Part shown: positions 1 through 64,000 of the stretch, in pieces
How positions within the stretch are numbered: position 1 is the first letter of the stretch
Layout: the number at the start of each line of letters is the position of its first letter
DNA from: Dictyostelium discoideum
Taxonomy: Eukaryota
Assembly (NCBI GenBank): GCA_000004695.1
Contig: CM000155.2
Location: forward strand, 3,392,001-3,456,000
Reading direction: 5' to 3'
DNA length: 64,000 nucleotides
The notes under the pieces: model-generated
The model's database searches: none
What the model was told of the DNA's origin: nothing
Seen by the model: only the letters and a program-made list of their open reading frames with translations
Made by a program: the position numbers and the translations under genes

Positions 1-92
1 CACTTTTCCAAATCCCCACTTTTTCAATTTTTTTACTTTTCCAATTCCCCACATTATCAATTTTTAATTTGATTATTTTCAAATATATTTAC

Positions 93-128
<36 letters not shown>

Positions 129-239
129 GATAAAAAAAAAAAAAAAAAATAAGAATTTTCTTAAAGAGAGAGATAGAATTATTTACAAGTTTATTTTGTT
201 ATTATTATTTTTTTTTTTTTTTTTTTTTAAAAAAATTAA

Positions 240-656
240 TTAATTTTTTGGTAATAAAAGTTCTAACCTTTTAGTTATTGGAATTAATAATTCATTATCA
301 ATATTATTTGCCAAAAGATTAATAGTGAATAGTGTATGATTTTTAATTAAATTATCCACAATACTCTTTGCACCAACTGAACTAATCTTATTATTATATA
401 ATGATAATCTCGATAAAATATTATTAAAAGGAAACACTTGATTAGCAATTGATGTTGCACCAATATCACCAATTGAATTACAAGATAAATCTAAATTTGT
501 TATAGTTTTATTTGACTTCAATGCAAAAGAAATCTCTTTTGCACCAATTGCACCAATTGAATTATATGATAAATCAATAAATTCAATCACATTATTCTCT
601 TTAATTAATTTTACTAATGATAATACACCATCACTTACAACTATATTTTTATCATC

Positions 657-696
<40 letters not shown>

Positions 697-2277
697 GGTG
701 GTGGTGAAGCTTCTTTTGGATTTGTTGTTGTTGTTGTTGTTGATTGAATATGTGAAGATTCAATAGAAGTTATTAATGATTGTGATAATGAAATTGATTT
801 AATTGTTTTATTTTTAATTAATTGATTTGCAAGTACTGAAACACCATAATTACCAAGGGAATTACTTGATAGATCTAATTGAGTTAAATTTATATTATCA
901 TTTATTAAACTAAATGATTTTGCTAATTTAATAGCACCTAATGCTTCTAAATTATTACTAAATAAATTTAAATATTTTATATTTGAATTCTTTAAAAATG
1001 AACCAATATATTTCGCACCTCTATGACAAATTGTATTACAAGAGAAATCAATTGATGTAATTGGTGATACACAATTAGAAGAAGAGGATGATGATGATGA
1101 TGATGATGAGGATGATGATAAAACTTCAAATGATTTTGATAATTGAATTATTCCATTTGAATTTATCCAATTAATTGATAAATCCAATTGTGTCAATGTT
1201 TTATTATTAATTATAATATCAGAGAAAGAAGAAGCACCACTATCTTCAATACAATTACTACTTAAATTCAATGTAGTAATCATTGTATTCTCATTGTATG
1301 CAATTGATTTCGATAATAATTTAGCACCTTGATCACCAATTCTATTACATGATAAATCAATATTTAAAATTGACCTATTCAATGATAATCCAAATGCAAT
1401 ATATCCAACCGCTTGATTATCAATTAAATTTCTTGATAAATTTAATGATTTTAATGATTTATTCTTTCCTAATGAATTTTTAAATGTTAATCCAATTTTT
1501 GTTATTGCTGTCGTTATTGTTGATTGTGAAATTTCTGTTGGTGTTGCTGTTGGTATTATTATTATTGATGAAGATTCTGGTGATGATGATTCTGGTGATG
1601 ATGATGAAGAAGTAGATGATGATGATGATGGTGATAATGAAAGTTTACAATTTGATAAATTTAAATCAGTTAATGATTGATTAAGTGAAATCATTTCAGC
1701 AAATGCTAAAGTACCTTCTTGAAATAATGAATTACAACTATACTGTAATGATGTTATTGAATTATTAATTGATAATGCTTTTGCAATTGCAACTGAACCA
1801 AATTGTTTAATATCATTAAATGATAAATTCAATGACTGAATAGATTTATTACTTGATAAACCATCAGCTAGTATAATTGCAGATTCATTAGATAATTGAT
1901 TATATGATAAATCCAATGACGATAATGAAAGAGGTGTAATTGTTTTAAGTATATTTGAAAATTTAGATAATCCCACAAATCCATTACTAGTCGACTCTTT
2001 ACCACCAATTTTACAACGACCTAAATCCAATGACCAAAGTATCGATTTATTGCCACTCATAATATCATTGATTATACCAATGGTGGAATTCGATGTCATC
2101 AATTTTATTGTTAACTTTATTTTAAAATATTCTGGTAAATTAACTAACGACTTTAATTGATTCAATAATCCTAAATCAATTTGGTTAAATGCTAATTCTA
2201 AATTTATTAAATTTGAATGATCTTTTAAATCATTTATAAATTCTTTTAAATTATTATTTCCATTATTTCCATTATTT

Positions 2278-2315
<38 letters not shown>

Positions 2316-2642
2316 TAAAAAATTACAATATAATATATTTAATTCAATTAAATTCTCTAAACTTTTAATTAATTTTGATAATTTTAATAAATTTAATTTA
2401 CATTGTTTTAATGATAATGTTGATGTTGATTTAAATGATGATAATATTTTTATTGGTAAATCTAGTATATCATTATTATTAAATTCTAAGAAATGTATTG
2501 TTTCTTTACAATATTTATTCCACTTTTTATCAATTAATGTTAATTGAAAATAATCTGCTGTTAATCTATTATTACTAATTAATGAAATAATCTTTTTAAT
2601 TATTATAACTGGTAATTTATTAATATTATCAACACTAATCAT
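240..2642 (-). CDS. Leucine-rich repeat protein (ribonuclease-inhibitor-type LRRs) with poly-N/S/T low-complexity inserts
   Basis: 800-aa uninterrupted ORF. Repeated LxxLxLxxNxI / LDLSxNxIGxxGAxxL units (e.g. LNLSSNCIEDSGASSF, LDLSSNSLGNYGVSVL). Homopolymer N, S and T runs. Confidence 0.75.
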
Positions 2643-2925
2643 TTTTTTGATTTTTTATTTTTATTTTTATTATTAATATTAATATTATTATTATTATTAT
2701 TATTATTATAAAAAATGATAAAAAAAGGAAAAAAATAAAAACTAAAAATATAAAGGAGAAGGAATTAATTTCTTTTTTTTTTTTTTATTTTTTATTTTTT
2801 GTATGTAAAAAATAAGAAAATATAAAAAAAAAAAAAAAAAAATTTGTTTTTTAATTTTTATTTTTTATATGTGAAATTATTTATTTGTGTATATAGATTA
2901 ACTGTTATTAAAAACATTGAGAAAA

Positions 2926-2950
2926 GTGTGTGTGTGTGGTGTGAGTGAGT
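2926..2950. promoter_or_regulatory. GT/CA-rich 'G-box'-like element (gtgtgtgtgtgtggtgtgagtgagt) in a divergent promoter region
   Basis: Lies between the minus-strand LRR gene start (2642) and the plus-strand coiled-coil gene start (3178). Similar (GT)n blocks sit at 10381-10394 and 27323-27340, upstream of minus-strand genes. This resembles the G-rich GBF-type promoter elements described in Dictyostelium. Confidence 0.3.
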
Positions 2951-3177
2951 ATTGTTTATTATAATTAATATTAAAATTTAAATTTAAAAAAAAATAAAAA
3001 ATAAAAAATAAATAAAAAAAAAAAAAAACTGAAAAATTAATTTTTTTTTTTTTTTTTTTTTGTAAAAAAACACAACCAATTTCCTCAAATTAGATCAACA
3101 ATAATTCGATATTTATTTTTTTAATTTTTCTTTTTTTTATATTGCCACCATTTTAATATTAAAAAATAAATTTTATT

Positions 3178-3787
3178 ATGACTAGTGTAAGCAGTGATAG
3201 TAGAAAACAATTTAAAGGTTCAGGTGATCATGTATTTGATTTTGATAATAAAGAAAATCATGATTTCCTTTCATTAACAATAAAACAAGATAATAATAAT
3301 AATAATAATAATAACACCAATGTTTCATTATCACCATCAATTAAAAGTCAAGCAACATCTTCCACTGGTGGTAATAAGAATCAAATATTTTCACAAATGA
3401 GAGAATTAGATAAAAAATCATTAATGTTAATTGAAACTTATTATAGAGATAAATTAATAACTTATCAAGAAAAGTAAGTTATAATTTTTAAAATAAACAA
3501 ATAAAAACAAATGAAAACAAATAAATTAATTAATTAATAAATAAATACTAACTAATTTTTATTTATTATTATTATTATTAGATTAAAAAGAGAATTAGAA
3601 CAAATATATAATAAAAAATTACAATCATTAAAAATTCAATATGATAGTGATTCTTATTTAAAATTTAAACAATTTGAACTTGAAACTAAAAAAGCATTAT
3701 TGTTACTATTAAAAGAATTCCAAGATTTAAAGAAATCAAAACAACAACAAGAAAAACAATTAAAATTACAACAAATTAAACAAGAGA

Positions 3788-3863
<76 letters not shown>

Positions 3864-4091
3864 TGATGACCAACAAAAAGATATAGATAATAGTAATGAT
3901 ATTGTTAATGATTTTAAAACAGATAAAATATTAAAAGAAAAAGAAGAAATTTTAAATAAATTAGAATTAATAACGAAATCAATAACAGATTTATTTATTC
4001 AACAAGTTGATATCTCTACTGATACTATCGACTTTCAATCTTTTTTATCAAATATTGTAGCAACGACGACAACAACAACTGCAACAATATC

Positions 4092-4098
<7 letters not shown>
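3178..4098 (+). CDS. Coiled-coil / poly-Asn protein, 2 exons (intron 3474..3581)
   Basis: ORF 3178.. ends at a TAA that is part of a GTAAGT donor (g3474). An AT-rich intron ends in 'ttattag' at 3581. The downstream frame continues as LKRELEQIYNKKLQSLKIQYDSDSYLKFKQFELETKK... through ORF 3700..4098. Heptad-like K/E/Q-rich sequence with an (AAT)22 tract. Confidence 0.55.
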
Positions 4099-4138
<40 letters not shown>

Positions 4139-4259
4139 AAATAAAATAATAGTAATAATTGTTGTAATATTATAAAAAAAGATGTATTTTCTTTATTATT
4201 AATTTTTTTATTTTTTATTTTAAAATATACATATATATAGCGCGTTTTATATATATATA

Positions 4260-5009
4260 TTAATTTGTTGTATTTGTATCAGGAGTTGTAATTGTTGTTT
4301 TTGATTGATCTATTAATTCTGGGAAAATATTGACAAATTCGTGAATTTCATCTATACAATAATCGACATGAGGATCATTTGAAGTAGCACCAACCAAAAC
4401 AGTGTACATACCAGCTTTTTTTGCTTCTACTAAATTCTCTACAACATCATCGAAAAACACACAACCAGATGCATCGGTAGTGTCAGCTTTTTTCATTGCC
4501 ATTTGGTAGGCGACTGGATGAGGTTTTGAAAAGTCCATCATTTCTAAATAATCTAACCAAGCATCGAAACAATCATCAATTTCCAATTCACGTGTAACAC
4601 GTTTACAATGACCAATGTCGGCATTTGAAAAGATCACCTTTTTGACACCACTCTTTACACTCTTGAGACATGCATGTAATCGTGCATCTGGTTTTAAATG
4701 ACTCTTTAAATCTAATCCACCATGAACATAATCTAAATATTTGTCAATGTTTACTTCATGATTCATCATTAAACCTTTTAATGTGAGGCCATATGTTTTA
4801 TAATAATGATTTCTAACTTTATCTACCTCTTCCATTGGTAAATTCAATATGATTGACATATATTGAGTGATTCTATTACTAACTTGTGCTGCTAATCCAC
4901 ATGATTTTGGATATAATGTATTATCTAAATCAAATAATAATGTATGAATTTTACGTTCACCATTATTCTTTATTAAATTATCTGTTGAATTAATTTCTGC
5001 TACTGTCAT
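4260..5009 (-). CDS. HAD-superfamily hydrolase (SDT1/pyrimidine 5'-nucleotidase-like, subfamily IA)
   Basis: 249-aa ORF. N-terminal HAD motif I 'LLFDLDNTLY', and later 'VFFDD' motif IV-like. Single exon. Confidence 0.8.
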   Translation of the reverse strand: MTVAEINSTDNLIKNNGERKIHTLLFDLDNTLYPKSCGLAAQVSNRITQYMSIILNLPMEEVDKVRNHYYKTYGLTLKGLMMNHEVNIDKYLDYVHGGLDLKSHLKPDARLHACLKSVKSGVKKVIFSNADIGHCKRVTRELEIDDCFDAWLDYLEMMDFSKPHPVAYQMAMKKADTTDASGCVFFDDVVENLVEAKKAGMYTVLVGATSNDPHVDYCIDEIHEFVNIFPELIDQSKTTITTPDTNTTN

Positions 5010-6571
5010 TTTTATTTATTTATTATTGTAATTATTTTTTTATACTAATAAAAAAAAAAAAAAGGAATATTATGTTAATTTTTTTTTTTTTTTTTTATAA
5101 TATATAAATAAATATTTTAAAAGAGAGAGATAGAGATAGAGAGAGTGAAAGAAAGAGTGAATGAATTAATGATAAAAAAAAAAAAAAAAAAAAAAACCTA
5201 TTTATATTTAAAATTTAATATTGCCATTTAATTTTTTTTTTTTATTTTAAAAAAAAAAAAATAAAATATGTGGGATGGTGGTAAGTGTTTATTTAGGGTG
5301 TGTTTATTATGTATAATTACCAGTTGGGGAATTTGGGGGTTTAAAATGCCAAAAAAAAAAAAAAAAATTTTTTTTAAGAGGGGTGGTGTATATATATGTA
5401 TTTGAAGGAATGTAATAGTATTAAAAATTGTAATAATACCCAATAAGAAAGTTTATAGATAATGGTTTGTAATAAAATTATTATTATTATTATTATTATC
5501 TATGTTTTGAAATTATTTGTTGTAATTAATTTGATGGTATGGAAATAAAAAAAAAATGATAAAAAAAAAAAAAAAGGTGGGTTTTTTTTTTTTTAATTTT
5601 ATTTTTTTTTTTTTTTTCAAATTTATCAAAATTTTAGGAAAATAAAAATTAAATTAATTAAAATATTTTTTTTTTACCCCCCAAACCGCAAGGCACCAAA
5701 ATTTTTTTTTTAAGCAGTTATAATTCATCACTATTTTGAAACAATAACGAAAATGAATTTCATTTTTTTTTTTTCCCTAATAAATGACAAAAAATAATAA
5801 AAAAAAAAGAAAAAAAAATAAAAAAAAATAAAAAAAAAAAAAAGAAAAAAACAATTAAACAAAAGAAAAATTAATTAATTAAAATTTAAAAAAAAAATGA
5901 TTTGAAAAAAAAAAAAAAAAAAAAAATATAACCAAATGGTGCCAGGTGGAAGTTTCTAGCACTAAAAAGGTGTAAAATTATTTTTTTTTTTTTTATTTTT
6001 TTTTTTTTTTTGGTGTATGCAAACGTTATTTTAATATAACCTTAATCAAATTTAAAAAATTAAAAAAAAAAAAAATTTAAAAAAAATAAATTATTTAAAA
6101 AACATTTACAAATTTATTTTATAATAATATTATTTTTCGTACATCAAAAAATGTGAAAATATTTTAATTAATTATTTATTTTATTTTGGTTTTTTTTTTT
6201 TTTTTTTTTTTAAACAAAATAATTTTTTTTTTTTTATTTTAATCACCACTTTTAAATTTGATTAAATAAATAATTTTTTATTTATTCATTTTTAAAAAAC
6301 GATATAAAACATTTAACACTTCAAAAAAAAAAAAAATAAAAAAATAAAAAAAAACACTTCAAAAAAAATAAAAAATAAAATATAAAAATAAAAAATAAAA
6401 TCTTAAAAAACCACATATAAAATTTTCCATATCGGTATTAGTATTATTAATTTTATATTATTCTAAAATTAATCATTTATAGTTTTTATAATAAAAATAA
6501 TAATTATAATAATAATAATAATAATCCAAATTCGTAATAAGGAATAAAAAAAAAAAAAAAAAAAAAAAAAA

Positions 6572-8098
6572 ATGAATTATTATCAAAATTTAAATGAAAA
6601 TAATCAATTTAAATATAAACCAAATTATAATTATAATAATAATAATAATAAATATATAAATAATAATTATAAAAATAATAATAATAATTTATTATTAAAA
6701 ATAATGAAAAAAATTAAAATTAAAATTTTAAATTTAATTGAATTTTTAAAATTTAATTTTAAAAAAACCAATTTTAAAATAATATTTAAACAAATTGGGA
6801 TTCAATTATTATTTATGTGTTTATTATTTGGAATTATTGCACCAATTTCAATTTTACTTTATAATAATTCACCATCAAAATATTTAGGTAATAAAATCCA
6901 ATTTTCAAGTGAAGATATTTATTCACCAATTGAAAATAATATTTCAATTTATGATAGAAAAGAATTTCCACAACAATGGTCACAAGTTAATATTTTATTA
7001 GACCCACATTCACATACAACTTATTCCGATGGAACATTAACACCTGAGGAGAATATAAAATGGCATATTTCCAATGGTTTCAATGCAATGTTTATGACCG
7101 ATCATAATAAAATCGAAGGTGGGTTAGAGGGACAGCGAATCGCCCAAAAGAAATACTCTTCAAAGATATTGGTGGTGCCAGGTATCGAATGGACAAATTG
7201 CAGATGTCATTTAAATTTAATTGGTATCAATGTGAATGTACCCTTAATTAAATTCCCAACAAATAAAGAAATTAAGGAAATAATTGATTTCGTTCATTCC
7301 CAAGGTGGGTTAGTTATATTGAATCATTATCCATGGAGTTACTGGGCAGGTTTAGACCAACCCTCAATGGAAGAATGGTATGAAATGGGCATTGACTTCC
7401 TCGAGGTTGTAAATATTGACACTATGGACTACCAAGGTATAGTATTTTGTAAAGACCATGACCTTCGTTATGTGACAGGTTCTGATTTCCATAGTAATCA
7501 ACATGCTTACTCTTGGACAGTTTTCAATATACCTCAATTACCACATGGTTCAATCCCAACTCAAGATCAATTAATTAAAACATTATTAGATAAATCAACT
7601 AAAACTTCATTTGCATTCGATTCACTTGCTAGTAAAACAGTTTCAGTTAAATCAAATAAATTAACACTTAATCCAACCTTCATTTTCTTATCACCTTGGA
7701 TTTATATAGGTGGTTTCTTTCATAGTTTTTTCGAATTAAAAAAAGGAATGTATAGTTTTGTAGATGGTAGTTGTACTGAACAAATTGTTGATATTCATAC
7801 CAATGAATTAGTTTCATTAGTAGCTTGGATTTTCTTTATTTTTATAATTGCCCAATTATTATATTTCACTTTAATTTTCACTTTAAATTATTTAAAATCA
7901 AAATTTAAAAATAAATCAAAAGAATCAACAACAATAAATAAAGAAGATTTTGAAAAAGAAAAAGAAACTGAAATAGAAAATGAAAAACAATCATCAATTA
8001 ATTTAGATGACAATTGTGACAATTGTGAAAGTAGTGGTAGCAGTAGTAATTCTTCTGATATTATATCAGATAATAGTTCAATAAGTAGTAACGATTAA
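6572..8098 (+). CDS. PHP-domain phosphoesterase (TrpH/YciV, COG0613-like) with predicted transmembrane segments
   Basis: PHP motif I 'LLDPHSHTTYSDGTLTPEE' and motif II 'AMFMTDHNKIEGG'. Hydrophobic helices (LLFMCLLFGIIAPISILLY; VSLVAWIFFIFIIAQLLYFTLIF). N-terminal poly-N. Confidence 0.7.
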   Translation: MNYYQNLNENNQFKYKPNYNYNNNNNKYINNNYKNNNNNLLLKIMKKIKIKILNLIEFLKFNFKKTNFKIIFKQIGIQLLFMCLLFGIIAPISILLYNNSPSKYLGNKIQFSSEDIYSPIENNISIYDRKEFPQQWSQVNILLDPHSHTTYSDGTLTPEENIKWHISNGFNAMFMTDHNKIEGGLEGQRIAQKKYSSKILVVPGIEWTNCRCHLNLIGINVNVPLIKFPTNKEIKEIIDFVHSQGGLVILNHYPWSYWAGLDQPSMEEWYEMGIDFLEVVNIDTMDYQGIVFCKDHDLRYVTGSDFHSNQHAYSWTVFNIPQLPHGSIPTQDQLIKTLLDKSTKTSFAFDSLASKTVSVKSNKLTLNPTFIFLSPWIYIGGFFHSFFELKKGMYSFVDGSCTEQIVDIHTNELVSLVAWIFFIFIIAQLLYFTLIFTLNYLKSKFKNKSKESTTINKEDFEKEKETEIENEKQSSINLDDNCDNCESSGSSSNSSDIISDNSSISSND

Positions 8099-8164
8099 AA
8101 AAAAAAAAATAAAAAAATAAAATAAAATAAACTTTTTATTTGTAAATATAATTAATTTTATTAT

Positions 8165-9090
8165 TTAAAAATTATCTAAAGCATTAAATAAAGAATGATA
8201 AGTTTCTAATAATAAAGGTTTAGCTAATTCTGAATTTTCTTTAAAAGCATCTGGTTTATTTGGATTCATATTTACACCTAATACTAAAATTACAATATCT
8301 ATACCATATTCTTTATGAAGTATTGAATTTACTAATTGTTTATTATTTTGTAATGATATTGGATAAACTTTACCAATTTTACCACAATTTGGATATAAAT
8401 TTTTAGTCACTTTTTCAAAGGTACCAGTATCTAACATTTCATATAATTGTTTATTTTGTGGTGTTTTCTTTAATCTCCATGTCGATTCTGTTGCAAATAA
8501 TTTACAACCTAAATTAAATTGTTCTAAACTATTTGAATTTTCAATTTTAATAATTTCAAACCTTTTATCCCATTTATCATTAAAATGCTAAATATAAATA
8601 TAAAAATTATAAAATAAATTAGTAAATAATTTAAAATATAAATTTCAGAGATATATATACCTTTTTAAATGATTGAATTAAATTATCAGAATAAATAGAT
8701 TTCTCTACCATCATTTTTAATTTAATATCATCTTCTTTTTCATGAAAATGTAAATATTCTGAAATTGCATTTGCAGATATCTCTGTTGCATCATCAATAT
8801 TGAAACCAAATGTTGAAGTAGATATGAAAGGAAATGCTAATGATCTCTCTTTTAATGCATCTGTTAATCTTTTCTTTCTATATTTTGGTCCAATAATTTT
8901 ACTAATATTTGAATTACTTTCATCAAAATTTTCATTTATTTTTGTTTGTGGTTGTATTGATGGTGATGATGTTGATGATGATGTTTTAGTTGCCGGTGTT
9001 GTTGTTGTTGTTGTTGATGATGATGATGATGATGATGGTGATGACGATTGAGGTATAGTTACAGCAGAGTTTGCAGTTTTTGCAGAAGTT

Positions 9091-9164
<74 letters not shown>

Positions 9165-10141
9165 TTTTAAATCGTTAATTGAAGTTGTTGATTTTGTTTT
9201 AATTGTATCATCTGTTAAATTATTAGTTGATTGAACTGTATTTTGTACTTTTGAACCTGTTTTTGTTGTTTTATCATCATTATTTCTATCTTCATTATCA
9301 CTGTCATTATTATTATTATTATTGTTATTATTATTTATTAACTGATTTGGATGATAATATTCATTTAAATGATCAAGATTCTAAAATGAATGAATGAATG
9401 ATAAATAAAATATATAGTTAGTTTTCCAAAATAATGTTTTTTTTTTTTTTCATTCTTATTTATTTTGTATTCTTACCTTTCTATAACATTTTGAACCAAA
9501 AGGACATTGTGGTTTAGTATTAGTATTATCTATCTTTTTCTTTTTATTTATATCTTCATTTTCATTATTTTGTTTTTGTTGTTGTAGTTGTTGATGCTGT
9601 TGATGCTGTTGCTGTTGTTGTGAATCAATTTGTTTTCTTTTTTTATCATCTTGACTTTTATTATTATCATTATTATTATTATTATTATTTATTGGTTGAA
9701 AAGTGACTAAAAATGTATACATCTCAAATAAAAGTGAAAAACAATCACCATCTTCTAAAGTATAATTTTGATCTTTTGCCATTTGAACAAAAAATTCTTG
9801 ATTTGCTTTCTTTAAGTATGATGGATTAATACCTGTCTAAAATTATTATTATTTTTGTTAGTAAAAAAAGAAAAAAATAAAAAAATGAAAAAATGAAAAA
9901 AAAAAAAAGAATTAATTTTTGAATTCATATATATATATACATAAATACTTACAGATGAAATGTAAACAGTATCATCATTTAAAGTGATTGTAATTTGTTT
10001 TCTTGAACATTTCTTTTCTTGTAATTGTTCAAATGTTCCTCTACCAATATAATAATTACCAATATCACTACAATTTAAAATTGCACCTTTCAATGAGTCA
10101 TCAATACATTTAATATTTAAACAATTATTTATTTTTTTCAT
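8165..10141 (-). CDS. FHA + PBZ zinc-finger DNA-damage response protein (APLF-like), 4 exons
   Basis: Exon 1 (9953..10141) and exon 2 (9477..9836) encode an FHA-like domain (YYIGRG...ITI..DDTVYISS|TGINPSY...EDGDCFSLL). The PBZ motif KPQCPFGSKCYRK|NLDHLNEYYH is split by intron 9381..9476 (GTAAGA...TTTTAG). Exon 3 (8661..9380) is low-complexity. Exon 4 (8165..8587) follows intron 8588..8660 (GTATAT...TTTAG). All junctions are in phase. Confidence 0.6.
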
Positions 10142-10441
10142 TTTCTATAAGTGTTGGTTGGTTGCTTTGAGAAAAAAGAAAATTAAAAAAAAAGAAAAAA
10201 ATTAAAAAAATAAAAATTAAAATTAAAATATTTATAAAAAACATTCAAACTCACTTTTTCCCACAATAAAAATTCCCGCCTAAAAAAAAAAATTTTGGAT
10301 TTCTTATAATTAACACTTAGAAGAAAACATTTTTTGGATTATTAAAATAAAATAAAAAAATAAAAAAAATTTTGTTTAAGAGTGTGTGTGTGTATTGCTT
10401 TTTTTTATTAAAATATTTTATTTTTTTTATTTTATTTTAAA

Positions 10442-12088
10442 TTAATTTAATTCTTGATTAATTTTAATTAATAAAGAATTAAAATAATTTGAATTCTCAG
10501 GTGATTTTGGTACACCTAAACCAAGTTTATACATATTTGATAGATTTGAAATTGCAGGTATACTTTTATTATTTAAATTGAAAGCATTTTGATAACAATA
10601 GAATGCTTTTGAATAATCAACATTTGTACCAAACCCATTGAAATGACAAACACCTTGATTTATATAAGCATCAGAATTACCTAATTCCGAAGCATCAATA
10701 AATAATTGTAATGCTTTTTTATAAGATTGTTCTCTTTTATTCTCACCTCTAAAATATTGTTCACCCAATATCACCATTGCCACTGAATCACCCCTCTCAA
10801 CACCCAATTCCAAATAATGATTAAACATATCCACATCCCTCTCACCAACACCACCAACACCATCCAAATAAAGTGATGCTAAAAATGCTGGTGCTTTACA
10901 ATTACCTTGTTCAATTGATAATTTTAAAAATTTAATTGAATCAATTAATTGTTCCTCCTCCTCCTCTTGATTATTACTATCTCTATTAATAAATGTTGAA
11001 CCTAATATAAAACTTGATTCAGAATCAGATAGTTTTGAAGAACCTTTAATTAAATATTTTAATGCTAATATTAAATGTTCTTCATTATTTAAAGTATCAT
11101 TTGAATAGGATGATAAATAGTATTTACCCAATTCCAATGTTGAGTTAACATCATCGAAATCAGTAGAAGCTTTATCTAACCAATAGATAGCTTGTTTCTC
11201 ATTTTTATCAATATTAAATTTACCATGTAATAAAATTAAACCAAGATTAAATTGAGCAACTGAAAAGTTTTGAATTGCACTTAGATGTAAATATCTTAAC
11301 CCTTTTTCAATTCTTTCTCTTTCACTAATTTCATCTTTAATTAAATTCTCTTTAAATAATACTGATTTCTTTCTTTCCTCTTTTAACCATTTTTTATAAT
11401 CAAATTGTTCTTCTTCATTATTATTATTAATTGATACCCAACCATTACCTAGTAAAACATTATTATCATTATTATTATTATTATTATTATTTGTAATTGT
11501 TGGAAATAATGGTTTAAATAAATTTTCAGTATTATTTAAAATTAATGATAAACCATATGCAAATTGACCTTTTGGATTATTATTATTGTCAGCTGATTTT
11601 CTAAAATATTCTAAAGCAATTTCATTATTCTTTTCAACGAGAATACCTTGAGCATAAAATGTACCTAAATGAAAATCAATCAATTCATCACTCTCCAGTA
11701 TATTTTGTTCTAATTGAATATATTTCTCAACTTCACCAGTTGTCATTTTACCTGTATAATCATCTCTAATCTTATTTAATAATTTTATATATTGATTTTT
11801 TGTTGATAATTCTTCATTATTATTATTAATATTATTATTATTATTATTATTAATATTACTATTATTAATATTACTATTATTTAATATTGTAGTTGGTGGT
11901 ACAGTTATTGATGGATTGTTATTACTATCACTATTATTATTATTATTATAATTATTATTATTATTATTATTTAAAGTAAATTCAATTGGTTTTTGTGTTG
12001 AAATACAAAATGATCTTTTATTATAACAAATTCTTTTAAAGACTTGAACTCTATTAAAAGAGAATTTTAATTTATTCATCTCAATCAA
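10442..12088 (-). CDS. Sel1-like repeat (SLR/TPR-like) protein with poly-N inserts
   Basis: 548-aa ORF. Sel1 repeat signatures: AQFNLGLILLHGKFNIDKNEKQAIYWLDKA, NSDAYINQGVCHFNGFGTNVDYSKAFYCYQNA, LSNMYKLGLGVPKS. Confidence 0.75.
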   Translation of the reverse strand: MIEMNKLKFSFNRVQVFKRICYNKRSFCISTQKPIEFTLNNNNNNNYNNNNNSDSNNNPSITVPPTTILNNSNINNSNINNNNNNNINNNNEELSTKNQYIKLLNKIRDDYTGKMTTGEVEKYIQLEQNILESDELIDFHLGTFYAQGILVEKNNEIALEYFRKSADNNNNPKGQFAYGLSLILNNTENLFKPLFPTITNNNNNNNNDNNVLLGNGWVSINNNNEEEQFDYKKWLKEERKKSVLFKENLIKDEISERERIEKGLRYLHLSAIQNFSVAQFNLGLILLHGKFNIDKNEKQAIYWLDKASTDFDDVNSTLELGKYYLSSYSNDTLNNEEHLILALKYLIKGSSKLSDSESSFILGSTFINRDSNNQEEEEEQLIDSIKFLKLSIEQGNCKAPAFLASLYLDGVGGVGERDVDMFNHYLELGVERGDSVAMVILGEQYFRGENKREQSYKKALQLFIDASELGNSDAYINQGVCHFNGFGTNVDYSKAFYCYQNAFNLNNKSIPAISNLSNMYKLGLGVPKSPENSNYFNSLLIKINQELN

Positions 12089-12327
12089 TCTTCTTTCGTT
12101 AATGAAAAATTAAAAAAATAAAAAAATGAAAAATAAAAAAAAAATAAAAAATTAAAAAAAATAAATTTGAATGATTTTTTTTAAAACATTTAAATTTCAT
12201 ATTCAATAATAATCATGATTATTAAAAATAAATAAATTATTTTTGTTTGGTAATTATTGGTTTTTTTTTTTTTTTTTTTTTATTTTATAATTTTTAAAAA
12301 TTATTGAATAGAAAAAAAAAAAAAAAT

Positions 12328-12378
12328 ACAATAAATTCCATTGCCACTAGTCTGGTTACAAGGAATGGAATTTATTGT
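12328..12378. promoter_or_regulatory. Perfect 15-bp inverted repeat (acaataaattccatt / aatggaatttattgt) with 21-nt spacer in a divergent intergenic region
   Basis: Seen directly at 12328-12342 and 12364-12378. It lies between the start of the minus-strand Sel1 gene and the start of the plus-strand AKR gene. Confidence 0.35.
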
Positions 12379-12539
12379 TTTTTTTTTTTTCCCAATTGAG
12401 AAAAAATAGGGAAATTGATAAAAAGCTTGAAAATGGATTATCGATGGTTCTCTATTATTATTCTAGAAAATTAAAACTAAACAAATATTTGAAAAAAATC
12501 TAGATTTTTTTTATAAAACTAAAAACAACAATAAAATAT

Positions 12540-12579
<40 letters not shown>

Positions 12580-12973
12580 ATTTTGTTTAGTTTTTCAAAT
12601 TTTGTTCCATTAAACACTATCAATTTCCATAAGAAAAATAATATTTGCTTTTTTTAAAATAAAAGGAAAATTAAACAAAAAAAAAACCCTAACATTAATA
12701 TTAACATTCTTTTTAATCCAAACACACAAGAACATCGTTCTTTTTTTAGATATTTTTTTAAAAAAAAAAAAAAAAAAAATTAAAATTAAAAAAAATAAAA
12801 AAAAATAAAAAAAAATAAAAAAAATAAAAAAAAATTAAAATTTTTCTTTTTTTTCAGATTAGATTGTGCCTATTTAAATTTTTTCGCTTTTTAATTTTTT
12901 TTTTTTTTTAATTTCAACTAAACTTGATACAAATACAAAAACAAAAACAAATAAATAAATTAAATTAATAAAC

Positions 12974-13047
12974 ATGGAACCATCATTTAAATTATCATCT
13001 GGTCACAAAATCCCACTCGGTATGAAATTAATTTTATGATAAAAACT

Positions 13048-13085
<38 letters not shown>

Positions 13086-14128
13086 AAAATTCTAACTTTT
13101 TTTTTTTTTTTTTTATTATTATTAGTTGGTTTTGGTACATGGAAAGCTGAAACTACATTAGTTGGTAAAGCTGTTGAAGTTGCTCTCGATGCTGGTTATA
13201 GACACATTGATTGTGCTGCTGTATATTTAGTAAGTTTAATAATTTATTAAATTATAAATTAAATTATTAAATTATTAATTATTATTTTTTTTTTTTTTAT
13301 ATATTTAGAATGAAAAAGAAGTTGGTGAAGCATTCACAAAGAAATTTACAACTGAAGCAACAGTTAAAAGAGAAGATGTTTTCATTACTTCAAAACTTTG
13401 GAATACTTTCCATAAGAAAGAACATGTTAGACCAGCTTTAGAACGTACTTTAAGCGATTTAGGTTTACAATATTTAGATTTATATTTAGTTCATTGGCCA
13501 GTTGCTTTTGAATATACTAGCAATGATATTCAAACAAGTGGTTCAACTCAAGAATTTGTTTCAATTCGTGAAACTTGGGAAGAAATGGAAAAATTAGTTG
13601 ATGCTGGCCTCGTTAAATCAATTGGTCTTTCAAATTTCAATGTTCAAGGTTTAATGGAAGTTTTATCTTATGCTAGAATTAAACCAGCTGTATGTATAAA
13701 ATAATTAATAATAATAATAAATAATAATTAAAATATAAATTTACTAATATATTTTATAAATATAGGCAAACCAAGTTGAATTACATCCATTCCTTTCACA
13801 ACCAGAACTTAAAAAATTCTGTGATAAACATAATATTCATTTAACTGCATACAGTCCATTAGGTAATGGTGCATTCGTTGATAATGAAGAAGTTGGTGCT
13901 ATTGCAAAGAAATATAATAAAACCATTCCAAATGTTTTATGTAAATGGGCAATTCAAAAGAACTTTTCAGTTATTCCAAAATCATCAACACCATCACGTG
14001 TTGCTGAAAACTTTGACCTTTTCAATTTCGAAATCGAAGAAGCTGATATGCTCTTTTTAGATAAAATGGATAAAAATCTCCGTACTTGCGATCCAGCTAA
14101 ATTCTGGGGTGTACCACTTTTCAATTAA
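12974..14128 (+). CDS. Aldo-keto reductase (aldose reductase family), 4 exons
   Basis: Exons 12974..13019, 13126..13229, 13309..~13688 and 13766..14128. The protein reads [24 protein letters not shown]...[25 protein letters not shown]...[14 protein letters not shown]...ANQVELHPF...TAYSPLGNG...[14 protein letters not shown]. Donors are GTATGA and GTAAGT. The exon 3/4 junction frame is ambiguous (see findings). Confidence 0.8.
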
Positions 14129-14239
14129 ATAAATTGAAATATAATAAAATAAAATAAAAACTTTTATTTTTTTTCAATATTAATCAAAATTGTTATTTTT
14201 TATAAGTCTTTTTTTTTTTTTTAAAAGTTTGTGAAGATA

Positions 14240-14925
14240 ATGGTGCACACTATTTCTATTATTATTATAATTTTTATTAATATTTTTTTAGAAAATACTA
14301 AAAATGGAAATAAAAAATTTATATTCCTTAACAAAACCCATACCAATAGTAAAAATTTATGTATTCCCTGCCAATCAAATCTTAAAAAACAAATGGTTTG
14401 TATGGGAAAATAAAATTAAAATAAAAAAAAAAAAAAAAAAAAAAAAATAATTAATAACGTGTGGTGGGGGAGATAAACATACAACTAATATTTAATTTGA
14501 AGTATCATTTCTTACTTGGCTCTAACTTTATTAGTTAATATTACAATTATAATTGTTTTGTTTTTTTTTTTTTTTATAATTTTATTTTTTTTTATTTTTT
14601 TTATATAAAAAGGATAGTATTTTTTTTTTTTTTTTTTTTTTAAGTATTTTATTATTAAAATAAATAGGAATTTAATTTAAAAAGGTAAAAAAAAATAAAT
14701 ATATCAGAAAAACTTTAAAAATAAATAAATATATATATATTAATAGTTTTTTTAAAAAAGATAAAAACAAAAAATAAAAATAATCATACAGGTCGTTATG
14801 CCTGTATTGGAGCTTGTACTGATAAAGATCCAGATTTTTATAAAAACTGTCAAACAGTAAATGGACCATATTGTAAAAAAGTATTAGACAGATGTGATAA
14901 AGAATGTGCAAAAGTTCCATTTTAA
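14240..14925 (+). CDS. Candidate small secreted Cys-rich protein (signal-peptide exon plus Cys-rich exon; long intron)
   Basis: Exon 1 is ATG 14240 MVHTISIIIIIFINIFLENTKNG..., with a possible GTAAAA donor at 14349 (phase 1). The terminal exon 14792..14925 after 'atacag' encodes RYACIGACTDKDPDFYKNCQTVNGPYCKKVLDRCDKECAKVPF*. The phase is compatible. Alternative donors exist at 14361 and 14400. Confidence 0.3.
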
Positions 14926-15183
14926 TTTATTAAAAACTGAAAATAAAAACATATCTTTTATTTTATTATCTATTTTTGAATTACTAAACATATTTAATAT
15001 ATAAAATTTTAATATGAGGCCTTCCTCTAACAATGGTGATCAAAGAGAAGTTCCACTACAATAGTTCTGATATAACAAAAAATATTGAAACTAAGAGATC
15101 TTTTTGATTTTATTGACCATTTTAATTGGTTGCTAAACAATTGTTATTTTTTATCTTATTTTCCATTGCCTAATGTTTAGACT

Positions 15184-15195
15184 GGAATTGAACCC
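15184..15195 (-). promoter_or_regulatory. External B-box (exB) GGGTTCAATTCC about 30 bp downstream of tRNA-Leu(AAG)
   Basis: A B-box consensus-like GGTTCAATTCC lies on the same strand, 30 nt beyond the tRNA 3' end. Dictyostelium tRNA genes characteristically carry an extra B box 20-40 bp downstream. Confidence 0.55.
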
Positions 15196-15224
15196 TTAAC
15201 CTTATAGATGGCTAATAAACATAT

Positions 15225-15306
15225 TGTAAGCTAAGGGATTCGAACCCTTGTATCAATGATATTGCAGCCTTAATGCAACCCCTTAGACCAGCTCGGGCAA
15301 GCTTAC
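15225..15306 (-). tRNA. tRNA-Leu (anticodon AAG), class II with long variable arm
   Basis: The minus strand reads GTAAGCTTGCCCGAGCTGGTCTAAGGGGTTGCATTAAGGCTGCAATATCATTGATACAAGGGTTCGAATCCCTTAGCTTACA. Acceptor GTAAGCT/AGCTTAC, anticodon loop TTAAGGC, T-arm AAGGG-TTCGAAT-CCCTT. It closely parallels eukaryotic tRNA-Leu-AAG. Confidence 0.85.
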
Positions 15307-15769
15307 TTTTTGAAAAATTTATTTTTAATAGAAAATTTTATATCATTAAAAAAAATTTCAAAAAAAATATCCATATTATTCTCTTGATTTTAATTATTTA
15401 TTATGAAAATTTATCCATTACACCTCACTTAATACATCCATAAATATACCCAAAGTCAAACAATACCCACCCCTTACTATAAGGTCATGTAATTAATTAA
15501 TAAAATAATTACATCTCAACAAAATAATAAATTTTAAAAATATTACAAACCATAAAGAAGACTAAAAAAAGTCCAATAACAAAGATAAAATAAGAAAAAA
15601 AAGTAAAATCAAAAAAAAAAAAAAAAAAAAAAGTATAATAAAAATCTCAAAGCATTAATGAAAAAATTAAAATTATATGAAAATTGATTATTAAATATAT
15701 ATATATTTTTTTATAATTATTTTATTTTTTTAAATTATTTTTTTTATTTTTATTTTTATTTTTATTAAT

Positions 15770-16894
15770 TTAGTTTTGATTTTTTTCAATGTAATCAATG
15801 ACAGCGCCAGTGAATTGTTTAGTTGAAGATTTACCACCGATATCAGAAGTTAAGGTACCTTCTTTAATGACGGCTTTAACGGCATTTTCAACTTTGGTAG
15901 CATGTTCATTTAAGCCTAAATGTTTTAACATCATAACAGAGGCTAATAATAAACCGGTTGGATTTGCTTTATCTTTACCGGCGATATCAGCAGCGACGTG
16001 ATGAGCACCCATTTCGAAAATAATACTTCCCTCACCAACATTTGCACCACCAGCCAAACCTGGACCACCAACTAAAGCAGCACCAATATTTGAGACAATA
16101 TTACCATATAAGTTTGGAGTGACCATAACATCGTATTGTTCTGGTGATTTAACCAATTGCATACAACAATTATCAATGATGGTGTTTTCAAATTTAATTT
16201 CTGGATACTCTTTGGCGATTTGAGTGCAAGTTGCAAGGAAGAGACCATCGGTTTGTTTTTGAATGTTTGCTTTGTGAACGGCTGTTACCTTCTTTCTACC
16301 GTTTGCTTTGGCATATTCGAATGCGTAACGAGCAATACGTTCTGATGCTTCTTTGGTTATGATTTTAAGTGATTGGACTACACCTGGTGTCAATACTTGT
16401 TCGAGACCACTGTACTCACCTTGGGTGTTCTCTCTAATGACAACAAAATCAACTAAAACATCGTCGTGACGTGCGGTGATACCTGGAATTTGTTTGCATG
16501 GTACAACGTGAGCATATAAATCTAATGCTTTTCTAAGTTCCATATTTCTTGATTGAGATCCTGATAAAATCTCAGTGTAAAGTGGTCCCTTTAATGCAAC
16601 TTTATTTCTAGTAATTGATGCAATCAATTCTTGTGAAATTGGTTGTCCACCACTAATATCGAAAATTTCCCATTCAATTGGTACTTTGGCTGCTTGGAAT
16701 ACACCCATAACTGATGATGTAATCTCTGGACCAATACCATCACCTGGAATAACTGTAACTGTTTTTTTTTGAACTCCTGATGTATATCCAAGATAATTTC
16801 TAATTGACTAAAAATAAATAAATTTAATAATTATTTTAATTTTTAATTAGTATATATAAAAACATTTAATAAAATAATAATAATAATTAAAAAA

Positions 16895-16933
<39 letters not shown>

Positions 16934-16945
16934 GGGGAATTCCCG

Positions 16946-16990
<45 letters not shown>

Positions 16991-17291
16991 ATTATGTGTA
17001 TTGAAAAGAAGAAGAGAAATTGATTATTTGAGAATTGATTTGAATTGATGAATTGATTGGTTGAAATTGAAAAAAAGAAGAGAAATTGATTATTTGAGAA
17101 TTGATTTGAAATTGAAAAAAAAAAAAAAAAATTTGATAAACCACTGAATCACCCACACACACCAACTTTCGTTTTTTTATTATTTTTATAATTTTTTATT
17201 TATTTTTTCCTTTTTATTTTAATAAACAATCAAATATGATTATTACATTTGATGATGAAGCTTTGACAACAGTTCTTAAACGACCCAACAT
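15770..17291 (-). CDS. Mitochondrial NAD+-dependent isocitrate dehydrogenase subunit (IDH3 beta/gamma-like), 2 exons
   Basis: Exon 1 (17247..17291) is MLGRLRTVVKASSSN, a presequence, followed by a GTAATA donor. Intron 16799..17246. Exon 2 (15770..16798) is SIRNYLG...TVTVIPGDGIGPEI...NLYGNIVSNIGAALVGGPGLAGGANVG...ANPTGLLLASVMMLKHLG. Confidence 0.8.
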
Positions 17292-17384
17292 TTTTGTATA
17301 TGTATATATGTATATATGTGTAATCTGACAAACGATAATAAAAAATTTTTTTAATTTTTTTAATTTTTTATTTTTTTTTTTTCA

Positions 17385-17425
<41 letters not shown>

Positions 17426-17801
17426 AAAAAAATATTTTTTAAAAAAAAAAAAAAAAAAAAAAAAGAAAAAAATACAGGTGAGCGATTCACGCGACATACT
17501 TATACTAACTGAATATGATAATATTGCACATAAATGGCTTATTTTTGTATATAAAAAGAATAATTTAAACTACTCCCATTTTTTTATTTTATTGTTTTAT
17601 TCATTTTTATTTTATTATTTTTTTTTTTTTAATTATTAAAATAATTATTGTTTTTTTTTTCATTTTCCAGAAAAAAACAAAAAAAAAATTAACTTTATTA
17701 TTTTCTAATGATATATTTACTCTTTTCCAAAATAATGGATTAACCAAAAAAAAAAAAAAAAAAAAAAAAAGGGTTCAAATTCTATCCAAACTCTGGGGGG
17801 A

Positions 17802-17852
<51 letters not shown>

Positions 17853-18166
17853 TTTAAAATTTTTATTTTTATTTTTTTTTTTTTTTTTTGGATTTTATTG
17901 TTTTCCCTTTCTTTTTTAAAAAAGGAACTCATCAAAAGTCATTTTTAATTAAATTATTCTAAATAAAAAACTTTTCAAAAATTAAAATTAGTAATCAGTG
18001 GTTTATATTACAAATAATTTTTTTTTTTTTTTTATTTTTTTTTTTTTTTTTCATTTTTTTTTTTTTTATATTTTTTTAATTTTTTTCTTTTTTAAAATTT
18101 AAAAAAAAAAAATCATTTTTGTTTTATTCATCAATTGGAAACAATAGAAAAAATCAAAAAAAAAGA

Positions 18167-18332
18167 ATGACAGGAAAGGAAGGTTTGTATTTTTTTTATT
18201 TTAATTAATATTATTTTTTAAAAAAAAAAAAAAAAAAAATTTTTATAGTAAAAAAAAACAAATAAAAAAAATTAAAAAAATCCTATGTATTATTACGATT
18301 AATATGGAAAAAAAAAAAAAAAAACCCCAAAC

Positions 18333-18369
<37 letters not shown>

Positions 18370-19303
18370 TTAACATTCTTTTTTTTTTATTTTTTATTTT
18401 TTTATTTTTTTAGAAAATAAACAACAACAACATGTTAATTTTCCATGGAAAAGATTGGTAGCAGGTGCAGTTGCAGGTACAGCAGATGTTTGGGCATGTC
18501 ATCCACTTGATCGTATAAAGACACAACTTCAAAATAATCCAGGTAAATCAATCGTTGGTACATTTGGAGATATTGTTAGTAAAGGTAAAGGATTTACAGG
18601 TGGAGTTAATGCATTATATGAAGGTATTTTACCAATGACAGCAGAGGCAATTTTTAAGGTTGGTATTCGTTACTTTGCATTCAGTTGGTTTACAGAGCAA
18701 TATAAAACCACCGTTTACAAAGGTGAAACATTAAATAAGAAACAACAGTTTGGAGCCAACTTATTAGGTGGTGCATTTGCAGGTACAATCGAGTCATTCG
18801 TAGTGGTTATTCCATGTGAATTATTAAAGGTACGTCATATGACTCAAGAACATAATAAATCATTTGGTACAGTATTTAGAGACGTACTTCGTGAAGAGGG
18901 TTTCCAAGGTTTATACAAAGGTGGTAGTGCAACACTCTTACGTCAAATCACAAATCATATGATACGTTTCCCAACTTTTTATGCAATCTCTGATTATCTC
19001 AAAGGTGGTGATCATTCCGTTCATCTCCCAGTTTGGCAAAATCTTTCAGCTGGTGCCATCGCTGGTACTGCTTCTACCCTCTTCAATAATCCATTAGATA
19101 CAATTAAAACTCGTATGCAAAAACAAGGTCAAAATCAAACAACAATGCAAGTCGTTAGAGGTATCTATCAAGAAACTGGTGTCAAAGGTTATTGGGCTGG
19201 TGTAATCCCAAGAATTTTAAGAGTTGCCCCTGGTCAAGCAATCACTTGGGCTGTTGTTGAATTAGTTATGGGTATTTTAGAACCTTCATCAAAGAAACAT
19301 TAA
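18167..19303 (+). CDS. Mitochondrial substrate carrier family protein, 2 exons
   Basis: Exon 2 (18414..19303) carries three Mito_carr repeats (PLDRIKTQLQ, PCELLKVRHM, PLDTIKTRMQ). The frame stays open upstream to the 'ttttttag' acceptor at 18413. Candidate exon 1 is ATGACAGGAAAGGAAG (18167..18182) with a GTTTGT donor and compatible phase. Confidence 0.7.
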
Positions 19304-19417
19304 AAATAAAATAAAAAAAAAAAAAAAAAAAAAAATAAAAACAATAAAAACAATAAAAACATATAAAAATAATAATAATAATATAATAAACACATATTTA
19401 TCCAAAAAAAAAAAAAA

Positions 19418-19892
19418 TTAATCATCTTCTTTAAATTTATTATTCTTAACATCTTGTTTTGAAATAATTTTTAAACCAGTTGTATGTTTGAAATCTAAAA
19501 CACCAGCTTTGGAAATTCTGATTGCGAGTTGTTCAATTTTAAATGAATCGATACCACCAAATTCTTCAAAACCAACACATCTATCAACTGCAATACCATT
19601 TGAAAAGAAAACTAATGTTGGTAAAATCCTTATACCTAATTTTCCTGTAAAGAATTGAGCTTTCTCTGCATTAACTTTTAAAAATTTTGTACCTAAATGT
19701 GTTTTTGCTAATATTTCTAAACTTTTATCCAAAATTTTACATCTTTGAAAATCTGAATGATAAAAATGTACAACAACATTATCTGTACCTGTAACTTCTT
19801 TTAAAAAATCTTGTTCATCAATTTCTTTTAATTCACCATGTGTTGATAAAAAGCTTTGTTTTAATTTTGATCTTTTAAAATATTTTAAAAAT

Positions 19893-19930
<38 letters not shown>

Positions 19931-19935
19931 TAGTA

Positions 19936-19969
<34 letters not shown>

Positions 19970-20090
19970 TTCTTTATATGTTAACATACTCTTCTTTTAA
20001 TTGTTTCATTCTTTGTTCTCTAATTTTAGCCAATTCGTCATCATCATCGAAATCTTCATCTAATCCATTATTGGTATTATTTTCTGACAT
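19418..20090 (-). CDS. Thioredoxin-domain protein, phosducin-like PhLP3/TXNDC9 family, 2 exons
   Basis: Exon 1 (19990..20090) is the acidic N-terminus MSENNTNNGLDEDFDDDDELAKIREQRMKQLKEE, ending at a GTATGT donor. Intron 19872..19989 contains the poly-T/(AAT)n tract. Exon 2 is ...FLKEVTGTDNVVVHFYHSDFQRCKILDKSLEILA...ILPTLVFFSNGIAVDRCVGFEEFGG, a thioredoxin fold. Confidence 0.7.
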
Positions 20091-20403
20091 TATTAAGATA
20101 ACAAAGAAAATTTCAGAGGTTGAGTGTTTTTTTGGTTTTAAAATTTTTATTTTTATTTTTTTATTTTTTTTTTTTTTACTTTTTCAATTTTTTTATTTTA
20201 TTTTTTTTTTTTTATATTTTTTTTTTTTTTTTTATTTTTTTTTATTTTAATATTTATTACACTCAATTGTATACTCTAATAAATTTTCTACTTTAAAAAA
20301 AAAGAAAATAAATTCTATCAATAAAAATAAAGAATATAATTTAATAATAAAAATAAAAAATAATAATAATTTAATAATAATAATTTTTTTAAAAAAAAAA
20401 AAA

Positions 20404-21152
20404 ATGTCAGAATATGGTAAAGCAGGTAGTGGTGGTTTACAAAGTTCACAATATGATAATATAGATAGAAGAGAAAGACAAAAACAATTAGTATTAGAAC
20501 ATGTTGATGTTTCAAAAGATCCATATATTATTTCAAATCATATAGGTTCTTTCGAATGTAGATTATGTTTAACAGTTCATAATAATGTTGGAAATTATTT
20601 AGCACATACACAAGGAAAAAAACATCAAACTCATTTAGCACGTCGTGCTGCAAAAGAACAAAGAGAAAATCCATCTGTTTCAAAAAATAATTATATGTAA
20701 ATATATTGAAAAATAAAAAAAAAAAAAAAAAAAAAAAATAAAAATAATAAAAAATAATTTATTAATTTAATTATAATTATATATCATAATATTTTAGTCA
20801 AACAACAAGAGTTATACATAAAAAAACAATTAAAATTGGAAGACCAGGTTATAAGATAATAAAACAAAGAGATTCAAAAACTGGTCAATTAAGTTTACTT
20901 TTTCAAATTGATTATCCAGAGATTGAATCTGGATTACAACCAAGACATAGAATTATGTCTGCATTTGAACAAAGAGTTGAACAACCAAATAAAGATTATC
21001 AATATTTATTATTCGCAGCAGAACCTTATGAAACTATAGCATTCAAAATACCAAATAAAGAAATTGATAGGACTACTGGTCCTGACGGTAAATTCTTTAC
21101 TCATTGGGATAGGAATAAAACTTTTACTTTACAATTATATTTTAAAGAATAA
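20404..21152 (+). CDS. sf3a2: Splicing factor 3a subunit 2 (SF3a66/SAP62/Prp11 homologue), 2 exons
   Basis: RRERQKQLVLEHVDVSKDPYIISNHIGSFECRLCLTVHNNVGNYLAHTQGKKHQTHLARRAAKE matches the matrin-type C2H2 finger of SF3A2. Intron 20697..20797 (GTAAAT...TTTTAG). Exon 2 is ...KIGRPGYKIIKQRDSKTGQLSLLFQIDYPEIE...YLLFAAEPYETIAFKIPNKEID...FFTHWD. Confidence 0.85.
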
Positions 21153-21193
21153 TAATGATAATAATAAAAAAAAAAAAAAAAAATAATAAAATA

Positions 21194-21238
<45 letters not shown>

Positions 21239-21699
21239 AAGGAAATGTTTTTAAGTAGATATGTATAAAATTTTGATTTTTGATTTTTGATTTTTAAATA
21301 ATAATAACAATTATAAAAATCAAAAATCAAAAATTATTTTTACATATATCTACTTAAAAACATTTAAAGATTTTAAAAAGTCTCCCTTTTTTTTTTTTAA
21401 ATTAATTTTTTTTTTAAAAATTTTTTTTTTTATTTTTTTTTTTTTTAAAATTTTTTTTTTTTATTTTTAAAAATTTTTTTATTTTTTATTTTTTATTTTT
21501 TTTTTTTTTTTATTATTTTTTGATACAATAATTTTAAATAGAATAAAAATAGATATAAAAAAAAAAAAAAAAAAAAAATTAATAACAAATAAAATAATAT
21601 ATATATATATTATATATATATATTTTAATATTATATAATTGTAAAATAATTGTAAATTAAAAATAAATTAAAAATAAAAAAAATTAATATAATAAATAA

Positions 21700-21746
<47 letters not shown>

Positions 21747-21754
21747 ATGATATC

Positions 21755-26080
<4,326 letters not shown>

Positions 26081-26120
26081 ACATACAACTTTTAATATTT
26101 ATTTTTTAAAAAAAGTAAAA

Positions 26121-26151
<31 letters not shown>

Positions 26152-26216
26152 AAAAATAGATTTTTTTTTTTTAAATTATATAAATATCTTTTTTTTTTTT
26201 TTTGTTTTATTATTTT

Positions 26217-27308
26217 TTAAAAAGTTTCATTGTTTTCTTCTTGATTATTGTTATGATTATTATTATTAAAATCTCCAACTGTTTGTTGATCGAATGAGAA
26301 TTCCTCAGTTTCTGGTTGCACTTGTTCAGTTGAAGTTATTGGTTGTGGTAATTCAATTGATTCTGGTAATTGTTGTTCAAATGAAAATGGTTCTGGTTGT
26401 TGTTGTTGTTGTGATTGTTGTTGTTGTTGTAATTGTTGGAAATGTTCTTGGCTAGAATACATTGGAATTTCATTTGTATTTACAGTTGTTTGTTGTTGAT
26501 TTGTATAATTTTCAGTTATTGTTGATGATGATGATGATGATGAATAAGTTGGTGGTGGTACATTAAATAATTGTGGTTGTTCAAAACCTGGTGTTGTTGT
26601 TGTTTCTGTATTATTATTATTATTATTAATTGCACTTTCTAATAATAATGGTACTCTATCAGGGAATAAAGTATTATTACCTCTAATTTTATTAATTACA
26701 ACAGGTATATAACTACCAACTTTAACTAAACCATTTGTAACTGTTGATAATGTATTTGGTGGAATATATTCAATCACTTTATTATAACCAATAATACTAT
26801 AACCTTTGACGATACTAAATCCTTCAATACTATAATCTTTAGCTTTACTTAAATGTTCCATTGGTAAATAAGATTGTACCAAGTTAATTGTATCTGAAAC
26901 TTTTGAATATGCCCCTAATAATAATAATAATAGTTTTATAATTAAAAAATTTAAATTAGTAATTGTTATATATTAATAATAATAATAATTATAATAATTA
27001 TTAATTAATTAATAATTACAAAAAACTCTAAGATTAGATTTTAAATCTTCAATATCTTTAAATAAGTTTCTTGCTGGACCAACAGGTATTTTCATATTGA
27101 CAATATCTTCATAGGTTAAGTTTATTAATGCACGNCCATCTATGAAATTATCTCTTAATATATCTGCATAATGTGTACCTTGTCTAGCTTGAATTGACCA
27201 ATTGTAAACATCGGTAACACTCCATAACTCAATGGTCGTGGTTGAAGATGAAGAATTTTCATTTGAACTTGATACAATTGATGTATTATGAATTGTTGTT
27301 GGTAACAT
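26217..27308 (-). CDS. SAM (sterile alpha motif) domain protein with Q/N-rich C-terminal region, 2 exons
   Basis: Exon 1 (27020..27308) is WSVTDVYNWSIQARQGTHYADILRDNFIDxRALINLTYEDIVNMKIPVGPARNLFKDIEDLK, a SAM fold. GTAATT donor. Intron 26915..27019. Exon 2 is (W)AYSKVSDTINLVQSYLPMEH.... The region contains N base calls. Confidence 0.6.
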
Positions 27309-27376
27309 TGTTTTTTTGGTTCTTGTTANATATGTGTGTGNGCGTGAGTGTCTATGACCAAGTGTAACTTAAACCT

Positions 27377-27428
<52 letters not shown>

Positions 27429-27550
27429 AATTTTGGAAAAAAAAAAAAAAAAAAAAAATATTTTTTAAAAATAAAAATAAAAATAAAAATATCANCANCA
27501 GCCCATCCAAAAAACTGACGCATCCGATTATAACTGACTCAACAAAATTN

Positions 27551-27585
<35 letters not shown>

Positions 27586-27772
27586 CGTNCACAAATAAAA
27601 TTTTAGTTAATAAATGAAAATAATAATAATCATCCCATTNTTNTTATTATCNCTATAAATGTTTTTTTTTTAATTTTTTTTGTTTAAACATTGTTTAAAC
27701 TTTTTTTTTTTTGTTAAAAAATTGTATAAACTTTTTTTTTTTTTTTTTGTATAATTCGTTTTTTTAATTTTT

Positions 27773-27806
<34 letters not shown>

Positions 27807-27921
27807 GATGATTCGTTTTTTAAATTTTTTTAATTTTTTTTTTTTTACAATTTTATTTATTTTATTTGGATTTAATCCATTCACTCTTTCTTTAAAAAAT
27901 AAAAATCAAACGAGATAAATA

Positions 27922-29439
27922 ATGAAAAGAATTAGTATTTTAAGATTACTAAGAAATAATAAAAATATAAATGGAGTAATAAATTATAAACCAACAACAA
28001 TAACACTATCATCATCAATCATAACAACAACAACACAACGATCATTGTCATTAAAATTTAACAATGAAAATAGATTTTATAGTAGTAGTAAAGCTCTATT
28101 AAATGGTAACATTGTAAATAATGAAATTTCTAAATCAATTGAAAAAGTTAATGATCCAAATTCTTTTGAATATGTTTTAAGTGGTTTTTATGAATCAAGA
28201 AAATTTGAAAAAGCAATTAAATATTTTGAAGAAATTAGGGAAAATAATGACCAATTTAAACCAAATAAACTTATAGTAACTAAAATAATGAAATGTTATG
28301 CAAAATGTAATAAAATGGAGAAATGTTTAGAATTGTATAATGAAAATCAACAAGATTTCGATATAATAATGGGTTTAGTTTTAATTAAAGGTTATTTAGA
28401 TCAATCAAATTTCGAAGAAGCAATGAAATGGTTTGAAAAATGTCAACAATTAAATATGGATAATATTCGTCACTACACTGTCATTATTGGAAAACTCTCA
28501 AAATCTGGTCAATTCTCTATTATCGATATGATGTTGGATCAAATTAAAATTAAAAATTTAAAATTTGATACTCATCTCTACACAATCCTCTTTACTGGTT
28601 TACAATCTTTCATAGGTAATGGTCATCTTGACCGTACTTTAAAATTATATGAACAATTAATGAACGATTTAAAAACAGCATCAACAACAACAACAACAAC
28701 AGATTTAAAAATGGATAGTAAATTATTTAAAGAATTAGTTGAATGTTTATTTTATAAAAAGCTATATAAATCAGTTGTAGGATTATATGAAAAGTTTAAA
28801 AATTCAAATATTGATTTTTCACTTATTTTACCAAAAATTTTAACATCATATAATTATGATTATCCAAATTCTCCAAATGATGTAATTCAACTTTGGTCAA
28901 AAATTAAAAAACCATCACCAGGGAGTTATGCTTGTTATTTCCATTTTTTAAATAACTGTAATGAATTTAACTATTTCCCAAATTATAAATTTAATATAAT
29001 TGATATTGTTGAAAAAGAATTAACATTGAATAAGAATAATATGAACTTATTTCAAAATGATATTTTCATTGTAAATCAAATTATTAGATATCATATTATA
29101 GATAATGATTTCTCATCGGCTTGGTCAATTTTCCAATATACACTTTCAAATTCAATTGCTGATGTTTTTTCATTTTTTTATATTTTAAAATATCTTACAA
29201 ATCATTCAACTAATCCAATAGTTTATAATAATTTAAAAGAAATCCTAACAAGTAGTTATTATATTAATCTAACAAAACAATATTCAGATTATAAAAAAGT
29301 AATTTGGATTCCAATTTTAAAACGTTTAAATTCATCTGAAGAATTTAAACCACAATTACAACAAACTATTAAATTATTAGAATCTCATACTTCTGAATCT
29401 TTAATTTTTTATAATAAAGCTTTAGGTAGAAATAACTAA
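27922..29439 (+). CDS. Pentatricopeptide/TPR-like helical-repeat protein, probably mitochondrial
   Basis: N-terminus MKRISILRLLRNNKNING (basic, presequence-like). Tandem ~35-aa helical repeats (VTKIMKCYAKCNKMEKCLELYNEN; YTVIIGKLSKSGQFSIIDMMLDQIKIKNLKFDTHLYTILFTGL). Confidence 0.5.
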   Translation: MKRISILRLLRNNKNINGVINYKPTTITLSSSIITTTTQRSLSLKFNNENRFYSSSKALLNGNIVNNEISKSIEKVNDPNSFEYVLSGFYESRKFEKAIKYFEEIRENNDQFKPNKLIVTKIMKCYAKCNKMEKCLELYNENQQDFDIIMGLVLIKGYLDQSNFEEAMKWFEKCQQLNMDNIRHYTVIIGKLSKSGQFSIIDMMLDQIKIKNLKFDTHLYTILFTGLQSFIGNGHLDRTLKLYEQLMNDLKTASTTTTTTDLKMDSKLFKELVECLFYKKLYKSVVGLYEKFKNSNIDFSLILPKILTSYNYDYPNSPNDVIQLWSKIKKPSPGSYACYFHFLNNCNEFNYFPNYKFNIIDIVEKELTLNKNNMNLFQNDIFIVNQIIRYHIIDNDFSSAWSIFQYTLSNSIADVFSFFYILKYLTNHSTNPIVYNNLKEILTSSYYINLTKQYSDYKKVIWIPILKRLNSSEEFKPQLQQTIKLLESHTSESLIFYNKALGRNN

Positions 29440-29823
29440 AATTAATTAAAACAAAAAAAAAATAAAAAAATAAAAATAAAAGTAAAATTAAAATAAAATA
29501 AATAATTTAAAGGTATATAAATTAAAAAAATAAAAAAAATAATCGGGTATTTTCTTTTTTAGTAATTTTTTTGATTTATAAATTACTATTTTTGGATTAT
29601 TTAGTTCTTTTTTAAAATTTTAAGAATTTTATTATATTTTTTTTTTACTTTTATATTTTCCAAATTTTTTTTTCCAAATTTTTTTTTTTTACTTTTATAT
29701 TTTTCATTTATCAATTTTTAAATATTTTATTTATCATTTATATATATTTATATATCCAGAATTTATTTTTTAAAAAAAAAAAAAAAAAAAAAAAATAATC
29801 AAAAAAAACAAAAAAAAAAAAAA

Positions 29824-30083
29824 ATGATTTTTTTAAATTTTTATTTTTTTGGGTTTGGGTGCAGTGTTTTCACCTTATTTTGTTTTGTTTTTTTATTTTT
29901 AAAAACATTCCAAAAAAAGATGAAAACTAAAAATATTCAAAAACCATTACCACAAAAAAGAACATCATATTTTTATTGTATAAATATAAAGAATTTAACA
30001 ACAAATGTAGATAAAATTATAACAATATATCCACAAAATTGTGATTGTACTTGTAATTGTTCATTCCCTTTCTCTCAAACTAG

Positions 30084-30141
<58 letters not shown>

Positions 30142-31548
30142 AATACTACAACAAAAACAACAACAAGATCAACATCAAAATCGACATCAACATCAACATC
30201 AGCAACAACACCAATATTTCAATTAGAAGGTAGTGGTGAATGTACATGTAGTTGTAATTGTGAAAATAATAATAATAATCAAATAATAACAGGTAAAAAT
30301 AATAATGAATTAATATTTAAATATTTTAAATTTAAATGTTGTTTATGTCTATGCCATAATAGAGAATTTTATTTAAAAATTATTCAATTAAAATCATCAA
30401 CTACATTATTAGATAAATGTTTTATTGAAGAGTATAATACTTTTACAAAAGTAGTAACTTCAAATAGTAATAATAATAATAATGATGAGGAAGAAGAAAA
30501 AGAAGAAGAAGAAGAAGAAGAAGATATAAGAATTTATTTTAATAATTTAAATAATAATGAATTTATTATTAATGATTATAGTAGTGAAATATTTTTAAGT
30601 ATACAACAAAATAATAAAATTATAAAATATCATTTATGTATTGACGAATTACCATTGAATAAATTTAAGAATTTTCAATTTTATAAGAATAAATTAAGTT
30701 CTAAACCAGATGGTGATCGTATTGATGCAATTCATGCAGAATGGTATAACAATTTAAATAAATTAGAATATCATCATGGTTATGTTCAATGGTTATTCCC
30801 ATTATATGCAAACAATGGTATGAATTATCAAGCATATGCATTGGATAGGATTGAATCGAAATTATTTAGAAATGATATTGATATTGCAAAGAGAATCATT
30901 AAATCCTATGAATTAATGTTAAATTTCTATGGTATTAGATTAGTTAATAAACATACTGGTCAATTGGAAAGATCAAAAGATTTACAGCATTCAAAGAAAC
31001 AATTCAATAATTTATCAAATAATTCTCATAATAATTTACGTATTAGTAGAATCATCACTTTCTTAGGTTTAGTTGGTTTTAAAAGATATAAAAAACCTTT
31101 AGTAGATTTCTTAAAATATCATATTAATAATGGTAATTTATCAATTTCAAAATATAGTATAAAAAATTATTGGGAACCTTTAATTGATTATTCAAAATCA
31201 AATTCAAAATGGTAAATACTAAAAATAAAAAAATAAAAAAATAAAAAAATAAAAATAAAAATAAATAACTTTTTATTAATATCTAAATTTATTTTAAGGT
31301 ATTTTGAAAATACATTAGAGAATGATAATGATAATGAAGAATCAATTTATTTTCATTATATTCATGATATTGAAAGAGCAGAGAATCAAGAGAAACAAAA
31401 GAATGAAGAGAAAGATAAAACAGAGAGTGTAGAGGAAGAATATGATATAAATGACGATGATGATGATGGGACAGATATTGAAGATTGTAGTAAAAAAATT
31501 TTTAATGATAAATATAGTTTACATCAAAATAATTATTTATATAATTAG
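29824..31548 (+). CDS. Opioid-growth-factor-receptor (OGFr) conserved-region family protein, 2 exons (intron 31212..31298)
   Basis: The core YHHGYVQWLFPLYANNGMNYQAYALDRIESKLFRNDIDIAKRIIKSYELMLNFYGIRL matches the OGFr N-terminal conserved region. Cys-rich CxCxC motifs plus poly-Q and acidic tracts. The terminal exon after a GTAAAT donor encodes WYFENTLENDNDNEESIYFHYIHDIE...*. The true start may be the internal Met near 29920. Confidence 0.55.
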
Positions 31549-32112
31549 ATATAGGTGAGAGGGTTGGGGGTTGGAGGATATGTTTAATTATTTTATTTTA
31601 TTTTTTCTAAACATATGACTACACATTTGTAAAAAAAATAAAAATAAAAGAAAAAAAGATTAATAAATAAATAATTAAAAAAAAAAAAAAAAAAATGAAT
31701 TTTCTTCTCTTTCTTTTTCATTTTTATAAAAAAAAAAAGTAATTCCATAAAGAATATATATATTTTTTTTTTTTTAAAAAAAAATCTCCTTAAAAACAAA
31801 AAGTAAGTTAATACTAATCAAGATATTTCATTATTTGTTCAAAATATTTTAAATTCCTATAAAAGGTAATAAAATTAGGAAATAAATAATTAACAAAAAA
31901 AATAATAAATTTTATTTATTTTAAAATATTTTTTTTTTTTATTTCTTTTATTTGTTAAAATACATTTTTTCATCATTTTAAAATAGTGGTTGGGGTTACC
32001 ACATGAGGAAAATAAAAAATAGATTTAAAGTGCATAAACATAATACTAATTTATTAGGGAAAAACAAAAAACAAATAAAAATAACAACTATATTCGTTAT
32101 TTAATTTTTTCT

Positions 32113-32159
<47 letters not shown>

Positions 32160-32367
32160 GGTTAATTAAAAAATAATAATAAAAAAAAAAAATTTGTGTT
32201 AATTGACACAAATTTTTTTTTTTTATTATTATTATTTTAACTAAAAAAAAGTAAGTATAAGAAAATAAAAATAAATTTCTATTTCTATTATACTTTTTTT
32301 TTTTATTAATTAAAAAAAACCTATCAAGTTATTAATATTAGAATTTGTTTTAGGGAAAAAAAAAAAG

Positions 32368-33363
32368 ATGGAATGTTCGGAATCTTTAGAATTAGTTGAT
32401 AAGTTTGCATGTGGTCATATTTTATCTAGAATGTTTAATGTTGTTATGAAACATTCAATTTGTGATTTATTAGAAGATGGACCAAAACATTATTCAGAGA
32501 TTTCAAAAATTATTGGATTTAAAGATGATTCTTATTGTTATAGATTAATGAGATATTTTGTACCTCGTAAATTATTTAAAGAAAGTGTCGTTCAAGTTGG
32601 AGTATTTTCAAAAACACCATTTAGTACTGAATTTTCAAATAATGGAACATTGAAAAAACTTGCAAAATTTCATTGTAATAGTTTCCATTATAAGCTATCA
32701 CAAGTTTTACCAGAAACTTTAGAAATTGGTGAAAATCAAGGACCTTCATCAATAGGATTATCAGATTATTGGGAACAAATTGAAAAGAATGAAATCTATA
32801 AAAATGAATTTAATGATGGTATGATTGGTTATACAACACATATTTTAAAATTTTTAAAAGGTAAAATTGATTTATCAAAATTTGAAACAGTGGTTGATAT
32901 TGGTGGTAGTCATGGTTATTTAATTGGAAGTTTATTAGATAGGTACCCAAATGTTAATGGAATTAATTTCGATACTGATATGGTTATTAATTCAAGTAAT
33001 GAGAAATACCAACATCCAAGATTAAAACATGTTGCTGGTGATTTCTTTAAATCTGTACCAGAAGCTGATTGTTACTTAATGAAACTCATTCTTCGTTGTT
33101 TTTCTGATGAAAAATGTTGTGAACTTTTAAAAATAATTTCAAAATCAATGAAATCAAATGCTAAAATAATCATTTTAGATATTATTTTAGATAGTTCAAA
33201 ATATTTAAATTTTGATACTTATTTAGATATTTTAATGATGGAAACACTTGATGGAAAACAAAGATCTTTAAGTGAATGGATAAAATTATTTGAAATGTCT
33301 GGTTTTAAAATTGATAAATATGAAAGTGGTTCTCCAAATTATTTAATAATTTCAAAGGAATAA
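32368..33363 (+). CDS. Class I SAM-dependent O-methyltransferase (COMT/plant-type OMT family), paralogue 1
   Basis: VVDIGGSHGYLIGSLLDRYPNVNGINFD (SAM-binding VDVGGGxG-like), HVAGDFF, LDIILD. About 55% identical to the neighbouring OMT. Carries LILRCFSDE in place of LHDWSDE (see findings). Confidence 0.85.
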   Translation: MECSESLELVDKFACGHILSRMFNVVMKHSICDLLEDGPKHYSEISKIIGFKDDSYCYRLMRYFVPRKLFKESVVQVGVFSKTPFSTEFSNNGTLKKLAKFHCNSFHYKLSQVLPETLEIGENQGPSSIGLSDYWEQIEKNEIYKNEFNDGMIGYTTHILKFLKGKIDLSKFETVVDIGGSHGYLIGSLLDRYPNVNGINFDTDMVINSSNEKYQHPRLKHVAGDFFKSVPEADCYLMKLILRCFSDEKCCELLKIISKSMKSNAKIIILDIILDSSKYLNFDTYLDILMMETLDGKQRSLSEWIKLFEMSGFKIDKYESGSPNYLIISKE

Positions 33364-33405
33364 TTTTTTTTTCAACTAATAATTATAGAATTCATCACTC
33401 CCCAC

Positions 33406-33439
<34 letters not shown>

Positions 33440-34308
33440 ATAAAATAAAAAAAAGAATGTGGAATAAAATAAAAAAAAATAAAAAAATAATAATAGTTTT
33501 ATTAAACTATAATTTATAAAATTTTATAAGAAAAAAAAAAAAAAAAAAATTTACTCAATTTTTAAAAGTTGTTTTTTTTTTTTGGTAAAAGATTAATTTT
33601 TTTTTTTTTTTTTTTTTATAATTTTAAAAAAATGGTGAAAATATTCAAAAAATGAACCTTTTTTATTAGTTATTGTAATTTTTAATTAAATGATCATTTT
33701 TAAAGAAAAACAATATTTGTTTTTTTTTTTTTTTTAATTTTAAAAAGATTTAGTAGATAATTGTTCACCCAAATTCACATTAGATTGAAAAAATTCTGAT
33801 TTTATAAAGTAGTTGGTATATATTATTAAATCAATGTTTAAATATCGATTTATTTTTAAATGGGTTTAAAAAATCTTTTATTTTTTTGTTTTTCATTTTT
33901 TTTAAAAACCGTCTTAAATTATTAAAAATAATTAAATTTAATTAAATTATAACCCCATTATCAAAAAAAAAAATCTAAAATTGGAAATTTTCAAAAAATG
34001 ATAATAAAATGTTTACCTTTAGTCGTCATTTATTAGCTTTTTCTTTTTTATTTTTTTAAAAATAAATAAATCAAAAAATCTTTTTATTATAATTATCATA
34101 AGATTTATGATAATTTTTATATTTTATTTTTATATTTTATAATTATTTTTTTTTATTTTTTTTATTTTCACATTTAAATTAAATTTTTTTTTTTTTTTTT
34201 TTTTTAAAAAAAAAAGTAAAACCCTTTAAAAATAAATAAAAAAAAAAAAAAAAAAAAAAACTAATCAAAAAAAAAAAAAGGCAAATACTAAAAAAAAAAA
34301 AAAAAAAA

Positions 34309-35418
34309 ATGTCAGATTGGGATAAAACTATGGATTTATTATTTGGATTTGTTACTGGTCATATTCATTCTAGAATGTTTGAAACAATATTAAAATTTTC
34401 AATTTGTGATTTATTAGAAGATGGACCAAAACATTATTCAGAGATTTCAAAAATTATTGGATTTAAGAATGAATCCTATTGTTATAGACTAATGAGATAT
34501 TTTGTACCATATAAATTATTTAATGAAAGTGTTGTTCAAGTTGGACTATTTTCAAAAACACCATCAAGTACACAATTTTCAAAGAATGGAACATTGAAAA
34601 ATTTAGGAAGATTTCATTGTCAAGATCATCATTATAGAATATTTGAAAGTTTACCAAAAACTTTAGAAATGGGTAAAAATCAAGGACCTTCCTCGATTGG
34701 ATTATCAAGTTTTTGGGAACACTTTGAAACTGATGAATCCTATAAACAATTATTTCACAATGCTATGAAAGACTATACTTCATTAATTATTGATAGATTA
34801 ATATCAAAGATTAGCTTATCACCAAATTTTAAAACTGTAGTTGATATTGGTGGTAGTCATGGTTTTTTAATTGGTAAACTTTTAGAATCAAATCCAAATA
34901 TTCATGGTATTAATTTCGATTTAGAAAATATTATAAATAGTTCAACAAGTAAAAATGAGAATTTTCAACATCCAAGATTAAAACATGTTTCAGGTGATTT
35001 CTTTAATTCAGTACCAGAAGCTGATTGTTACATTTTGAAATATATACTTCATGATTGGTCCGATGAAAAATGTATTACCATTTTAAATAATATTCATAAA
35101 TCTTTAAAACCAAATGGTAAATTATTCATTAATGATTTAGTACTTGATCCATCAAATTATACAAAAGAAGCTGTTTTTAAAGATATTCTAATGATGCAAT
35201 ATTTTGATGCTAAAGAAAGAAGTATTAATGAATGGCATCAATTATTTGAAAAATGTGGTTTTAAAATTGATTCAGTTGATACTTCAATTTCACCACAATT
35301 AATGATTGTTTCAAAAATCAATTCTTCAAATATTAATTTAAATGATTGTACAAATTTTAATTCTGAAATTGTTGAAGAAAAATTAAAAAATTCATTACCT
35401 CAATTTGTAAATTGTTAA
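34309..35418 (+). CDS. Class I SAM-dependent O-methyltransferase (COMT/plant-type OMT family), paralogue 2
   Basis: VVDIGGSHGFLIGKLLESNPNIHGINFD, HVSGDFF, ILKYILHDWSDEKCITILNNIHKSLKPNGKLFINDLVLD (canonical catalytic His in HDW). Confidence 0.85.
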   Translation: MSDWDKTMDLLFGFVTGHIHSRMFETILKFSICDLLEDGPKHYSEISKIIGFKNESYCYRLMRYFVPYKLFNESVVQVGLFSKTPSSTQFSKNGTLKNLGRFHCQDHHYRIFESLPKTLEMGKNQGPSSIGLSSFWEHFETDESYKQLFHNAMKDYTSLIIDRLISKISLSPNFKTVVDIGGSHGFLIGKLLESNPNIHGINFDLENIINSSTSKNENFQHPRLKHVSGDFFNSVPEADCYILKYILHDWSDEKCITILNNIHKSLKPNGKLFINDLVLDPSNYTKEAVFKDILMMQYFDAKERSINEWHQLFEKCGFKIDSVDTSISPQLMIVSKINSSNINLNDCTNFNSEIVEEKLKNSLPQFVNC

Positions 35419-35574
35419 AAAAAAAATAAATTATAAAAAAAAAAAAAGATATTAAATAACCAACACCCTGGTCATTTTTATTTTTTTTTTCTTTTTTTTT
35501 AAATTTCATAATCATTTTTTTTTTTTTTTAATTATTATTAAATTAAATTAAATTTAGAAAAAAAAAAATAAAGT

Positions 35575-36498
35575 ATGATACCAAAATTTTTAACAATTTT
35601 AATTATTTAAATATTAATTTTAAATGTTTTTTCAAATACAATAAATAAAAATAATATTAATTTAAATTTTAAAAAAAAATTAAAACTAAAATTATCTTCA
35701 AATTTATTAAATGTTCATATAGTACCACATACACATGAAGTAAATATTTTTTTTTTTAATTTTTAATAAATTTTTAAAAAAAACAAATTTTAATTTATTT
35801 TTTCATTTGATTAAAAAAAAAAGGATGTTGGATGTGTAAAAACAGTTGATGAATATTATTATGGTAGTAATATGACAATAACATTTAAAGCAGTACAATA
35901 TGTATTGGATAATGTTATTCAATGTTTATTATCAAATCTTGATAGAAAATTTATATATGTAGAGATAGCATAATTTGAAATGTGGTGGAATGAACAAACT
36001 GATTCAATGAAACAAAAAGTTAAATCATTAGTAGAGAGAGGTCAACTTGAATTTATAAATGGGGATATTGTATAATGAAGGTACAACTTATTATCATGAT
36101 ATAATCGATCAAATGACATTAGGTCACCAATTCCTATGGGAAACATTCCAATTTATACCAAAGATTGGTTGGCATATTGATCCATTTGGACATAGTTGTG
36201 ATTTTTGTTATTTAAATGCACAAATGAATTTTAAAAATATTGATAAATTAATTGATTATATAAATTCATCACCTGAAAATTTTGGTTTAAATTTATTATA
36301 TTCAACTCTCTCAATTTATATAGATGCTGTAAATGATACAAATTTAATTTGGGATATTAAAACTGATGATTTCTTTCCATATGCTGATAATTATTATAGT
36401 TTTTGGACTGGTTATTATACAAGCCATCCTTCATTAAAAGGTTATATTCGTCAATCTAGTTCATTACTTCATTCAGTAGATCAATTATTAGTTACAAC

Positions 36499-36535
<37 letters not shown>

Positions 36536-36721
36536 TTAAAAGAATATCAATTATTAATTAATAGTTTAGAACCATTAAGAAAAGCAATGGCAATTGTTCA
36601 ACATCATGATGCAATTTCAGGTACTGAAGCTGAATTTGTAGTTAGTGATTATATTAATAGACTTTCAATTGGTACTAATTTATCATTTAAAATTTTAAAT
36701 AATTTAATTGGTAATTTATTA

Positions 36722-36820
<99 letters not shown>

Positions 36821-37093
36821 TATAATTATAATAATGATAATGAAAATTTGAATAATGAATTAATAATTTTAGAGAATAAATTAATTTTAATAAGATTTAA
36901 TAAAAGTGATGGATCAATAATTTCAATTAAAAATAAAACATCAAGTTTAGTTTTAGAAATTTCTCAAGAGTATATGTATTATATTTCTTCAACTGGTGAT
37001 ATTGAAAGTAGACAAAAAAGTGGTGCATATATATTTAGACCATGGATTGATAATATGTCATTACCATATGGTGGTTTTTTTTTTAATCTTTAA
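35575..37093 (+). pseudogene. Glycosyl hydrolase family 38 (alpha-mannosidase) pseudogene or truncated paralogue
   Basis: GH38 signatures VHIVPHTHEDVGC... and GWHIDPFGHS appear in different frames. In-frame TAA (YVEIA*FEMWW), at least 2 frameshifts around FINGG / GYCIM / NEGTTYYHD, long (AAT)n insertions. The ORF stops after ~340 aa, whereas GH38 enzymes are ~1000 aa. Confidence 0.5.
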
Positions 37094-37584
37094 ACAATAA
37101 AATATTTGTTTAAAAATAGTTTTTTTTTATATTTTAGGTTAAAAAAATTGTTTTAAAAAAAAATTTTAGTTAATTCAACCATGTTTTTTTAGTGTAAAAT
37201 ACTGGACAAACAACCAATGGTTGTGGCCATAAATTTTTTTTTTTTTTTTTTTTTTTTAAGACTTTTTTATTTTAAGAATTCTTGATAATTCAAAATCCAA
37301 AGGCCCCATTTATAATAATAATTAATATAACAAGTAATCATTTATGAATAAAAAATATCACAAGTCAAAAAGAAAAATATAATGGGGGGAGTTTATGTTT
37401 TTTGATATAAAAAAAAATAAAAATGAAAAAACAAAAAGTATGATTTTAAAAAATAAAATTAAAAAATTATTTGTTTTTTTATTCTTTTATTAAAAAAAAA
37501 AAACTATAAATTGTAACCAAATTAGAAAAAAAAAAATATTAAATCAAACTCTAATTTTTAAATAAGAAACTATTAAAATTTTAA

Positions 37585-37880
37585 AATGACCCTATTTTGT
37601 AAGTTTTTTCCTAAAAAAAAAAAAAATTATTTAAATTTATTATTTTATTAATAAATAATTTTTAAAAAAAGCATCATTATCATCATTAAGTACTGGTTCT
37701 TTGAAATCAAGTGTTTCATCAATTGAAACTGGTAGTTCAAGTGGTTCATTTGGTTCAAATGAAACATCGGGATGGGGTAACCACCATTGGAATAGTTGTC
37801 ATCCATGTCCACCACCACGTCCAATTTGTCGTCCATGTCCACCATGTCGTCCAGAACCAAGATGCCATTATAAATATTAA
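37585..37880 (+). CDS. Small Ser/Gly-rich, Cys/Pro-tailed protein of the hssA/2C/7E type, 2 exons (intron 37598..37671)
   Basis: ATGACCCTATTTT|GTAAGT ... aaaaaaag|CATCA gives [73 protein letters not shown] tiny first exon, an intron after codon ~4, and Ser/Gly-rich then Cys-rich composition are typical of that Dictyostelium family. Confidence 0.5.
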
Positions 37881-38564
37881 AATAGATTTTTAATAAATAA
37901 AAAAATTCCATTAAAAATAAATTTCCTATGCAATTTTATTTTTTTAAACATTATATTTTTAATTTACCCTGCAAACTTTGTTGAATTAAATGGAAAATGG
38001 ATTTAGTGGTCACAATGACACAAAAAAAAAAACGATTGTAAATATCTTTAATGGCAGTAACAATAGCTTTAATGGATAAACTATGATTAATCAATAAGTT
38101 ATTTTTTTTTTTTTTTTTTTCTTGGTTTAAAAAAAAAAAAAAAATTTTGTTGTAATAAGTTTTTTTTTTTTTGAAAATATAATATTATTTTCAAAAAAAA
38201 CCAATCTTTATTATAATATAACAATTTTGAAAGGGTGAAATTTTTTTTTTTTTTGTACAAGGTATTATATTTTGGGCAGTGACAAAAATGATATTTTAAC
38301 TTCAATACTCAAGAAAATTTTTAACTTAATATTGAAAAATTTCAAATGGTTGTTTTTGTTGTAATTTCAAATTCTTTTTTTTTTTTTTTTTTTTTTTTTA
38401 CCATAGATATTTTTTAAAAAAAAAAAAAATAAAAAAAAAAAAAAAAAAAGGAATGTGTGAGGATATTATTGCGTCTATTATTAAATTTATATAATTTTTT
38501 TTATTTTATGATTTATTTTAATTAACGAACGTTTACCGGTAAAAAATACTTTGGTTTTCATCAG

Positions 38565-38646
38565 CCGGCTTTGGCGCAATGGTAGCGCGATTGACTGTAG
38601 TTTTGTAGTAATCAATCGGTTGCTAGTTCGAATCTGGCAAGCCGGA
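38565..38646 (+). tRNA. tRNA-Tyr (anticodon GTA) with ~10-nt intron (38601..38610)
   Basis: CCGGCTT-TG-GCGC-AATGGTA-GCGC-G-ATTGA-CTGTAG[ttttgtagta]A-TCAAT-CGGTT-GCTAG-TTCGAAT-CTGGC-AAGCCGG-A, followed by CTTTTT. C1-G72 start and intron 3' of the anticodon as in other eukaryotic tRNA-Tyr genes. Confidence 0.85.
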
Positions 38647-38736
38647 CTTTTTAATATTTAGTTTTGTTTATATTTAGTTTTGTAACACCGCTTTTAGGTA
38701 AAAAAAAAAAAAAAAAAAAAAATATTTAGTTTTGTT

Positions 38737-39597
38737 GCTTGTGATTTCCATTTGATTAGATTGTTTTTCATTTCTTGGATTAAAGTGTTGTATTTCGAAT
38801 TTTGAAAAACCGTACCGCGATCAAGAGGATACAAGATACACGTGAAAAGTAATTCATCCTTTTCTATCCTTAATCTCGGTCAATTTTAACCAATCTTTCA
38901 AAAAAATCACCAATCCACCACGATCTACAGATCTAACTTACCAAATCGCCGATTCAAAGGAATCCCATCGAGATGAATTCCTACGCAGACGCGGCTAAAA
39001 TGGCCAACCCCTCCACCCATATGGACGAGGCATCGGAGAACTTCATTAAGGAATTCTCCACAAAAACAGCAGAGATAAAGGAGACCTACCCCAAACTATC
39101 AATAGGCCTCAAAGACATCTCCAAATACTGCGAGACCATATTGAACATGACTGCGCTCTCAACCTACGAGAAGAACAACGGATTCTACCCAATTACACTC
39201 GAATTCCCCAAAATGGATCTCAAGGGGTTAGAAGAAATGAGAAAAACACTCTCAAACTACGATATCCCAATCGACAAGATATACATAGGCAAAGGAACTA
39301 GAAAAACGATCCACCTGATGATTAAAAACGAACAATCTCTCCTAAATATCATTAGAGATAGAAGCAAATTGGGAACCTTCATCACCTCCAGTAGAGACTT
39401 CCACGTCCTCACAGGAAGAGTAAGAATTCCCAGAGAAAAGGCAGGAATAGTGGACGCCCTCATCAAAACTGCCTTTGCAGAAGAAATACCCTATGCAATA
39501 TACAATACTATATACTCCACCGACCACCTCATAGTATTCGGTCTAATAGAATGCAAAATAGGCGATCAAATGAAATCTGGCCAACACNNNNNNNNNN
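38737..39597 (+). mobile_element. 5' portion of a tRNA-gene-targeted non-LTR retrotransposon (TRE3-like), truncated by an assembly gap
   Basis: Starts ~91 bp downstream of tRNA-Tyr, and TRE3-type elements integrate ~100 bp downstream of tRNA genes. It is locally GC-richer with non-host codon usage (CTC, ACC, GCC, CGC). The 14-15 bp direct repeat atatttagttttgt(t) flanks a poly(A)23 remnant just upstream (38654-38736). Confidence 0.5.
38973..39597 (+). CDS. Retroelement ORF1 (partial; runs into N-gap)
   Basis: 208-codon ORF MNSYADAAKMANPSTHMDEASENFIKEF... that stays open to the first N. Codon usage is unlike the surrounding genes. Confidence 0.45.
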
Positions 39598-39687
39598 NNN
39601 NNNNNNNNNNNNNNNNNNNNNNNNNNNNNNNNNNNNNNNNNNNNNNNNNNNNNNNNNNNNNNNNNNNNNNNNNNNNNNNNNNNNNNN
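39598..39687. other. Assembly gap (N run) followed by low-quality poly-T sequence to ~39870
   Basis: 90 consecutive N. Flanking homopolymer-heavy sequence. Confidence 0.95.
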
Positions 39688-39719
39688 TGGGGTTCCCCTT
39701 TAATTTTTTGAAAAAAATC

Positions 39720-39755
<36 letters not shown>

Positions 39756-39801
39756 TTTTAATAATTTTTTTTTAAATAAGGGGTTAAAAAAAAAAAATTT
39801 T

Positions 39802-39872
<71 letters not shown>

Positions 39873-39953
39873 TTTAGATTGTAAAACTAGGACCTTCCCT
39901 TTCCTGGTTTTGGTGCTGATTGAAAATATTTTTTACACAATTTGTCAAAAACT

Positions 39954-40036
39954 TGCAAGAGGCGAGATTCGAACTCGCGAACCGAATGGATGAGATCTTA
40001 AGTCACACGGATTTAACCAGACTTTCCTACCCTTGC
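39954..40036 (-). tRNA. tRNA-Leu (anticodon TAA), copy 1
   Basis: The minus strand reads GCAAGGGTAGGAAAGTCTGGTTAAATCCGTGTGACTTAAGATCTCATCCATTCGGTTCGCGAGTTCGAATCTCGCCTCTTGCA. Acceptor GCAAGGG/CTCTTGC (one G-T), anticodon loop CTTAAGA, T-arm GCGAG-TTCGAAT-CTCGC, long variable arm. Confidence 0.8.
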
Positions 40037-40680
40037 TTTGGATGAAGTTATCAAAAAATTTAGAGGTATATGTTCAATTTAAACTCAAGGAGAAGCAAAT
40101 AATAATTGCGTTATCCAATTCAAAAAAAAAAATGTTCAATTTAAATATAATAATAAGGAATATTGTTAATTTGAAAGATTTATTGGATTTTTTTTTTTAA
40201 AATCATTTAGTTAAAAAAATATATTTAATTTTATAAACAATTTTTGAAAATTAGTTCTTTAAAAAATTTTTTTTTATTATTCAATTCTGTTCAAAGAAAA
40301 AAATATTAATAATTCGAGTTTCATTTTTATTATAATTAATTTTTTTTTATTTTTATTTTTTTTTTTTTTTATTTTTTTATTTTTTTTTTTTTATTTTAAA
40401 TTTTTACAAAAATGGTATAAGGGAGAACTTTGGTTTTTTATTTATTTTTTAATTTCATTGAAAATTCTAAATTTATATGAAAAAAACAATTCTCTAAATC
40501 ATTGTTTTGAGACCTTTTGTAAATAATTATTTTTTAATCTTTTAAATTAATTTATTTTTTTTCAACACTGTTTAAAAAAATATAAAAAGTTTTTTTTTTT
40601 TTTAAAAAAAATTAATTAAAAAGAAATAATAATATTTTTAAAAAACATAGTAATAAATAAATTTTAAAATTTGATAAAAG

Positions 40681-41163
40681 ATGAAAGTCCATTGCCAATT
40701 ACCAACAAATAATAATAATAATAATGAAACAATAGATTTTGAAGTAGATCAAGATAATACTTTATTAGTAGATTTAAAACAAATGATATATAATAAAACT
40801 GGTACTCCAGTAAATAGACAATCTGTAAATATTTAAAATTTTTGGTATGTCAATAATTTTATTATATTTTTACAAACTAACCCAAACCTTTTTTAATATT
40901 TTAGATTGAATTGGAAAATAAAAAGTTACCACATAGATACGATAAAAAGTCAATATCAAAACTCCACATTAATGAATCATCAAATATAAGAGTTGTTTAT
41001 GTTTTGGAAGGTGGCTGTTGCGGTGTTGGTTGTGATATTTGTGTATGTATTTTCTTTTTTTAATAAACCCTTAAAATATATATTATTAACATATTTTTTA
41101 AAAATATTTGAAAAAAAAAAAAAATAGGGTTGTGGTGGAAGTTGTAGATGTTCAATTCAATAA
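40681..41163 (+). CDS. Ubiquitin-fold protein with Gly-Gly followed by Cys-rich tail and CaaX box (MUB/UBL3-like), copy 1, 3 exons
   Basis: Exons 40681..40824, 40905..41042 and 41128..41163 (donors GTAAAT and GTATGT, acceptors TTTTAG and AATAG). The protein is MKVHCQLPTNNNNNNETIDFEVDQDNTLLVDLKQMIYNKTGTPVNRQS|IELENKKLPHRYDKKSISKLHINESSNIRVVYVLEGGCCGVGCDIC|GCGGSCRCSIQ*. It aligns to ubiquitin ([32 protein letters not shown].../...LHLVLRLRGG). Confidence 0.65.
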
Positions 41164-41198
41164 ATTTCATAATGAGATCACCGGAGAAAAAACCTAAG

Positions 41199-41612
41199 AA
41201 ATTTTACTATTTTGTGAGAAATTAAACTACCGCAAAAACTCATATTTTAAGAAACGATATTATAATTTAATAAAATTTTTAACAAACTAATATCAATTTC
41301 TAATTAATAATTAATCACACTTTATTATTAAATTATCATAAAATAATAAAAAAGAATCTGGCCATAATAAAAATATATTTTAATAAATTAAAAATTGATA
41401 AAATCTAATATTATTTAATTAAAATTGAATATTAATTTGTCAAATTATAAAAAATTTATTGATTTACCATATTGTGAGAAATTTTACTATTGTAATTTCT
41501 CATTTTTTAAAACATAAAACTATAATTTAATAATATACAACAATTAATAGGAAATAATACTATTGTAATTTCTCATTTTTTAAAACATTAAACTATAGTT
41601 TAATATATGATA
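41199..41612. repeat. Local repeat family with internal 9-bp hairpin (tgagaaatt-ttactattgt-aatttctca), 3 copies
   Basis: Copies at ~41199-41280, 41472-41545 and 41548-41612 share 'tactattgtaatttctcattttttaaaacatNaaactataNtttaata'. The first copy carries the inverted arm gtgagaaatt. Confidence 0.5.
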
Positions 41613-42516
41613 TTGTTTTTTATTAAAAACTATAATAAAATGATAAAAAATAATGGGTGTACAATAAATATTTAAATAAAAAATATTAAAATATAAGAAT
41701 TTTTATTTTTTTTAAATAATTTATTCCTTATTTATTATAAAAATTAATCAAAAAATATTATTAATTTTTAATAAATTTTATTATTAGTATTATTATTTTA
41801 ATATTATCAAAAAATAATTCTAATAATAAAATTTATTAAAAATTAATAAATAATTTTAAAATATGTTAAAAAAAAAGAAATTTTATTAATTTTTAATAGA
41901 TTATTATAAGATTTAATAAATGAAAATCGATTTGCAACAGATGAAGCCACATTGGAATTAATTGGTCTTACAGGATACAATGGGTATTCGCCATGCTTCA
42001 GATGAGGCTACATTGGATTTCTCTGGTCTTGAAAAAATTAAATAGACGTCTATTTAATTTTTTAAAAAAAAGAAATAATTAGTATTAAAGCTATTTTGAT
42101 TTAATTATTGTTTTAAATTTTTTTTATTTTTTTTTTTTTTATTATTTTTTTTTTAAGTTGTTTCATCAATTTTATTTTTTCTAATTTAATAATTAGTTTA
42201 CTGATTTTATTCAAACAAATAATGAAAATTTACTTACTTTGGGAAAAAAAAAGGTGAAAAAAAAAATGAAAAAAAAATGATTAAAAAAAAAAATTATTAA
42301 AAAAAAAAAAAGTAAAAAAAAAAAAAAAAAAAAAGTAAAAAAAAAAAACGTTTGAAAATATAATAAAAATGGATAAAAAAAAAAAGAAAATAAAAAAATA
42401 AAAAAAAAACCAAGTTCAAAATTAATAAAATTTTGCTTGTTTTCGCATATTTATTCTTATAATATATCTTATTTTTATTAATTCAATTCCTATATTTTTT
42501 AAAATAATAAAAAGTT

Positions 42517-42891
42517 TCATTTAATATATATATTTTTTTTTTTTATAAAATTTATTATTTTTTGTAACAACTGGTGGTCGGTATCATCAGTGTTAATTTT
42601 TCCTAATGATTTCTTTATTGTGTTGGTTATTGCTGCTGAAGTTATTGGTGTTGTAATGTTGGGTGATGATGGTGGTGTCGTATGATTATTTAATTGTTGT
42701 TGAGATTGTTGATTTATTAATTGAATGTGTTGTCGAAGAAGTTGATTTTGTTTATCTATTACCTGCTGCTGTTCCCTTATCTGACGTTGCTGTTCATTGA
42801 ATGTTGATACCTGTGGTTGTTGTTGTTGTTCCTCATTATCCTGTTGTTGCAATTCATCATTATCAATATCTTCGTTATTATTAGTTGACAT
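42517..42891 (-). CDS. Small Gln-rich protein of unknown function
   Basis: 124-aa ORF MSTNNNEDIDNDELQQQDNEEQQQQPQVSTFNEQQRQIREQQQVIDKQNQLLRQHIQLINQQ.... No recognisable domain. Confidence 0.35.
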   Translation of the reverse strand: MSTNNNEDIDNDELQQQDNEEQQQQPQVSTFNEQQRQIREQQQVIDKQNQLLRQHIQLINQQSQQQLNNHTTPPSSPNITTPITSAAITNTIKKSLGKINTDDTDHQLLQKIINFIKKKNIYIK

Positions 42892-43000
42892 TCTCTTAAA
42901 ATAAATTATTTAATAAAATTTAATTATTTATTTATTCTATTATTAAAGTAAAATGATTAATTATTTAAGAAATAAATGTACACAAAATTAATTAATGACC

Positions 43001-43134
43001 GTAGCCCTATCGTGTTTTTATTATTTGTATATATTTACTACTGAGGTTGAATTGGAAACCTAGTTTCCTTTTATAGTCCTTAGATTTGAGCGAACTCAAA
43101 TCTATTAACTACTCCAACCTCGGCCGATAGGGTT
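43001..43134. other. Compact nested inverted-repeat element (candidate structured ncRNA or miniature transposon)
   Basis: Outer stem tagccctatcg(43002-43012)/cgatagggtta(43124-43134). Inner stem gaggttg(43044-50)/caacctc(43113-19). Hairpin ggaaac-cta-gtttcc (43055-43069). Hairpin tagatttgag-cgaa-ctcaaatcta (43081-43104). Confidence 0.35.
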
Positions 43135-43308
43135 AGATCCAATTTAAACTACAATATTATATTATTTTAATTTAATTATTATTTTCTCTTCTAATTAAAT
43201 TATTTTTAAATTTATATTATTATTTTATATGGTGATTTTGTGTGTGGCATTTTTAATATCTGGTATCTAATATCTGTTATGAAAACTTTTGTGAAATTCA
43301 AATTAATT

Positions 43309-43339
<31 letters not shown>

Positions 43340-45159
43340 GAAAATTAAATTTAATTTAAAATTAATTAAATTTAATTACAACGGGAGAAAACCCCTTTAA
43401 ACAAAACAATAAAATAAATTATTATTATTTTCTGAATTGTATGTGTCATAACAAAATGTTGAAACAAAACTATATTCTAAATTATTATTATTTATTTTTG
43501 AATTATTGTTTAGTTGTGTTTAGTGAGTTTATTATATAAAATGAAACAATTTATTAAAATGAATTAAGTTAGTAATAATTAATATTGAATTATCAATTCA
43601 ATATTAATAGTTATTTTTAAATGTTCTGTTTAGAACATTTCATAAAATTAAATAAATATTAGTATTAACAAGATATTTTTTTGAGATCTTGTTACATTTT
43701 TTATCTTATTTTTTAGGGACTACTTATATTTTAATAAAATATGTTGAATATTATAATATTATTTTTTAAACATCTTATTATTAAAACTATAATTAATAAA
43801 ATTTATAACCTTCTGATATATTATCTCATTTTTTTAGTATTTATTATATTTTAAAAAAATATGTTAAAAATTATATATTGTTTCAATTTTTAATATATTT
43901 TATTATTTTTTTATTATTATTTATCTTATTTTTTAATATATTTTATTAAAAAATAATAAAGGTTACATTTTTTATAAATAATCTTATTTTTTTATAAAAT
44001 ATCCTATTTTCTAATAATTATTATAATTATTTTTTAAAAAAAAAAATAATCACGAATTAATAAAATTTAAAAATTCTAATATATTTTCTTATTAGTATTA
44101 ATTAAATTTTAATAAAAAATGCCATTTTTTTTTTATAATAAGTTTCATTTTTTTTATAAATTTTATAAATTTTATTTTTTTTATTTTTTTGTTATTATTA
44201 ATCTTATTTTGTAATAATTTTTATTAATTTATAAAATAGCATTATAAACTTTTATTAAAATTTAATTTAATTAATTATATTTTAACATTTTACTGGGTTT
44301 TTTTTTCCAGTGTAAAGCTTACGTTTAAAAAATTTTCATCGATTTCAATTTTAAATCTACAATCATTTAAGGAACAGTTTGATTTTAAATTATTTTTAAT
44401 TTCATCAATTAATTGATTATTGAAATGAATGATTTGATTATCGTATTCATTTAATTTATTTGAATTATCAATAATATTATTATTATTTAATATTATTAAT
44501 GATTGTTGATATTGTTTAATAATTTTAATTTTATCTCTATCAATAATAAAATCATCTCCATTATCATAAATTTGTTGATCTTAAAATTTTAAAATTTCAT
44601 TTAATTTGTCAATTGTTGTAATATTATCATTATCAATATCATTATCATTTTCATTTTCATTATCATTATCATTTTCATTTTAATTTTCATTTTCATTTTC
44701 ATTTTCATTTTCATTATTATTATTATTAATTATTGTTGAAAGTATTTCATTATCATTATTGATTGAAGAAGTTATAAATGTATTTATTAATGTATTGTTT
44801 TCAAATGTTTTCTCTAATTGTTTTTTAAAATCTAATTCTACGATTGAAACGATATCATGAATTTTTTTAATTTCTTTTTTTAATGAATTATTATCAAATT
44901 TTAATTGAATTTCATTGTATTTATCTTTTGATTGTTCTAATATTGTTTCATTGATTTTTGTTCTTTAAATTACTTTTTGATGTACATCATCTTTAAAATT
45001 ATTAATGAAAGAATATTTGAAGTTGATTCTAATGAATCAGTTCTATGACCATGATGTTCACCTTTAATTGAATTACATTGAATACAACATGGTATTAATT
45101 AACAATCCAAACAAAAGAATATTATATCTTTGTTTTGGTGAAGTGTACACTTTTTATTA

Positions 45160-45538
45160 TTGAATCCAAAATGTTGGTCAACTTCATCGAATAATCCATC
45201 ATCAATTTTAGAAAATTTAACATGATATAATTTATTTGGTGAATCAATTTGTTTTAATGTTTTATTAACAGAATTAGTATCAAAATTAAAATGGAAACCA
45301 ACTCCACCTGTTGAATTTTTAAAGAAATTAAAATCATTCACAAATGAACCAGCTTGTAATAGATTATATGTTGTTTATAAAATTTCAAAAAATAATATTT
45401 ATATACCTGGTAATCATAAATTAAACCCAACTTCAAAACAATTATTACAATCAAATAATACTTATGAAGGTTGGAAAATTACACAAGAAATGATTTTAAC
45501 TCATTTTTCTTTTACTTTTAAAAAAATTTTAAATTAAT
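45160..45538 (+). pseudogene. 3'-terminal remnant of a type I PKS gene (last ~125 codons) with a nonsense mutation
   Basis: [123 protein letters not shown] is collinear with the C-termini of both full PKS genes. TGC (Cys) has become TGA. Homology to the PKS genes starts abruptly at ~45160. Confidence 0.75.
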
Positions 45539-46258
45539 AAATTAAATATACACAATAACAATATAATTATTAAAAGAGTGAAAAATATTATAAAATAAAA
45601 TAAAATAAAATAAAATAAAATAAAATAAAAGAGGTAACCTTCGATATTTTCTGGAGTATGGAAAAAGTTTTGTAGTGATTCTGATTGGGTATTAAGTTTT
45701 TTATTTTTTTTATTTTTTTATTTTTTTTACGCAACTTTTTGTTTTTTAATCAACAAACCCTATCATTAGTCCCGCTACAATTTTTTTATTTTTAGATATT
45801 TTTTAAAAAGAAAACGAAAATCGAAAAAATCTCATTTTGATTTTTTTTATTTTTTTATTTTTTTCTTTTATTTTTTTTATATGTAAAAAGACCGGTTTTT
45901 TTAGAAAGTTTTGACCAGTGTTTGCAAAAAATCAAAAAGTATCATTATTTTTTTTTTTTTGTGTGTAATTGATTGGATAAAATCTTTTGTTTTTCTTGAA
46001 AAAGAAAAACTTTTTTTTTGGGTAAAGTGAACTTTTTTTTTTTTTTCAAAAATATTGCAAATTTTTGCTTATTTCTTTCATTTAACAAATAAAATTTTTC
46101 AATTTCTAAACTAACTAAAATCTTTTATTATCAAACATAGTTTTTTTATTAAAATAATTTTTTTATATGAAAATAATTTTTTTAATTGAGCATTATTATT
46201 CCAATATACTTGAAGTTATTGTTTTTTTTTATTTTATTTTATATTTTTTAATAATAAA

Positions 46259-46468
46259 ATGGAAAATCAAAATATTAAATATGGCGATAATGATGTTGCA
46301 ATTATTGGTATTGGTTTAAGATTACCAAATTCAATTAATAAGCCATTGGAATTATGGGAGGGTTTATTAGCTGGTTTTGACGGAATTGGTAATTATTATT
46401 TTTATTATTTTTTTTTATTTTCTTTTTTTTTTTTTAATTTTATTTTCATTTTTTTTTTCACCTTTCGC

Positions 46469-46503
<35 letters not shown>

Positions 46504-46671
46504 CCAATTTCAAAAAAAAACCACAGCAATGTATAAAATTAATACTCTAAATTACAATATGTTTTTATCATAGTTGAAACAACAAATAGATGGAGCGATT
46601 CATTTTCAGCAATGGATGAGATTTCAAGTAAATATGCAGGTTTAATTGTATGTATATTAACATAAAAATAA

Positions 46672-46702
<31 letters not shown>

Positions 46703-46774
46703 AATAAAATTACAAATAATAATAATAATAATAATAAAATTACAAATAATAATAATAATAATAATAAAATTACA

Positions 46775-46838
<64 letters not shown>

Positions 46839-47624
46839 TTACAAATAATAATAATAATATTAATAGTTAATCTATTTTTAGGATTTAGATGAATGGATGT
46901 CATTTGATCCTTTATTTTTTGGTATTATTCCAACAGAGGTACCATCAATTGATCCTCAACAAAGATTACTTTTGAAATGTACATGGGAAGGTGAGTATTA
47001 ATAATCGATATCATTAGTAGTTAATTTAGAATAATAAATCAAATATTTTACTAATTCTATTTACAAATATATTTAATCATTGATACAGCATTTGAAGATG
47101 CAAATATTGATCCATTTAAACTCAGAGGTACCAATACATCTGTATATGTAGGTGCAAGTTCATTAGATTATGCATCTATAAATGTTGACTTTGATGAAAC
47201 ACCAATGAACATTTTCAATTCAAATATGTCAGGTATTTCAAATAGAATATCATATTGTTATGACTTTAGAGGTACAAGGTAATTATTAGTAACATATTTT
47301 AAAAGTTTTTTTTTTTTTTTTAAAAGTTCAATAAACTAATAAGTATTATAATTATCTATGTTAAAAATAAAACTTTATTATAGTTTAACAATTGATACAG
47401 CATGTTCAAGTTCATTAAATGCAGTTCATCTTGGTTATAAATCAATTATAAATGGAGAATCAGATTATTCAATTGTTGGAGGTTGTAATTTCATTATGAG
47501 TCCACATACATCAAGATCATTTGAATCAATTAATGTAACAAGTAAAACTGGTAAAAGTAAAGCATTCGATCAAGATGCAAATGGATTTGTTCGTTCAGAA
47601 GTATGTAATAAATTATATTTACAT

Positions 47625-47681
<57 letters not shown>

Positions 47682-48026
47682 TTAATAACTAATTTTTAAA
47701 TATTAATAATAATTTATAAATAATAATTAAAAGGGAGTTGTATCAATCATTTTAAAGAAAATGTCAAAAGCAATTCAAGATGGTGATCAAATTTATTCAG
47801 TTATCAAAGGTACAAACAGTAATGTAGATGGTAATTTAAACAAAGGTAATTTCTTTGCACCATCAAAACAATCACAAGCAAATAATATTAAAAGTGCAAT
47901 GGAATCTTGTAATAAAGAAACTACCAATAGTACACCAATCGCTTTAAATGATATTGATTTCTTTGAATTACACGGTACAAGTACTCAAATTGGTGGTATG
48001 TAATCAACAACACTATTAAACTTTTT

Positions 48027-48073
<47 letters not shown>

Positions 48074-51000
48074 TTATATTGATTTTAAATTTTTAAAATA
48101 ATTATAGATCCAATCGAATGTGAAGGTGTATCAAGTGTATTTAAAGAATCAAGAGAAAAACCATTATTAATTGGATCAATTAAAGCAAACATTGGTCATT
48201 TAGAACCAGCAAGTGGTGTTGCAAGTTTAGCAAAAGTAGCATTAATGTTTAAACATCGTCAATTTGTAAAAAACATTAATTTCGATAAACCAAATCCAAA
48301 TATCAAATTTGATGAATGGAAAATTAAAGTCTGTACAGAGAATACACCATTCCCAAATAATAAGAAAGTATCAATTGCAATCAATTCCTTTGGTATTACA
48401 GGTAGCAATGCATGTTTAATTTTAACTGAATATATTAAACCAAAAACTACAACAACCACAACAGCTAACAATAATGGAAATCAAAAGTATTTAATACCAA
48501 TTTCAGCAAATTCAAAATCATCATTAGAATCATATAAAGAAAAATTAATTAATTCAAGTAAAGAATTTTCAGAAACTATTAATTTTAAAGATTTTGTTAA
48601 ATATCAATTAGATTCAAAAACTTTAAAATTAACTCAAAGATCAGTTATTATTGCAAGTAATTGGGAAGAAGCTGGAAGCACTCAATCAATTGTAACAACT
48701 AATACAAATAGATCAGGAAATATTATTAAAGATGCCAATAAGAATCCACAATTAGTATTCGTTTTTAGCGGTCAAGGTCCACAATGGTCAAAAATGTTCA
48801 CTCAACTTTATGATCAAGAACCAATTTTCAAACAAAAAACTGATCAAATTGATTCATTATTATCAAAACATTATGGTTATTCAATTTTAAATAAATTAAA
48901 TTCAATTAAAGATGATGATACAGTTACAATTAATGAACCAATTTTAGCACAACCATCAGTATTTATGATTCAAATGGCTTTGATTGAATTATATAAACAT
49001 TGGGGTATTTTAGCATCAATTTCAATAGGTCATTCACTTGGTGAAGTTTCAAGTGCAGTTTGTTCAGGTATGATTGATTTAGAAACTGGATGTTTTATCA
49101 TATATCATCGTTCAAGATTACAACAACAAACAGTTGGTAGTGGTAGAATGTTAGTAGCTTCATTAAATGAACAACAATTTAATCAAGAATTTCAACAAAA
49201 ATATCCATCAATTGAAATCTCTTGTTTTAATTCACCATTCTCAATCGTATTAGCAGGTAAAGAATCAGAATTACAAGAAATTTCAAATATCTTAAAAGAG
49301 AAAGAAACATTTTCAATATTTTTAAGTACACAATCATCATTCCATTCATCGTCACAAGAACCTATTAAAGATGAATTATTAAAACAATTAAAAGATATTA
49401 AATCAACCAAATCAAATATTCCAAATTTTTCAACTGTAACTTCCAATTTATTTAATGATAATGATGATGATGAAGTTGTTCAACAACCTGATGAAGCAAG
49501 TTCTCACAACAGCACAACAACTTTATTTGATTCAAATTATGTTTATGAAAATGTTAGAAAACCAGTACAATTCGAAAAAGCAATTAAAAATGTATTCAAT
49601 TACATTGAAAAAAAAGGTTTAGGTAGTTCAGTAATATTTTTAGAAATTTCAGCATCACCAGTATTAGGAAATTATATTAGAGAAATGATACCACAAGATT
49701 CAAACTATTTCTTTATTGAAGATCAAACTATATCAGTATTATCATCATTAAATAAAAAGAATAAAGATCAAGTATTAGAAATTCAAACAAGTATATCACA
49801 ATTATATTGTAAAGGTTATAATGTCAATTTTAATTGTTCAAATCAAACAAAATCATTGGACTTTAAAAACACCGGATATAAACAATTATCAGATGTTTTA
49901 TTCAAGTATTCATGGGATGATGAATCATATTGGTCTGTATCTCCATTAATTTCAAATTATATTAAAAATGGACCAGCAACTAATCATTTAGGTTATCGTA
50001 ATGAAAGACAACCATATCAATCATTCACATCATCGATTGATATTAAAAAAGAACCATTTGAATTTTTAAAAGGTCACTCAAGTAGAAATAGAGTAATTTA
50101 TCCAGGTTGTGGTTATATTGATAGTATATTAAAAGCATTCCCAGATCAAGATTTAACAATTCAATCAATGGAATATAAATCTGCAATTTTATTATCATCA
50201 TCAATGAAAACTTATTTATCAACAAATATCATACCAAGTGGTAAAAATGAATATCGTGTTTCATTCCATTACAAAGACAAAAAAACAAATAAATGGATTC
50301 TCTCATGTAGTGGTAGACTTTCAACTACAAAACACAATGATGAAGTCGTTAAAAAAGTTGACATTGAAAAATTAAAATCAAAATGTAATTTTGTAACCAT
50401 TCAAAAGAAAGAACTTTATGAAACAATTAAATATAAAGCACAATTAACATTAGAAGGTAAATTCCAAAGTATTGAAGAAGTTAGCTATGGTCATAATTGT
50501 TGTTTATCAAAAGTACCATTAACAACATTATCATCATATGATAATGAATCATTTTTAAATTTATGTGTAATTGATGCTGCTTTTCAACCACTTGGTGCTG
50601 TAAAAGAAAATCAAGAACCAATGGTATTTGCAAGTATTGAAAATTTAAAATTCTTTTCAAAAAATATACCAAAATCAGCAGAAGACAGAGAAAAATATAA
50701 ATTTGTTTATACATATACACAAGTAAAAGAAAAGAAATGTGGATCTTATTTCGTTTCAATTTTAACAATGCTTCAAGATGGTACAATACTATTCTTTTCA
50801 CCATTGGTAGTTTACACTCAATTAACACCATACAAAAATCAATACATAATTGAAAGTCCAAATGATAATTTATATAAAATTTGTTATCAATCAAAAGATT
50901 CAACATTACCACATCCATTATTATTAAAAGATAAATTTGATCAACCAAGATTTGAAACAACTGATAAACAATCTCAAGTAATAAAAAAAGCATTATCAAA

Positions 51001-54000
51001 TTGTTTATTTGCAATCTTTAAGAGAAATAATAATTTATTTACAAAAGTAGAAGTTAAATCACAATCAATTGATTATTTAATTGAAAAGTATTGTTTAATC
51101 ATTGATAATGATGATGATAATGATGGTATCGATGATAATAGTATATTGGTTAATGGTGGTGTAGCATCAATTGATGATATGGTATTAGCAAGTACAACAG
51201 GAAAAGAAACAACAATTGTAAATAATGGTAAAAGATCATTAGCAAAATTAATTTTCCAAATTTTAAAATCAAATGTTGATTTAATCGATTGGAATAATAT
51301 TGCAACATATACAAAAAATATTTCAAAACAACAATTAAATATTATTCAAGCAATTGGTAATTTAATTGTTACACCATTATCAGTAACAAATCAAGTAACA
51401 GAATCAGATTTAATTTCAAAAACTCAATTAGATATTATTAATAATAGAATGAAAATTAAACAATATGAATTAATTTCAAATACAATCGCAACAGATTTAA
51501 TTAAACCAATTATAAATAATAGTATTTTATTCAGAATTTTAGAAATTAATTCAGGATTTGGATATTTATCAGAAATGATAATTAATAAAATTAATCAATT
51601 ATTAATAGAATTTGAAAGTAGTTATGAAATTGAAATTGAATTTACATTCACATTAAATGGTACAAATCAAGATGATAATAAAGAAATTTCAAATTCAATT
51701 AAAGAAAAGTTGACAAATTTATTAATTTCAAAATCATCAATATCAATCATTTTTAAAGAATTAAATTTAAATGAATCATTTTTAGAACAAAAATTTAATC
51801 CATCTTATTATGATTTAATAGTTTTAACAAATTTATCAACAATTACAAATTTAAATGAATCAATTGAATTTATAAATTCAATTTTATATCCAAATGGTCA
51901 TTTAATTATAATTGATACAAAAAATCAATCAAACTTCCAAGATTATGAAATTTTTGAACAATTTTTAATTTTTGATAACTTTGGAGGTGGTATTGTAGAT
52001 GATAATATTGATTGGGTTAAAATATTTCAAGATAATAATATAAATAGGGTTGTTGCAACACCAAATATTAAACCACATGTAATTCAAGTTCAAAAATCAA
52101 AATTATATGAGAAAGTAATGGGTACACTTGATGATATTACAGGGCCATATGATCAAATCATTATAATTGGTTATCAGTTACAAGGTACAGATGAAGATAA
52201 TTTCCAAAGCCCGATTATGGATATTAATAAACAAGGTACAGATATTTATAGAATTAAAACTATTGAAGAATTTGAAAAACATTGTTCGACAATACCACCA
52301 ACAGATAAATCAATTTTATTCTTTATTTCAGCAATGAATAATTTATCATTAGAAAATTATAAACAAGTTAATTTTGATTATATTAAAATCAATCAATATT
52401 TATTAGCAAATAAATTAGGATCTCTATTTATTTTAGCAACTAAAAGTGCATTAAAAGAATCAACCAATGCATTAGCAGCATCATTAATTGGTAGTTTTAG
52501 ATATTTTTCAGAGTTTTCAAATATTTTAAATTTATATTCATTCGATTTTGGTGAGGATGTATATACCCTTTCAAAAGAAATATCATTAAAATGGTTAAAT
52601 ATGGCAATTGATTTACTAGATCCAAATAAACATATTCAAAGAGAATATATTTTTAGAAATGGTAATGAAACTTGGTTTGAAAGAATTGGTAAAATTAAAA
52701 GAGTTAAATCAAAATATCAATCAAAATCATATTTAGATGATAAAGAAGATTCATTAGTCGCAAGATTAGATCAAAATTTAGAATATCAATTAGAGGCAAA
52801 ACAAAGCAATTTAAAAGAAAATGAAATTGAAGTTCAAGTTGTAGCAACAGGTATTAATTTTAAAGATAGTTTAATTTTTAGAAATCTTGTACCACCAGTT
52901 TTAGCAAATCATGAAGGTGATTTTAGTAAACCTGAATTTGGATTCGAATGTTCTGGTATCGTTTCAAGAATTGGTAGTAAAGTTAAAAAGTTTAAAGTTG
53001 GTGATTCAGTTTTAGGTATAAGTTGGAAATCAACATCATCTCATGCCATCAATTATCAAGATGCATTTGTTTTAAAACCAGATAACATTAGTTTTGTAGA
53101 AGCAGCTTCAATACCAATAGTATATTGTACTTCATTCTATTCATTATTTTATTCTGGTAATTTAAGTATTAAAAATAATGAATCAGTATTAATTCATCAA
53201 GCAAGTGGTGGTATTGGTTTAGCATGTTTAAATATTTTAAAATCATGTGGATTTAAATCAAAATTATATGTAACAGTTGGTTCAAAAGAAAAAGAAGATT
53301 ATCTAAGAGAAACCTATGGTGATTTTATAACTGGAATTTATTCATCAAGAAATACAGATTTCCTTGAAAATATTAAAACTGATCTTTCAAATAAAAATGA
53401 CAACAACAACAATAACAACAACAACAACAATGACAACAAAGAAAGTAACATCAAAGAACTTCTTGATAATGATGATGATGAAATTTTACCATTTATTCAT
53501 AAAAAAGGTGTTGATTTAATTATAAATACATTACCATTTGAATTTTTAGATACAAATTTCCTTTTACTTGGTCAAGGTGGTAGAATTGTAGATTTATCAG
53601 TTACTCATTTAAATAATAATGATACAACTGATTTTAGTAAATTCAAATGGTTCATTGGTTATAGTACAGTTGAAATATTTTATAATGGATTTGAAAAATC
53701 AAAACATATATTACAATTAATAACAGATATGATTAAAAATAAAGAATTACCATTAATACCAATTAAAGAGTATCCAATTAATCAAATTAAAGATGCAATC
53801 GACTTTATTGGTCAAAGAAAACATATTGGTAAAATTGTTATAAATCATAAATTAGGTTTAAGAGATGGTTGTTCAAATTTAGTACAAGATACAATTAAAA
53901 GTTTACAAAATCATTTAAAGGATAATTATTTAGTAGCTTCTCCAGATTTTAAATTCATGGGTGATAGTTTAGGTAAAACTATTTTATTAACAGGTCAAAC

Positions 54001-56362
54001 TGGTTTATCATTATCAATCGCTCAAGCTTGCTTATTAAATAATTATCAAGATTTAGAAGGTATAATTGTAATTTCAAAATCACCAATTAAACATGAATTA
54101 CAATATCTCATTTCATTAGCTAAATACCTTTCACGTAAAACTAGAGTTCATTTTAAACAAGCAGATTGTTCTAAATTTGATGAAATGAGAAAGGTAATAT
54201 CAGAAATTTATGAAAAAGATGATCCAAAATTATCACCAGTAGAATCAATATTTCATAATGCATTCGTACCAGTTATGTCAGAACCACAAGATATTGATAT
54301 GAAACATATTGATGATGCATATGATGCTAAAACAACTGGTGCAATGAATTTGTATATGTTAATGAGTATGTATGACTGGAAATTGAAAAACTTTTTTTTT
54401 AGTTCTTCCATTACTTCAGTTTCAGGTAGTTCACGTCAAGCAGGTTATTGTGGTGCAAATCTTGTATTAGAATCAATGGCTAAAGTTATTCAATCTCAAG
54501 GTATAAGATGTTCAACAATTTGTTGGGGTATTATTGGTGATACTGGTTATGTTTCACGTAATGAATCGGTTGCTAAATTTTTAAACGGTCTAGGTAATGC
54601 CCCAATGCCTTTGAATATGGTTTTAGGTTCATTAGATTTATTATTACAACAACCAACCCTATCAACAGATACTACAATCATTGCATCATTTGATTTTAAT
54701 AATTTACCAAAACTATCAAGAGATGGAAGTAATAATATTAGTTATAAATTTGATTACTTTACAAATCCAATTCAATCAAATCAAAATAATTGTTCAAGTG
54801 ATGATCTTTCAATTAGAGAACAAATTCTTGCAAAATTTTCAGAGTTTTTATCAGTCGATGATCAATCTAAAATTAATTTAGATATAAAATTATTAGATTA
54901 TGGTGCAGATTCAATGGTAATTGTAGAGTTAAAGAATTATTTAGATAAAACATATACACCAAATATTTTATCTATACAACAACTTCAAAATATTACAATT
55001 AATCAATTAATTCAATCAGTAACAGATGCAATGAATAAATTAAATGGTAATGAAAATAAATCAATTAAAAAATCAAATAAATTAGTACAACAAAAACAAA
55101 TCGATTGGGTAAAAGAAATTAAATTAGATTCATCTATAAAACCAACTGATGAAATGATTAAATTATTTAAACAACTACAACAACAAGCATCAACAACAAC
55201 AAGTAATACAGTATTTTTAACAGGTTCAAGTGGTTTTATTGGAATTTATATTCTATTTTATTTAATTAAATCAGTTAATTGTAAAATTGTATATTGTTTA
55301 ATTAGAAGAAAAACAATTGAAGAAGCAACAACATTTTTAATTGAATTTTTAAAAGTTCATCAATTATATAATCAATTAACAACAGATGAAATTAATAAAA
55401 TCAAACCAGTATTAGGTGATTATACATTAGATTCATTTGGACTTTCAGTTGATCAATATACAAATATTTCAAATAATGTAGATTTAATTATAAATAGTGC
55501 TGCAAGTGTAAACTATCAAATGGGTTATGAAGATTCAAAAGTTGAAAGTGTAGAAGGTGTACTTCAATGTTTAAGATTTTCATGTCATAATAAATTAAAG
55601 AAATTATTTCAAGTTAGCACTCTTGGCATTTATTCAGATGATAAAAGAGATAATTTAGATGATTATACATTCGCTCAAATTGATCCAAAAATTATTCAAT
55701 CTAAAAATTCAATTATCAATGGTTATTTACAAGGTAAAATCGTATCAGAATATCATATTAAAGAAGCTGCAAATAGAGGTATACCTTGTTGTATCATTAG
55801 ATTACCTTTTATTGGTCCAAATCCAAATACTGGTGTTGGTAGAGATTTAGATTTATTTCAAACATTATTTCAATCATGTTATGCAATGTCAACATATCCA
55901 AAACAAGAATCAGGTCTTCAATTTTATGCAACACCAGTTACTTGGGCAGCTCAAAACTTATCATTCATTTCATTGAATCCAAAATGTTGGTCAACTTCAT
56001 CAAATCATCCATCATCAATTTCAGAAAATTTAACATGCTACAGTTTATTTGGTGAATCAATTTGTTTTAATGTTTTATTAACAGAATTAGCAACACAATT
56101 AAAATGGAAACCAACTTCATCTGGTGAATTTTTAAAGAAATTGAGATCATTCCCAAATGAACCATCTTGTAAAAAACTTCATATTGTCTTAAAAAATACA
56201 AAAAATTTATTACTCAATGTTTATATACCTGGTAATTATAAATTAAATCCAACTTTAAAACAATTACTACAATCAAATAATACTTATGAAGGTTGGAAAA
56301 TTACACCAGAAATGATTTTAACTCATTTATCTTTTATCTTTAAAAAAAAATTAAATAAATAA
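46259..56362 (+). CDS. Type I iterative polyketide synthase (KS-AT-DH-cMT-ER-KR-ACP-thioester reductase), 7 exons, ~3080 aa
   Basis: Exons 46259..46388, 46574..46647, 46882..46990, 47089..47278, 47384..47600, 47734..47995 and 48108..56362. All junctions are GT/AG and phase-consistent. Motifs: KS DTACSSS / HGTSTQIGD / [10 protein letters not shown]; AT GHSLGE; c[12 protein letters not shown]; [14 protein letters not shown]; [13 protein letters not shown]; [11 protein letters not shown]; [12 protein letters not shown] and YLQGK. Confidence 0.9.
46670..46860. repeat. Minisatellite inside PKS intron 2: (aat)n-aaaattacaaat units
   Basis: About 5 tandem ~27-33-bp units, visible directly. Confidence 0.8.
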
Positions 56363-56552
56363 AAGTGAATATCAATAAATAAATAAAATTTTTTTTTTTT
56401 TTTTCTCATAAATCGGTCATTTTTTATTTTTTATATTACTCATTGGCAATTTTTAAATCAAAAAAAAAAAAAAAGAAATATTATAAAGGATCAGTGGGTT
56501 AATTAAAAAGTTGAGATTGAAATTTTTATTTTTATTTTTTTCTTCAAAACCT

Positions 56553-56635
56553 TGCAAGAGGCGAGATTCGAACTCGCGAACCGAATGGATGAGATCTTAA
56601 GTCACACGGATTTAACCAGACTTTCCTACCCTTGC
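56553..56635 (-). tRNA. tRNA-Leu (anticodon TAA), copy 2 (identical to copy 1)
   Basis: Same 83-nt sequence as 39954..40036. Confidence 0.8.
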
Positions 56636-57222
56636 TTTGGATGGTTTTAAAAAATTTTAGAGGTATATGTTCAATTTTAATATAATAATCTTAAAGATTT
56701 ATTGGATTTTTTTTTAAAATCGTTTAGTTAAGAAAATATATTTAATTTTATAAACAATTTTTGAAAATTAGTTCTTTAAATAATTTTTTTTTATTGTTCA
56801 TTTCTGTTCAAAGAAAAAAATATTATTATTTTTTTGAGAGTTTCATTTTTATTATAATTAATTTTTTTTTATTTTTGTTTTTTTTTTTTTATTTTTTTAT
56901 TTTTTTTTTTTTTATTTTAAATTTTGACAAAAATGGTATAAGGGAGAGATGGTGCCGATTAAACTTTGGTTTTTTTTTTATTTTTTTAATTTCATTGAAA
57001 ATTCTAAATTTATATGAAAAAAACAATTCTCTAAATCATTGTTTTGAGACCTTTTGTAAATAATTATTTTTTAATCTTTTAAATTAATTTATTTTTTTTC
57101 AACACTGTTTAAAAAAATATAAAAAGAAGTTTTTTTTTTTAAAAAAAATTTAATCAATTAAAAAGAAATAATAATATTTTTAAAAAACATAGTAATAAAT
57201 AAATTTTAAAATTTGATAAAAG

Positions 57223-57707
57223 ATGAAAGTCCATTGCCAATTACTAACAAATAATAATAATAATAATGAAACAATAGATTTTGAAGTAGATCAAGATAAT
57301 ACTTTATTAGTAGATTTAAAACAAATGATATATAATAAAACTGGTACTCCAGTAAATAGACAAGCTGTAAATATTTAAAAGTTTTGGTATGTCAATAATT
57401 TTATTTTATTTTTACTAACTAACACAAACCTTTTTTAATATTTTAGATTGAATTGGAAAATAAAAAGTTACCACATAGATACGATAAAAAGTCAATATCA
57501 AAACTCCACATTAATGAATCATCAAATATAAGAGTTGTTTATGTTTTGGAAGGTGGCTGTTGCGGTGTTGGTTGTGATATTTGTGTATGTATTTTCTTTT
57601 TTTAATAAACCCTTAAAAATATATTATTAACATATTTTTTAAAAAATATTTGAAAAATAAAAAAAAAATAGGGTTGTGGTGGAAGTTGTAGATGTTCAAT
57701 TCAATAA
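57223..57707 (+). CDS. Ubiquitin-fold / Cys-rich / CaaX protein, copy 2, 3 exons
   Basis: Same exon structure as copy 1 (exon 3 57672..57707 GCGGSCRCSIQ*). Two amino-acid differences (L8, A48). Intact ORF. Confidence 0.65.
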
Positions 57708-57718
57708 ATTTCATAATG

Positions 57719-57738
57719 AGATGTGAGATCTCACATCT
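57719..57738. repeat. 20-bp perfect palindrome agatgtgagatctcacatct at the distal edge of duplication copy 2
   Basis: Exact self-complementarity. The left half overlaps the last shared bases (gagat) of the duplicated unit. Confidence 0.8.
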
Positions 57739-57814
57739 TTTTTAATTTGTAAAAAGAAAACAAAATAAATAAAAATCTTTAAAGAATTTTTTTTTTAAAA
57801 AAAAAAAAAAAAGT

Positions 57815-60800
57815 TTATTTGTAATTTATAAATTTAATTTTTTTAAAGGTAAAAGATAAATGAGTTAAAATCATTTCTGGTGTAATTTTCCAACCTTTAT
57901 AAGTGTTATTTGATTGTAATAATTGTTTTAAAGTTGGATTTAATTTATAATTACCAGGTATATAAATATTGAGTAATAAATTTTTTGAATTTTTCAAAAC
58001 AACATGAAGTTTATTACAAGATGGTTCATTTGGGAATGATTTTAATTTCTTTAAAAATTCACCGGGTGGAGTTGGTTTCCATTTTAATTGTGATGCTAAT
58101 TCTGTTAATAAAACATTAAAACAAATTGATTCACCAAATAAATTATAACATGTTAAATTTTCTGAAATTGATGATGGATTATTTGATGAAGTTGACCAAC
58201 ATTTTGGATTCATTGAAATGAATGATAAGTTTTGAGCTACCCAAGTAACTGGTGTTGAATATAATTGAAGACCTGATTCTTGTTTTGGATATGTTGACAT
58301 TGCATAACATGATTGTAATAATGTTTGGAAAAAATCTGAATCATTACCAACACCAGTACTTGGATTTGGACCAATAAAAGGTAATCTAATGATACAACAT
58401 GGTATACCTCTATTTGCAGCTTCTTTAATATGATATTCTGATACGATTTTACCTTGTAAATAACCATTGATAATTGAATTTTTAGATTGAATAATTTTTG
58501 GATCAATTTGAGCGAATGTATAATCATCTAAATTATCTCTTTTATCATCTGAATAAACACCAAGAGTGCTAACTTGAACAAATTTCTTTAATTTATTATG
58601 ACATGAAAATCTTAAACATTGAAGTACACCTTCTACACTTTCAACTTTTGAATCTTCATAATCCATTAGAAAACTTACACTTGCAGCACTATTTATAATT
58701 AAATCTACATTATTTGAAAGATTTGTATACTGATCAACTGAAAGTCCAAATGAATCTAATGTATAATCACCTAATACTGGTTTGATTTTATTAATTTCAT
58801 CTGTTGTTAATTGATTATATAATTGATGAACTTTTAAAAATTCAATTAAAAATGTTGTTGCTTCTTCAATTGTTTTTCTTCTAATTAAACAATATACAAT
58901 TTTACAATTAACTGATTTAATTAAATAAAATAGAATATAAATTCCAATAAAACCACTTGAACCTGTTAAAAATACTGTATTACTAGTTGTTGTAGTTGGT
59001 GATGCTAGTTGTTGTTGTAATTGTTTAAATAATTTAATCATTTCATCAGTTGGTTTTATAGATGAATCTAATTTAATTTCTTTTACCCAATCGATTTGTT
59101 TTTGTTGTACTAATTTATTTGATTTTTTAATTGATTTATTTTCATTACCATTTAATTTATTCATTGCATCTGTTACTGATTGAATTAATTGATTAATTGT
59201 AACATTTTGAAGTTGTTGTATAGATAAAATATTTGGTGTATATGTTTTATCTAAATAATTCTTTAACTCTACAATTACCATTGAATCTGCACCATAATCT
59301 AATAATTTTATATCTAAATTAATTTTAGATTGATCATCAACTGATAAAAACTCTGAAAATTTTGCAAGAATTTCTTCTCTAATTGAAAGATCATCACTTG
59401 AACAATTATTTTGATTTGATTGAATTGGATTTGTAAAGTAATCAAATTTATAATAAAGATTATTACTTCCATTTGTTGATAGTTTTGGTAAATTATTAAA
59501 ATCAAATGATGCAACGATTGTAGTATCTGTTGATAGGGTTGGTTGTTGTAATAATAAATCTAATGAACCTAAAACCATATTTGAAGGCATTGAAATATTA
59601 CCTAGACCATGTACATATTTTGAAACTGATTCATTACGTGAAACATAACCAATATCACCAATAGAACCCCAACAAATTGTTGAACATCTTATACCTTGAG
59701 ATTGAATAGTTTTAGCTATTGATTCTAATACAAGATTTGCACCACAATAACCTGCTTGACGCGAACTACCTGAAACTGAAGCAACTGAAGAACTAAAAAA
59801 AAAGTTTTTTAATTTCCAACCATTTAAAATCGCTAGCAAATATAGATTCATTGCACCAGTTGTTTTAGCATCATATGCATCATCAATATGTTTCATACCA
59901 ATATCTTGTGGTTCTGACATAACTGGTACGAATGCATTATGAAATATTGATTCTACTGGTGATAAATTAGGATCATCTTTTTCATAAATTTCTGATATTG
60001 CTTTGCTTATTTCATCAAATTTAGAACAATCTGCTTGTTTAAAATGAACTCTAGTTTTACGTGAAAGGTATTTAGCAAATGAAATGAGATATTGTAATTC
60101 ATTTCTAATTGGTGATTTTGAAATTACAATTATACCTTCTAAATCTTGATAATTATTTAATAAACTGATTTGAATGATTGATAATGATAAACCAGTTTGA
60201 CCTGTTAATAAAATAGTTTTACCTAAACTATCACCCATGAATTTAAAATCTGGAGAAGCTACTAAATAATTATCCTTTAAATGATTTTGTAAACTTTTAA
60301 TTGTATCTTGTACTAAATTTGAACAACCATCTCTTAAACCTACTTTATGATTTATAACAATTTTACCAATATGTTTTCTTTGACCGATAAATTCAATTGC
60401 ATCTTTAATTTGATTAATTGGATACTCTTTAATTGGTATTAATGGTAATTCTTTATTTTTAATCATATCTATTATTAATTGTAATATATGTTTTGATTTT
60501 TCAAATCCATTATAAAATATTTCAACTGTACTATAACCAATAAACCATTTGAATTTACTAAAATCAGTTGTATCATTATTATTTAAATGATTAACTGATA
60601 AATCTACAATTCTACCACCTTGACCAAGTAAAAGGAAATTTGTATCTAAAAATTCAAATGGTAATGTATTTATAATTAAATCAACACCTTTTTTATGAAT
60701 AAATGGTAAAATTTGATCAACATCATCAAAACTTTCATTAATGGTGTTATTTTCTTTGATTTCGTTGTTGTTGTTATTTATTTTTGAAAGATCAGTTTTA

Positions 60801-63800
60801 ATATTTTCAAGGAAATCTGTATTTCTTGATGAATAAATTCCAGTTATAAAATCACCATAGGTTTCTCTTAGATAATCTTCTTTTTCTTTTGAACCAACTG
60901 TTACATATAATTTTGATTTAAATCCACATGATTTTAAAATATTTAAACATGCTAAACCAATACCACCACTTGCTTGATGAATTAATACTGATTCATTATT
61001 TTCAATTTTTAAATTACCAGAATAAAATAATGAATAGAATGAAGTACAATATACTAATGGTATTGAAGCTGCTTCTACAAAACTAATATTATCTGGTTTT
61101 AAAACAAATGCATCTTGATAATTGATGGCATGAGATGATGTTGATTTCCAACTTATACCTAAAACTGAATCACCAACTTTAAATTTTGTAACTTTGCTAC
61201 CAATTCTTGAAACGATACCAGAACATTCAATTCCAAATTCAGGTTTACTATAATCACCATCATGATTTGCCAAAACTGGTGGTACAAGATTTCTAAAAAT
61301 TAAACTATCTTTAAAATTAATACCAGTTGCCACAACTTGAACTTCAATTTCATTTTCTTTTAAATTGCTTTGTTTTGCCTCTAATTGATACTCTAAATTT
61401 TGATTTAATCTTGCGACTAATGAATCTTCTTTATCATCTAAATATGATTTTGATTGATATTTTGATTTAACTCTTTTAATTTTACCAATTCTTTCAAACC
61501 AAGTTTCATTACCATTTCTAAAAATATATTCTCTTTGAATATGTTTATTTGGATCTAGTAAATCAATTGCCATATTCATCCATTTAAATGGTGATCCACT
61601 AGCAATGGTAAATACCATTTCACCAAAATCGAATGAATATAAATTTAAAATATTTGAAAACTCTGAAAAGTATCTAAAACTACCAATTAATGATGCTGCT
61701 AATGCATTGGTTGATTCTTTTAATGCACTTCTAGTTGCTAAAATAAATGGACATCTTAATTTATTTGCTAATAAATATTGATTGATTTTAATATAATCAA
61801 AATTAACTTGTTTATAATCACCCAATGATAAATTATTCATTGCTGAAATAAAAAATAAAATTGATTTATCTGTTGGTGGTATTGTTAAACAATGTTTTTC
61901 AAATTCTTCAATAGTTTTAATTCTATAAATATCTGTACCTTGTTTATTAATATCCATAATTGGATTTTGGAAAAGATCTTCATTTGTATCTTGCATTTGA
62001 TCACCAATTATAATAATTTGATCATATGGTCCTGTTATATCATCAAGTGTACTCATTACCTTATCATATAATTTTGATTTTTGAACTTGAATTACATGTG
62101 GTTGAATATTTGGTGTTACAATAGCATTATTTAAATTATTATTTTGAAATATTTGATTCCAATCAATATTATCATCTACAATACCACCTCCAAAGTTATC
62201 AAAAATTAAAAATTGTTCAAAAATTTCATAATCTTGAAAGTTTGATTGATTTTTTGTATCAATTATAATTAAATGACCATTTGGATATAAAATTGAATTT
62301 ATAAATTCAATTGATTCATTTAAATTTGTAATTGTTGATAAATTTGTTAAAACTATTAAATCATAATAAGATGGATTAAATTTTTGTTCTAAAAATGATT
62401 CATTTAAATTTAATTCTTTAAAAATGATTGATATTGATGATTTTGAAATTAATAAATTTGTTAACTTTTCTTTAATTGAATTTGAAATTTCTTTATTATC
62501 ATCTTGATTTGTACCATTTAATGTGAATGTAAATTCAATTTCAATTTCATAACTATTTTCAAATTCTATTAATAATTGATTAATTTTATTAATTATCATT
62601 TCTGATAAATATCCAAATCCTGAATTAATTTCTAAAATTCTGAATAAAATACTATTATTTATAATTGGTTTAATTAAATCTGTTGCGATTGTATTTGAAA
62701 TTAATTCATATTGTTTAATTTTCATTCTATTATTAATAATATCTAATTGAGTTTTTGAAATTAAATCTGATTCTGTTACTTGATTTGTTACTGATAATGG
62801 TGTAACAATTAAATTATCAATTGCTTGAATAATATTTAATTGTTGTTTTGAACTTGTATTTGTAAATGTTGCAATATTATCCCAATCGATTAAATCAACA
62901 TTTGATTTTAAAATTTGGAAAATTAATTTGGCTAATACTCTTTTACCATTATTTAAAATTGTTGTTTCTTTTCCTGCTGTACTTGCTAATACCATATCAT
63001 CGATTGATGCTACACCACCATTAACTAATATACTATTATCATCGATACCATCATTATCATCATCATTATCAATGATTAAACAATACTTTTCAATTAAATA
63101 ATCAATTGATTGTGATTTAATTTCTTCTTTTGTAAATAAATTATTATTTCTCTTAAAGATTGCGAATAAACAATTTGATAATGCTTTTCTAATTATTTGT
63201 GATTGCTCATCAGTTGTTTCAAAATTTAATTGATCAAATTTATCTTTTAATATTAATGGTGATGGTAATGTTGAATCTTTTGATTGATAACAAATTTTAT
63301 ATAAATTATCATTTGGACTTTCAATTATGTATTGATTTTTATATGGTGTTAATTGAGTGTAAACTACCAATGGCGAAAAGAATAGTATTGTACCATCTTG
63401 AAGCATTGTTAAAATTGAAACGAAATAAGATCCACATTTCTTTTCTTTTATTTGTGTATATGTATAAACAAATTTATGTTTTTCTCTATCTTCTGCTGAT
63501 TTTGGTATATTTTTTGAAAAGAATTTTAAATTTTCAATACTTGAAAATAACATTGGCTCTTTATTCTCTTTTACAGCACAGAATGGTTGAAAAGCAGAAT
63601 CAATTACACATAAATTTAAAAATGATTGATTATCATATGATGATAATGTTGTTAATGGTACTTTTGCTAAACAACAATTATGACCATAGCTAACTTCTTC
63701 AATACTTTGGAATTTACCTTCAAATGTAAATTGTGCTTTATATTTAATTGTTTCATAAAGTTCTTTCTTTTGAATGGTTACAAAATTAGTTTTTGCTTTT

Positions 63801-64000
63801 AATTTTTCAATATCAAATTTTCTAACGACTTCATCATTGTGTTTTGTAATTGAAAATTTACCACTACATGAGAGTGACCATTTATTTGTTTTTTTATCCT
63901 TATAATGGAATGAAACACGATATTCATTTTTACCACTTGGTGTGATATTTGTTGATAAATAAGTTTTCATTGATGGTAATAATAAAACTGCAGATTTAAA
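57815..64000 (-). CDS. Type I PKS, near-identical paralogue of the 46259..56362 gene, convergent orientation; 5' part lies beyond the window
   Basis: The reading frame is open from the window edge (…[41 protein letters not shown]…) to a stop at 57815. Same domain order (DH-cMT-ER-KR-ACP-R) and long identical stretches to the plus-strand PKS. Confidence 0.9.
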   Translation of the reverse strand, partial: FKSAVLLLPSMKTYLSTNITPSGKNEYRVSFHYKDKKTNKWSLSCSGKFSITKHNDEVVRKFDIEKLKAKTNFVTIQKKELYETIKYKAQFTFEGKFQSIEEVSYGHNCCLAKVPLTTLSSYDNQSFLNLCVIDSAFQPFCAVKENKEPMLFSSIENLKFFSKNIPKSAEDREKHKFVYTYTQIKEKKCGSYFVSILTMLQDGTILFFSPLVVYTQLTPYKNQYIIESPNDNLYKICYQSKDSTLPSPLILKDKFDQLNFETTDEQSQIIRKALSNCLFAIFKRNNNLFTKEEIKSQSIDYLIEKYCLIIDNDDDNDGIDDNSILVNGGVASIDDMVLASTAGKETTILNNGKRVLAKLIFQILKSNVDLIDWDNIATFTNTSSKQQLNIIQAIDNLIVTPLSVTNQVTESDLISKTQLDIINNRMKIKQYELISNTIATDLIKPIINNSILFRILEINSGFGYLSEMIINKINQLLIEFENSYEIEIEFTFTLNGTNQDDNKEISNSIKEKLTNLLISKSSISIIFKELNLNESFLEQKFNPSYYDLIVLTNLSTITNLNESIEFINSILYPNGHLIIIDTKNQSNFQDYEIFEQFLIFDNFGGGIVDDNIDWNQIFQNNNLNNAIVTPNIQPHVIQVQKSKLYDKVMSTLDDITGPYDQIIIIGDQMQDTNEDLFQNPIMDINKQGTDIYRIKTIEEFEKHCLTIPPTDKSILFFISAMNNLSLGDYKQVNFDYIKINQYLLANKLRCPFILATRSALKESTNALAASLIGSFRYFSEFSNILNLYSFDFGEMVFTIASGSPFKWMNMAIDLLDPNKHIQREYIFRNGNETWFERIGKIKRVKSKYQSKSYLDDKEDSLVARLNQNLEYQLEAKQSNLKENEIEVQVVATGINFKDSLIFRNLVPPVLANHDGDYSKPEFGIECSGIVSRIGSKVTKFKVGDSVLGISWKSTSSHAINYQDAFVLKPDNISFVEAASIPLVYCTSFYSLFYSGNLKIENNESVLIHQASGGIGLACLNILKSCGFKSKLYVTVGSKEKEDYLRETYGDFITGIYSSRNTDFLENIKTDLSKINNNNNEIKENNTINESFDDVDQILPFIHKKGVDLIINTLPFEFLDTNFLLLGQGGRIVDLSVNHLNNNDTTDFSKFKWFIGYSTVEIFYNGFEKSKHILQLIIDMIKNKELPLIPIKEYPINQIKDAIEFIGQRKHIGKIVINHKVGLRDGCSNLVQDTIKSLQNHLKDNYLVASPDFKFMGDSLGKTILLTGQTGLSLSIIQISLLNNYQDLEGIIVISKSPIRNELQYLISFAKYLSRKTRVHFKQADCSKFDEISKAISEIYEKDDPNLSPVESIFHNAFVPVMSEPQDIGMKHIDDAYDAKTTGAMNLYLLAILNGWKLKNFFFSSSVASVSGSSRQAGYCGANLVLESIAKTIQSQGIRCSTICWGSIGDIGYVSRNESVSKYVHGLGNISMPSNMVLGSLDLLLQQPTLSTDTTIVASFDFNNLPKLSTNGSNNLYYKFDYFTNPIQSNQNNCSSDDLSIREEILAKFSEFLSVDDQSKINLDIKLLDYGADSMVIVELKNYLDKTYTPNILSIQQLQNVTINQLIQSVTDAMNKLNGNENKSIKKSNKLVQQKQIDWVKEIKLDSSIKPTDEMIKLFKQLQQQLASPTTTTSNTVFLTGSSGFIGIYILFYLIKSVNCKIVYCLIRRKTIEEATTFLIEFLKVHQLYNQLTTDEINKIKPVLGDYTLDSFGLSVDQYTNLSNNVDLIINSAASVSFLMDYEDSKVESVEGVLQCLRFSCHNKLKKFVQVSTLGVYSDDKRDNLDDYTFAQIDPKIIQSKNSIINGYLQGKIVSEYHIKEAANRGIPCCIIRLPFIGPNPSTGVGNDSDFFQTLLQSCYAMSTYPKQESGLQLYSTPVTWVAQNLSFISMNPKCWSTSSNNPSSISENLTCYNLFGESICFNVLLTELASQLKWKPTPPGEFLKKLKSFPNEPSCNKLHVVLKNSKNLLLNIYIPGNYKLNPTLKQLLQSNNTYKGWKITPEMILTHLSFTFKKIKFINYK

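Follow-up and report, generated by a model that had tools for sequence, protein, structure and literature searches.

The PHP superfamily is itself well known, and the curated family to which the protein described below comes closest is CehA/McbA (NF038032), whose members are carbaryl hydrolases; the mature McbA enzyme is a ~72-kDa protein with extra domains and acts on a xenobiotic carbamate substrate. McbA reaches the periplasm via an N-terminal transmembrane (TM) plus signal region (PMC11302072). Two further bacterial PHP phosphoesterases of unknown function, BVU_3505 (3e38) and TM0559 (2anu), come from structural genomics, and a two-TM layout is not seen in their deposited chains. The TrpH/YciV proteins (RNase AM / 3',5'-nucleoside bisphosphate phosphatase; COG0613; 7ug9, 9etk, 2yb1) are soluble, cytoplasmic and devoid of TM segments, and their C-terminal half is of another kind, whereas the Dictyostelium discoideum protein DDB_G0293864 has its PHP domain flanked by two conserved TM helices. 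A search of the literature for DDB_G0293864, its paralogue or any connection between Asgard archaea and PHP proteins found no publication. The explanation that best accounts for the locus as a whole, to which we assign a probability of about 0.7, is that DDB_G0293864 would be an exoplasmic-facing two-pass PHP hydrolase of an old Amorphea family, and that an Asgard family of identical TM1-PHP-helix-TM2 layout would be its sister group.

The DDB_G0293864 gene and its PHP core

The window that we analysed is a stretch of 64,000 nucleotides of D. discoideum DNA (contig CM000155.2, positions 3,392,001 to 3,456,000). One ORF in it matched the annotated D. discoideum DDB_G0293864 protein with 100% identity and 100% coverage; this protein already carries an annotation as a hypothetical 'Polymerase/histidinol phosphatase-like' protein. 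It combines an intact PHP domain with an N-rich tail and two strongly hydrophobic segments, and has the following features in window coordinates:

6572..8098, + strand: complete single-exon CDS of DDB_G0293864, 508 aa plus stop (ORF listing)
6572..6799, + strand: N-terminal tail, aa 1-76, predicted cytoplasmic, N-rich low complexity and then K-rich (sequence)
6800..6862, + strand: TM1, aa 77-97, predicted transmembrane helix of signal-anchor type (Kyte-Doolittle mean 2.55)
6863..6946, + strand: juxtamembrane linker with two N-x-S/T sequons (N98-N-S and N123-I-S), just 5' of strand beta-1
6986..7621, + strand: PHP catalytic core, aa ~139-350 (Pfam, NCBIfam, fold matches and ligand conservation)
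7196..7210, + strand: N-C-R-C-H motif, aa 209-213, with C210 eukaryote-specific, R211 shared with Asgard proteins and H213 a metal ligand
7673..7732, + strand: conserved hydrophobic/amphipathic helix PTFIFLSPWIYIGGFFHSFF, aa 368-387, with conserved P375/G380
7739..7774, + strand: eukaryote-specific insert KKGMYSFVDGSC, aa 390-401, ending in C401 (alignment columns, hhalign gap)
7808..7885, + strand: TM2, aa 413-438 (Kyte-Doolittle mean 2.49)
7886..8095, + strand: C-terminal tail, aa 439-508, predicted cytoplasmic, K-rich and then acidic/S-rich low complexity

The presence at 6572-8098 of a PHP phosphoesterase-type ORF with an N-rich N-terminus and TM segments, as proposed in a sequence-only reading of the window, was thereby confirmed, and its placing of a metal-dependent hydrolase of the PHP superfamily between TM segments is supported by the Pfam match, the ligands, the fold and TM1/TM2. 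Among orthologues, the tail at aa 1-76 was variable and unalignable, and for aa 439-508 no alignment between orthologues was possible.

The Dictyostelium genome contains two paralogues of this TM-PHP-TM family, DDB_G0293864 and DDB_G0288779. We found that the synteny of DDB_G0293864 with its HAD and Sel1 neighbours is kept in D. citrinum, and on this basis the gene has been inherited vertically within Dictyostelium. Foreign DNA and gene conversion with the paralogue were considered as sources of a GC3-rich patch in the gene; both were rejected because the D. citrinum orthologue has a weaker form of the patch, the paralogue has none and synonymous divergence there is not reduced.

Assignment within the superfamily was based on curated profiles and known structures. 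The Pfam profile PF02811 matched only aa 145-208 with 28.4 bits (cutoff 26.4), a marginal score for a single sequence, and precomputed PF02811 matches are also present on many orthologues. The best-scoring curated family, NF038032, fell just short of its cutoff of 80 with 77.8 bits (E 9.3e-22, aa 144-312), and we therefore treat DDB_G0293864 as a relative of the CehA/McbA family rather than as a demonstrated member. The RNase RNM/TrpH equivalog NF047791 (51.7 bits, cutoff 375) and NF041577 (48.5 bits, cutoff 400) both missed their thresholds, and the RNase AM structures 7ug9 and 9etk aligned significantly only over aa ~141-223, the N-terminal ~85 residues of the core. BVU_3505 and TM0559 match in fold but share low sequence similarity with DDB_G0293864 (47-58 bits) and lack both R211 and the C-terminal helix/TM2 module. 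The protein is thus closer to the CehA/McbA, TM0559 and BVU_3505 branch than to TrpH/YciV, to which the sequence-only reading had likened it.

The full trinuclear-metal ligand set of PHP enzymes (HxH, D, H, E, H, H, DxH) is complete in DDB_G0293864, and its fold corresponds to the distorted (beta/alpha)7-barrel. Specifically, the nine ligands are H146, H148, D153, H178, E206, H213, H242/H252, D305 and H307, with roles assigned by homology to known PHP enzymes, and all nine were near-invariant in an alignment of 131 sequences (45 eukaryotic, 78 Asgard and 8 outgroup). The PHP domain is therefore predicted to be catalytically intact. In addition, DDB_G0293864 carries both family-specific residues of the core, R211 (41/45 eukaryotic and 76/78 Asgard sequences) and N251 (44/45 and 71/78, respectively), which are largely absent from the outgroups (n=8).

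Relatives in Amorphea and Asgard archaea

A word-index search with the single protein returned mainly low-complexity candidates, its prokaryotic matches being only weak bacterial ones, and profiles of the trimmed core were therefore used. Eukaryotic members were found in Amoebozoa (Dictyostelia, Physarum, Ceratiomyxa and Mastigamoeba), in Thecamonas (Apusomonadida), in the ichthyosporean Chromosphaera and in Fungi (Mucoromycota, Glomeromycota, Kickxellomycotina, Chytridiomycota, Blastocladiomycota and two Ascomycota). All ~55 taxonomically identified eukaryotic members belong to Amorphea, their architecture is the same throughout, and the branching inside the eukaryotic clade roughly tracks the organismal groups; roughly half of the eukaryote-type representatives come from metagenomes without a name, and their assignment relies only on motifs and on their place in the tree. 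DDB_G0293864 thus belongs to an uncharacterised old eukaryotic PHP family that is vertically inherited and patchily distributed across Amorphea. The sequence-only reading had taken such proteins to be rare in eukaryotes and the gene to be a candidate horizontal acquisition, and had named two checks: the orthologues that it suggested looking for in other amoebozoa are present in Dictyostelia, Myxogastria and Archamoebae, and the phylogeny of the PHP domain places the gene within a broad eukaryotic clade, the outcome that it had listed as counting against acquisition.

When 1.84 billion representatives were searched exhaustively with a profile, 163 matches lay below 1e-30, which fell into two groups, one eukaryote-type and one of ~350-aa proteins, with matches spanning profile positions ~5-370 in both. 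The named members of the ~350-aa group are Sigyn-, Heimdall-, Loki-, Hod- and Hermodarchaeota, and a Thor-labelled MAG also carries a member. In a scan of GTDB genomes, 75 of 79 loci had Asgard or uncultured-archaeon labels, but the patterns used came from 8 sequences and were biased toward the Asgard group, so that the unbiased evidence consists of the exhaustive search and a comparison of the scores of named members. Scores ranged from 177 to 454 bits within the family against at most 112 bits for generic bacterial PHP proteins; bacterial proteins named CehA/McbA reached ~78 bits with the Asgard-type profile, and the best named bacterial match to a combined eukaryote+Asgard profile had 64 bits. 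The name search with this combined profile served only for eukaryote names, the Asgard query members not being returned by it. Two closed genomes contain full TM1/TM2 copies, making it very unlikely that the Asgard copies are assembly contaminants.

We found that the long Asgard form resembles the eukaryotic proteins along its whole length. Examples are those of Ca. Heimdallarchaeum endolithica (CP084167) and Ca. H. aukensis (CP084166), which are the two closed genomes, a Heimdallarchaeota protein (MEE9410140.1) and a Sigynarchaeota protein (MDO8112228.1), and NCBI names this form 'PHP domain-containing protein / CehA/McbA family metallohydrolase'. Alignment of the eukaryotic with the Asgard profile by hhalign extended from TM1 to TM2 (probability 100, E = 3.6e-87, 330 columns). 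Both forms have TM1, an N-x-S/T linker, the PHP core, an amphipathic helix, TM2 and a K/R-rich tail, and share all metal ligands, R211, N251 and the positive-inside pattern. However, pairwise identity is only ~30-37%, and the Asgard long form (~340-380 aa) lacks the low-complexity tails, the KGMYSF..C insert and C210. C210 was present in 43/45 eukaryotic, 0/78 Asgard and 0/8 outgroup sequences; the insert residues G392/Y394/C401 occurred in 34-42 of the 45 eukaryotic sequences, the columns being gaps in all Asgard and outgroup sequences, and the insert was the sole gap in the hhalign alignment. Both eukaryotic markers, C210 (CRxH) and the G-M-Y-S-F...C401 insert, are carried by DDB_G0293864 and occur in 42-43 of the 45 eukaryotic sequences, and C401 is a candidate disulfide partner of C210. 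Asgard genomes hold several paralogues each and two structural forms of the family, the second being a derived soluble form of ~260 aa without TM segments in Loki-, Hod-, Thor- and Hermod-type genomes.

Sporadic bacterial copies, for example in Christensenellales with DnaA/DnaN neighbours and in Halioglobus, were nested among the Asgard sequences. Mis-binning was rejected for the bacterial-labelled MAG contig L034, which has DnaA and DnaN as neighbours, and for contig L070, with GlpK, an aldehyde dehydrogenase and a sigma-54 regulator; such genuine bacterial contigs show that the family can move horizontally. No universally conserved neighbour gene was found in the 79 Asgard loci, where synteny exists only at the level of lineages, and the neighbourhoods thus give no functional clue. 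On these profile comparisons, the sole close relatives of the eukaryotic family are Asgard archaeal, plus the few nested bacterial copies, and the two groups together constitute an unnamed family, common to Asgard archaea and Amorphea, with an alignable TM1-PHP-helix-TM2 layout from end to end. Prokaryotic closest relatives outside eukaryotes, as the sequence-only reading had supposed, were therefore found, but its term 'bacterial-type' does not fit them, and its view that a PHP domain had been fused to TM segments and is now membrane-anchored gives way to an older anchoring: since the layout matches the Asgard long form column by column, the membrane anchors are ancestral and predate the eukaryotic family.

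Membrane topology

TM1 and TM2 of the eukaryotic profile align to TM1 and TM2 of the Asgard profile, and in an AlphaFold model of the trimmed protein, built on only 12 sequences, they correspond to helices 2-34 and 346-377, respectively. The helix at aa 368-387, also aligned to the Asgard profile, corresponds to helix 304-320 of the model and probably lies at the membrane interface. In 38 eukaryotic members, K+R residues averaged 3.18 on the N-side of TM1 versus 1.24 on its C-side, and the TM2 flanks had 3.92 on the C-side versus 1.03 on the N-side. This positive-inside bias was present in both the eukaryotic and Asgard groups, at both outer flanks in 74-98% of members. A sequon not more than 22 aa upstream of DxHxH was found in 33/42 eukaryotic proteins and 35/39 long Asgard forms, compared with 7/39 short soluble Asgard forms and 0/8 outgroups; likewise, sequon density per 100 aa was 0.99-1.19 in anchored forms versus 0.28 in soluble forms. 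Export has precedents among related proteins: McbA, from the nearest curated family, is periplasmic, and N-terminal signal- or TM-like segments are present in 22 of the 41 nearest outgroup proteins.

The charge bias and sequons suggest that the catalytic domain lies outside the cytoplasm in both lineages. DDB_G0293864 would accordingly cross the membrane twice, its N- and C-terminus both lying in the cytoplasm, and its large loop, a trinuclear-metal PHP hydrolase domain, would face the exoplasmic side, i.e. the secretory/endolysosomal lumen or the cell surface. The sequons also suggest that this loop is probably N-glycosylated, and in eukaryotes it would probably be braced by the C210-C401 disulfide. 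Its predicted activity is most likely hydrolysis of a phosphoester (or related ester) in an exoplasmic or membrane-embedded substrate. That the PHP domain is instead cytosolic, that the helix at aa 368-387 crosses the membrane as a third span, or that the protein is a pseudo-enzyme acting as receptor or scaffold seems to us quite improbable: this helix is moderately hydrophobic (Kyte-Doolittle mean ~1.3 by hand calculation), the topology is a prediction from the amino acid sequence, and the Pfam match barely exceeds its threshold, but a cytosolic domain is at odds with the charge bias and the sequon densities, the stretch that links this helix to TM2 is acidic and bears the invariant cysteine, and retention of nine metal ligands for more than 1 billion years argues against a pseudo-enzyme.

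Origin and meaning of the family

Three neighbor-joining (NJ) analyses used p-distances and BLOSUM score-distances with 2-20 outgroups, leaving out rogue taxa. Separation of a joint eukaryotic and Asgard group from the outgroups received 86-89% bootstrap. Eukaryote monophyly was not recovered in the NJ trees (4-7%), and the Asgard clan (73-77% in the outgroup-rooted trees) fell within an unresolved comb of eukaryotic sequences whose internodes measured 0.01-0.03. Eukaryotic sequences were equidistant from all Asgard subgroups, so that a specific sister relationship to Heimdall/Hod is unsupported. As NJ does not settle the deep order, the direction of descent rests on the rare insert and cysteine pair rather than on the tree.

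We prefer, tentatively and at somewhat less than even odds, the reading that the family was inherited from the Asgard-related host lineage earlier than the last amorphean ancestor and was lost elsewhere; with all identified eukaryotic members in Amorphea, this vertical descent requires that animals and all the other supergroups lost it. Alternatively, with protein and mechanism unchanged, the eukaryotic family might have arisen by a single ancient transfer from an Asgard archaeon to stem Amorphea, after the last eukaryotic common ancestor, which we regard as possible yet rather unlikely. The amorphean-only distribution, the mobility of the family and the equidistance of eukaryotes from the Asgard subgroups, rather than a place beside Heimdall/Hod, would be in keeping with such a transfer, but the search of non-amorphean eukaryotes by name was not exhaustive, several divergent eukaryote-type representatives carry no identity, and the position of the eukaryotic root is debated, so that the distribution is also compatible with presence in the last eukaryotic common ancestor. 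The reverse course, in which an early eukaryote (stem Amorphea) was the source of the family, which then passed to an Asgard archaeon and spread to other Asgard archaea and a few bacteria, appears improbable. It would explain the position of the Asgard clan within the eukaryotic comb and the larger pairwise diversity of eukaryotic (0.93) than of Asgard (0.47-0.76) sequences; however, the short backbone internodes are unsupported, the family occupies at least five named Asgard lineages in two structural forms with several paralogues in a genome, exported PHP proteins of prokaryotes are the nearest outgroups, and absence of the insert and C210 from every Asgard and outgroup sequence indicates that the Asgard clade did not come from crown Amorphea, barring precise reversal. 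We give hardly any weight to a horizontal move of a bacterial TrpH/YciV-type gene into the Dictyostelium or amoebozoan lineage with later fusion to TM segments. The PHP superfamily is mostly prokaryotic, the HxH..D region aligns to RNase AM structures and JGI pipelines call some relatives 'predicted metal-dependent phosphoesterase TrpH', but against this stand the TrpH equivalog score far below its cutoff, a family extending over Amoebozoa, Apusomonadida, Fungi and Ichthyosporea, nearest prokaryotic relatives in Asgard archaea that already have both TM segments, the much greater distance of generic bacterial PHP proteins, and the native synteny and composition of DDB_G0293864.

The conservation of this family across Amorphea, the Asgard proteins as its only close relatives, and the two-TM architecture common to both groups, which is predicted to expose the catalytic domain outside the cytoplasm, appear to be undescribed. 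Reconstructions of eukaryogenesis draw on protein families that only Asgard archaea and eukaryotes possess, few of which are membrane-associated or exoplasmic. A hitherto unrecognised family of N-glycosylated two-pass ecto-phosphoesterases found essentially only in these two groups, inherited from the archaeal host, kept in Amorphea and lost elsewhere, is a doubtful but conceivable case; if true, it would be part of an exoplasmic/lumenal phosphoester metabolism older than the eukaryotic endomembrane system, conceivably in the recycling of phosphorylated lipid carriers or in scavenging nucleotides on the outer face of the membrane; such a role would be open to genetic study in Dictyostelium. 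With two paralogues and good genetics in this organism, the function of the whole family, including its uncultured Asgard members, would be testable.

The DDB_G0293864 reading frame and its surroundings

The window, which is extremely AT-rich, contains a reading frame whose product is identical over its full length (100%) to the hypothetical protein DDB_G0293864 of Dictyostelium discoideum AX4.

Features in the window
240-2642, minus strand: ORF of 800 aa, leucine-rich-repeat-like protein (translation read by eye)
4260-5009, minus strand: ORF, HAD-type hydrolase (precomputed Pfam on the D. citrinum orthologue)
6572-8098, plus strand: DDB_G0293864, ATG at 6572 to TAA at 8096-8098, uninterrupted, 508 aa
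10442-12088, minus strand: ORF, Sel1-repeat-like protein (precomputed Pfam on the D. citrinum orthologue)
15225-15306, minus strand: tRNA-Leu(AAG)
15770-16708, minus strand: ORF, apparent NAD-isocitrate dehydrogenase subunit (translation read by eye)
38565-38647, plus strand: tRNA-Tyr(GUA)
39954-40036 and 56553-56635, minus strand: a pair of tRNA-Leu(UAA) genes, equally long and about 16.6 kb apart, bringing the tRNA genes to four

The PHP motifs DPHSHTTYSDG (aa 144-154) and MTDHN (aa 175-179), the tail rich in N and a pair of strongly hydrophobic segments (aa 79-97 and 420-438, Kyte-Doolittle means of about 2.5) were all confirmed, and the sequence-only reading was thus correct in describing a PHP domain with transmembrane (TM) segments; the Pfam PHP model PF02811 matched at 28.4 bits (cutoff 26.4). 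Assignment to the TrpH/YciV subfamily, however, was not borne out: the equivalogs RNase RNM (51.7 bits) and pAp phosphatase (48.5 bits) fell far short of their cutoffs of 375 and 400, and the NCBIfam model that scored best, at 77.8 bits (E 9.3e-22) against a cutoff of 80, was the CehA/McbA metallohydrolase domain.

Codons ~151-300 (window 7020-7470) had a GC3 of 0.34-0.40, with 0.04-0.16 in the remaining codons; the same region showed a weaker increase (0.15-0.28) in the D. citrinum orthologue and almost none in the paralogue DDB_G0288779. A drop in synonymous divergence at this patch was looked for and not seen. Foreign DNA or recent gene conversion was rejected, since D. citrinum shares the patch weakly, the paralogue lacks it and synonymous divergence is not reduced; most likely, the patch results from biased codon use in a core under constraint, as against AT-drifted low-complexity tails.

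The paralogue, 66% identical, lies on another chromosome (locus L080 3001-4482, CM142511.1) next to the gene for CAP (adenylyl cyclase-associated protein). The D. purpureum copies (proteins P0006/P0009) bear consecutive numbers, DICPUDRAFT_74920 and 74921, and share one 156,840-bp contig. Two older paralogue clades are both represented in Acytostelium, in Tieghemostelium and in P. violaceum.

Relatives in Amorphea and in Asgard archaea

Name-bearing searches and cluster look-ups identified orthologues of the same architecture across Amorphea: in all major groups of Dictyostelia (Dictyostelium, Polysphondylium, Tieghemostelium, Acytostelium, Cavenderia and Synstelium, often with two paralogues), Physarum and Ceratiomyxa, the archamoeba Mastigamoeba balamuthi, the apusomonad Thecamonas trahens, Mucoromycota (Umbelopsis, Mortierella, Podila, Calcarisporiella, Mycotypha), Glomeromycota (Diversispora), Kickxellomycotina (Coemansia, Kickxella, Smittium), Chytridiomycota (Gorgonomyces), Blastocladiomycota (Sorochytrium), two Ascomycota (Saitoella, Trichomonascus) and the ichthyosporean Chromosphaera perkinsii. 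These searches found no member in animals, plants or any other non-amorphean group. Among eukaryotes, the distance trees tracked organismal groups, with Dictyostelia joining Myxogastria, Chromosphaera joining fungi, chytrids basal among fungi, and Thecamonas and Mastigamoeba apart; in addition, the D. citrinum orthologue is flanked, as in the window and in the same order, by HAD-hydrolase and Sel1-repeat genes. The gene nests within a broadly conserved eukaryotic clade, the outcome that the sequence-only reading had named as refuting its candidate horizontal acquisition. The gene is native, and the PHP family to which it belongs extends across Amorphea and is without description in the searched literature.

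The only close relatives of this family are Asgard-archaeal proteins of the same membrane-anchored, apparently exoplasmic architecture. An exhaustive HMMER search of 1.84 billion cluster representatives with a trimmed eukaryotic profile gave 163 proteins below 1e-30, forming two classes, one with the eukaryotic markers CRxH and GMYSF and the other of ~345-370 aa with DQHSH-type motifs and hydrophobic segments at both ends, members of which belonged, by exact look-up, to Candidatus Sigynarchaeota and Heimdallarchaeota. A genome scan (one per GTDB species) found 79 loci, 75 of them labelled Heimdall-, Hod-, Thor-, Sigyn- or Promethearchaeota or 'uncultured archaeon', including loci on two closed chromosomes, those of Ca. 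Heimdallarchaeum endolithica and Ca. H. aukensis. In the copies from these two genomes, TM1 spans aa 8-26 and TM2 aa 316-334, and the C-terminus is rich in K/R. Because the scan patterns, derived from the Asgard-type group, were biased toward Asgard, two unbiased checks were used. The exhaustive search revealed no other group at comparable scores, and when the Asgard-type profile was searched against named sequences, the scores dropped abruptly: family members, among them a glomeromycete at 198 bits, scored 454-177 bits, and generic PHP proteins, including a CehA/McbA protein of Caldicoprobacter, at most 112 bits. All prokaryotes named at family scores were Asgard (Loki, Sigyn, Heimdall, Hod, Hermod, 'Asgard group'), which speaks against the bacterial affinity first proposed.

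Comparison of the eukaryotic and Asgard profiles (probability 100, E 3.6e-87) aligned 330 columns continuously through TM1, core, amphipathic helix and TM2, the sole gap being the eukaryote-specific KGMYSF..C insert. Residues R211 and N251 are common to both groups and largely absent from outgroups. The Asgard genes occur in two forms, one long and anchored, the other a soluble protein of ~260 aa without either TM segment.

Several Asgard MAGs carry two or three copies on separate contigs, and two Heimdallarchaeota MAGs, L004 (ORFs at 187 and 3483) and L005 (187 and 2191), have two members ~2-3 kb apart on the same strand. The short form is repeatedly flanked by two conserved genes (loci L039, L048, L054, L056, L058, L060, L061, L063, L064, L066, L068, L071, L073 and L076); by eye, their products resemble the two subunits of a B12-dependent aminomutase, and the synteny may reflect only close kinship of these genomes.

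The other four of the 79 loci had different labels. Full-length TM-PHP-TM members were seen on non-Asgard contigs at L034, L031, L070 and L043, the last a Thermoplasmatota MAG (405-kb contig). At L034 (Christensenellales MAG, JBNRMV010000007.1) the gene adjoins DnaA, DnaN and transketolase subunits, and at L070 (Halioglobus MAG) its neighbours are GlpK, aldehyde dehydrogenase and a sigma-54 regulator. These two contigs are therefore genuinely bacterial, and a few bacterial members are thus nested among Asgard ones, which implies that the gene has at times moved horizontally, either from Asgard archaea or into them.

Predicted membrane topology

Among anchored forms (38 eukaryotic, 44 Asgard), K+R counts averaged 3.2 and 3.9, respectively, in the N-flank of TM1 and 1.2 and 1.4 in its C-flank, 3.9 and 5.1 in the C-flank of TM2 and 1.0 and 1.1 in its N-flank, the inner flanks being acidic. 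By the positive-inside rule, this bias would place both termini in the cytoplasm and the PHP domain on the exoplasmic side. The 22 residues preceding the catalytic DxHxH include an N-x-S/T sequon in 33/42 eukaryotic proteins and in 35/39 Asgard proteins of the long form, but in only 7/39 short soluble Asgard proteins and in 0/8 outgroups; sequons per 100 aa numbered 0.99 and 1.19 in the anchored forms versus 0.28 in the soluble form, and DDB_G0293864 has loop sequons at N98-N-S and N123-I-S. C210, beside ligand H213, and C401, within the insert, occur in 43 and 42, respectively, of 45 eukaryotic sequences and in no Asgard or outgroup sequence, a distribution expected for a putative lumenal disulfide.

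CehA/McbA, the nearest curated family, offers a precedent for extracytoplasmic action in the carbaryl hydrolase McbA, which is periplasmic through an N-terminal TM plus signal region (PMC11302072). An N-terminal segment resembling a signal or TM helix is present in 22/41 of the nearest outgroup proteins, and the C-terminus is hydrophobic in about half of P0289-P0333 (~400-490 aa, mostly metagenomic), suggesting that export or anchoring may predate the Asgard-eukaryote family within this PHP branch.

Origin and predicted function

In bootstrapped NJ trees (215 core columns), the eukaryotic and Asgard sequences together stood apart from generic PHP proteins (86-89%), and the Asgard sequences formed a single clan (73-77%). 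The trees give no direction of descent, since the eukaryotic lineages formed a comb (internodes 0.01-0.03), were monophyletic in just 4-7% of replicates, and no Asgard subgroup was nearer to them (mean distances 0.98-1.14 across subgroups). The insert and cysteine pair, present in all eukaryotic lineages and in no Asgard or outgroup sequence, argue that the eukaryotic members are monophyletic and that their split from Asgard would be older than the last common ancestor of Amorphea.

We favour inheritance from an Asgard-related host lineage and subsequent losses, at a probability of about 0.4. Ancient transfer from Asgard archaea to stem-Amorphea appears somewhat unlikely, transfer from a eukaryote to Asgard archaea is improbable, and other origins take up the remainder. 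An origin in which Amoebozoa received a bacterial gene that was then fused to TM segments is effectively excluded; the Asgard relatives already align from TM1 to TM2.

PHP trinuclear-metal hydrolases, the chemistry predicted here, are most often phosphomono- or diesterases. Two anchors and an interfacial helix would keep the enzyme near the exoplasmic membrane face. No conserved partner gene was found in the Asgard neighbourhoods. Speculatively, a parallel with RNase AM and pAp phosphatases would make extracellular or lumenal nucleotides and 5'-phosphorylated oligonucleotides candidate substrates, and a parallel with CehA/McbA would suggest esters or carbamates; phosphorylated lipid carriers or lipid head groups are further candidates, because the active site would lie near the membrane.

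Follow-up and report, generated by a model that had tools for sequence, protein, structure and literature searches.

In O-methyltransferases (OMTs) of the COMT-like class, the His of the conserved His-Asp-Trp (HDW) block is the general base (PMC10491745). The same fold has also been put to other uses. The fungal OMT-fold pericyclases LepI and FinI (PDB 6iv7, 5zzd, 6ix5) have an Arg at the position of the catalytic His (Arg295 of LepI and Arg313 of FinI align with His313 of OxaC), and both have kept SAM binding; RdmB is an OMT-fold hydroxylase (PMC10491745), and AlpH likewise no longer methylates (PMC10477347). In the noscapine biosynthesis of opium poppy, the class-II OMT paralogues PsSOMT2 and PsSOMT3 form a heterodimer with one catalytic subunit (PMC6730481).

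In Dictyostelium discoideum, omt12 is a prestalk-bias marker, and its expression in growing cells predicts stalk fate (PMC7318147). According to PMC11832675, which cites Ghosh et al. (2008), the omt12 product is likely to modify MPBD, the alkyl-resorcinol product of StlA. For its tandem neighbour omt11, a search of the searchable literature retrieved no biochemical, expression or interaction data; the only mention found is as a test target in a CRISPR methods study (PMC9250498), and the RNA-seq supplement of an omt12 paper contained no entry for the gene. The protein is named 'Probable inactive O-methyltransferase 11' in UniProt (Q54B60, OMT11_DICDI), in an entry that is a prediction only, and the core finding, that a catalytic residue is gone, is thus already known. 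What is added here is the loss of a further Asp, Trp and Glu, the stepwise history of these replacements, and the purifying selection acting on omt11.

The window, i.e. the whole stretch of D. discoideum DNA that was analysed, is 64,000 nucleotides long; it has about 20% G+C and contains poly-Asn and poly-Gln tracts. The features discussed below are collected in Table 1. An exact-sequence look-up matched Q54B60 over all 331 residues and assigned it to D. discoideum AX4. omt12 lies 945 bp downstream of omt11 on the same strand, and the two encode O-methyltransferase paralogues that are 61% identical. Both match PF00891 (Methyltransf_2) far above the cut-off of 22.3 bits (123.3 bits for omt11, over residues 126-314, and 146 for omt12). 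omt11 is without the C-terminal tail of about 35 residues that is present in omt12. All seven genomes examined have the two genes in tandem, and in each of them a PPR gene and an OGFr_N gene lie upstream of the pair.

Table 1. Position of the omt11/omt12 features and of the surrounding genes in the 64,000-nucleotide window.
Feature	Position	Strand	Remarks
Opioid-growth-factor-receptor N-terminal domain protein	29824..31215	+	PF04664, E = 6e-47
omt11 coding sequence	32368..33363	+	331 aa, single exon; XP_628928.1 / UniProt Q54B60
N-terminal dimerisation-domain segment of omt11, residues 29-85	32452..32622	+	probable gene-conversion tract; omt12 counterpart 34396..34566
SAM-binding motif I of omt11, VVDIGGSHG, residues 175-183	32890..32916	+	intact
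Arg243 Cys244 Phe245 of omt11 (CGT TGT TTT)	33094..33102	+	replaces COMT His269 Asp270 Trp271
Gln298 of omt11 (CAA, GKQRS)	33259..33261	+	replaces the conserved Glu of GKERS/GKERT (COMT Glu329), which positions the catalytic His
omt12 coding sequence	34309..35418	+	369 aa; active tandem paralogue; UniProt Q54B59, 'O-methyltransferase 12'; HDW and GKERS-type Glu intact
His Asp Trp of omt12 (CAT GAT TGG)	35050..35058	+	intact catalytic block
GH38 alpha-mannosidase fragment	36059..37093 and following	+	Glyco_hydro_38N and middle domain
Type I polyketide synthase ORF	48245..56362	+	begins with the KS C-terminal extension
Type I polyketide synthase ORF	57815..63970	-	runs to the end of the window

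The original prediction had pointed to omt11 because the His of the HDW block, kept in omt12, appeared to be replaced, with the SAM-binding motif VVDIGGSHG intact in both paralogues. All of this is borne out by the codons and the alignments. The sequence LILRCFSDEKC of omt11 stands opposite ILHDWSDEKC of omt12, in frame and free of indels for tens of residues on either side. In phmmer alignments to solved OMTs, Arg243 falls under the catalytic His of LaPhzM (PDB 6c5b, LLLHDWDD) and of COMTs (WICHDWSD and WILHDWSD). The alignment to characterised OMTs proposed as a check places Arg243, through omt12, at COMT His269.

The premise that this His acts as catalytic base also holds (PMC10491745), and its partners Asp and Glu are replaced in omt11 as well. 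COMT numbering was carried over to omt11 through the omt12 alignment to alfalfa COMT 1kyw; with this numbering, the Glu of AKERS in omt12 is COMT Glu329, and COMT Glu297 has its equivalent in an Asp, which omt12 carries in INDLVL and omt11 in ILDIIL (Asp271). In the acidic set that positions the His, the equivalents of Asp270 and Glu329 have become Cys244 and Gln298 in omt11, and only that of Glu297 remains. The Glu-to-Gln change is an additional loss that the original prediction had not noted. Overall, an acidic catalytic corner (His/Asp/Glu) has given way to one that is cationic or neutral (Arg/Cys/Gln). Because His, Asp and Glu are all gone, deprotonation of a phenol with base assistance would be very unlikely in OMT11.

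The remainder of the protein has kept the features of the family. The SAM-binding residues Asp177, Gly179, Asp202 (in INFD, the ribose-binding residue), Asp225 (in GDFF, the adenine-binding Asp of the GDxF motif) and Lys239 (preceding the His loop) are present in every omt11 allele, from which we infer that SAM binding is retained. Of the pocket, Tyr/Phe144, Phe148, Met152 and Tyr155, hydrophobic residues shared with omt12, are kept and correspond, through the omt12 alignment, to COMT Phe172, Phe176, Met180 and His183; omt11 and omt12 differ at the positions equivalent to COMT Ile316 and Asn324. The match of omt11 to the dimerisation-domain family PF08100 is under the cut-off (21.4 vs 25.6 bits). 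The AlphaFold2 model, built from a 17-sequence alignment, has a pLDDT of 87.4 and a pTM of 0.82. In Foldseek searches this model aligned over its full length (about 340 columns) with the two-domain OMTs LaPhzM, MmcR, DtpM, AlpH and human ASMT, with TM scores of 0.84-0.88. As modelled, then, omt11 encodes a complete, well-folded two-domain protein of the class-II (COMT-like) OMT fold.

When set beside the described systems, omt11 shares with alfalfa COMT (1kyw/1kyz), LaPhzM (6c5b) and MmcR (3gwz) the PF00891 domain, the dimerisation plus Rossmann architecture and the SAM-binding residues, but it differs from alfalfa COMT in the replacement of His269, Asp270 and Glu329. With OMT12 (Q54B59) it has in common the two-domain fold, the SAM motifs and a near-identical N-terminal segment; OMT12, however, keeps His-Asp-Trp and Glu where omt11 has Arg-Cys-Phe and Gln. 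With LepI and FinI it shares the change of the catalytic His to Arg combined with retention of the SAM-binding residues. The resemblance to LepI is nevertheless distant (E = 5e-9, limited to omt11 residues 175-316, for 6iv7 and 5zzd), the residue following the Arg is Asp296 in LepI and Cys244 in omt11 (by transitive equivalence), and LepI and FinI have a fungal PKS-NRPS cluster as their context.

The replacement of the His is rare in the family. A set of 1.84 billion cluster representatives (50% identity) was searched, and the best 150 were aligned to the family profile. The catalytic His was present in about 97% of the aligned domains among these nearest 150; it was missing in only two other proteins of the 150, which read GNV and LDW, and in none of them was it replaced by Arg. 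Domain arrangement varied among the nearest representatives. One protein has two OMT domains, both without the catalytic His (GNV); a 1183-aa protein contains four OMT stretches, and proteins of 1134 and 2284 aa carry C-terminal OMT domains.

Homologues from other group-4 dictyostelids allow the losses to be placed in order. In a neighbour-joining tree, an omt11 clade comprising AX4, two more D. discoideum assemblies, two D. cf. discoideum, D. citrinum and one D. firmibasis copy has 100% bootstrap support; usable support in this tree is confined to the omt11 clade and a few others, and for both D. firmibasis and D. dimigraforme the position of the upstream copy is uncertain. Within the clade, D. 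firmibasis has LHDWSDEKC..AKERS as its catalytic block (codons CAT GAT TGG / GAA), D. citrinum has LHCWPDKEC..SKERS (CAT TGT TGG / GAA), and the five alleles of the D. discoideum complex have LRCFSD(E/D)KC..KQRS (CGT TGT or TGC TTT / CAA). By parsimony, the Asp-to-Cys change arose on the branch shared with D. citrinum, before D. discoideum and D. citrinum split, and the His-to-Arg, Trp-to-Phe and Glu-to-Gln changes on the stem of the D. discoideum complex. A sequencing or assembly error in the reference genome can be excluded, and we regard its probability as negligible; nothing was found to favour it, and the codons CGT TGT/TGC TTT ... CAA recur in five distinct alleles, taken from D. discoideum and D. 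cf. discoideum assemblies that are independent of one another.

These two branches carry about 19 unambiguous replacements, and four of them are exactly the catalytic-corner positions (hypergeometric P about 8e-6), which are invariant in all the other family members sampled. The omt11 alignment was also inspected for a new His on the branches where His243 was lost, and none was gained there; the sole acidic gain on them is Asn275Asp, which restores a residue that omt12 also has. Because there is no new His and the only acidic gain is shared with omt12, any relocated base would have to be a pre-existing residue. It could accordingly be proposed that OMT11 is still an ordinary phenol O-methyltransferase, in which such a residue serves as base or proximity alone suffices. 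For some bacterial members of the family, among them DnrK, a reliance chiefly on proximity effects has been reported. This precedent, together with the preserved SAM-binding and hydrophobic pocket residues and the retained Glu297 equivalent, Asp271, would speak for an ordinary enzyme. However, the acid/base network lost three of its four residues together, no His and no acidic residue beyond Asp275 has appeared, and the His is close to universal among the nearest 150 family representatives; we consider this explanation improbable.

It is uncertain which of the D. firmibasis and D. dimigraforme copies are orthologous to which D. discoideum gene, owing to a swapped gene order in D. firmibasis and to conversion-like mosaics. 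The D. firmibasis locus (2625..3650 and 4255..5259) shows the D. discoideum arrangement reversed, with the omt12-like copy upstream of the omt11-like one, and around the HDW block the nucleotide identity of its two copies is 92-95%. In D. firmibasis and in D. dimigraforme (5001..6044), the upstream copy has the omt11-like motifs DCYLMK and EKCCE in sequence that is otherwise omt12-leaning. The pattern suggests mosaic histories for these copies.

It might be supposed that a gene which has lost its catalytic residues is simply decaying, as the original prediction had considered. In fact, the omt11 ORF is without frameshift or stop in six assemblies. Pairwise omega, estimated with our own GY94/F3x4 likelihood-ratio test among the five alleles that already carry R-C-F, is 0.06-0.12, and neutrality (omega = 1) is rejected each time at p<1e-10, although the five alleles are related and the pairwise tests therefore non-independent. 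Since F3x4 models inflate dS in very AT-rich genomes such as this one, the Nei-Gojobori (NG86) estimate, which is less affected by the extreme AT bias, was also obtained, and it gives 0.09-0.32. For omt12 in the same genomes, most pairs fall at 0.07-0.16 (ML) and 0.19-0.33 (NG86). The dN/dS comparison between the two paralogues, which had been suggested as a check, did return a low value (omega 0.15), but at about 1.4 substitutions per codon, with synonymous sites probably near saturation and a conversion tract confounding the estimate; it is moreover mute on the period after the loss of the His, and the within-clade comparisons were used instead. Judged from these comparisons, purifying selection on omt11 after the catalytic loss is as strong as that on omt12.

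Three Tajima relative-rate tests gave no significant acceleration of omt11: 39 vs 25 changes for omt11 vs omt12 (p=0.08), 21 vs 15 for the D. discoideum vs the D. citrinum omt11 (p=0.32), and 27 vs 33 for the D. discoideum omt11 vs the HDW-bearing D. firmibasis copy (p=0.44). The derived Arg, Cys, Phe and Gln are themselves invariant in the five alleles, with a synonymous TGT/TGC difference only, while 50 other positions vary; if the four codons were neutral, the chance of observing no replacement in them would be about 0.03 with the NG86 dS and about 0.0006 with the ML dS. This is suggestive of constraint on the derived residues. What could be cited for a duplicate drifting towards a pseudogene is the catalytic loss itself and a slightly higher divergence, omt11 being 82% identical to its D. 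citrinum orthologue vs 87% for omt12. Against the intact reading frame, the low omega, the relative rates and the confident fold model, this is insufficient, and the idea of decay was rejected as very improbable. Because selection still keeps the protein intact, omt11 would encode a working, non-standard protein and is not a dying gene.

The N-terminal dimerisation-domain segment of omt11 has a history of its own. In this segment, omt11 and omt12 are 88-95% identical in nucleotides, with an identical run of 69 nt, vs 71-73% outside it. Per codon, the divergence amounts to 0.34 in the segment and 1.56 elsewhere, and because omega is similar in the two parts, the lower divergence means that dS in the segment is low as well. 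In D. citrinum and D. cf. discoideum, there are within-genome variants common to both copies. Gene conversion between omt11 and omt12, ending short of the catalytic block, is the probable cause. One of the CRISPR guides against omt11 finds an off-target site with a single mismatch in omt9 (PMC9250498). Further D. discoideum omt paralogues thus share near-identical 20-nt stretches, in keeping with concerted evolution of the family.

A homogenised N-terminal segment in a tandem pair that has been kept would be compatible with a shared dimer interface. In related OMTs, the N-terminal helix reaches into the active site of the partner subunit. It should be noted, however, that the first 25 or so residues are the part least conserved between omt11 and omt12, which counts against OMT11 being a partner of OMT12. 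A heterodimer of the PsSOMT2:PsSOMT3 type, hypothetical for OMT11 and OMT12, would fit circumstantially with the tandem pair found in seven genomes and with the homogenised N-terminal segment.

The reading that we prefer, with somewhat better than even confidence, is that OMT11 is a maintained pseudo-enzyme that binds SAM and a ligand and acts as a dimer, perhaps as a partner of OMT12. The general-base apparatus was dismantled in two steps, first by the change of Asp to Cys and then by those of His to Arg, Trp to Phe and Glu to Gln. The protein would no longer perform base-assisted O-methylation of phenols, yet it is maintained, and it most probably works through binding of SAM or SAH and of a ligand, as a dimer and possibly together with OMT12. 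Several observations agree with a pseudo-enzyme: the catalytic residues are lost, the fold (as modelled) and the cofactor site are kept, and purifying selection has continued after the loss. The loss of methyl transfer appears likely from the residues replaced, and a binding or partner role may be proposed by analogy with the described systems. The conservation of the derived Arg, Cys, Phe and Gln argues that the pocket is in use, and it fits ligand binding and a new catalytic role equally.

The second of these roles would make OMT11 a re-purposed catalyst, whose remodelled pocket still does chemistry. Two forms of it can be envisaged. In the first, methyl transfer would need no base, the acceptor being an anion from the outset and held by Arg243; a carboxylate, a thiolate or a very acidic chlorinated acyl-phloroglucinol would be such an acceptor. 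In the second, the protein would depend on SAM for a reaction other than methyl transfer, as do the pericyclases LepI and FinI or the hydroxylase RdmB. Several observations agree with such a change. LepI and FinI are marked by His-to-Arg at this very position (Arg295 and Arg313), and neither can do without the Arg in catalysis (PMC10491745). AlpH, an OMT-like Mannich enzyme (PMC10477347), is among the best structural matches of the omt11 model. The SAM-binding residues are intact, the derived residues are conserved beyond neutral expectation, the change in charge from His/Asp/Glu to Arg/Cys/Gln would suit an anionic or carbonyl ligand, and two type I PKS genes are found 13-25 kb downstream. 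On the other hand, LepI is among the weakest of the PDB matches, and the equivalence of Arg243 with the LepI Arg is transitive, through the catalytic His of OMTs. In addition, only a single young lineage, the D. discoideum complex, has the change, and any new chemistry would therefore be recent. On balance, re-purposing seems to us possible but rather unlikely.

A bolder version, to which we give equally limited credence, is that a duplicate of an alkyl-resorcinol OMT swapped its His/Asp/Glu base for Arg/Cys/Gln within the last few million years of the D. discoideum lineage while keeping SAM. The outcome would be either a catalyst of a SAM-dependent reaction other than base-assisted methylation, reached by the His-to-Arg switch that also gave rise to LepI and FinI, or the specificity-setting, non-catalytic subunit of an OMT11:OMT12 heterodimer acting on polyketide signals.

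Whether as the binding protein that we favour or as a catalyst of a new kind, omt11 offers a tidy natural case of how the duplicate of an enzyme becomes a pseudo-enzyme or gains new chemistry, and it is useful to add to the existing annotation that 'inactive' does not mean a dying gene. The intermediate states survive in living relatives, as HDW in D. firmibasis and as HCW in D. citrinum, so that the switch could be retraced by experiment. D. discoideum lends itself to genetic work, CRISPR guides against omt11 are available, and omt12 is a known cell-fate marker tied to a polyketide signal.

The omt11/omt12 pair may lie in a polyketide neighbourhood. Both PKS ORFs of the window are very large and encode acyltransferase, enoyl-reductase-like, KR and ACP domains and a terminal NAD_binding_4 reductase domain. 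The KS of the plus-strand PKS must lie in an upstream exon, because the ORF begins with the KS C-terminal extension. The PF04664 gene is directly upstream of omt11, a position kept in all the related genomes, and in its product poly-Gln and Cys-rich repeats precede the domain. The GH38 gene that follows omt12 is evidently split over several exons or ORFs, and it contains long poly-Asn interruptions.

Follow-up and report, generated by a model that had tools for sequence, protein, structure and literature searches.

The region just downstream of the tRNA-Tyr gene described here has very probably been hit several times by Dictyostelium discoideum TRE3-type non-LTR retrotransposons. The region lies within a 64-kb stretch of DNA, hereafter the window, to which positions refer unless another locus is named. 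TRE3-type elements are L1-like and move by target-primed reverse transcription, the APE endonuclease and reverse transcriptase both being element-encoded. They insert close behind tRNA genes transcribed by Pol III, on the downstream side, and point the same way as the tRNA. Proceeding outward from tRNA-Tyr, we found a 16-bp tandem duplication, a very short insertion (termed the mini-insertion), an antisense fragment of a family that we call F2, and, located inside this fragment, an element of a second family, F1.

The intron-containing tRNA-Tyr(GUA) gene occupies positions 38565–38647 of the plus strand. Its presence, stated in the original prediction, was borne out by an ARAGORN call (anticodon GTA) and by a score of 57.9 bits against Rfam RF00005, in which 13 nt inserted at the anticodon loop represent the intron. 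A scan for B boxes identified the internal B box of the gene (AGTTCGAATCT, 38625–38635), and the sequence directly 3' of the gene is a T5 Pol III terminator (38648–38652). No external B box with two or fewer mismatches was found in the interval between tRNA-Tyr and F1. The second tRNA gene considered here, tRNA-Leu(UAA), is located on the minus strand (39954–40036; ARAGORN, Rfam 49.1 bits) and is convergent with tRNA-Tyr.

The window contains exactly three copies of the 14-mer ATATTTAGTTTTGT, all on the plus strand next to tRNA-Tyr. Copy 1 (38654–38667) lies just 3' of the gene and is separated by a TT filler (38668–38669) from copy 2 (38670–38683), while copy 3 is at 38722–38735. The original prediction was correct in the number of repeats and in the positions of the first and third, and placed the beginning of the second at 38669 rather than 38670. 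Copies 1 and 3 have 16 nucleotides in common (AATATTTAGTTTTGTT), and copy 2 has the 14-nt core only. Because the 14-mer had no match in any of the TRE families examined, we take it to be target DNA.

Between copies 2 and 3 is the 16-mer AACACCGCTTTTAGGT (38684–38699), followed by a run of 23 adenines starting at 38700. Fifteen of the 16 nucleotides are identical to the 3' terminus of a TRE3-type family, F2b (...ATACACCGCTTTTAGGT(A)13), and the match abuts the F2b poly(A). This match identifies the segment at 38684–38721 (plus strand), composed of AACACCGCTTTTAGGT and 22–23 A, as a genuine, extremely 5'-truncated F2b insertion, whose 14-bp target-site duplication is formed by copy 2 on the left and copy 3 on the right. 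A truncated non-LTR insertion with a target-site duplication had been proposed between these two repeats, and the F2b match bears this out. It had also been described as nested, which is incorrect: the mini-insertion sits beside the ORF1-bearing element and not inside it, and belongs to another family. The F2b reference is a single 765-nt copy (L004 15372–16136), from which the first base of the mini-insertion differs. A homologue search with the C-terminus of F2b ORF2 returned relatives only in D. dimigraforme and D. citrinum, and the family therefore rests on this one reference copy.

Alternatively, no truncated retroelement would be involved, and the three 14-mers and the A23 run would simply reflect slippage and the low complexity of AT-rich intergenic DNA. 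Features of both kinds are plentiful. The window contains 31 A runs of at least 20 nt, and since long A runs are this common, A23 on its own is weak evidence. Direct repeats are likewise common in this genome: counting non-trivial repeats of at least 14 nt within 100 nt, we obtained 27 merged entries in the window (four of which are the copies at this site) as compared with ~2 pairs per simulation in a Markov-3 control. What raises the site above chance is that a 15-nt remnant match abuts the 3'-terminal poly(A) of a retroelement, with only ~2e-5 remnant-type matches expected by chance in the DNA examined. In addition, a second mini-remnant of like layout, from a sister family, occurs at L004 17246–17345 (48 nt plus A19, flanked by a 16-bp target-site duplication). 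For the pair formed by repeats 2 and 3, slippage or low complexity is effectively refuted by the match to the F2b 3' end, and we consider it highly improbable as an account of the site as a whole.

The truncated F2b insertion is unusually close to its tRNA gene. Its duplicated target begins 7 nt past the 3' end of tRNA-Tyr, and its 5' junction is 36 nt from the gene, or 20 nt if the tandem copy is left out. [quoted passage not shown] The mini-remnants at window position 38684 and at L004 17262 are independent, come from sister families, and both begin at a homologous AACACCGC, which could be a preferred stop or switch point for reverse transcriptase in the 3' UTR.

Repeat 1, the TT filler, and repeat 2 make up a 16-bp tandem duplication of flanking DNA, which simple target-primed reverse transcription does not explain. 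Possibly, target-primed reverse transcription was aborted at exactly the nick used by the mini-insertion and left a duplication as its only scar. Such a scar would result if retrotransposition had been attempted a second time from one staggered cut and the insert had been almost wholly lost, and we put this forward tentatively, as a reading that is somewhat doubtful on balance. The 16-bp unit is inside the 11–16-bp range of F2-type target-site duplications at other sites, its left boundary (the presumed first-strand nick) is common to the duplication of the mini-insertion, and repeated TRE hits on a single tRNA gene have been documented (PMC5006619). Against this, all that remains is TT, and slippage yields many similar short tandem duplications in the window. 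As no insert-derived sequence is present, a scar and replication slippage are not distinguishable, and slippage accounts for the third repeat copy equally well as a second integration. The earlier suggestion of repeated use of the same site consequently holds in one respect only. The third repeat copy does not establish a second integration, whereas repeated use itself is borne out by an independent gap-free assembly (GCA_054883475.1), in which five or more TRE3-type pieces follow this tRNA-Tyr.

Beyond copy 3 is an antisense internal ORF2 fragment of the TRE3-type family F2 (38737–38802, minus strand), corresponding to F2 reference positions 3272 to 3202. By BLAST, window positions 38732–38802 are 97% identical over 71 nt to the reverse complement of L005 4696–9253. 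The fragment is 87–90 nt in total and is split by F1, resuming 3' of the F1 poly(A) at L004 15334–15364. The last 10–11 nt of its left part, (A)TTTCGAATTT at 38792–38802, constitute the left target-site duplication of F1, which inserted with two filler nucleotides and a duplication of 10–11 bp.

These observations bear on where F1 begins. The original prediction had the element starting at 38737, ~91 nt from the tRNA, with 38737–38972 as a 236-nt leader, and the GC content past repeat 3 is indeed somewhat higher (27% in 38737–38802). However, five other F1 copies align to the window only from AAAAACCGTACCGCG (38805), and the DNA upstream of this point is unrelated. The first 66 nt of the supposed leader (38737–38802) are the antisense fragment of the other family into which F1 inserted, and this fragment continues past the F1 poly(A) after the 10–11-bp duplication. 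A boundary at 38737 is thus refuted by the comparison of copies, by the BLAST match to F2, and by the resumption of the fragment, and we give it almost no credence. With homology beginning at 38805, F1 is located 157 nt from tRNA-Tyr and not ~91 nt.

The antisense F2 fragment itself is not explained by simple target-primed reverse transcription. We considered twin priming and discarded it, since the inverted sequence matches F2 at 97% identity whereas its sense-oriented neighbours come from other families (F3 and F2b), and since the fragment is outside the duplication of the mini-insertion. Its capture through template switching onto an antisense TRE transcript is possible.

The F1 sequence in the window (38803–39587, plus strand) is the 5' part of an element cut by an assembly gap. 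It starts with the 2-nt filler TG, followed by a 5' UTR from 38805, the ORF1 ATG at 38973, and codons 1–205 of ORF1. As originally described, a GC-richer element bearing an ORF1 runs into the N gap: GC content is 41% in 38803–39587 as compared with 15–18% in the flanks, and the open frame meets a run of 100 N. Positions 38805–39587 are 99.2% identical to full 5.27-kb copies in loci L001 and L002, starting from the first bases of these copies. The ORF1 is 96–99% identical to D. discoideum proteins. In searches with F1 and F2b proteins, all database matches were labelled 'hypothetical protein', and a literature search with DDB_G identifiers returned no match.

The architecture of F1 was read from full sister copies (99% identity; L002 9650–14920), the window copy comprising the 5' UTR and 205 ORF1 codons. 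In full copies, ORF1 encodes 416 aa, and ORF2, which is in the -1 frame, starts on an ATGA overlap, where the ORF1 stop and ORF2 ATG overlap at L002 11077. The -1 frame also occurs in F2 and therefore does not discriminate between subfamilies. The N-terminus of ORF2 is APE-like, aligning with the Exo_endo_phos domain of F2 at E = 7e-8, and ORF2 also has an RVT_1 domain (E = 4e-34) and, in its translation, a CX2C...HX4C motif. Copies end in a poly(A) tail and are flanked by 8–11-bp target-site duplications. The full sister copies accordingly have a non-LTR architecture: they lack LTRs, end in poly(A), and contain ORF1 and an ORF2 in which APE and RT are followed by a C-terminal zinc-finger (zinc-knuckle) motif. 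An AlphaFold model of ORF1 had a mean pLDDT of 51. With this poor model, a Foldseek search of the PDB yielded no match at E ≤0.001, and the folds that it returned were of a generic beta-alpha-beta-beta-alpha-beta kind, human L1 ORF1p ranking ninth (E = 0.03, TM 0.24).

The gap (39588–39687) is 100 N in length, a nominal size. On its right is a low-quality, A-rich segment (39688–39872, minus strand) that aligns to L005 9095–9253 and corresponds to the 5' end of F2, including the region of the ORF1 start. This minus-strand F2 copy runs leftwards into the gap. Its 5' junction is marked by a copy of the target-site duplication GTTTAGATTGT (39873–39883), 70 nt downstream of tRNA-Leu, and the same 11-mer occurs at both ends of the 4.56-kb F2 element in L005 (4685–4695 and 9254–9264). 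The original prediction did not anticipate that the sequence to the right of the gap is where a second TRE3-type element, convergent with the first, has its 5' end. This element belongs to tRNA-Leu(UAA), which is the gene targeted by the minus-strand F2 element.

We traced the flanks of the gap in GCA_054883475.1 through the window ORFs at 32368–33360 and 36059–37090 and protein P0006. The left junction, consisting of the three repeats, the remnant, and A23, is identical base for base in that assembly, and what follows the left flank there is a TRE array of no less than 7.5 kb. A second tRNA-Tyr is also present beyond this flank. The gap in the window therefore conceals a TRE array and probably the second tRNA-Tyr as well. 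The gap presumably arose because near-identical repeats could not be assembled. In GCA_054883475.1 the two gap flanks are ~78 kb apart and inverted, such that the join in the window is not colinear. Between the window and L004 there are five substitutions, all of which are inside F1, while the unique flanks are identical. With the substitutions confined to F1, one of the assemblies may combine reads of different F1 copies. The conflict in order need not be a scaffolding error and could possibly reflect a ~78-kb inversion between closely related laboratory genomes, mediated by the convergent TRE clusters.

These discrepancies, along with the position of F1 next to an N gap, could be taken to mean that contamination or a chimeric join has misplaced the GC-richer, ORF1-bearing segment and that no such insertion really exists behind tRNA-Tyr. 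The protein matches instead identify the segment as native D. discoideum repeat DNA. Furthermore, the independent assembly reads without interruption or difference from tRNA-Tyr through the repeats, the remnant, and the antisense fragment to the F1 5' junction, and in it F1 reaches a poly(A) and a matching target-site duplication of 10–11 bp within the antisense F2 fragment (L004). We thus regard misplacement as very unlikely. The doubt is confined to the join across the gap, and the presence of the F1 element stands.

Several integrations of TRE3-type elements behind tRNA-Tyr would each have followed the same course. The endonuclease would nick the bottom strand at an AT-rich site, after which reverse transcription would be primed on the poly(A) tail and end with a variable degree of 5' truncation. 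Targeting would occur via the Pol III transcription complex and the B box, as published for TREs. Taken as a set, the more unusual readings proposed for this locus are improbable, namely a duplication-only scar at the nick of the mini-insertion, a template-switch fragment, a TRE-mediated inversion, and a stop point at AACACCGC.

A pile-up of TREs behind a tRNA gene is an ordinary phenomenon in D. discoideum that is already known and well described. The main value of the analysis is in annotation, as it provides corrected boundaries for four TRE pieces and flags the order and orientation across the gap as conflicting with an independent assembly. The minor oddities, if followed genome-wide, could inform on abortive or template-switching TRE3 retrotransposition and on TRE-mediated rearrangements, none of which a single locus is enough to demonstrate.

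With regard to family, the sequence supports F1 being a tRNA-gene-targeted, TRE3-type non-LTR retrotransposon located downstream of, and co-oriented with, tRNA-Tyr, in agreement with the TRE3-type assignment and orientation originally predicted. In L004 (copy 2), F1 starts 61 nt past a tRNA-Tyr-like gene, and in L002 it starts 84 nt past tRNA-Phe. The 157 nt in the window become 88 nt once 69 nt of small insertions are subtracted. The distances of F1 therefore agree with the published 40–150 bp in a small sample of three tRNA-adjacent copies, other copies being further out in tandem arrays. F2 is found 70–81 nt behind tRNA-Leu and 102 nt behind tRNA-Phe. All tRNA-adjacent copies of F1 and F2 (window, L002, L004, and L005) keep the orientation of the tRNA. 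No copy of F2b or F3 was seen directly beside a tRNA gene; those seen are further out in arrays and are tRNA-oriented. Sequential hits on the same tRNA gene and tandems are characteristic of TREs, which occupy 61% of tRNA genes (PMC5006619). The ORF1 proteins of the different families here are unrelated to one another, consistent with that study.

The families F1, F2, F2b, and F3 can be assigned to the names TRE3-A to TRE3-D by inference only, F3 being represented by L002 14921–20205. F1 is probably TRE3-A, as judged from its length of ~5.2 kb and from its outnumbering the other families in the loci sampled. The TRE3 family comprises TRE3-A (formerly Tdd-3), -B, -C, and -D.

Other known systems resemble these elements to differing extents. 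Skipper-2 (DGLT-P) also integrates downstream of D. discoideum tRNA genes (PMC5006619). It is, however, an LTR element (Ty3/gypsy) with an integrase and a chromodomain, whereas the elements here have poly(A), no LTRs or other terminal repeats, and an APE endonuclease, with APE and RT as their only domains. Like the insertions here, those of mammalian LINE-1 have poly(A) at the 3' junction and duplications of 7–16 bp, can be extremely 5'-truncated, carry a few untemplated nucleotides where their 5' end joins the target, and arise at AT-rich nick sites. Unlike the elements here, LINE-1 does not target tRNA genes, and its ORF1p has no detectable similarity to F1 ORF1, for which the structure model is poor (pLDDT 51).

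TRE5-A (formerly DRE) is in the same superfamily, has the same order of ORF2 domains, and also targets tRNA genes. TRE5 elements integrate ~48 bp upstream of tRNA genes, run opposite to them, and have A, B, and C modules, with the A module duplicated, whereas F1 is downstream and co-oriented and so does not belong to this group. A TRE5-A-like copy in L002 (~1910–7865, minus strand) has a duplicated module of ~200 bp and lies ~50 bp upstream of tRNA-Phe. By BLAST, this copy had no similarity to F1, F2b, or F3, and a single 44-nt match to F2 (86% identity).

The closest correspondence is to TRE3. Like F1, TRE3 has two ORFs and an ORF2 with APE, RT, and a zinc-finger motif, and the ORF2 of TRE3-A is in the -1 frame relative to ORF1 (PMC5911963). 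We found no demonstrable difference between TRE3 and F1, the mini-insertion alone being closer to its tRNA gene (7–36 nt versus 40–150 bp). TRE3 and the elements here are also alike in ending in a poly(A) tail, in being frequently 5'-truncated, and in having target-site duplications.

The window, Dictyostelium discoideum DNA of ~22% GC, contains a tRNA-Tyr(GTA) gene on the plus strand (38565–38647; ARAGORN; Rfam, 57.9 bits), which according to Rfam has an intron-sized insert in its anticodon loop, and a tRNA-Leu(TAA) gene on the minus strand (39954–40036; ARAGORN; Rfam, 49.1 bits). Downstream of tRNA-Tyr, the 14-mer ATATTTAGTTTTGT occurs exactly three times, and the segment after the third repeat is 41% GC. 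In it, an open frame (ORF1) begins with an ATG at 38973 and is uninterrupted for 205 codons, until it meets a 100-N gap (39588–39687). This frame is 96–99% identical to D. discoideum proteins, and through it we reached full copies of the element, designated F1, at two loci (L001 and L002) of the gap-free D. discoideum assembly GCA_054883475.1. The window matches these copies (99.2% identity) only from position 38805 on (AAAAACCGTACCGCG...). Upstream of the homologous point, five other F1 copies carry unrelated DNA, and F1 therefore starts at 38805, after a filler TG, rather than at 38737 as originally predicted.

A complete F1 copy (L002, 9650–14920) is 5.27 kb in length. Its ORF1 encodes 416 amino acids, and its ORF2 starts at an ATGA overlap in the -1 frame. 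The N-terminus of ORF2 aligns to the Exo_endo_phos domain of a sister family (E = 7e-8), and ORF2 also contains RVT_1 (E = 4e-34); a CX2C...HX4C motif is present in the full copy. F1 ends in ...AATCCAATATT(A)n and makes target-site duplications of 8–11 bp. A fold search with ORF1 returned no significant match, the query model being weak (pLDDT 51). F1 is the commonest of four TRE3-type families in the sampled loci (F1, F2, F2b, and F3; F1 and F3 are 65–70% identical, F2 and F2b 69%), and we infer TRE3-A as its candidate name. By BLAST, the whole window matched five family references at 38732–39587 only, and no F1, F2, F2b, F3, or F4 was detectable near the window tRNA-Leu genes at 15225–15306 and 56553–56635. 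D. citrinum and D. dimigraforme evidently carry TRE-like elements as well (proteins P0007–P0009). A D. citrinum protein annotated at 163 amino acids (P0005) begins with residues resembling the APE of F2 ORF2 and continues as F1 ORF1-like sequence, and looks like a gene-model chimera.

The supposed leader of F1 belongs to a different family: window 38732–38802 is 97% identical, in antisense, to the interior of F2 ORF2 (positions 3272–3202). At the gap-free locus this fragment resumes directly after the F1 poly(A), as (A)26 TTTTGAATTTAAACCTGTTTTGGTGAAATT, and the F1 duplication is 10–11 bp, (A)TTT[C/T]GAATTT. The antisense F2 fragment, 87–90 nt long, was therefore already in place when F1 inserted into it. 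Twin priming was considered as the source of the fragment and rejected, because the adjoining sense pieces come from other families.

The three repeats start at 38654, 38670, and 38722, the second one nucleotide beyond its predicted start (38669). Copies 1 and 3 have 16 nt in common, and copy 2 matches only the 14-nt core. Between copies 2 and 3 lies AACACCGCTTTTAGGT, a 16-mer found once in the window, followed by an A23 run. A 765-nt 5'-truncated F2b copy at L004, a locus orthologous to the window, ends in ...ATACACCGCTTTTAGGT(A)13, such that 15 of the 16 nt constitute the extreme F2b 3' terminus adjoining poly(A) (chance expectation ~2e-5). The sister family F2 ends in ...AACAAACACCGCCGAAAAG...CACAGGT(A)n. 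A comparable F2 mini-remnant in L004 (17246–17345) consists of 48 nt (AACACCGCCGAAAAG...CACAGG) and A19, flanked by a perfect 16-bp target-site duplication, ATGTTATATTTGTATT. F2-type duplications elsewhere are 11–16 bp, and the 14-bp duplication here thus fits. The predicted severely 5'-truncated non-LTR insertion between repeats 2 and 3 is thereby confirmed, but it is not nested: it adjoins F1 rather than lying within it, and comes from another family. Its site is 7–36 nt behind tRNA-Tyr, nearer than the canonical range. Both mini-remnants have a homologous start, AACACCGC, and truncation may be favored at this point.

A 16-bp tandem duplication of target DNA comprises repeat 1, TT, and repeat 2, and the 14-mer matched none of the TRE families examined. 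Tentatively, the extra copy might have been left by an integration that aborted at the nick used by the mini-insertion, as a scar consisting of the duplication only. Plain slippage could also have produced it; D. discoideum DNA is rich in short direct repeats at close range, with 27 merged entries in the window versus ~2 pairs per Markov-3 simulation. Both explanations fit, and the repeated use of one integration site that was read from the third copy is somewhat doubtful. The 10-mer TAGTTTTGTA occurs in the anticodon/intron region of tRNA-Tyr (38598–38607) and again where repeat copy 2 ends (38675–38684), probably by chance in AT-rich DNA.

With window ORFs as anchors, we recovered the orthologous locus (L003 and L004). 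Unique DNA is identical between the assemblies except for homopolymer lengths and window sites of low-quality appearance, which suggests, from sequence, the same strain lineage. Ten single Ns and small groups of mismatches to the other assembly, for example GGGG or CCCC runs (27135–27652, 32154–32160, 33400–33408, and 34223–34226), resemble low-quality read ends of the window assembly. Within F1 ORF1, five substitutions relative to L004 cluster at 39096–39342, versus none in 13 kb of unique flank outside low-quality and homopolymer sites, suggesting that one assembly mixed reads of different F1 copies at the repeat edge.

Past the window break, L004 contains in order an internally deleted F1 (2.6 kb), the 765-nt F2b with a GTTCCAC duplication, an F3 tail (1.06 kb), the 48-nt F2 remnant, a second tRNA-Tyr-like gene (17522–17605), and a second F1 61 nt downstream of it. 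This gene is 92% identical to the window gene and flanks, and ARAGORN reports it without an anticodon assignment; if the assemblies agree, it is hidden inside the gap. To the right of the gap, 39688–39872 reproduces, with noise, the A-rich 5' end of a minus-strand F2 element (4.56 kb), which is located 70–81 nt downstream of the minus-strand tRNA-Leu. At L005, the locus of the right flank, this element has the duplication GTTTAGATTGT at both ends, and the right-hand copy is kept at window 39873–39883. With F1 before the gap, two convergent TRE3-type elements therefore flank it. In GCA_054883475.1, the left flank maps to ~3,353,105 in forward orientation (L004, JBTAPE010000001.1 3339581–3360615) and the right flank to ~3,274,823 in reverse (L005, 3263562–3284044) on the same 3.6-Mb contig. 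The flanks are thus not adjacent but ~78 kb apart and inverted, which is compatible with a single ~78 kb inversion that has its breakpoints in the TRE clusters, or with one assembly having a contig in the wrong orientation. That F1 lies behind tRNA-Tyr is well established, unlike the window join across the gap. Also in the window, a tRNA-Leu(UAA) and a ubiquitin-like gene (DDB_G0293906-like) occur twice in a segmental duplication (39954–41100 and 56544–57722), and there are large polyketide-synthase paralogues, one pair inverted (52980–56481 and 61194–57825); L005 has an additional paralogue (97%).

Clean F1 copies follow tRNA-Phe (L002) at 84 nt and the second tRNA-Tyr-like gene (L004) at 61 nt, both co-oriented with the tRNA. 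In the window the distance from tRNA-Tyr is 157 nt, or 88 nt after subtraction of 69 nt of small insertions. TRE5 integrates ~48 bp upstream of tRNA genes in opposite orientation, unlike the downstream, co-oriented F1. A TRE5-A-like copy in L002 (~1910–7865, with a duplicated module of ~200 bp) is ~50 bp upstream of tRNA-Phe (1786–1859, minus strand) in opposite orientation, and has no similarity to F1 by BLAST. This tRNA-Phe is occupied on both sides: 102 nt downstream, beyond a motif resembling an external B box, lies a 5'-truncated F2 whose duplication, CACGGTTTGGTGATTG, is 16 bp long.

Several oddities deserve mention, although a single locus is too little to establish them: the extra repeat copy consisting of a duplication only, the antisense F2 fragment, the closeness of the mini-insertion to tRNA-Tyr, the common AACACCGC start, and the possible inversion. 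With its boundaries corrected, the core of the original prediction holds. [quoted passage not shown] TREs accompany 61% of D. discoideum tRNA genes, and sequential integration at one tRNA produces tandems (PMC5006619); the locus is a textbook TRE3 cluster, whose biology is already known.

Follow-up and report, generated by a model that had tools for sequence, protein, structure and literature searches.

What is the densely paired element that lies in an AT-rich intergenic region of the Dictyostelium discoideum genome, at positions 43001-43134 of the 64,000-nucleotide stretch analyzed here (hereafter, the window; contig CM000155.2, positions 3,392,001 to 3,456,000)? The initial annotation had proposed three options: a structured non-coding RNA (ncRNA) gene, a miniature inverted-repeat transposable element (MITE), or a cis-regulatory or termination structure. 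The window is extremely AT-rich nuclear DNA with O-methyltransferase and polyketide-synthase open reading frames (ORFs), tRNA genes and Q/N-rich ORFs, and the nearest matches of its proteins come from D. discoideum assemblies.

We read all four nested stems of the element (the module) directly from the sequence of 43001-43134 (Table 1). Their description as perfect is right for the 7-bp inner stem and slightly overstated for the outer stem, in which one of the 11 pairs is a G.T and the perfect core is 8 bp. We then folded the region as RNA and compared it with 200 dinucleotide shuffles. The minimum free energy was -45.5 kcal/mol for the plus strand and -46.3 kcal/mol for the minus strand, whereas the shuffled sequences averaged -23 (plus) and -21 (minus), giving z = -6.1 and z = -7.4, respectively; none of the 200 shuffles folded as well as the module. 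The module is also a local island of G+C (0.33-0.37 versus ~0.1 in the surrounding DNA). The initial observation of dense pairing potential is thus confirmed. The loop sequence UUCG occurs on the minus strand of the module.

To find copies, we searched for homologues of the neighboring Q-rich ORF and fetched the DNA around them, ~240 kb of Dictyostelium DNA in all. Twelve copies of the module were recovered from nine loci of D. discoideum and D. cf. discoideum, all at the same position in a ~1.13-kb repeat, and each 80-110 bp upstream of a paralogous ORF that begins MSTNNN.... Beyond the window copy, they comprise four from D. discoideum (90-96% identity) and, from D. cf. discoideum, six alignable copies (~75% identity) and a degenerate one in locus L010. 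The window itself holds no second copy, and a metagenome scan with the conserved arm returned no matches. Within the ~240 kb, which is a small sample, the 134-bp piece was not found outside the 1.13-kb repeat, and 22 of 22 arm matches fell inside copies of that repeat. The module has no target-site duplication of its own; its flanks, ATGACC and GATCC, differ. The element is multicopy, as a MITE would be, but the 134-bp unit itself is no MITE: it always sits inside the larger repeat, which we identify below as a long terminal repeat (LTR).

Table 1. Positions of the stem-rich module, the repeat that contains it and the associated motifs, in window coordinates
Feature	Position	Strand	Sequence or size	Remarks
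Solo LTR, Ty3/gypsy-type (best reading)	42563-43696	sense = minus	1,134 bp	sharp homology borders; TG..CA; 5-bp duplications; gag-pol downstream elsewhere
Left target-site duplication	42558-42562		TTTTT	read from sequence
Right target-site duplication	43697-43701		TTTTT	read from sequence
LTR terminus	42563-42571	plus	TGTAACAAC	equals sense 3' end ...GTTGTTACA
LTR terminus	43688-43696	plus	CTTGTTACA	equals sense 5' end TGTAACAAG...
T28 run then G	43312-43340	plus		conserved in all LTR copies; candidate antisense start
TATA-like boxes	43229 to 43223; 43216 to 43210	minus	TATAAAA; TATAAAT	70-90 nt upstream of module; putative promoter
Nested-stem module	42996-43141	minus		43001-43134 widened by outer GAYC/GATC pairs; folds, 11-copy alignment and pair counts
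Outer stem	43002-43012 / 43125-43135		TAGCCCTATCG / CGATAGGGTTA	11 bp including one G.T
Outer-stem perfect core			CCCTATCG / CGATAGGG	8 bp
Inner stem	43043-43049 / 43115-43121		GAGGTTG / CAACCTC	7 bp perfect; 9 bp with wobble
Small hairpin	43054-43059 / 43063-43068		GGAAAC / GTTTCC	6 bp
Long hairpin	43081-43090 / 43095-43104		TAGATTTGAG / CTCAAATCTA	
Conserved right arm	43120-43139		TC(R)GCCGATAGGGTTAGATC	18/20 invariant; second-best LTR window (TCGGCCGATAGGGTTAGATC)
Conserved left arm	43002-43021		TAGCCCTATCG(Y)GTTTTTAT	17/20 invariant; third-best LTR window (TAGCCCTATCGTGTTTTTAT)
Variable interior	43041-43123		stem CTGAGGTTG/CAACCTCGG	6-bp hairpin 43054-43068; long hairpin arm 43074-43111
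AAUAAA hexamer	43022 to 43017	sense (minus)	AAUAAA	in 11/11 aligned copies; putative poly(A) role
CA, 21 nt past AAUAAA	42997-42996	minus	CA	putative cleavage site, R/U5 border
GU/U-rich block	42987 to 42978	minus	UUUUGUGUAC	putative downstream element
LTR-encoded Gag start MSTNNN..., Q-rich	42563-42891	minus		ORF; frame leaves LTR and stops in flank at 42517-42519

The borders of the repeat are sharp against unrelated flanks in four D. discoideum copies. The window repeat, like copies from the two species, has ends of the TG..CA type, 5'-TGTAACAA...TTGTTACA-3', which pair as an 8-bp terminal inverted repeat (8-9 bp); the length of the repeat ranges from 1.07 to 1.13 kb. Seven of the eight complete copies are flanked by perfect 5-bp duplications (TTTTT, AGTTT, CATAT, AATTG, AAGTA, AAATA and TATTA). 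The TTTTT duplication of the window copy is weak by itself; six other copies have complex duplications. We also found an empty site: at window positions 41605-41609 (ATATG), the sequence ...TAATATATG|ATATTG... runs on uninterrupted, and its filled counterpart in locus L003 has the repeat between two copies of ATATG. Intact duplications in two species, together with this empty/filled pair, make recent insertions probable. Locus L002 is full of DIRS-1 fragments, and we considered the repeat as a part of DIRS-1; the copy L002b has its own duplication AAGTA, which means that it had inserted into DIRS-1.

What follows the repeat identified its class. Locus L006 (9266-15251) holds a near-full element with TTTTT on both outer sides. 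It consists, in order, of a full repeat (9266-10338), TGGTAGCTTCTCTACC, a degenerate gag-protease-RT-RNase H-integrase region, and the last 347 bp of the repeat, this 3' LTR being truncated at its 5' side. Internal gag-pol sequence adjoins the same repeat in L006, L009, L010 and L002a. Non-solo copies pass from the LTR directly into TGGTAGCTTCTCT and gag-PR-RT-RH-IN, and the junction GTTACA|TGGTAGCTTCTCT is kept in L006, in L009 (D. discoideum) and in L010 (D. cf. discoideum). The internal region encodes a DSG protease motif and a YIDD RT motif, and the Pfam families RT_RNaseH (1e-27), Integrase_H2C2 (3e-17) and rve (5e-12) matched above their cut-offs. L006 is the only near-full element; a search for a second one via P0014 and P0015 gave fragments only, and no element among the fetched loci is flanked by two complete LTRs. 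From these observations, we are confident that the repeat is the LTR of an LTR retrotransposon and that the 134-bp structure is part of it. Window 42563-43696 is best read as a solo LTR with the minus strand of the window as the element's sense strand.

Placed right after the LTR, TGGTAGCTTCTCT looks like a primer-binding site (PBS), and its complement ends ...GCUACCA. None of the four window tRNAs matches it, and the fetched loci contain no tRNAs; the host tRNA with the 3' end ...AGAGAAGCUACCA may be the initiator tRNA-Met. Self-priming was considered and set aside: judged by eye and without a control, just 6 nt of the PBS are complementary to a AGAAGAGAAAA stretch near the presumed transcription start.

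The retrotransposon also accounts for the small Q-rich gene downstream of the module. The initial annotation gave its distance from the module correctly (minus strand, ATG at 42891). Rather than a host gene, however, it is the LTR-encoded N-terminus of Gag. In P0013 (AX4 DDB_G0294302), P0014 and P0007, the MSTNNN frame crosses the PBS (...DHQLLHGSFS...) and continues into a 300-aa Gag body. The Q-rich paralogues diverge exactly past ...DHQLLQ because the frame of a solo LTR exits the LTR there and stops at the first stop codon in the flank.

We next asked which parts of the module are kept. Eleven module copies were aligned, and windows were ranked by invariant columns in six LTR copies from the two species. 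LTR-wide, 27% of the columns are invariant. The best-conserved 20-nt window is the gag start (19 of 20 invariant), and the two arms of the module rank directly behind it; a 20-nt window that includes TATAAAT (43204-43223) has 16 invariant columns. On the sense strand, the left arm reads AUAAAAAC(R)CGAUAGGGCUA, and the AAUAAA hexamer reaches one base beyond it, to 43022. The interior of the module is far less constant. Its long hairpin arm is missing from four copies of D. cf. discoideum and truncated in L008, and in L002a a different palindrome, GCAGATCT...AGATCTGC, stands in its place; the hairpin loop is inverted from TTCG to CGAA in L003b, and L003a has yet another loop. In the sense-strand alignment, 93% of the cells are paired, versus 30-41% when the partners are slid. 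Six pairs have changed on both sides, a number reached by 2 of 500 shuffles, and five of the six come from L002a alone. An apparent compensation in the small hairpin of L001 (G-C to A-U) turned out to be two separate single changes. We conclude that the module is probably cis-acting and under constraint.

Whether RNA or DNA is the constrained form is less clear-cut. The outer stem is invariant in sequence and shows no covariation, and protein recognition of DNA therefore fits it as well as RNA pairing does. Seven paired positions carry G.U in the sense reading only, and another seven in the antisense reading only; there is no strand bias. The sense strand folds better in all five D. discoideum copies and in both long-type D. 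cf. discoideum copies, and the antisense strand in the four short-type copies. The inverted loop of L003b shows hairpin dynamics at the DNA level (template switching), and by such dynamics palindromes can remain paired without selection on RNA. Overall, the arms are constrained in sequence and the nested-palindrome character is maintained, but this falls short of proof that the RNA structure is strand-specific.

The surroundings of the module suggest where in the LTR it might act. In the sense direction, TGTAACAAG is followed by an AT-rich stretch of ~470 nt that contains an A28 tract, then by two TATA-like boxes and the module; a further ~105-110 nt lead to the gag AUG, after which ~330 nt code for Gag up to the end, ...GTTGTTACA. 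The CA and a GTGTA block are conserved, with GTGTAYWTTTATTT shared by copies from the two species, and the GU block lies ~10 nt beyond the CA. The array AAUAAA-N21-CA-GU-rich resembles a canonical polyadenylation signal, and we treat it as a putative one. If LTR transcripts are polyadenylated here, transcription has to start upstream of this array, since an LTR element needs an R region. On the opposite strand, the T28 run and the G after it have the oligo(dT)-then-G layout described at Dictyostelium transcription starts (PMC6161686).

On balance, and with a slight lean rather than firm conviction, we interpret the whole as a module of a solo Ty3/gypsy-type LTR with a proposed role at the LTR poly(A) site. 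For the more specific part of this reading, that the module acts as a leader RNA structure of the R region, our confidence is somewhat less than even. Transcription would start ~30 nt past the TATA boxes, so that the module would make up most of R and genomic RNA would carry it at either end. The invariant outer stem would close the domain, and a single-stranded linker would bear the AAUAAA; with the CA at the base of this stem in its extended form and the GU-rich block after it, the fold would sit on the LTR poly(A) site. It could then modulate the use of this site, off in the 5' LTR and on in the 3' LTR, and may also serve strand transfer or packaging. The proposed anatomy would be U3 from 43696 to ~43185, R from ~43185 to 42996, and U5 at 42995-42563 with the gag AUG at 42891. 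These borders are drawn from motifs, and AATAAA and TATA-like strings are common in very AT-rich DNA.

The strongest competing explanation, which we consider unlikely but take seriously, places the module in U3 DNA. The arms, ~100-250 bp ahead of the gag ATG, would be inverted sites for a host transcription factor; the start of transcription would fall between the module and the ATG, and the inner palindromes would have no role of their own. Dictyostelium cis-elements usually take the form of G+C-rich boxes in AT-rich DNA, and its 5' UTRs are usually short and unstructured, a general picture that such an arrangement fits. The arms are indeed inverted copies of CCCTATCG with an HGATAR-type CGATAG motif, and an arm sequence that is invariant without covariation, wobbles and mismatches without strand bias, and an interior that can be >40 bp shorter or have an inverted loop between preserved arms are all consistent with DNA sites. 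However, it is left unexplained why four stems are nested at z = -6 to -7, and why stem A and the small hairpin persist in every subfamily although their sequences have changed. Furthermore, no R region would be left if the AAUAAA/CA/GU block is the poly(A) site, and we know of no factor that binds the arms.

The module could instead be a functionless palindromic relic, for instance of a foldback or MITE-like element that entered the ancestral LTR long ago, or of an inverted duplication there. All copies would have received it by descent, and intrastrand template switching would have maintained its pairing. With ~140 bp, a palindromic interior, many copies and arms like imperfect 16-18-bp terminal inverted repeats, GAYC(N)TARCCCTATCG, it does resemble a MITE or foldback element. 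The inverted loop of L003b, the replaced palindrome of L002a, the deleted arm of the short-type copies and wobble positions without strand bias would all suit such a history. Nevertheless, an insertion without function should degrade as much as the sequence around it, of which 27% is invariant, and the arms are the second- and third-best 20-nt windows. Nor, unlike a MITE, does the module have a flanking duplication or a solo copy in the small ~240-kb sample, and its copy number follows that of the LTR. We regard this explanation as improbable.

An earlier working idea took the whole 1.13-kb unit for a non-autonomous Tdd-4/Tdd-5 (Ginger2) DNA transposon. The unit has the TGTAA... termini (TGTNR) and the 5-bp duplications of TDD-4/TDD-5 (PMC2836005), and its copies are mostly solitary. 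We dropped the idea once L006, L009 and L010 were found to run into PBS-gag-pol: at three loci in two species, the ORF of the unit continues in frame through the TGG... PBS-like site into Gag and PR-RT-RH-IN, and no transposase is encoded. Its terminal inverted repeats are also very short, 8-9 bp against 50-300 bp in Ginger2, and L006 repeats the end of the unit directly, within a shared duplication. That the unit is a Ginger2 element is now very improbable.

Least credible of all is a free-standing ncRNA gene (Pol III/DUSE-driven) or miRNA precursor: despite a strong G+C-rich fold in AT-rich intergenic DNA and a UUCG loop on the minus strand, no arm forms an unbroken duplex of ~21 bp, every copy of the module lies inside the LTR, and B-box-like bases are not conserved. 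DUSE is a promoter element of Dictyostelium ncRNA genes (PMC7919456); in the four copies that we inspected, it ([AT]CCCA[CT]AA) was absent from both strands within 300 bp, and a TGTG box was likewise missing from both strands. No Rfam family matched the module even at E<=10, and at the gathering score the whole window gave tRNAs only. A tRNA, tRNA-Sec or tRNA-like identity was rejected, as ARAGORN made no call in the module and the arm geometry is unfit; ARAGORN and Rfam placed four ordinary tRNAs elsewhere in the window. The thug-S transposon was set aside as well, since its multicopy miRNA, miRNA_can_D3, occurs neither in the window nor in the four loci that were fetched first. Of the three original options, the module is therefore neither a MITE nor, by its appearance, an ncRNA gene; the cis-regulatory or termination structure fits best, with the LTR of a retrotransposon and not a host gene as its place of action. 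A convincing "structured ncRNA" signal is thereby removed as a false lead.

How does the element compare with known retrotransposons? Published D. discoideum LTR elements include Skipper-1, with an LTR of 390 bp and a polypyrimidine tract instead of a PBS, Skipper-2, with an LTR of 208 bp, and DGLT-A, which has an LTR of 265 bp and the PBS TGGCGACATCGTCTTTC 2 bp downstream and inserts upstream of tRNA genes (Spaller et al. 2016, PMC5006619). Like DGLT-A and Skipper, the present element has TG..CA ends, short duplications, frequent solo LTRs and a zinc-knuckle trace in gag, followed by RT-RH-IN. It further resembles DGLT-A in having no chromodomain past the integrase GPY/F motif and a putative PBS of the TGG type. 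In contrast to all of them, its LTR is 1.07-1.13 kb long, the putative PBS TGGTAGCTTCTCT follows the LTR directly, and Gag starts ~330 nt inside the LTR; unlike DGLT-A, no copy adjoins a tRNA gene at the loci examined. The LTR family may be undescribed, being set apart from DGLT-A and Skipper by the published table rather than by comparison with Repbase. Two AX4 gene models of the family, DDB_G0271474 and DDB_G0294302, are named "hypothetical protein" and not transposable element, and we found no mention of either in the literature; several assemblies list such LTR-encoded Gag starts as hypothetical proteins of the host. A conserved cis-module in a retrotransposon LTR is of a well-known kind, and it is the family and its long, gag-containing LTR that may be new. 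It is possible, although we would sooner doubt it, that this is an uncatalogued family of the D. discoideum group that combines a long gag-initiating LTR and a distinct PBS with a module that is a true R-region RNA domain.

Structured RNA near the start of such transcripts is familiar from the TAR and poly(A) hairpins in the R region of HIV-1 and from the structured 5' leaders of the Ty1 type. The module shares with these a stable multi-stem domain between the putative promoter and gag, with an AAUAAA in or beside the structure, and if it lies in R, it would be expected at both RNA ends, as in retroviruses. Unlike HIV-1 TAR and poly(A) hairpins, its loops are not conserved, its outer arms are conserved by sequence and not by covariation, and there is no sequence similarity. 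Should the R-region RNA domain prove true, the element would be a simple system for the choice between the 5' and 3' poly(A) sites of an LTR, and an amoebozoan retrotransposon would carry a device like the TAR and poly(A) hairpins.

Positions 41560-41660 of the window are the uninterrupted counterpart of a site that is filled by an LTR insertion within 3660-4975 of locus L003, a paralogous or allelic segment from a different D. discoideum assembly. The L003 flanks are 87-94% identical to window 41178-41976, and ATATG occurs once in the window and twice in L003. We also observed several LTR copies within clusters of DIRS-1 fragments, comprising tyrosine recombinase and reverse transcriptase ORFs, at two D. 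cf. discoideum loci (L002 4000-17600 and L010). Since one of these copies, L002b, has an AAGTA duplication of its own, it was inserted into DIRS-1 sequence.

The LTR also carries several palindromes. At L003 9742-9763, the copy L003b carries the 4-nt loop of its long hairpin in the opposite orientation to that of the other copies (TTCG versus CGAA), a change characteristic of intrastrand template switching at palindromic DNA. The left end of this LTR copy is also inverted, and its right end is truncated. Three small palindromes were found in the window copy, and the one lying just internal to the LTR end is an inverted repeat of the terminal sequence.

Features of the window LTR, its copies and the neighboring DNA
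Feature	Position	Strand	Remark
Small palindrome AATATTGAATTATCAATTCAATATT	window 43591-43615		U3-side portion of LTR
Small palindrome AAATGTTCTGTTTAGAACATTT	window 43631-43652		U3-side portion of LTR
Small palindrome TAACAAGAT...ATCTTGTTA	window 43666-43694		U3-side portion of LTR
T28 run followed by G	window 43312-43340	+	inside LTR
PBS-like TGGTAGCTTCTCTACC	L006 10339-10354; L009 10245 onward; L010 6908 onward		
ORF with assembly gap	window 38973-39761	+	interrupted by 100-N gap at 39588-39687

Gag starts encoded by the LTR run into flanking DNA, both at window 42520-42891 (-) and in the annotated homologues P0001-P0012. These read-out products, which have unrelated C-termini, are listed as separate "hypothetical proteins" in several assemblies, including AX4 (DDB_G0271474), and are probable annotation artefacts.

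Elsewhere in the window, the gapped ORF adjoins a tRNA-Tyr gene (38565-38647), beginning ∼330 bp downstream of it. This location would fit a TRE3-type non-LTR retrotransposon, for which the ORF is a candidate. A G+C island at 41920-42040 (+), in which GATGAAGCCACATTGGAATTAATTGGTCTTACAGGAT and GATGAGGCTACATTGGATTTCTCTGGTCTTGAAAAAA form an imperfect direct repeat, probably represents a small coding exon; L003 has a counterpart of ∼87% identity.

All LTR copies contain the oligo-T run and its G, with a length of 15-30 T. In the window copy, the run has the same oligo(dT)-then-G layout as that described at the transcription starts of pri-miRNAs and of Pol II in Dictyostelium (PMC6161686). Being antisense to the retroelement and directed outward from the LTR, it may represent an antisense or outward promoter. 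The PBS-like sequence, which directly follows the LTR, forms a small hairpin (GGTAG...CTACC) and lies within the Gag reading frame. Its complement ends in ...GCUACCA, resembling eukaryotic initiator tRNA-Met.

Follow-up and report, generated by a model that had tools for sequence, protein, structure and literature searches.

The ~ 410-bp fragment that lies upstream of PKS+ in the analysed window (a stretch of 64,000 nucleotides of Dictyostelium discoideum DNA) is probably a non-functional, unprocessed pseudogene piece of a type I iterative PKS, belonging to the local subfamily formed by PKS+, PKS-, PKS_A and PKS_B. Its abrupt 5' edge is a head-to-head fusion to a second dead gene relic, which comes from the B-box zinc finger / FNIP-repeat family. 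The fragment is homologous to its paralogs in coding register and, at the same time, is incomplete and carries disabling lesions, as detailed below. The coordinates of both relics, of their junction and of the neighbouring PKS genes are given in Table 1.

Table 1. Position, strand and supporting evidence of the features described (window coordinates).
Feature	Position	Strand	Evidence
PKS tail relic (fragment), last 125 codons and stop; codon frame from 45160	45159..45538	+	BLASTN; three- and four-way alignments; position relative to NAD_binding_4 and MxaA
Premature TGA, codon 22 (TGC in PKS+, TGT in PKS-, both Cys)	45223..45225	+	Alignments; antisense translations
In-frame deletion of 9 bp (3 codons) relative to all three full-length tails	45393..45394	+	Alignments
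3' flank homologous to the PKS+ 3' flank (to 56393)	45539..45571	+	BLASTN; alignment; self-comparison
Fusion junction, PKS tail (+) / B-box relic (-)	45158..45161		Alignment to both parents; paralog limits; tblastn
B-box zinc finger / FNIP-repeat family gene relic	44310..45158	-	Pfam zf-B_box; homologs with PF00643 and PF05725; tblastn; limits of DNA homology
80-codon antisense ORF	45099..45341	-	ORF list; antisense translations
PKS+ (intact downstream PKS)	46259..56362	+	ORFs; Pfam; 3057-aa gene call at the orthologous locus L006
PKS- (inverted paralog, cut by the window end)	57815..64000	-	ORFs; self-comparison; alignment

When the region 44900-45700 was compared with the window by BLASTN, 45161-45553 matched 58212-57813 on the minus strand, i.e. 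the 3' end of PKS-, with 90.3% identity over 402 columns (E 5e-159), and 45159-45571 matched 55972-56393 on the plus strand, i.e. the 3' end of PKS+, with 86.1% identity including the 3' flank (E 1e-142). A stringent self-comparison of the window repeated these two tail matches and returned no further PKS pieces. The reading frame of the fragment is intact over 125 codons and its TAA stop is found at the homologous place. The original prediction had described ~ 380 bp reproducing the last ~ 125 codons of the PKS, with an abrupt start and an end at 45538; the copy and the abrupt start (45159-45161) hold, but the end does not, as homology continues for ~ 33 nt past the stop to ~ 45571, within ~ 10 bp of the end of the PKS repeat unit. 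PKS sequence is absent upstream of the position that corresponds to PKS+ codon 2577, and no in-frame ATG precedes the stop. The start codon of PKS+ follows 721 bp after the fragment stop, both being in the same orientation as predicted.

The Cys-to-stop mutation and the many substitutions that had been noticed in the sequence are likewise found in the alignments: codon 22 is a TGA where both PKS genes of the window encode Cys, and 18-22 substitutions are private to the fragment, which differs from every PKS tail by 7-10%. Besides these, the alignments reveal the in-frame deletion of three codons, which was absent from the original prediction.

PKS+ displays a KS-AT-DH-ER-KR-ACP-R domain order by Pfam, with the KS in an N-terminal exon and several 5' introns, and its 2705-aa last exon carries the KS-extension, AT, DH, ER, KR, ACP and a terminal NAD_binding_4 (residues 2325-2570). 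The PKS+ tail aligns with solved terminal thioester reductases, namely MxaA (4u7w, E 3.5e-28) and the R domain of a type I PKS (8v1x, E 1.9e-21), in agreement with the reductase label given in the original prediction. The fragment starts at about residue 300 of the 420 residues of MxaA, and the MxaA alignment of the PKS tail ends at the first residues of the fragment. By this position, the fragment is the C-terminal subdomain of the R domain (terminal thioester reductase) and lies downstream of its Pfam-defined Rossmann part. Pfam gave no match on the fragment alone, because the copied part lies beyond NAD_binding_4. A protein search with the translated fragment was equally negative, and the intact R domain retrieved a single fragmentary PKS tail (P0001), from a word-indexed database in which the PKS clusters of the window seem not to be exposed. 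Furthermore, the fragment amounts to 4% of a PKS gene, it has neither a complete Rossmann/NAD(P)-binding fold nor the catalytic part required of a functional R domain, and it is interrupted at codon 22. It cannot encode an enzyme.

PKS- is arranged tail-to-tail with PKS+ and shows 94.7% identity to it over 6.2 kb in the window self-comparison, the inverted repeat unit ending at 56404/57797. The window has a G+C content of 21.5%, with the AT-rich introns and homopolymer tracts of Dictyostelium-type DNA, and its syntenic segments are 99.3-99.9% identical to the D. discoideum assembly GCA_054883475.1 (JBTAPE010000001.1, 3.6 Mb).

Several other features of the window were observed. The spacer between the convergent PKS tails (56544-57722) is a direct duplicate of 39945-41178, of ~ 1.2 kb and 94.5-95% identity, and this duplicated block contains, besides a tRNA-Leu(UAA), a small ubiquitin-like gene of two exons with a predicted product of 100 aa and a Cys-rich C-terminal tail (...GGCCGVGCDICVCIFFF). 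Two tandem O-methyltransferase paralogs (32368-33363 and 34309-35418; Pfam Methyltransf_2 and Dimerisation; 76% DNA identity) are located ~ 11-14 kb upstream of the PKS pair and may serve for tailoring in a PKS gene cluster. Exact-product look-ups with the window ORFs 42517-42891, 34309-35418 and 29824-31215 returned no gene, in all probability since the actual gene models contain introns. At 36059-37093 a 344-aa ORF, which is also a 344-aa gene call in GCA_054883475.1, shows compressed and partial matches to the N-terminal, middle and C-terminal domains of GH38 alpha-mannosidase, and may be a truncated mannosidase relic. Ten isolated single-N positions are scattered over 27135-27652, where the sequence is intergenic or of low complexity; the window comes from a draft-quality part of the assembly. 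Finally, a self-inverted match of ~ 350 bp and 72% identity at 21143-21488, directly upstream of a 1441-aa ORF (21755-26080), is probably low-complexity AT-rich DNA.

We then consider which PKS copy the fragment resembles. Over the coding part (45160-45538), the identity of the fragment is lowest with PKS+ (89.7%), intermediate with PKS_A (91.0%), a gene of the neighbouring paralogous cluster L001 of GCA_054883475.1, and highest with PKS- (92.3-93.4%), while the three full-length tails are 94.3-96.1% identical among themselves. As expected from the original prediction, the similarity to both PKS 3' ends of the window is thus highly significant, and PKS- is nominally the closest of these tails, closer than the adjacent PKS+. 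A four-tail comparison was made with the fragment, PKS+, PKS- and PKS_A, the tail of PKS_B, which may be a closer relative, being left out. It assigns 18 private changes to the fragment, 11 to PKS+, 3 to PKS- and 5 to PKS_A, the fragment branch being the longest. Among the seven parsimony-informative sites, five group the fragment with PKS-, one with PKS+ and one with PKS_A, a support for the pairing with PKS- that is weak and not significant by rough calculation. The higher identity to PKS- is largely due to the fact that the PKS- branch is the shortest and the private branch of PKS+ is long. The fragment is best treated as a separate lineage, which on the tail comparison would be older or faster-evolving. 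In terms of codon position, 14 of the 18 private changes of the fragment and 8 of the 11 of PKS+ fall at positions 1 or 2; these counts are small, and the pattern of the fragment fits neutral drift but does not amount to a statistical demonstration of relaxed constraint.

The sequence immediately left of the fragment accounts for its abrupt edge. Once the internal stop is replaced, the minus strand left of 45160 matches Pfam zf-B_box with 33.4 bits (cut-off 24.1), with profile position 2 falling exactly at the junction. In a database search the stitched translation of this relic matches Dictyostelium B-box and FNIP-repeat proteins of 250-434 aa with 70-89% identity, including DDB_G0289799, DDB_G0289777, P0002, P0003 and P0013, all of which begin M-x12-D-NNKKC, and the homologs P0002-P0014 carry PF00643 plus PF05725. 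By tblastn, the relic spans only residues ~ 13-270 of the 427-aa P0003, starting at residue 13/14. It is interrupted by four in-frame stops, of which the first is the TAA within the B-box (45099-45101), and by a single frameshift at about 45000-45012. The intact paralogs L010 and L011 match at the DNA level from 45161, which is their codon 13, down to 44310/44314 and no further, and the relic is therefore truncated at both ends. The promoter and the first ~ 12 codons are absent from it, so that of what a functional B-box/FNIP gene requires the start codon, an uninterrupted B-box and the FNIP repeats are all lacking.

The junction was mapped by aligning the window both with the PKS tails in antisense and with a B-box 5' end that is unbroken (L006 20500-20700), L006 being a locus of GCA_054883475.1. 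It reads ...GGATTCA[AT]AATAAAAAGTGT..., and at most 2 nt (AT) are common to both parents. Such a junction could in principle also arise from a short PKS copy inserted into an intact B-box gene, either as a 5'-truncated retrocopy of a PKS mRNA made by non-LTR machinery or as a ~ 410-bp template-switch patch. Indeed, LINE-mediated retrocopies are typically truncated at the 5' side but complete at the 3' side, and the fragment has this shape; moreover, non-LTR retroelements with an APE+RT ORF are found a few kb away, and an A-rich (AAAAT)n tract is present at ~ 45586-45632. The parental PKS segment is intronless. A retrocopy would be expected to end in poly(A), to be flanked by a target-site duplication and to be followed by the resumed host gene. 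However, no poly(A) is directly attached ~ 33 nt past the stop and there is no evident target-site duplication. Above all, when three paralog 5' ends were aligned to 45540-46300, the B-box 5' end was absent after the fragment, local alignment scores being equal to the shuffle means. An insertion into the B-box gene, which we consider very improbable, was rejected on this ground, as the host gene does not resume. The missing B-box 5' end was not found elsewhere in the window either, which fits a loss of this end and not an interruption.

Another decayed B-box copy, with a zinc-finger Cys-to-Ser change and stops, is observed at L006 20566-20825 directly beyond the retroelement; extrapolating with the length of the PKS+ gene, it would lie ~ 0.7 kb from the PKS_B 3' end. 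It seems that this PKS subfamily tends to have B-box/FNIP relics in its vicinity.

The junction lies inside the 80-codon antisense ORF. Of its codons, 61 run antisense to the PKS relic and the remaining 19 are those with which the B-box relic begins; it ends at the B-box TAA. Read in this antisense frame, PKS+, PKS- and PKS_A all give NKL*HVKF where the fragment gives NKLYHVKF, and each of the three PKS tails is closed by 1-2 stops, the second one being in PKS+. A single T>A at 45225 both creates the sense TGA and turns the antisense TAA into TAT, and it is only because of this loss of the antisense TAA that the ORF is open. From these translations, the ORF is a chance chimera of two relics and no credible gene. 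The suspicion that it is an artefact is thus upheld, but its attribution to the PKS remnant alone is not, since 19 codons are those of the B-box relic.

An automatic annotation of GCA_054883475.1 derived a 'hypothetical protein' of 188 aa, ACTFIT_003072 (P0011), from precisely this stretch, which raises the question of a real chimeric or de novo protein encoded by the antisense strand. The ORF is open over 80 codons, the gene model exists in another assembly and the sequence is identical in two strains. However, the two strains are ~ 99.5-99.9% identical everywhere, and the identity of the fragment between them is therefore uninformative on selection. Furthermore, the model needs several introns that exactly skip the B-box TAA, the frameshift and another stop, and these introns remove the zinc-binding core, so that the B-box is destroyed; no Pfam family is on record for ACTFIT_003072. 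The parental B-box promoter and start are gone, and the ORF owes its opening to one substitution in a frame that is closed in the three PKS tails. Taken together, these observations make a real protein extremely unlikely; ACTFIT_003072 is spurious and ought to be marked as pseudogenic. Little more can be expected of a functional RNA: leftward transcription from a bidirectionally active PKS+ upstream region would give an RNA antisense to the tails of at least three expressed PKS paralogs (90-93%), which could feed RNAi co-regulation of the subfamily, or would yield the 188-aa ACTFIT_003072 as a de novo gene that arose from antisense pseudogene sequence, and we see this as a highly doubtful scenario, the sequence data neither excluding nor supporting transcription.

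A second D. discoideum assembly discriminates between a real relic and an artefact of assembly. The locus L006 of GCA_054883475.1, which carries P0011, matches the window from 55511 to 40132 with 99.90% identity (3 mismatches and 4 gaps in 15.4 kb), and the window segment 44300-45760 is found in the reverse complement of L006 with zero differences. The relic, its lesions and the junction are real, because they are reproduced identically in an independent assembly. The window does contain a 100-N gap and single Ns, and the PKS genes form a repetitive family, so that PKS-tail reads might have been mis-placed. However, a fragment that diverges from each tail to the extent given above, with private substitutions and a private deletion, and that is copied base for base with both flanks in the other assembly, refutes this explanation. 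The original prediction of a pseudogenised orphan PKS 3' end is in this way sustained by the disabling lesions, by the longest private branch of the four tails and by the identity in an independent assembly.

The 100-N gap itself (39588-39687) was also looked at. Both flanks (38565-39945) recur with > 99% identity in GCA_054883475.1, where they are inverted relative to each other and separated by ~ 73 kb; the interval holds the PKS_A/PKS_B cluster as well as the genes of window 1-39 kb. The flanks are retroelement sequence by tRNA genes (tRNA-Tyr 38565-38647, tRNA-Leu-UAA 39954-40036), and in L006 the position of the gap is filled by a non-LTR element APE+RT ORF. This discrepancy corresponds either to a TE-flanked ~ 90-kb inversion polymorphism or to a scaffold mis-join in one assembly.

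The locus L001 of the same assembly was considered as the orthologous locus and rejected, as it is only 84-97% identical versus 99.6% for syntenic single-copy DNA; the ortholog is L006. L001 is a paralogous cluster with two tandem PKS genes, PKS_A being upstream of PKS_B. PKS_A is 93% identical to PKS+, and PKS_B is 97.3% identical to PKS+ and shares ~ 1 kb of upstream region with it at 91%. In PKS_A, a frameshift that separates the ACP from the R domain (L001 ~ 9950-10000; ...PNIL...) results in two gene calls, of 2620 aa and 443 aa. This frameshift is either a true lesion that turns the gene into a pseudogene or an error in sequencing a homopolymer.

Between PKS_A and PKS_B, at L001 11708-12252, lies a decayed R-domain relic equivalent to PKS+ 55487-56033. 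More broadly, in L001 11366-12252 a sequence similar to PKS intron 1 precedes 545 bp of R domain that contain a frameshift and stops, and the relic is annotated in GCA_054883475.1 as a 104-aa NAD_binding_4 'gene'. Like the fragment, it is an orphan and decayed terminal-reductase piece, in the orientation of the flanking PKS and with B-box relic pieces nearby. In contrast to the fragment, which is equivalent to PKS+ 55972-56393, it covers another part of the tail, with an overlap of only 61 nt at 86%, and its abrupt end lies elsewhere. This overlap and the right order and orientation of the two pieces in the other strain led us to consider them as halves of one ancestral relic, which was rejected, as the L001 relic has a 3-bp deletion in common with PKS_A that is absent from the fragment. 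On this comparison, the L001 relic is independent of the fragment, and the subfamily counts at least four full-length PKS paralogs and two such tail relics within about 100 kb. L001 also has a B-box relic piece with the same 44310 boundary and an inverted copy of window 42604-43467, both between PKS_A and PKS_B. The repeated rearrangement that the original prediction had proposed for this locus is well supported by these pieces together with the R-domain relic. Furthermore, B-box and neighbouring pieces are found in scrambled order upstream of PKS_B, and the history of the region therefore comprises more than one event.

With regard to the origin of the fragment, we favour a whole third PKS copy over the boundary of a duplicated block. 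In the proposed ancestral state, a B-box gene on the minus strand would have stood head-to-head with a third PKS on the plus strand, itself in tandem upstream of PKS+ in the manner of PKS_A and PKS_B. One deletion of ~ 10 kb would then have extended from the 5' end of the B-box gene across the intergenic region common to both genes and into the third PKS, of which ~ 95% would have been lost, the ends being joined with little or no microhomology, as in end-joining. Both stumps would have been left promoterless and would have drifted neutrally thereafter, the fragment being inert and the antisense ORF a by-product. The 3' limit of the fragment (45571, equivalent to 56393) falls at the end of the full PKS unit, as is expected for a former complete unit, and the proposed ancestral layout is shown by L001, where two tandem PKS genes of the same strand have a decayed R-domain piece between them. 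That both truncations, of the PKS and of the B-box gene, go back to one event is suggested by parsimony, and we give it about an even chance.

Alternatively, the fragment could be the boundary of a duplicated block running from the equivalent of PKS+ 55972 through the intergenic and promoter region into PKS+, copied by segmental duplication or transposition and either placed within the B-box 5' end or joined to it, in which case no complete third PKS would ever have existed. Such a boundary would give the same single junction. Segmental copies indeed abound here, for example the spacer 56544-57722 recurring at 39945-41178 (95%) and the inverted PKS+/PKS- pair, and in L001 the sequence upstream of PKS_B repeats pieces of the B-box relic, of the neighbouring region and of the PKS promoter. 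However, the interval 45572-45745, from the fragment to the PKS+ promoter homology, matches no known PKS downstream flank, the 3' homology ends where a full-length unit ends, as would rather be expected had the unit once been complete, and the displaced B-box 5' end is absent from the window. None of these three points is decisive, and we regard a duplication boundary as unlikely.

Compared with known systems, the favoured remnant of a third PKS has close relatives. D. discoideum is reported to possess ~ 40 PKS genes and five stop-interrupted pseudogenes (PMC9618038), and its PKS family has diversified by lineage- or species-specific expansion (PMC3188802). Like the stop-interrupted pseudogenes, the fragment belongs to the PKS family and carries a premature stop, its paralogs being 93-97% identical; in contrast to them, it is not full-length but a ~ 410-bp stump fused to the relic of another gene. 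The parental PKS tail is a member of the group of R domains represented by MxaA (4u7w) and 8v1x, whereas the fragment retains the C-terminal subdomain only, stop-interrupted and devoid of the Rossmann/NAD(P)-binding and catalytic part. The relic next to it is a recognisable B-box at 70-89% identity over residues 13-270 of the Dictyostelium B-box and FNIP family; unlike the intact proteins, it has no start codon or FNIP repeats and bears four stops and one frameshift.

Together, the fragment and the B-box relic are an ordinary scar that the turnover of gene families has left in a Dictyostelium PKS cluster, a short orphan tail beside its paralogs being the expected leftover of such turnover. The significance of the pair lies mainly in annotation hygiene and in local genome history: it explains the spurious 'hypothetical protein' ACTFIT_003072 of a recent D. 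discoideum assembly, and it adds a further scar to a PKS subfamily that turns over by duplication, inversion and deletion. If an outgroup keeps an intact third PKS, the locus would represent a cleanly dated case of PKS gene death by end-joining deletion.

What the first reader, a model, noticed from the sequence alone, without database searches (positions are those of the whole stretch)
46259..64000. Convergent inverted duplication of two ~3000-aa type I PKS genes with mosaic identity
The plus-strand PKS (46259..56362) and the minus-strand PKS (57815..>64000) are identical over long stretches, including whole antisense ORFs such as [42 protein letters not shown] at 55659 and 58237. They diverge sharply in short patches. 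One is [18 protein letters not shown] versus GEMVFTIASGSPFKWMNM. Another is [15 protein letters not shown] versus LRCPFILATRSALKE. A third is a poly-N insert [31 protein letters not shown] in the ER-KR linker of one copy only. This patchwork points to a young inverted duplication that is being homogenised by gene conversion. Such an arrangement can form hairpins and drive rearrangement.
Basis: seen in the sequence. Interest (0 to 1): 0.7.

Follow-up and report, generated by a model that had tools for sequence, protein, structure and literature searches.

The report
Dictyostelium pks44/pks45 convergent gene pair
The two tail-to-tail polyketide synthase genes are the already annotated pks44 and pks45 of Dictyostelium discoideum, an old gene pair (part of a larger family) kept about 95% alike by repeated patchy copying between copies, which is a textbook process and not a new kind of element.

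Summary
Window 46259-56362 (+) is D. discoideum AX4 pks44 (7 exons, 3078 aa). Window 57815->64000 (-) is pks45. They are convergent. The 1.45-kb spacer holds a tRNA-Leu(UAA) and a small ubiquitin-like gene. The arms are 95.1% identical over 6.2 kb, and the identity is significantly patchy, at synonymous sites too. A second assembly is 100% identical over 16 kb, so this is not an assembly artefact.

The arrangement is not young. The same convergent pair around the same tRNA/ubiquitin-like spacer exists in D. citrinum, where the spacer is 30% diverged. Paralogues within a species (~95%) are more alike than any between-species pair (~90%). That is concerted evolution. Against D. cf. discoideum, 123 sites support orthology, 70 support within-genome conversion and 3 support reciprocal exchange, and the sites are strongly clustered. 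The "divergent patches" are old paralogue-specific sequence types shared across strains. One wild strain carries a 3.7-kb substitution-free tract between its convergent copies.

The pair belongs to a 3-5 copy family. A relic lies at 45145-45544. A 100-N gap at 39588-39687 sits where the second assembly places two more paralogues. Hairpin-driven instability is not supported.

The parts
46259..56362 (+). pks44 (DDB_G0293902, UniProt Q54B51). 7 exons: 46259-46388, 46574-46647, 46882-46990, 47089-47278, 47384-47600, 47734-47995, 48108-56362. 3078 aa. Domain order KS-AT-(about 1000 aa with no Pfam match)-ER-KR-ACP-reductase.
   Evidence: The exon model reproduces P0121 exactly. Pfam domains. Closest solved structure is D. 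discoideum Pks16, 9NJU.
57815..64000 (-). pks45 (DDB_G0293912, UniProt Q54B49), 3' 6.2 kb. The gene runs off the window. The full protein is 3097 aa.
   Evidence: The translation of 57815-64000 (-) is an exact substring of P0125 and P0003. The full gene is seen in L001.
50176..56363 (+). Left arm of the inverted repeat visible in the window. It pairs with 63998-57825.
   Evidence: 95.1% identity over 6199 nt.
56363..57814 (.). 1.45-kb unique spacer between the two stop codons.
   Evidence: Homology between the arms ends at the stop codons. The spacer is colinear with the D. citrinum spacer at 69.9% over 1183 nt.
56553..56635 (-). tRNA-Leu(UAA) in the spacer.
   Evidence: ARAGORN. The same tRNA is in the spacer of L001-L004.
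57223..57707 (+). Small ubiquitin-like gene (105 aa) in the spacer, on the same strand as pks44.
   Evidence: Called gene L001 20072-20556, mapped to window coordinates. Weak PF00240 hit. Present in the same relative orientation in L002, L003 and L004.
51358..51936 (+). Example of a recent conversion tract: perfect runs of 260 and 224 nt (51358-51617 and 51713-51936). It lies in a region with no Pfam domain (aa 1411-1604). Other perfect tracts: 49581-49851, 53172-53391, 54993-55174, 55202-55455.
   Evidence: In this stretch pks44 is closer to pks45 than pks45 is to its orthologues.
52017..52600 (+). Paralogue-specific island with 17-25 differences per 200 nt. It holds [20 protein letters not shown] and [36 protein letters not shown] (aa 1764-1826, before the ER domain).
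   Evidence: Blocks of orthology-supporting sites. Both sequence types are conserved across strains. Positions.
53390..53482 (+). Variable N-rich low-complexity insert inside the ER domain (pks44 aa 2089-2119). The length differs in every family member.
54187..54613 (+). Paralogue-specific island inside the KR domain (about aa 2355-2497), with 17-20 differences per 200 nt.
45145..45544 (+). Relic of a third, tandem PKS copy: the last ~133 codons with an in-frame stop, 88-91% nt identity to the living copies over its full length. It sits upstream of pks44, where D. citrinum, ACTFIR and ACTFIT have the 3' end of a whole PKS gene.
39954..41163 (.). Second copy of the tRNA-Leu(UAA) (39954-40036, -) plus ubiquitin-like gene module, 94.5% identical to the module in the spacer. 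This shows the duplicated unit was once larger than the gene.
39588..39687 (.). 100-N assembly gap. To the left of about 39797, a second assembly that is otherwise 99.8-100% identical has a non-LTR retrotransposon and two further paralogues (ACTFIT_003111 and ACTFIT_003114).

Best explanation
The finding is the annotated gene pair pks44/pks45 on D. discoideum chromosome 6. These are two intact, iterative type I (FAS-like) polyketide synthases with a C-terminal reductase domain. They are arranged tail-to-tail around a 1.45-kb spacer that carries a tRNA-Leu(UAA) and a small ubiquitin-like gene.

The pair is old. It was already present in the common ancestor of D. discoideum and D. citrinum. It belongs to a local family of 3-5 copies plus relics whose copy number differs between genomes.

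The 95% identity and its mosaic pattern come from repeated, short to medium, non-reciprocal gene conversion between the copies. Tracts run from tens of nt up to a few kb. Conversion occurs between the inverted partners and with the tandem copies. This is concerted evolution. The sharply divergent patches are the stretches that conversion has not recently overwritten in the AX4 lineage. They preserve ancient '44-type' and '45-type' sequence.

Shown here:
- the identity of the genes;
- the conserved arrangement;
- the clustered phylogenetic discordance;
- the over-dispersion at synonymous sites;
- the near-absence of reciprocal-exchange sites;
- independent perfect tracts in other genomes.

Inferred:
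- the molecular mechanism, taken to be homologous-recombination repair using the paralogue as template;
- that every genome keeps at least one copy of each type because the types differ in function.
For: Identity and arrangement:
- The window translations match AX4 pks44 and pks45 exactly.
- Domain set from Pfam. Closest solved structure is Pks16, 9NJU.
- The arrangement and sequence are reproduced at 100% over 16,186 nt in assembly GCA_054883475.1.
- A convergent pair with the tRNA-Leu and ubiquitin-like spacer is present in D. cf. discoideum and D. citrinum. The citrinum spacer is colinear at 69.9% identity.

DNA identity:
- pks44/pks45 95.6%.
- The three citrinum copies 94.6-95.8% among themselves.
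- All discoideum-citrinum pairs 89.3-91.3%.

Quartet sites, scored as within-genome / orthology / reciprocal:
- AX4 against D. citrinum: 431 / 15 / 9.
- AX4 against D. cf. discoideum: 70 / 123 / 3, with 51 runs against 94.8 +/- 6.4 expected, p<=2e-4.
- AX4 against the ACTFIR convergent pair: 96 / 47 / 7, with 23 runs against 74.5 expected.

Other evidence:
- Synonymous differences are over-dispersed, and pS correlates with pN (rho 0.46, p=5e-4).
- At 110 diagnostic sites pks44 carries blocks of 45-type sequence and pks45 carries a few 44-type sites, so conversion went both ways.
- ACTFIR_009295 and ACTFIR_009325 share a 3726-nt tract with no substitutions. The tract is 45-type and covers the AX4 'islands'.
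- D. citrinum copies b and c share a 665-nt perfect tract at a different place.
- In the islands pks44 and pks45 differ by 11.6%, against 2.9% elsewhere. Between species the figures are 10-17% and 8-10%.
- The patch peptides are type-specific across strains.
Against: - In D. citrinum the three copies still group together even within the island columns (100% bootstrap). Trans-species orthology of individual copies therefore rests on synteny and on a weak excess of shared states: 30 against 12 sites, which are not independent.
- The islands were chosen for high divergence, so the comparison is affected by ascertainment bias.
- The strict longest-run test on polymorphic sites was only marginal, P=0.037.
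- The 3.7-kb perfect tract in ACTFIR comes from one long-read assembly and could in principle be a polishing artefact.
- No conversion event has been observed directly.
- The products and expression of pks44 and pks45 are unknown. PMC12828403 states that the polyketides of most of the 40 DdPKSs have not been identified.
Confidence: 0.85

Rival explanations
1. A young inverted duplication specific to the AX4 lineage. The patchiness would reflect only uneven mutation or selection along the gene, with no conversion.
For: Overall identity is high at 95%. Homology stops at the gene borders. pN/pS of 0.53 shows uneven constraint.
Against: - The same convergent arrangement with a homologous spacer is present in D. 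citrinum and D. cf. discoideum.
- 123 sites group pks44 with its D. cf. discoideum orthologue, so the copies predate that split.
- Synonymous sites are also over-dispersed.
- A perfect tract (51358-51936) lies in a stretch with no recognised domain.
Confidence: 0.03
2. Independent duplications into the same convergent layout in D. discoideum and D. citrinum after speciation. Conversion would act only within the discoideum clade.
For: Quartet sites against D. citrinum are almost all within-species (431 against 15). The citrinum copies group together even in the islands.
Against: - Both species have the same order and orientation: PKS, then tRNA-Leu(-) and ubiquitin-like gene(+), then the inverted PKS. 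The spacer is colinear but 30% diverged.
- Both have a further tandem copy, or its relic, at the same upstream position.
- The 45-type patch peptide is shared with the citrinum gene at the pks45 position: GELVFTIASESPFKWLNM against GEMVFTIASGSPFKWMNM.
- Island divergence between pks44 and pks45 equals the between-species divergence.
Confidence: 0.08
3. The mosaic arises from reciprocal crossing-over between the inverted arms, which flips the spacer and swaps the 3' ends, and not from non-reciprocal conversion.
For: Inverted repeats can recombine to invert the intervening segment (established knowledge).
Against: - Only 3 of 196 informative sites and 7 of 150 show the swapped pattern that reciprocal exchange predicts.
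- The ubiquitin-like gene has the same orientation relative to the pks45-type gene in all four genomes.
Confidence: 0.03
4. An assembly artefact: a mis-joined or collapsed contig, or a chimeric consensus of reads from two copies.
For: The window carries a 100-N gap and scattered Ns, so this part of the reference is imperfect.
Against: - An independent assembly is 100% identical across 8.5 kb of pks44, the spacer and 6.2 kb of pks45.
- Three more genomes show the same arrangement.
Confidence: 0.01

Closest known systems
Dictyostelium discoideum type I iterative PKS family (pks1-pks45; Eichinger et al. 2005; Zucko et al. 2007, Bioinformatics 23:2543, recalled from memory and not held in the library)
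   Same: The two genes are pks44 and pks45 themselves. From memory, Zucko et al. described clusters of 2-5 very similar PKS genes whose promoters are much more divergent than the coding regions. That is what is seen here: homology starts about 17 nt upstream of the ATG and ends at the stop codon. Sucgang et al. 2011 (PMC3188802) describe lineage-specific expansion of PKS genes.
   Different: I found no paper that documents gene conversion or concerted evolution for Dictyostelium PKS genes (search).
Concerted evolution of inverted gene pairs by arm-to-arm gene conversion, for example the human Y-chromosome palindromes (own knowledge)
   Same: Inverted copies are separated by a unique spacer. 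Within-genome identity exceeds between-species identity despite conserved structure. Transfer is non-reciprocal and the tracts are patchy.
   Different: The arms here are only about 95% identical, against >99.9% in the Y palindromes. Old islands persist. Tandem copies of the same family also take part.
Natural recombination among modular PKS genes in Streptomyces (Jenke-Kodama et al. 2006, PMC1592344)
   Same: Homologous recombination or gene conversion reshuffles PKS sequence and is a proposed source of chemical diversity.
   Different: Those are bacterial modular assembly lines that exchange modules or domains. Here whole iterative synthase genes in a eukaryote exchange tracts of 50 nt to a few kb.
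D. discoideum Pks16 (PDB 9NJU; PMC12828403)
   Same: Closest solved structure. It matches pks44 aa 4-2085 with E=0 and has the same FAS-like architecture.
   Different: Pks16 makes fatty acids. pks44 and pks45 have an additional C-terminal NAD_binding_4 reductase domain, and their product is unknown.

Membership tests
Type I iterative (FAS-like) polyketide synthase, Dictyostelium clade | KS, AT, KR and ACP domains on one polypeptide, with optional ER, DH and MT | tested here: met
   Pfam on pks44: KS 11-480, AT 544-894, ER 1898-2239, KR 2286-2471, ACP 2554-2646, NAD_binding_4 reductase 2698-2943. All are above the curated cut-offs. No Pfam DH or MT hit in aa 900-1890.
Type I iterative (FAS-like) polyketide synthase, Dictyostelium clade | Catalytic motifs intact: KS Cys in DTACSSS, AT GHSxG, ACP Ser in GADS, reductase TGxxGxxG | tested here: met
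   Read directly in both proteins: [51 protein letters not shown]. Both reading frames are intact.
Type I iterative (FAS-like) polyketide synthase, Dictyostelium clade | Identity with annotated pks44 and pks45 | tested here: met
   Exact matches to Q54B51 and Q54B49.
Type I iterative (FAS-like) polyketide synthase, Dictyostelium clade | Demonstrated polyketide product | not testable with these tools
   PMC12828403 states that the products of most DdPKSs have not been identified.
Concerted evolution by gene conversion | Paralogues within a genome are more alike than orthologues between species, with conserved synteny | tested here: met
   95.6% (AX4) and 94.6-95.8% (D. citrinum) within genomes, against 89.3-91.3% between species. 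The spacer is conserved and contains the tRNA-Leu.
Concerted evolution by gene conversion | Phylogenetically discordant sites clustered in tracts | tested here: met
   Quartet runs tests: 51 runs against 94.8 expected, and 23 against 74.5, p<=3e-4.
Concerted evolution by gene conversion | Heterogeneity also at silent sites, so it is not only variable constraint | tested here: met
   Variance/mean ratio of synonymous differences 1.80, against a permutation mean of 0.95 and maximum of 1.92.
Concerted evolution by gene conversion | Non-reciprocal transfer | tested here: met
   Only 3 of 196 and 7 of 150 sites show the reciprocal pattern.
Concerted evolution by gene conversion | Significant maximal tract in a GENECONV-type permutation on polymorphic sites | tested here: inconclusive
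   The longest concordant run is 32 polymorphic sites, P=0.037.
Concerted evolution by gene conversion | Direct observation of a conversion event | not testable with these tools
   This needs mutation-accumulation lines or pedigrees.
Hairpin- or cruciform-prone palindrome (fragile inverted repeat) | Near-perfect arms with a short spacer (tens to about 100-200 nt; own knowledge of yeast and bacterial studies) | tested here: not met
   The spacer is 1451 nt, the arms are 95.1% identical and there are 21 indels.
Hairpin- or cruciform-prone palindrome (fragile inverted repeat) | Evidence of instability at the centre, such as inversions or deletions of the spacer | tested here: not met
   The spacer content and orientation are conserved in AX4, ACTFIR, ACTFIY and D. 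citrinum. It changes only by insertions, to 3.5 kb and about 18 kb.

The most novel reading that the evidence does not exclude
The locus may act as a natural cassette system for polyketide diversity. Three sequence types are seen: the 44-type, the 45-type and a third type. They are marked by islands before the ER domain and inside the KR domain. Both types seen there are kept in D. cf. discoideum ACTFIY, and all three are kept in each of the other discoideum-group genomes examined. Conversion shuffles the remaining sequence among 3-5 copies. This produces strain-specific chimeric synthases, such as ACTFIR_009295, and possibly strain-specific chemistry. Selection would preserve the islands in at least one copy per genome.
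Probability: 0.15. Interest if true: 0.55.

Novelty: already known. Interest (0 to 1): 0.27.

Why it matters
The finding has modest importance.

- It gives a clean, quantified example of concerted evolution in a eukaryotic secondary-metabolite gene family. It shows that high similarity between clustered Dictyostelium PKS genes should not be read as recent duplication.
- Trees of these genes built from KS/AT domains will show 'lineage-specific expansions' that are partly an effect of conversion.
- There is a practical point for users of the AX4 reference. The 100-N gap 6.6 kb upstream of pks44 coincides with the place where a second assembly, otherwise identical, carries a retrotransposon and two further paralogues. 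One of these is 97.9% identical to pks44. This matters for knock-outs, read mapping and expression estimates of pks44.
- The type-specific KR and pre-ER islands are candidate determinants of product differences, if the products are ever identified.

Tried and rejected
- **Bacterial-style ORF listing.** It splits pks44 at its introns. I replaced it with an exon model.
- **Strict longest-run permutation on polymorphic sites.** It was only marginal because single mismatches interrupt the tracts. I relied on dispersion, synonymous-site and quartet tests instead.
- **First bootstrap script.** It timed out. I rewrote it.
- **Exact-product look-ups for AX4 pks44, the O-methyltransferase ORF and the 1441-aa ORF.** They found nothing. 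I therefore could not place the window's left 39 kb in the second assembly or measure the size of the gap.
- **Colinearity test.** The 10 kb upstream of ACTFIT_003114 is not colinear with the window.
- **Zucko et al. 2007.** The paper is not held in the library. Its content is cited from memory only.
- **Literature searches.** No paper on gene conversion among Dictyostelium PKS genes turned up.
- **Hypothesis that selection protects the islands from conversion.** It is weakened because the ACTFIR convergent pair has overwritten them. The types do persist in at least one other copy per genome.
- **Structure prediction and RNA tools.** Not used, because they do not bear on the question.

Full report
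**1. What is there**

The window is about 20% G+C. It carries spliceosomal introns in the 5' part of the plus-strand gene. A protein search places it in Dictyostelium discoideum.

A seven-exon model reproduces the 3078-aa AX4 protein pks44 (DDB_G0293902, Q54B51) exactly. The exons are 46259-46388, 46574-46647, 46882-46990, 47089-47278, 47384-47600, 47734-47995 and 48108-56362. The minus-strand frame 57815-64000 is an exact part of AX4 pks45 (DDB_G0293912, Q54B49).

Pfam gives the domain order KS-AT-(about 1000 aa unassigned)-ER-KR-ACP-reductase. The closest solved structure is D. discoideum Pks16, 9NJU. Both genes are intact and their catalytic motifs can be read in the sequences.

The genes are convergent, tail to tail. 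The 1451-nt spacer holds a tRNA-Leu(UAA) at 56553-56635 (-) and a 105-aa ubiquitin-like gene at 57223-57707 (+).

**2. Checking the observation**

The arms align at 95.1% over 6199 nt, with 267 mismatches and 21 gap openings, up to the window end. In a locus that holds all of pks45, the homology continues through the introns to about 17 nt upstream of the ATG and stops at the stop codon.

Identity is patchy, from 62% to 100% per 100 nt. Mismatches are over-dispersed: the variance/mean ratio is 3.57 against a permutation maximum of 1.57. Synonymous differences are over-dispersed too, at 1.80 against a permutation mean of 0.95. pS and pN are correlated across the gene, with rho 0.46. Variable purifying selection alone therefore does not explain the pattern. 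The stricter longest-run test was marginal, P=0.037.

Three details need correction:
- The 'antisense ORF' is an out-of-frame ORF on the coding strand, and its second copy is at 58402-58527.
- The poly-N insert lies inside the ER domain.
- pks45 and all relatives have their own N-rich insert at the same position.

**3. Not an artefact**

Assembly GCA_054883475.1 is 100% identical to window 47815-64000, a stretch of 16,186 nt. Its locus-tag prefix is ACTFIT. It is probably the AX2 long-read genome of PMC12745789, but that is my inference.

**4. Not young**

The same layout exists in other genomes: a PKS gene, then tRNA-Leu and the ubiquitin-like gene, then an inverted PKS gene.
- In D. cf. discoideum ACTFIY the spacer is 3.5 kb.
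- In wild D. discoideum ACTFIR the spacer is about 18 kb after a retrotransposon insertion.
- In D. citrinum ACTFIU the spacer is 1.43 kb.

The citrinum spacer is colinear with the AX4 spacer but only 69.9% identical.

DNA identity is 95.6% for pks44/pks45 and 94.6-95.8% among the three citrinum copies. Every discoideum-citrinum pair is 89.3-91.3%. Conserved structure, combined with paralogues that are more alike than orthologues, is the signature of concerted evolution.

**5. Conversion tracts**

I scored quartet-informative sites between AX4 (pks44, pks45) and the ACTFIY pair.
- 123 sites group orthologues.
- 70 sites group the two genes of one genome.
- 3 sites show the swapped, reciprocal pattern.
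- The site classes come in blocks: 51 runs against 94.8 +/- 6.4 expected, p<=2e-4.

Against the ACTFIR convergent pair the counts are 96 within-genome, 47 orthology and 7 reciprocal, with 23 runs against 74.5 expected. Against D. citrinum they are 431, 15 and 9.

At 110 sites that distinguish the 44-type from the 45-type in other genomes, pks44 carries several short blocks of 45-type sequence and pks45 carries a few 44-type sites. Transfer has therefore gone both ways, in tracts of tens to hundreds of nt.

Other genomes carry their own tracts in other places.
- ACTFIR_009295 and ACTFIR_009325 share 3726 nt with no substitution. The tract is 45-type and covers aa 1308-2554.
- D. citrinum copies b and c share 665 perfect nt.

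**6. What the divergent patches are**

The quoted patch peptides are type-specific and conserved across strains.
- The pks44 form is found in ACTFIW_010935, ACTFIR_009294, ACTFIT_003111 and ACTFIY_011798.
- The pks45 form is found in ACTFIY_011796, ACTFIZ_000510, ACTFIR_009295, ACTFIR_009325 and ACTFIW_010957. A near-identical form occurs in the D. citrinum gene at the pks45 position.
- A third form marks ACTFIT_003114 and its relatives.

In the 1400 most divergent columns pks44 and pks45 differ by 11.6%. That is similar to the discoideum-citrinum distances in the same columns (10-17%). Elsewhere pks44 and pks45 differ by 2.9%, against 8-10% between species. The island columns were chosen for divergence, so this comparison is biased.

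The islands lie after the AT domain, before the ER domain (aa 1633-1826) and inside the KR domain (about aa 2355-2497). They are old sequence that conversion has not recently overwritten in AX4. They are not immune, because ACTFIR has overwritten them in one copy. All the discoideum-group genomes examined keep at least one 44-type and one 45-type copy, and all but ACTFIY also show a third-type copy.

**7. A family, not a pair**

- A relic of a third copy lies at 45145-45544. It is the last 133 codons with an in-frame stop, 88-91% identical to the living copies over its full length. It sits where D. citrinum, ACTFIR and ACTFIT have the 3' end of a complete tandem PKS gene.
- The tRNA-Leu plus ubiquitin-like module is duplicated at 39954-41163, at 94.5% identity.
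- The window has a 100-N gap at 39588-39687.
- Up to that point the ACTFIT assembly is 99.8-100% identical to the window. Beyond it, ACTFIT has a non-LTR retrotransposon, ACTFIT_003111 and ACTFIT_003114. ACTFIT_003111 is intact and 97.9% nt identical to pks44. ACTFIT_003114 is of the third type and is split into three ORFs.
- The AX4 proteins in the database include only pks44 and pks45 from this family.

The reference therefore probably lacks two paralogues at this gap. I could not establish the size of the gap.

**8. Hairpins and rearrangement**

The spacer is 1.45 kb and the arms are 95% identical with 21 indels. From my own knowledge of yeast and bacterial work, palindrome fragility needs near-perfect arms and spacers of tens to a few hundred nt. 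Empirically, the spacer's content and orientation are conserved in all four genomes examined, and swapped-pattern sites are rare. What does vary is the number of tandem copies and the transposon insertions next to the tRNA genes.

**9. Comparison with what is known, and verdict**

The genes are annotated. From memory, clusters of very similar PKS genes in D. discoideum were described by Zucko et al. 2007. Lineage-specific PKS expansion is discussed in PMC3188802. Arm-to-arm conversion in inverted gene pairs is a textbook process.

My searches found no paper that documents conversion among Dictyostelium PKS genes. The quantitative picture here is therefore an incremental addition, not a new kind of system.

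The finding is real. The 'young duplication' and 'hairpin' parts are not.

Noticed in passing
window 39588-39687 (also single Ns at 27135-27652): A 100-N assembly gap with low-quality sequence just after it. An otherwise 99.8-100% identical assembly (L005 and L007, GCA_054883475.1) has at this place a non-LTR retrotransposon (Exo_endo_phos plus RVT_1) and two more PKS paralogues. ACTFIT_003111 is 97.9% nt identical to pks44. ACTFIT_003114 is split into 3 ORFs. The 10 kb upstream of ACTFIT_003114 is not colinear with the window, so the size of the gap is unknown.
   Followed up: partly
window 45145-45544 (+): Relic of the 3' end of a PKS gene with an in-frame stop. It is positioned like the 3' end of the upstream tandem copy in D. 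citrinum (CIT_a), ACTFIR_009294 and ACTFIT_003114. Immediately to its left, 44410-45160 is 90% identical to the sequence downstream of ACTFIT_003111. The rearrangement history is not resolved.
   Followed up: partly
window 39954-41163 and 56553-57707: A duplicated module of tRNA-Leu(UAA) plus a ~105-aa ubiquitin-like gene, 94.5% identical. This indicates that an earlier segmental duplication unit was the PKS gene plus the tRNA and the ubiquitin-like gene.
   Followed up: partly
window 38565-39587: A tRNA-Tyr(GTA) at 38565-38647 is followed by a 205-aa open frame (38973-39587, no Pfam hit) that runs into the N gap. This is probably a tRNA-targeted retroelement fragment. It does not match the retrotransposon at the corresponding place in the second assembly.
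   Followed up: partly
window 34309-35418 (+): An O-methyltransferase gene (PF00891, E=1e-42) lies about 11 kb upstream of pks44. An alpha-mannosidase fragment lies at 36059-37093. The methyltransferase could be a tailoring enzyme for the PKS product, but no link was tested.
   Followed up: no
L006 10001-20102 and L002 10001-19925 (ACTFIR_009295 / ACTFIR_009325): In wild strain ACTFIR the convergent pair is 98.3% identical. It has a 3726-nt tract with no substitutions (two small indels) despite a spacer of about 18 kb that contains an LTR retrotransposon. The tract is 45-type, so the gene in the pks44 position has been largely overwritten.
   Followed up: partly
L004 1-9029 (D. citrinum ACTFIU_010063 plus the next gene): The third, tandem PKS copy in D. 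citrinum is annotated as two genes of 1448 and 1628 aa. It is probably a frameshifted pseudogene or carries a sequencing error.
   Followed up: no
window 53390-53482; protein P0001 against P0121: The newer annotation (ACTFIT_003083) of the same DNA removes 21 aa ([21 protein letters not shown]) next to the poly-N run as a predicted intron. AX4 pks44 keeps them. The true splice status is unknown. The N-rich insert differs in length in every family member.
   Followed up: no
window 46648-46881 and 47601-47733: Introns 2 and 5 of pks44 are largely (AAT)n/(ATA)n microsatellite with an embedded 30-nt repeat (ATAAAATTACAAATAATAATAATAATAATA). These produced most of the 'repeat families' in the repeat scan.
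   Followed up: no
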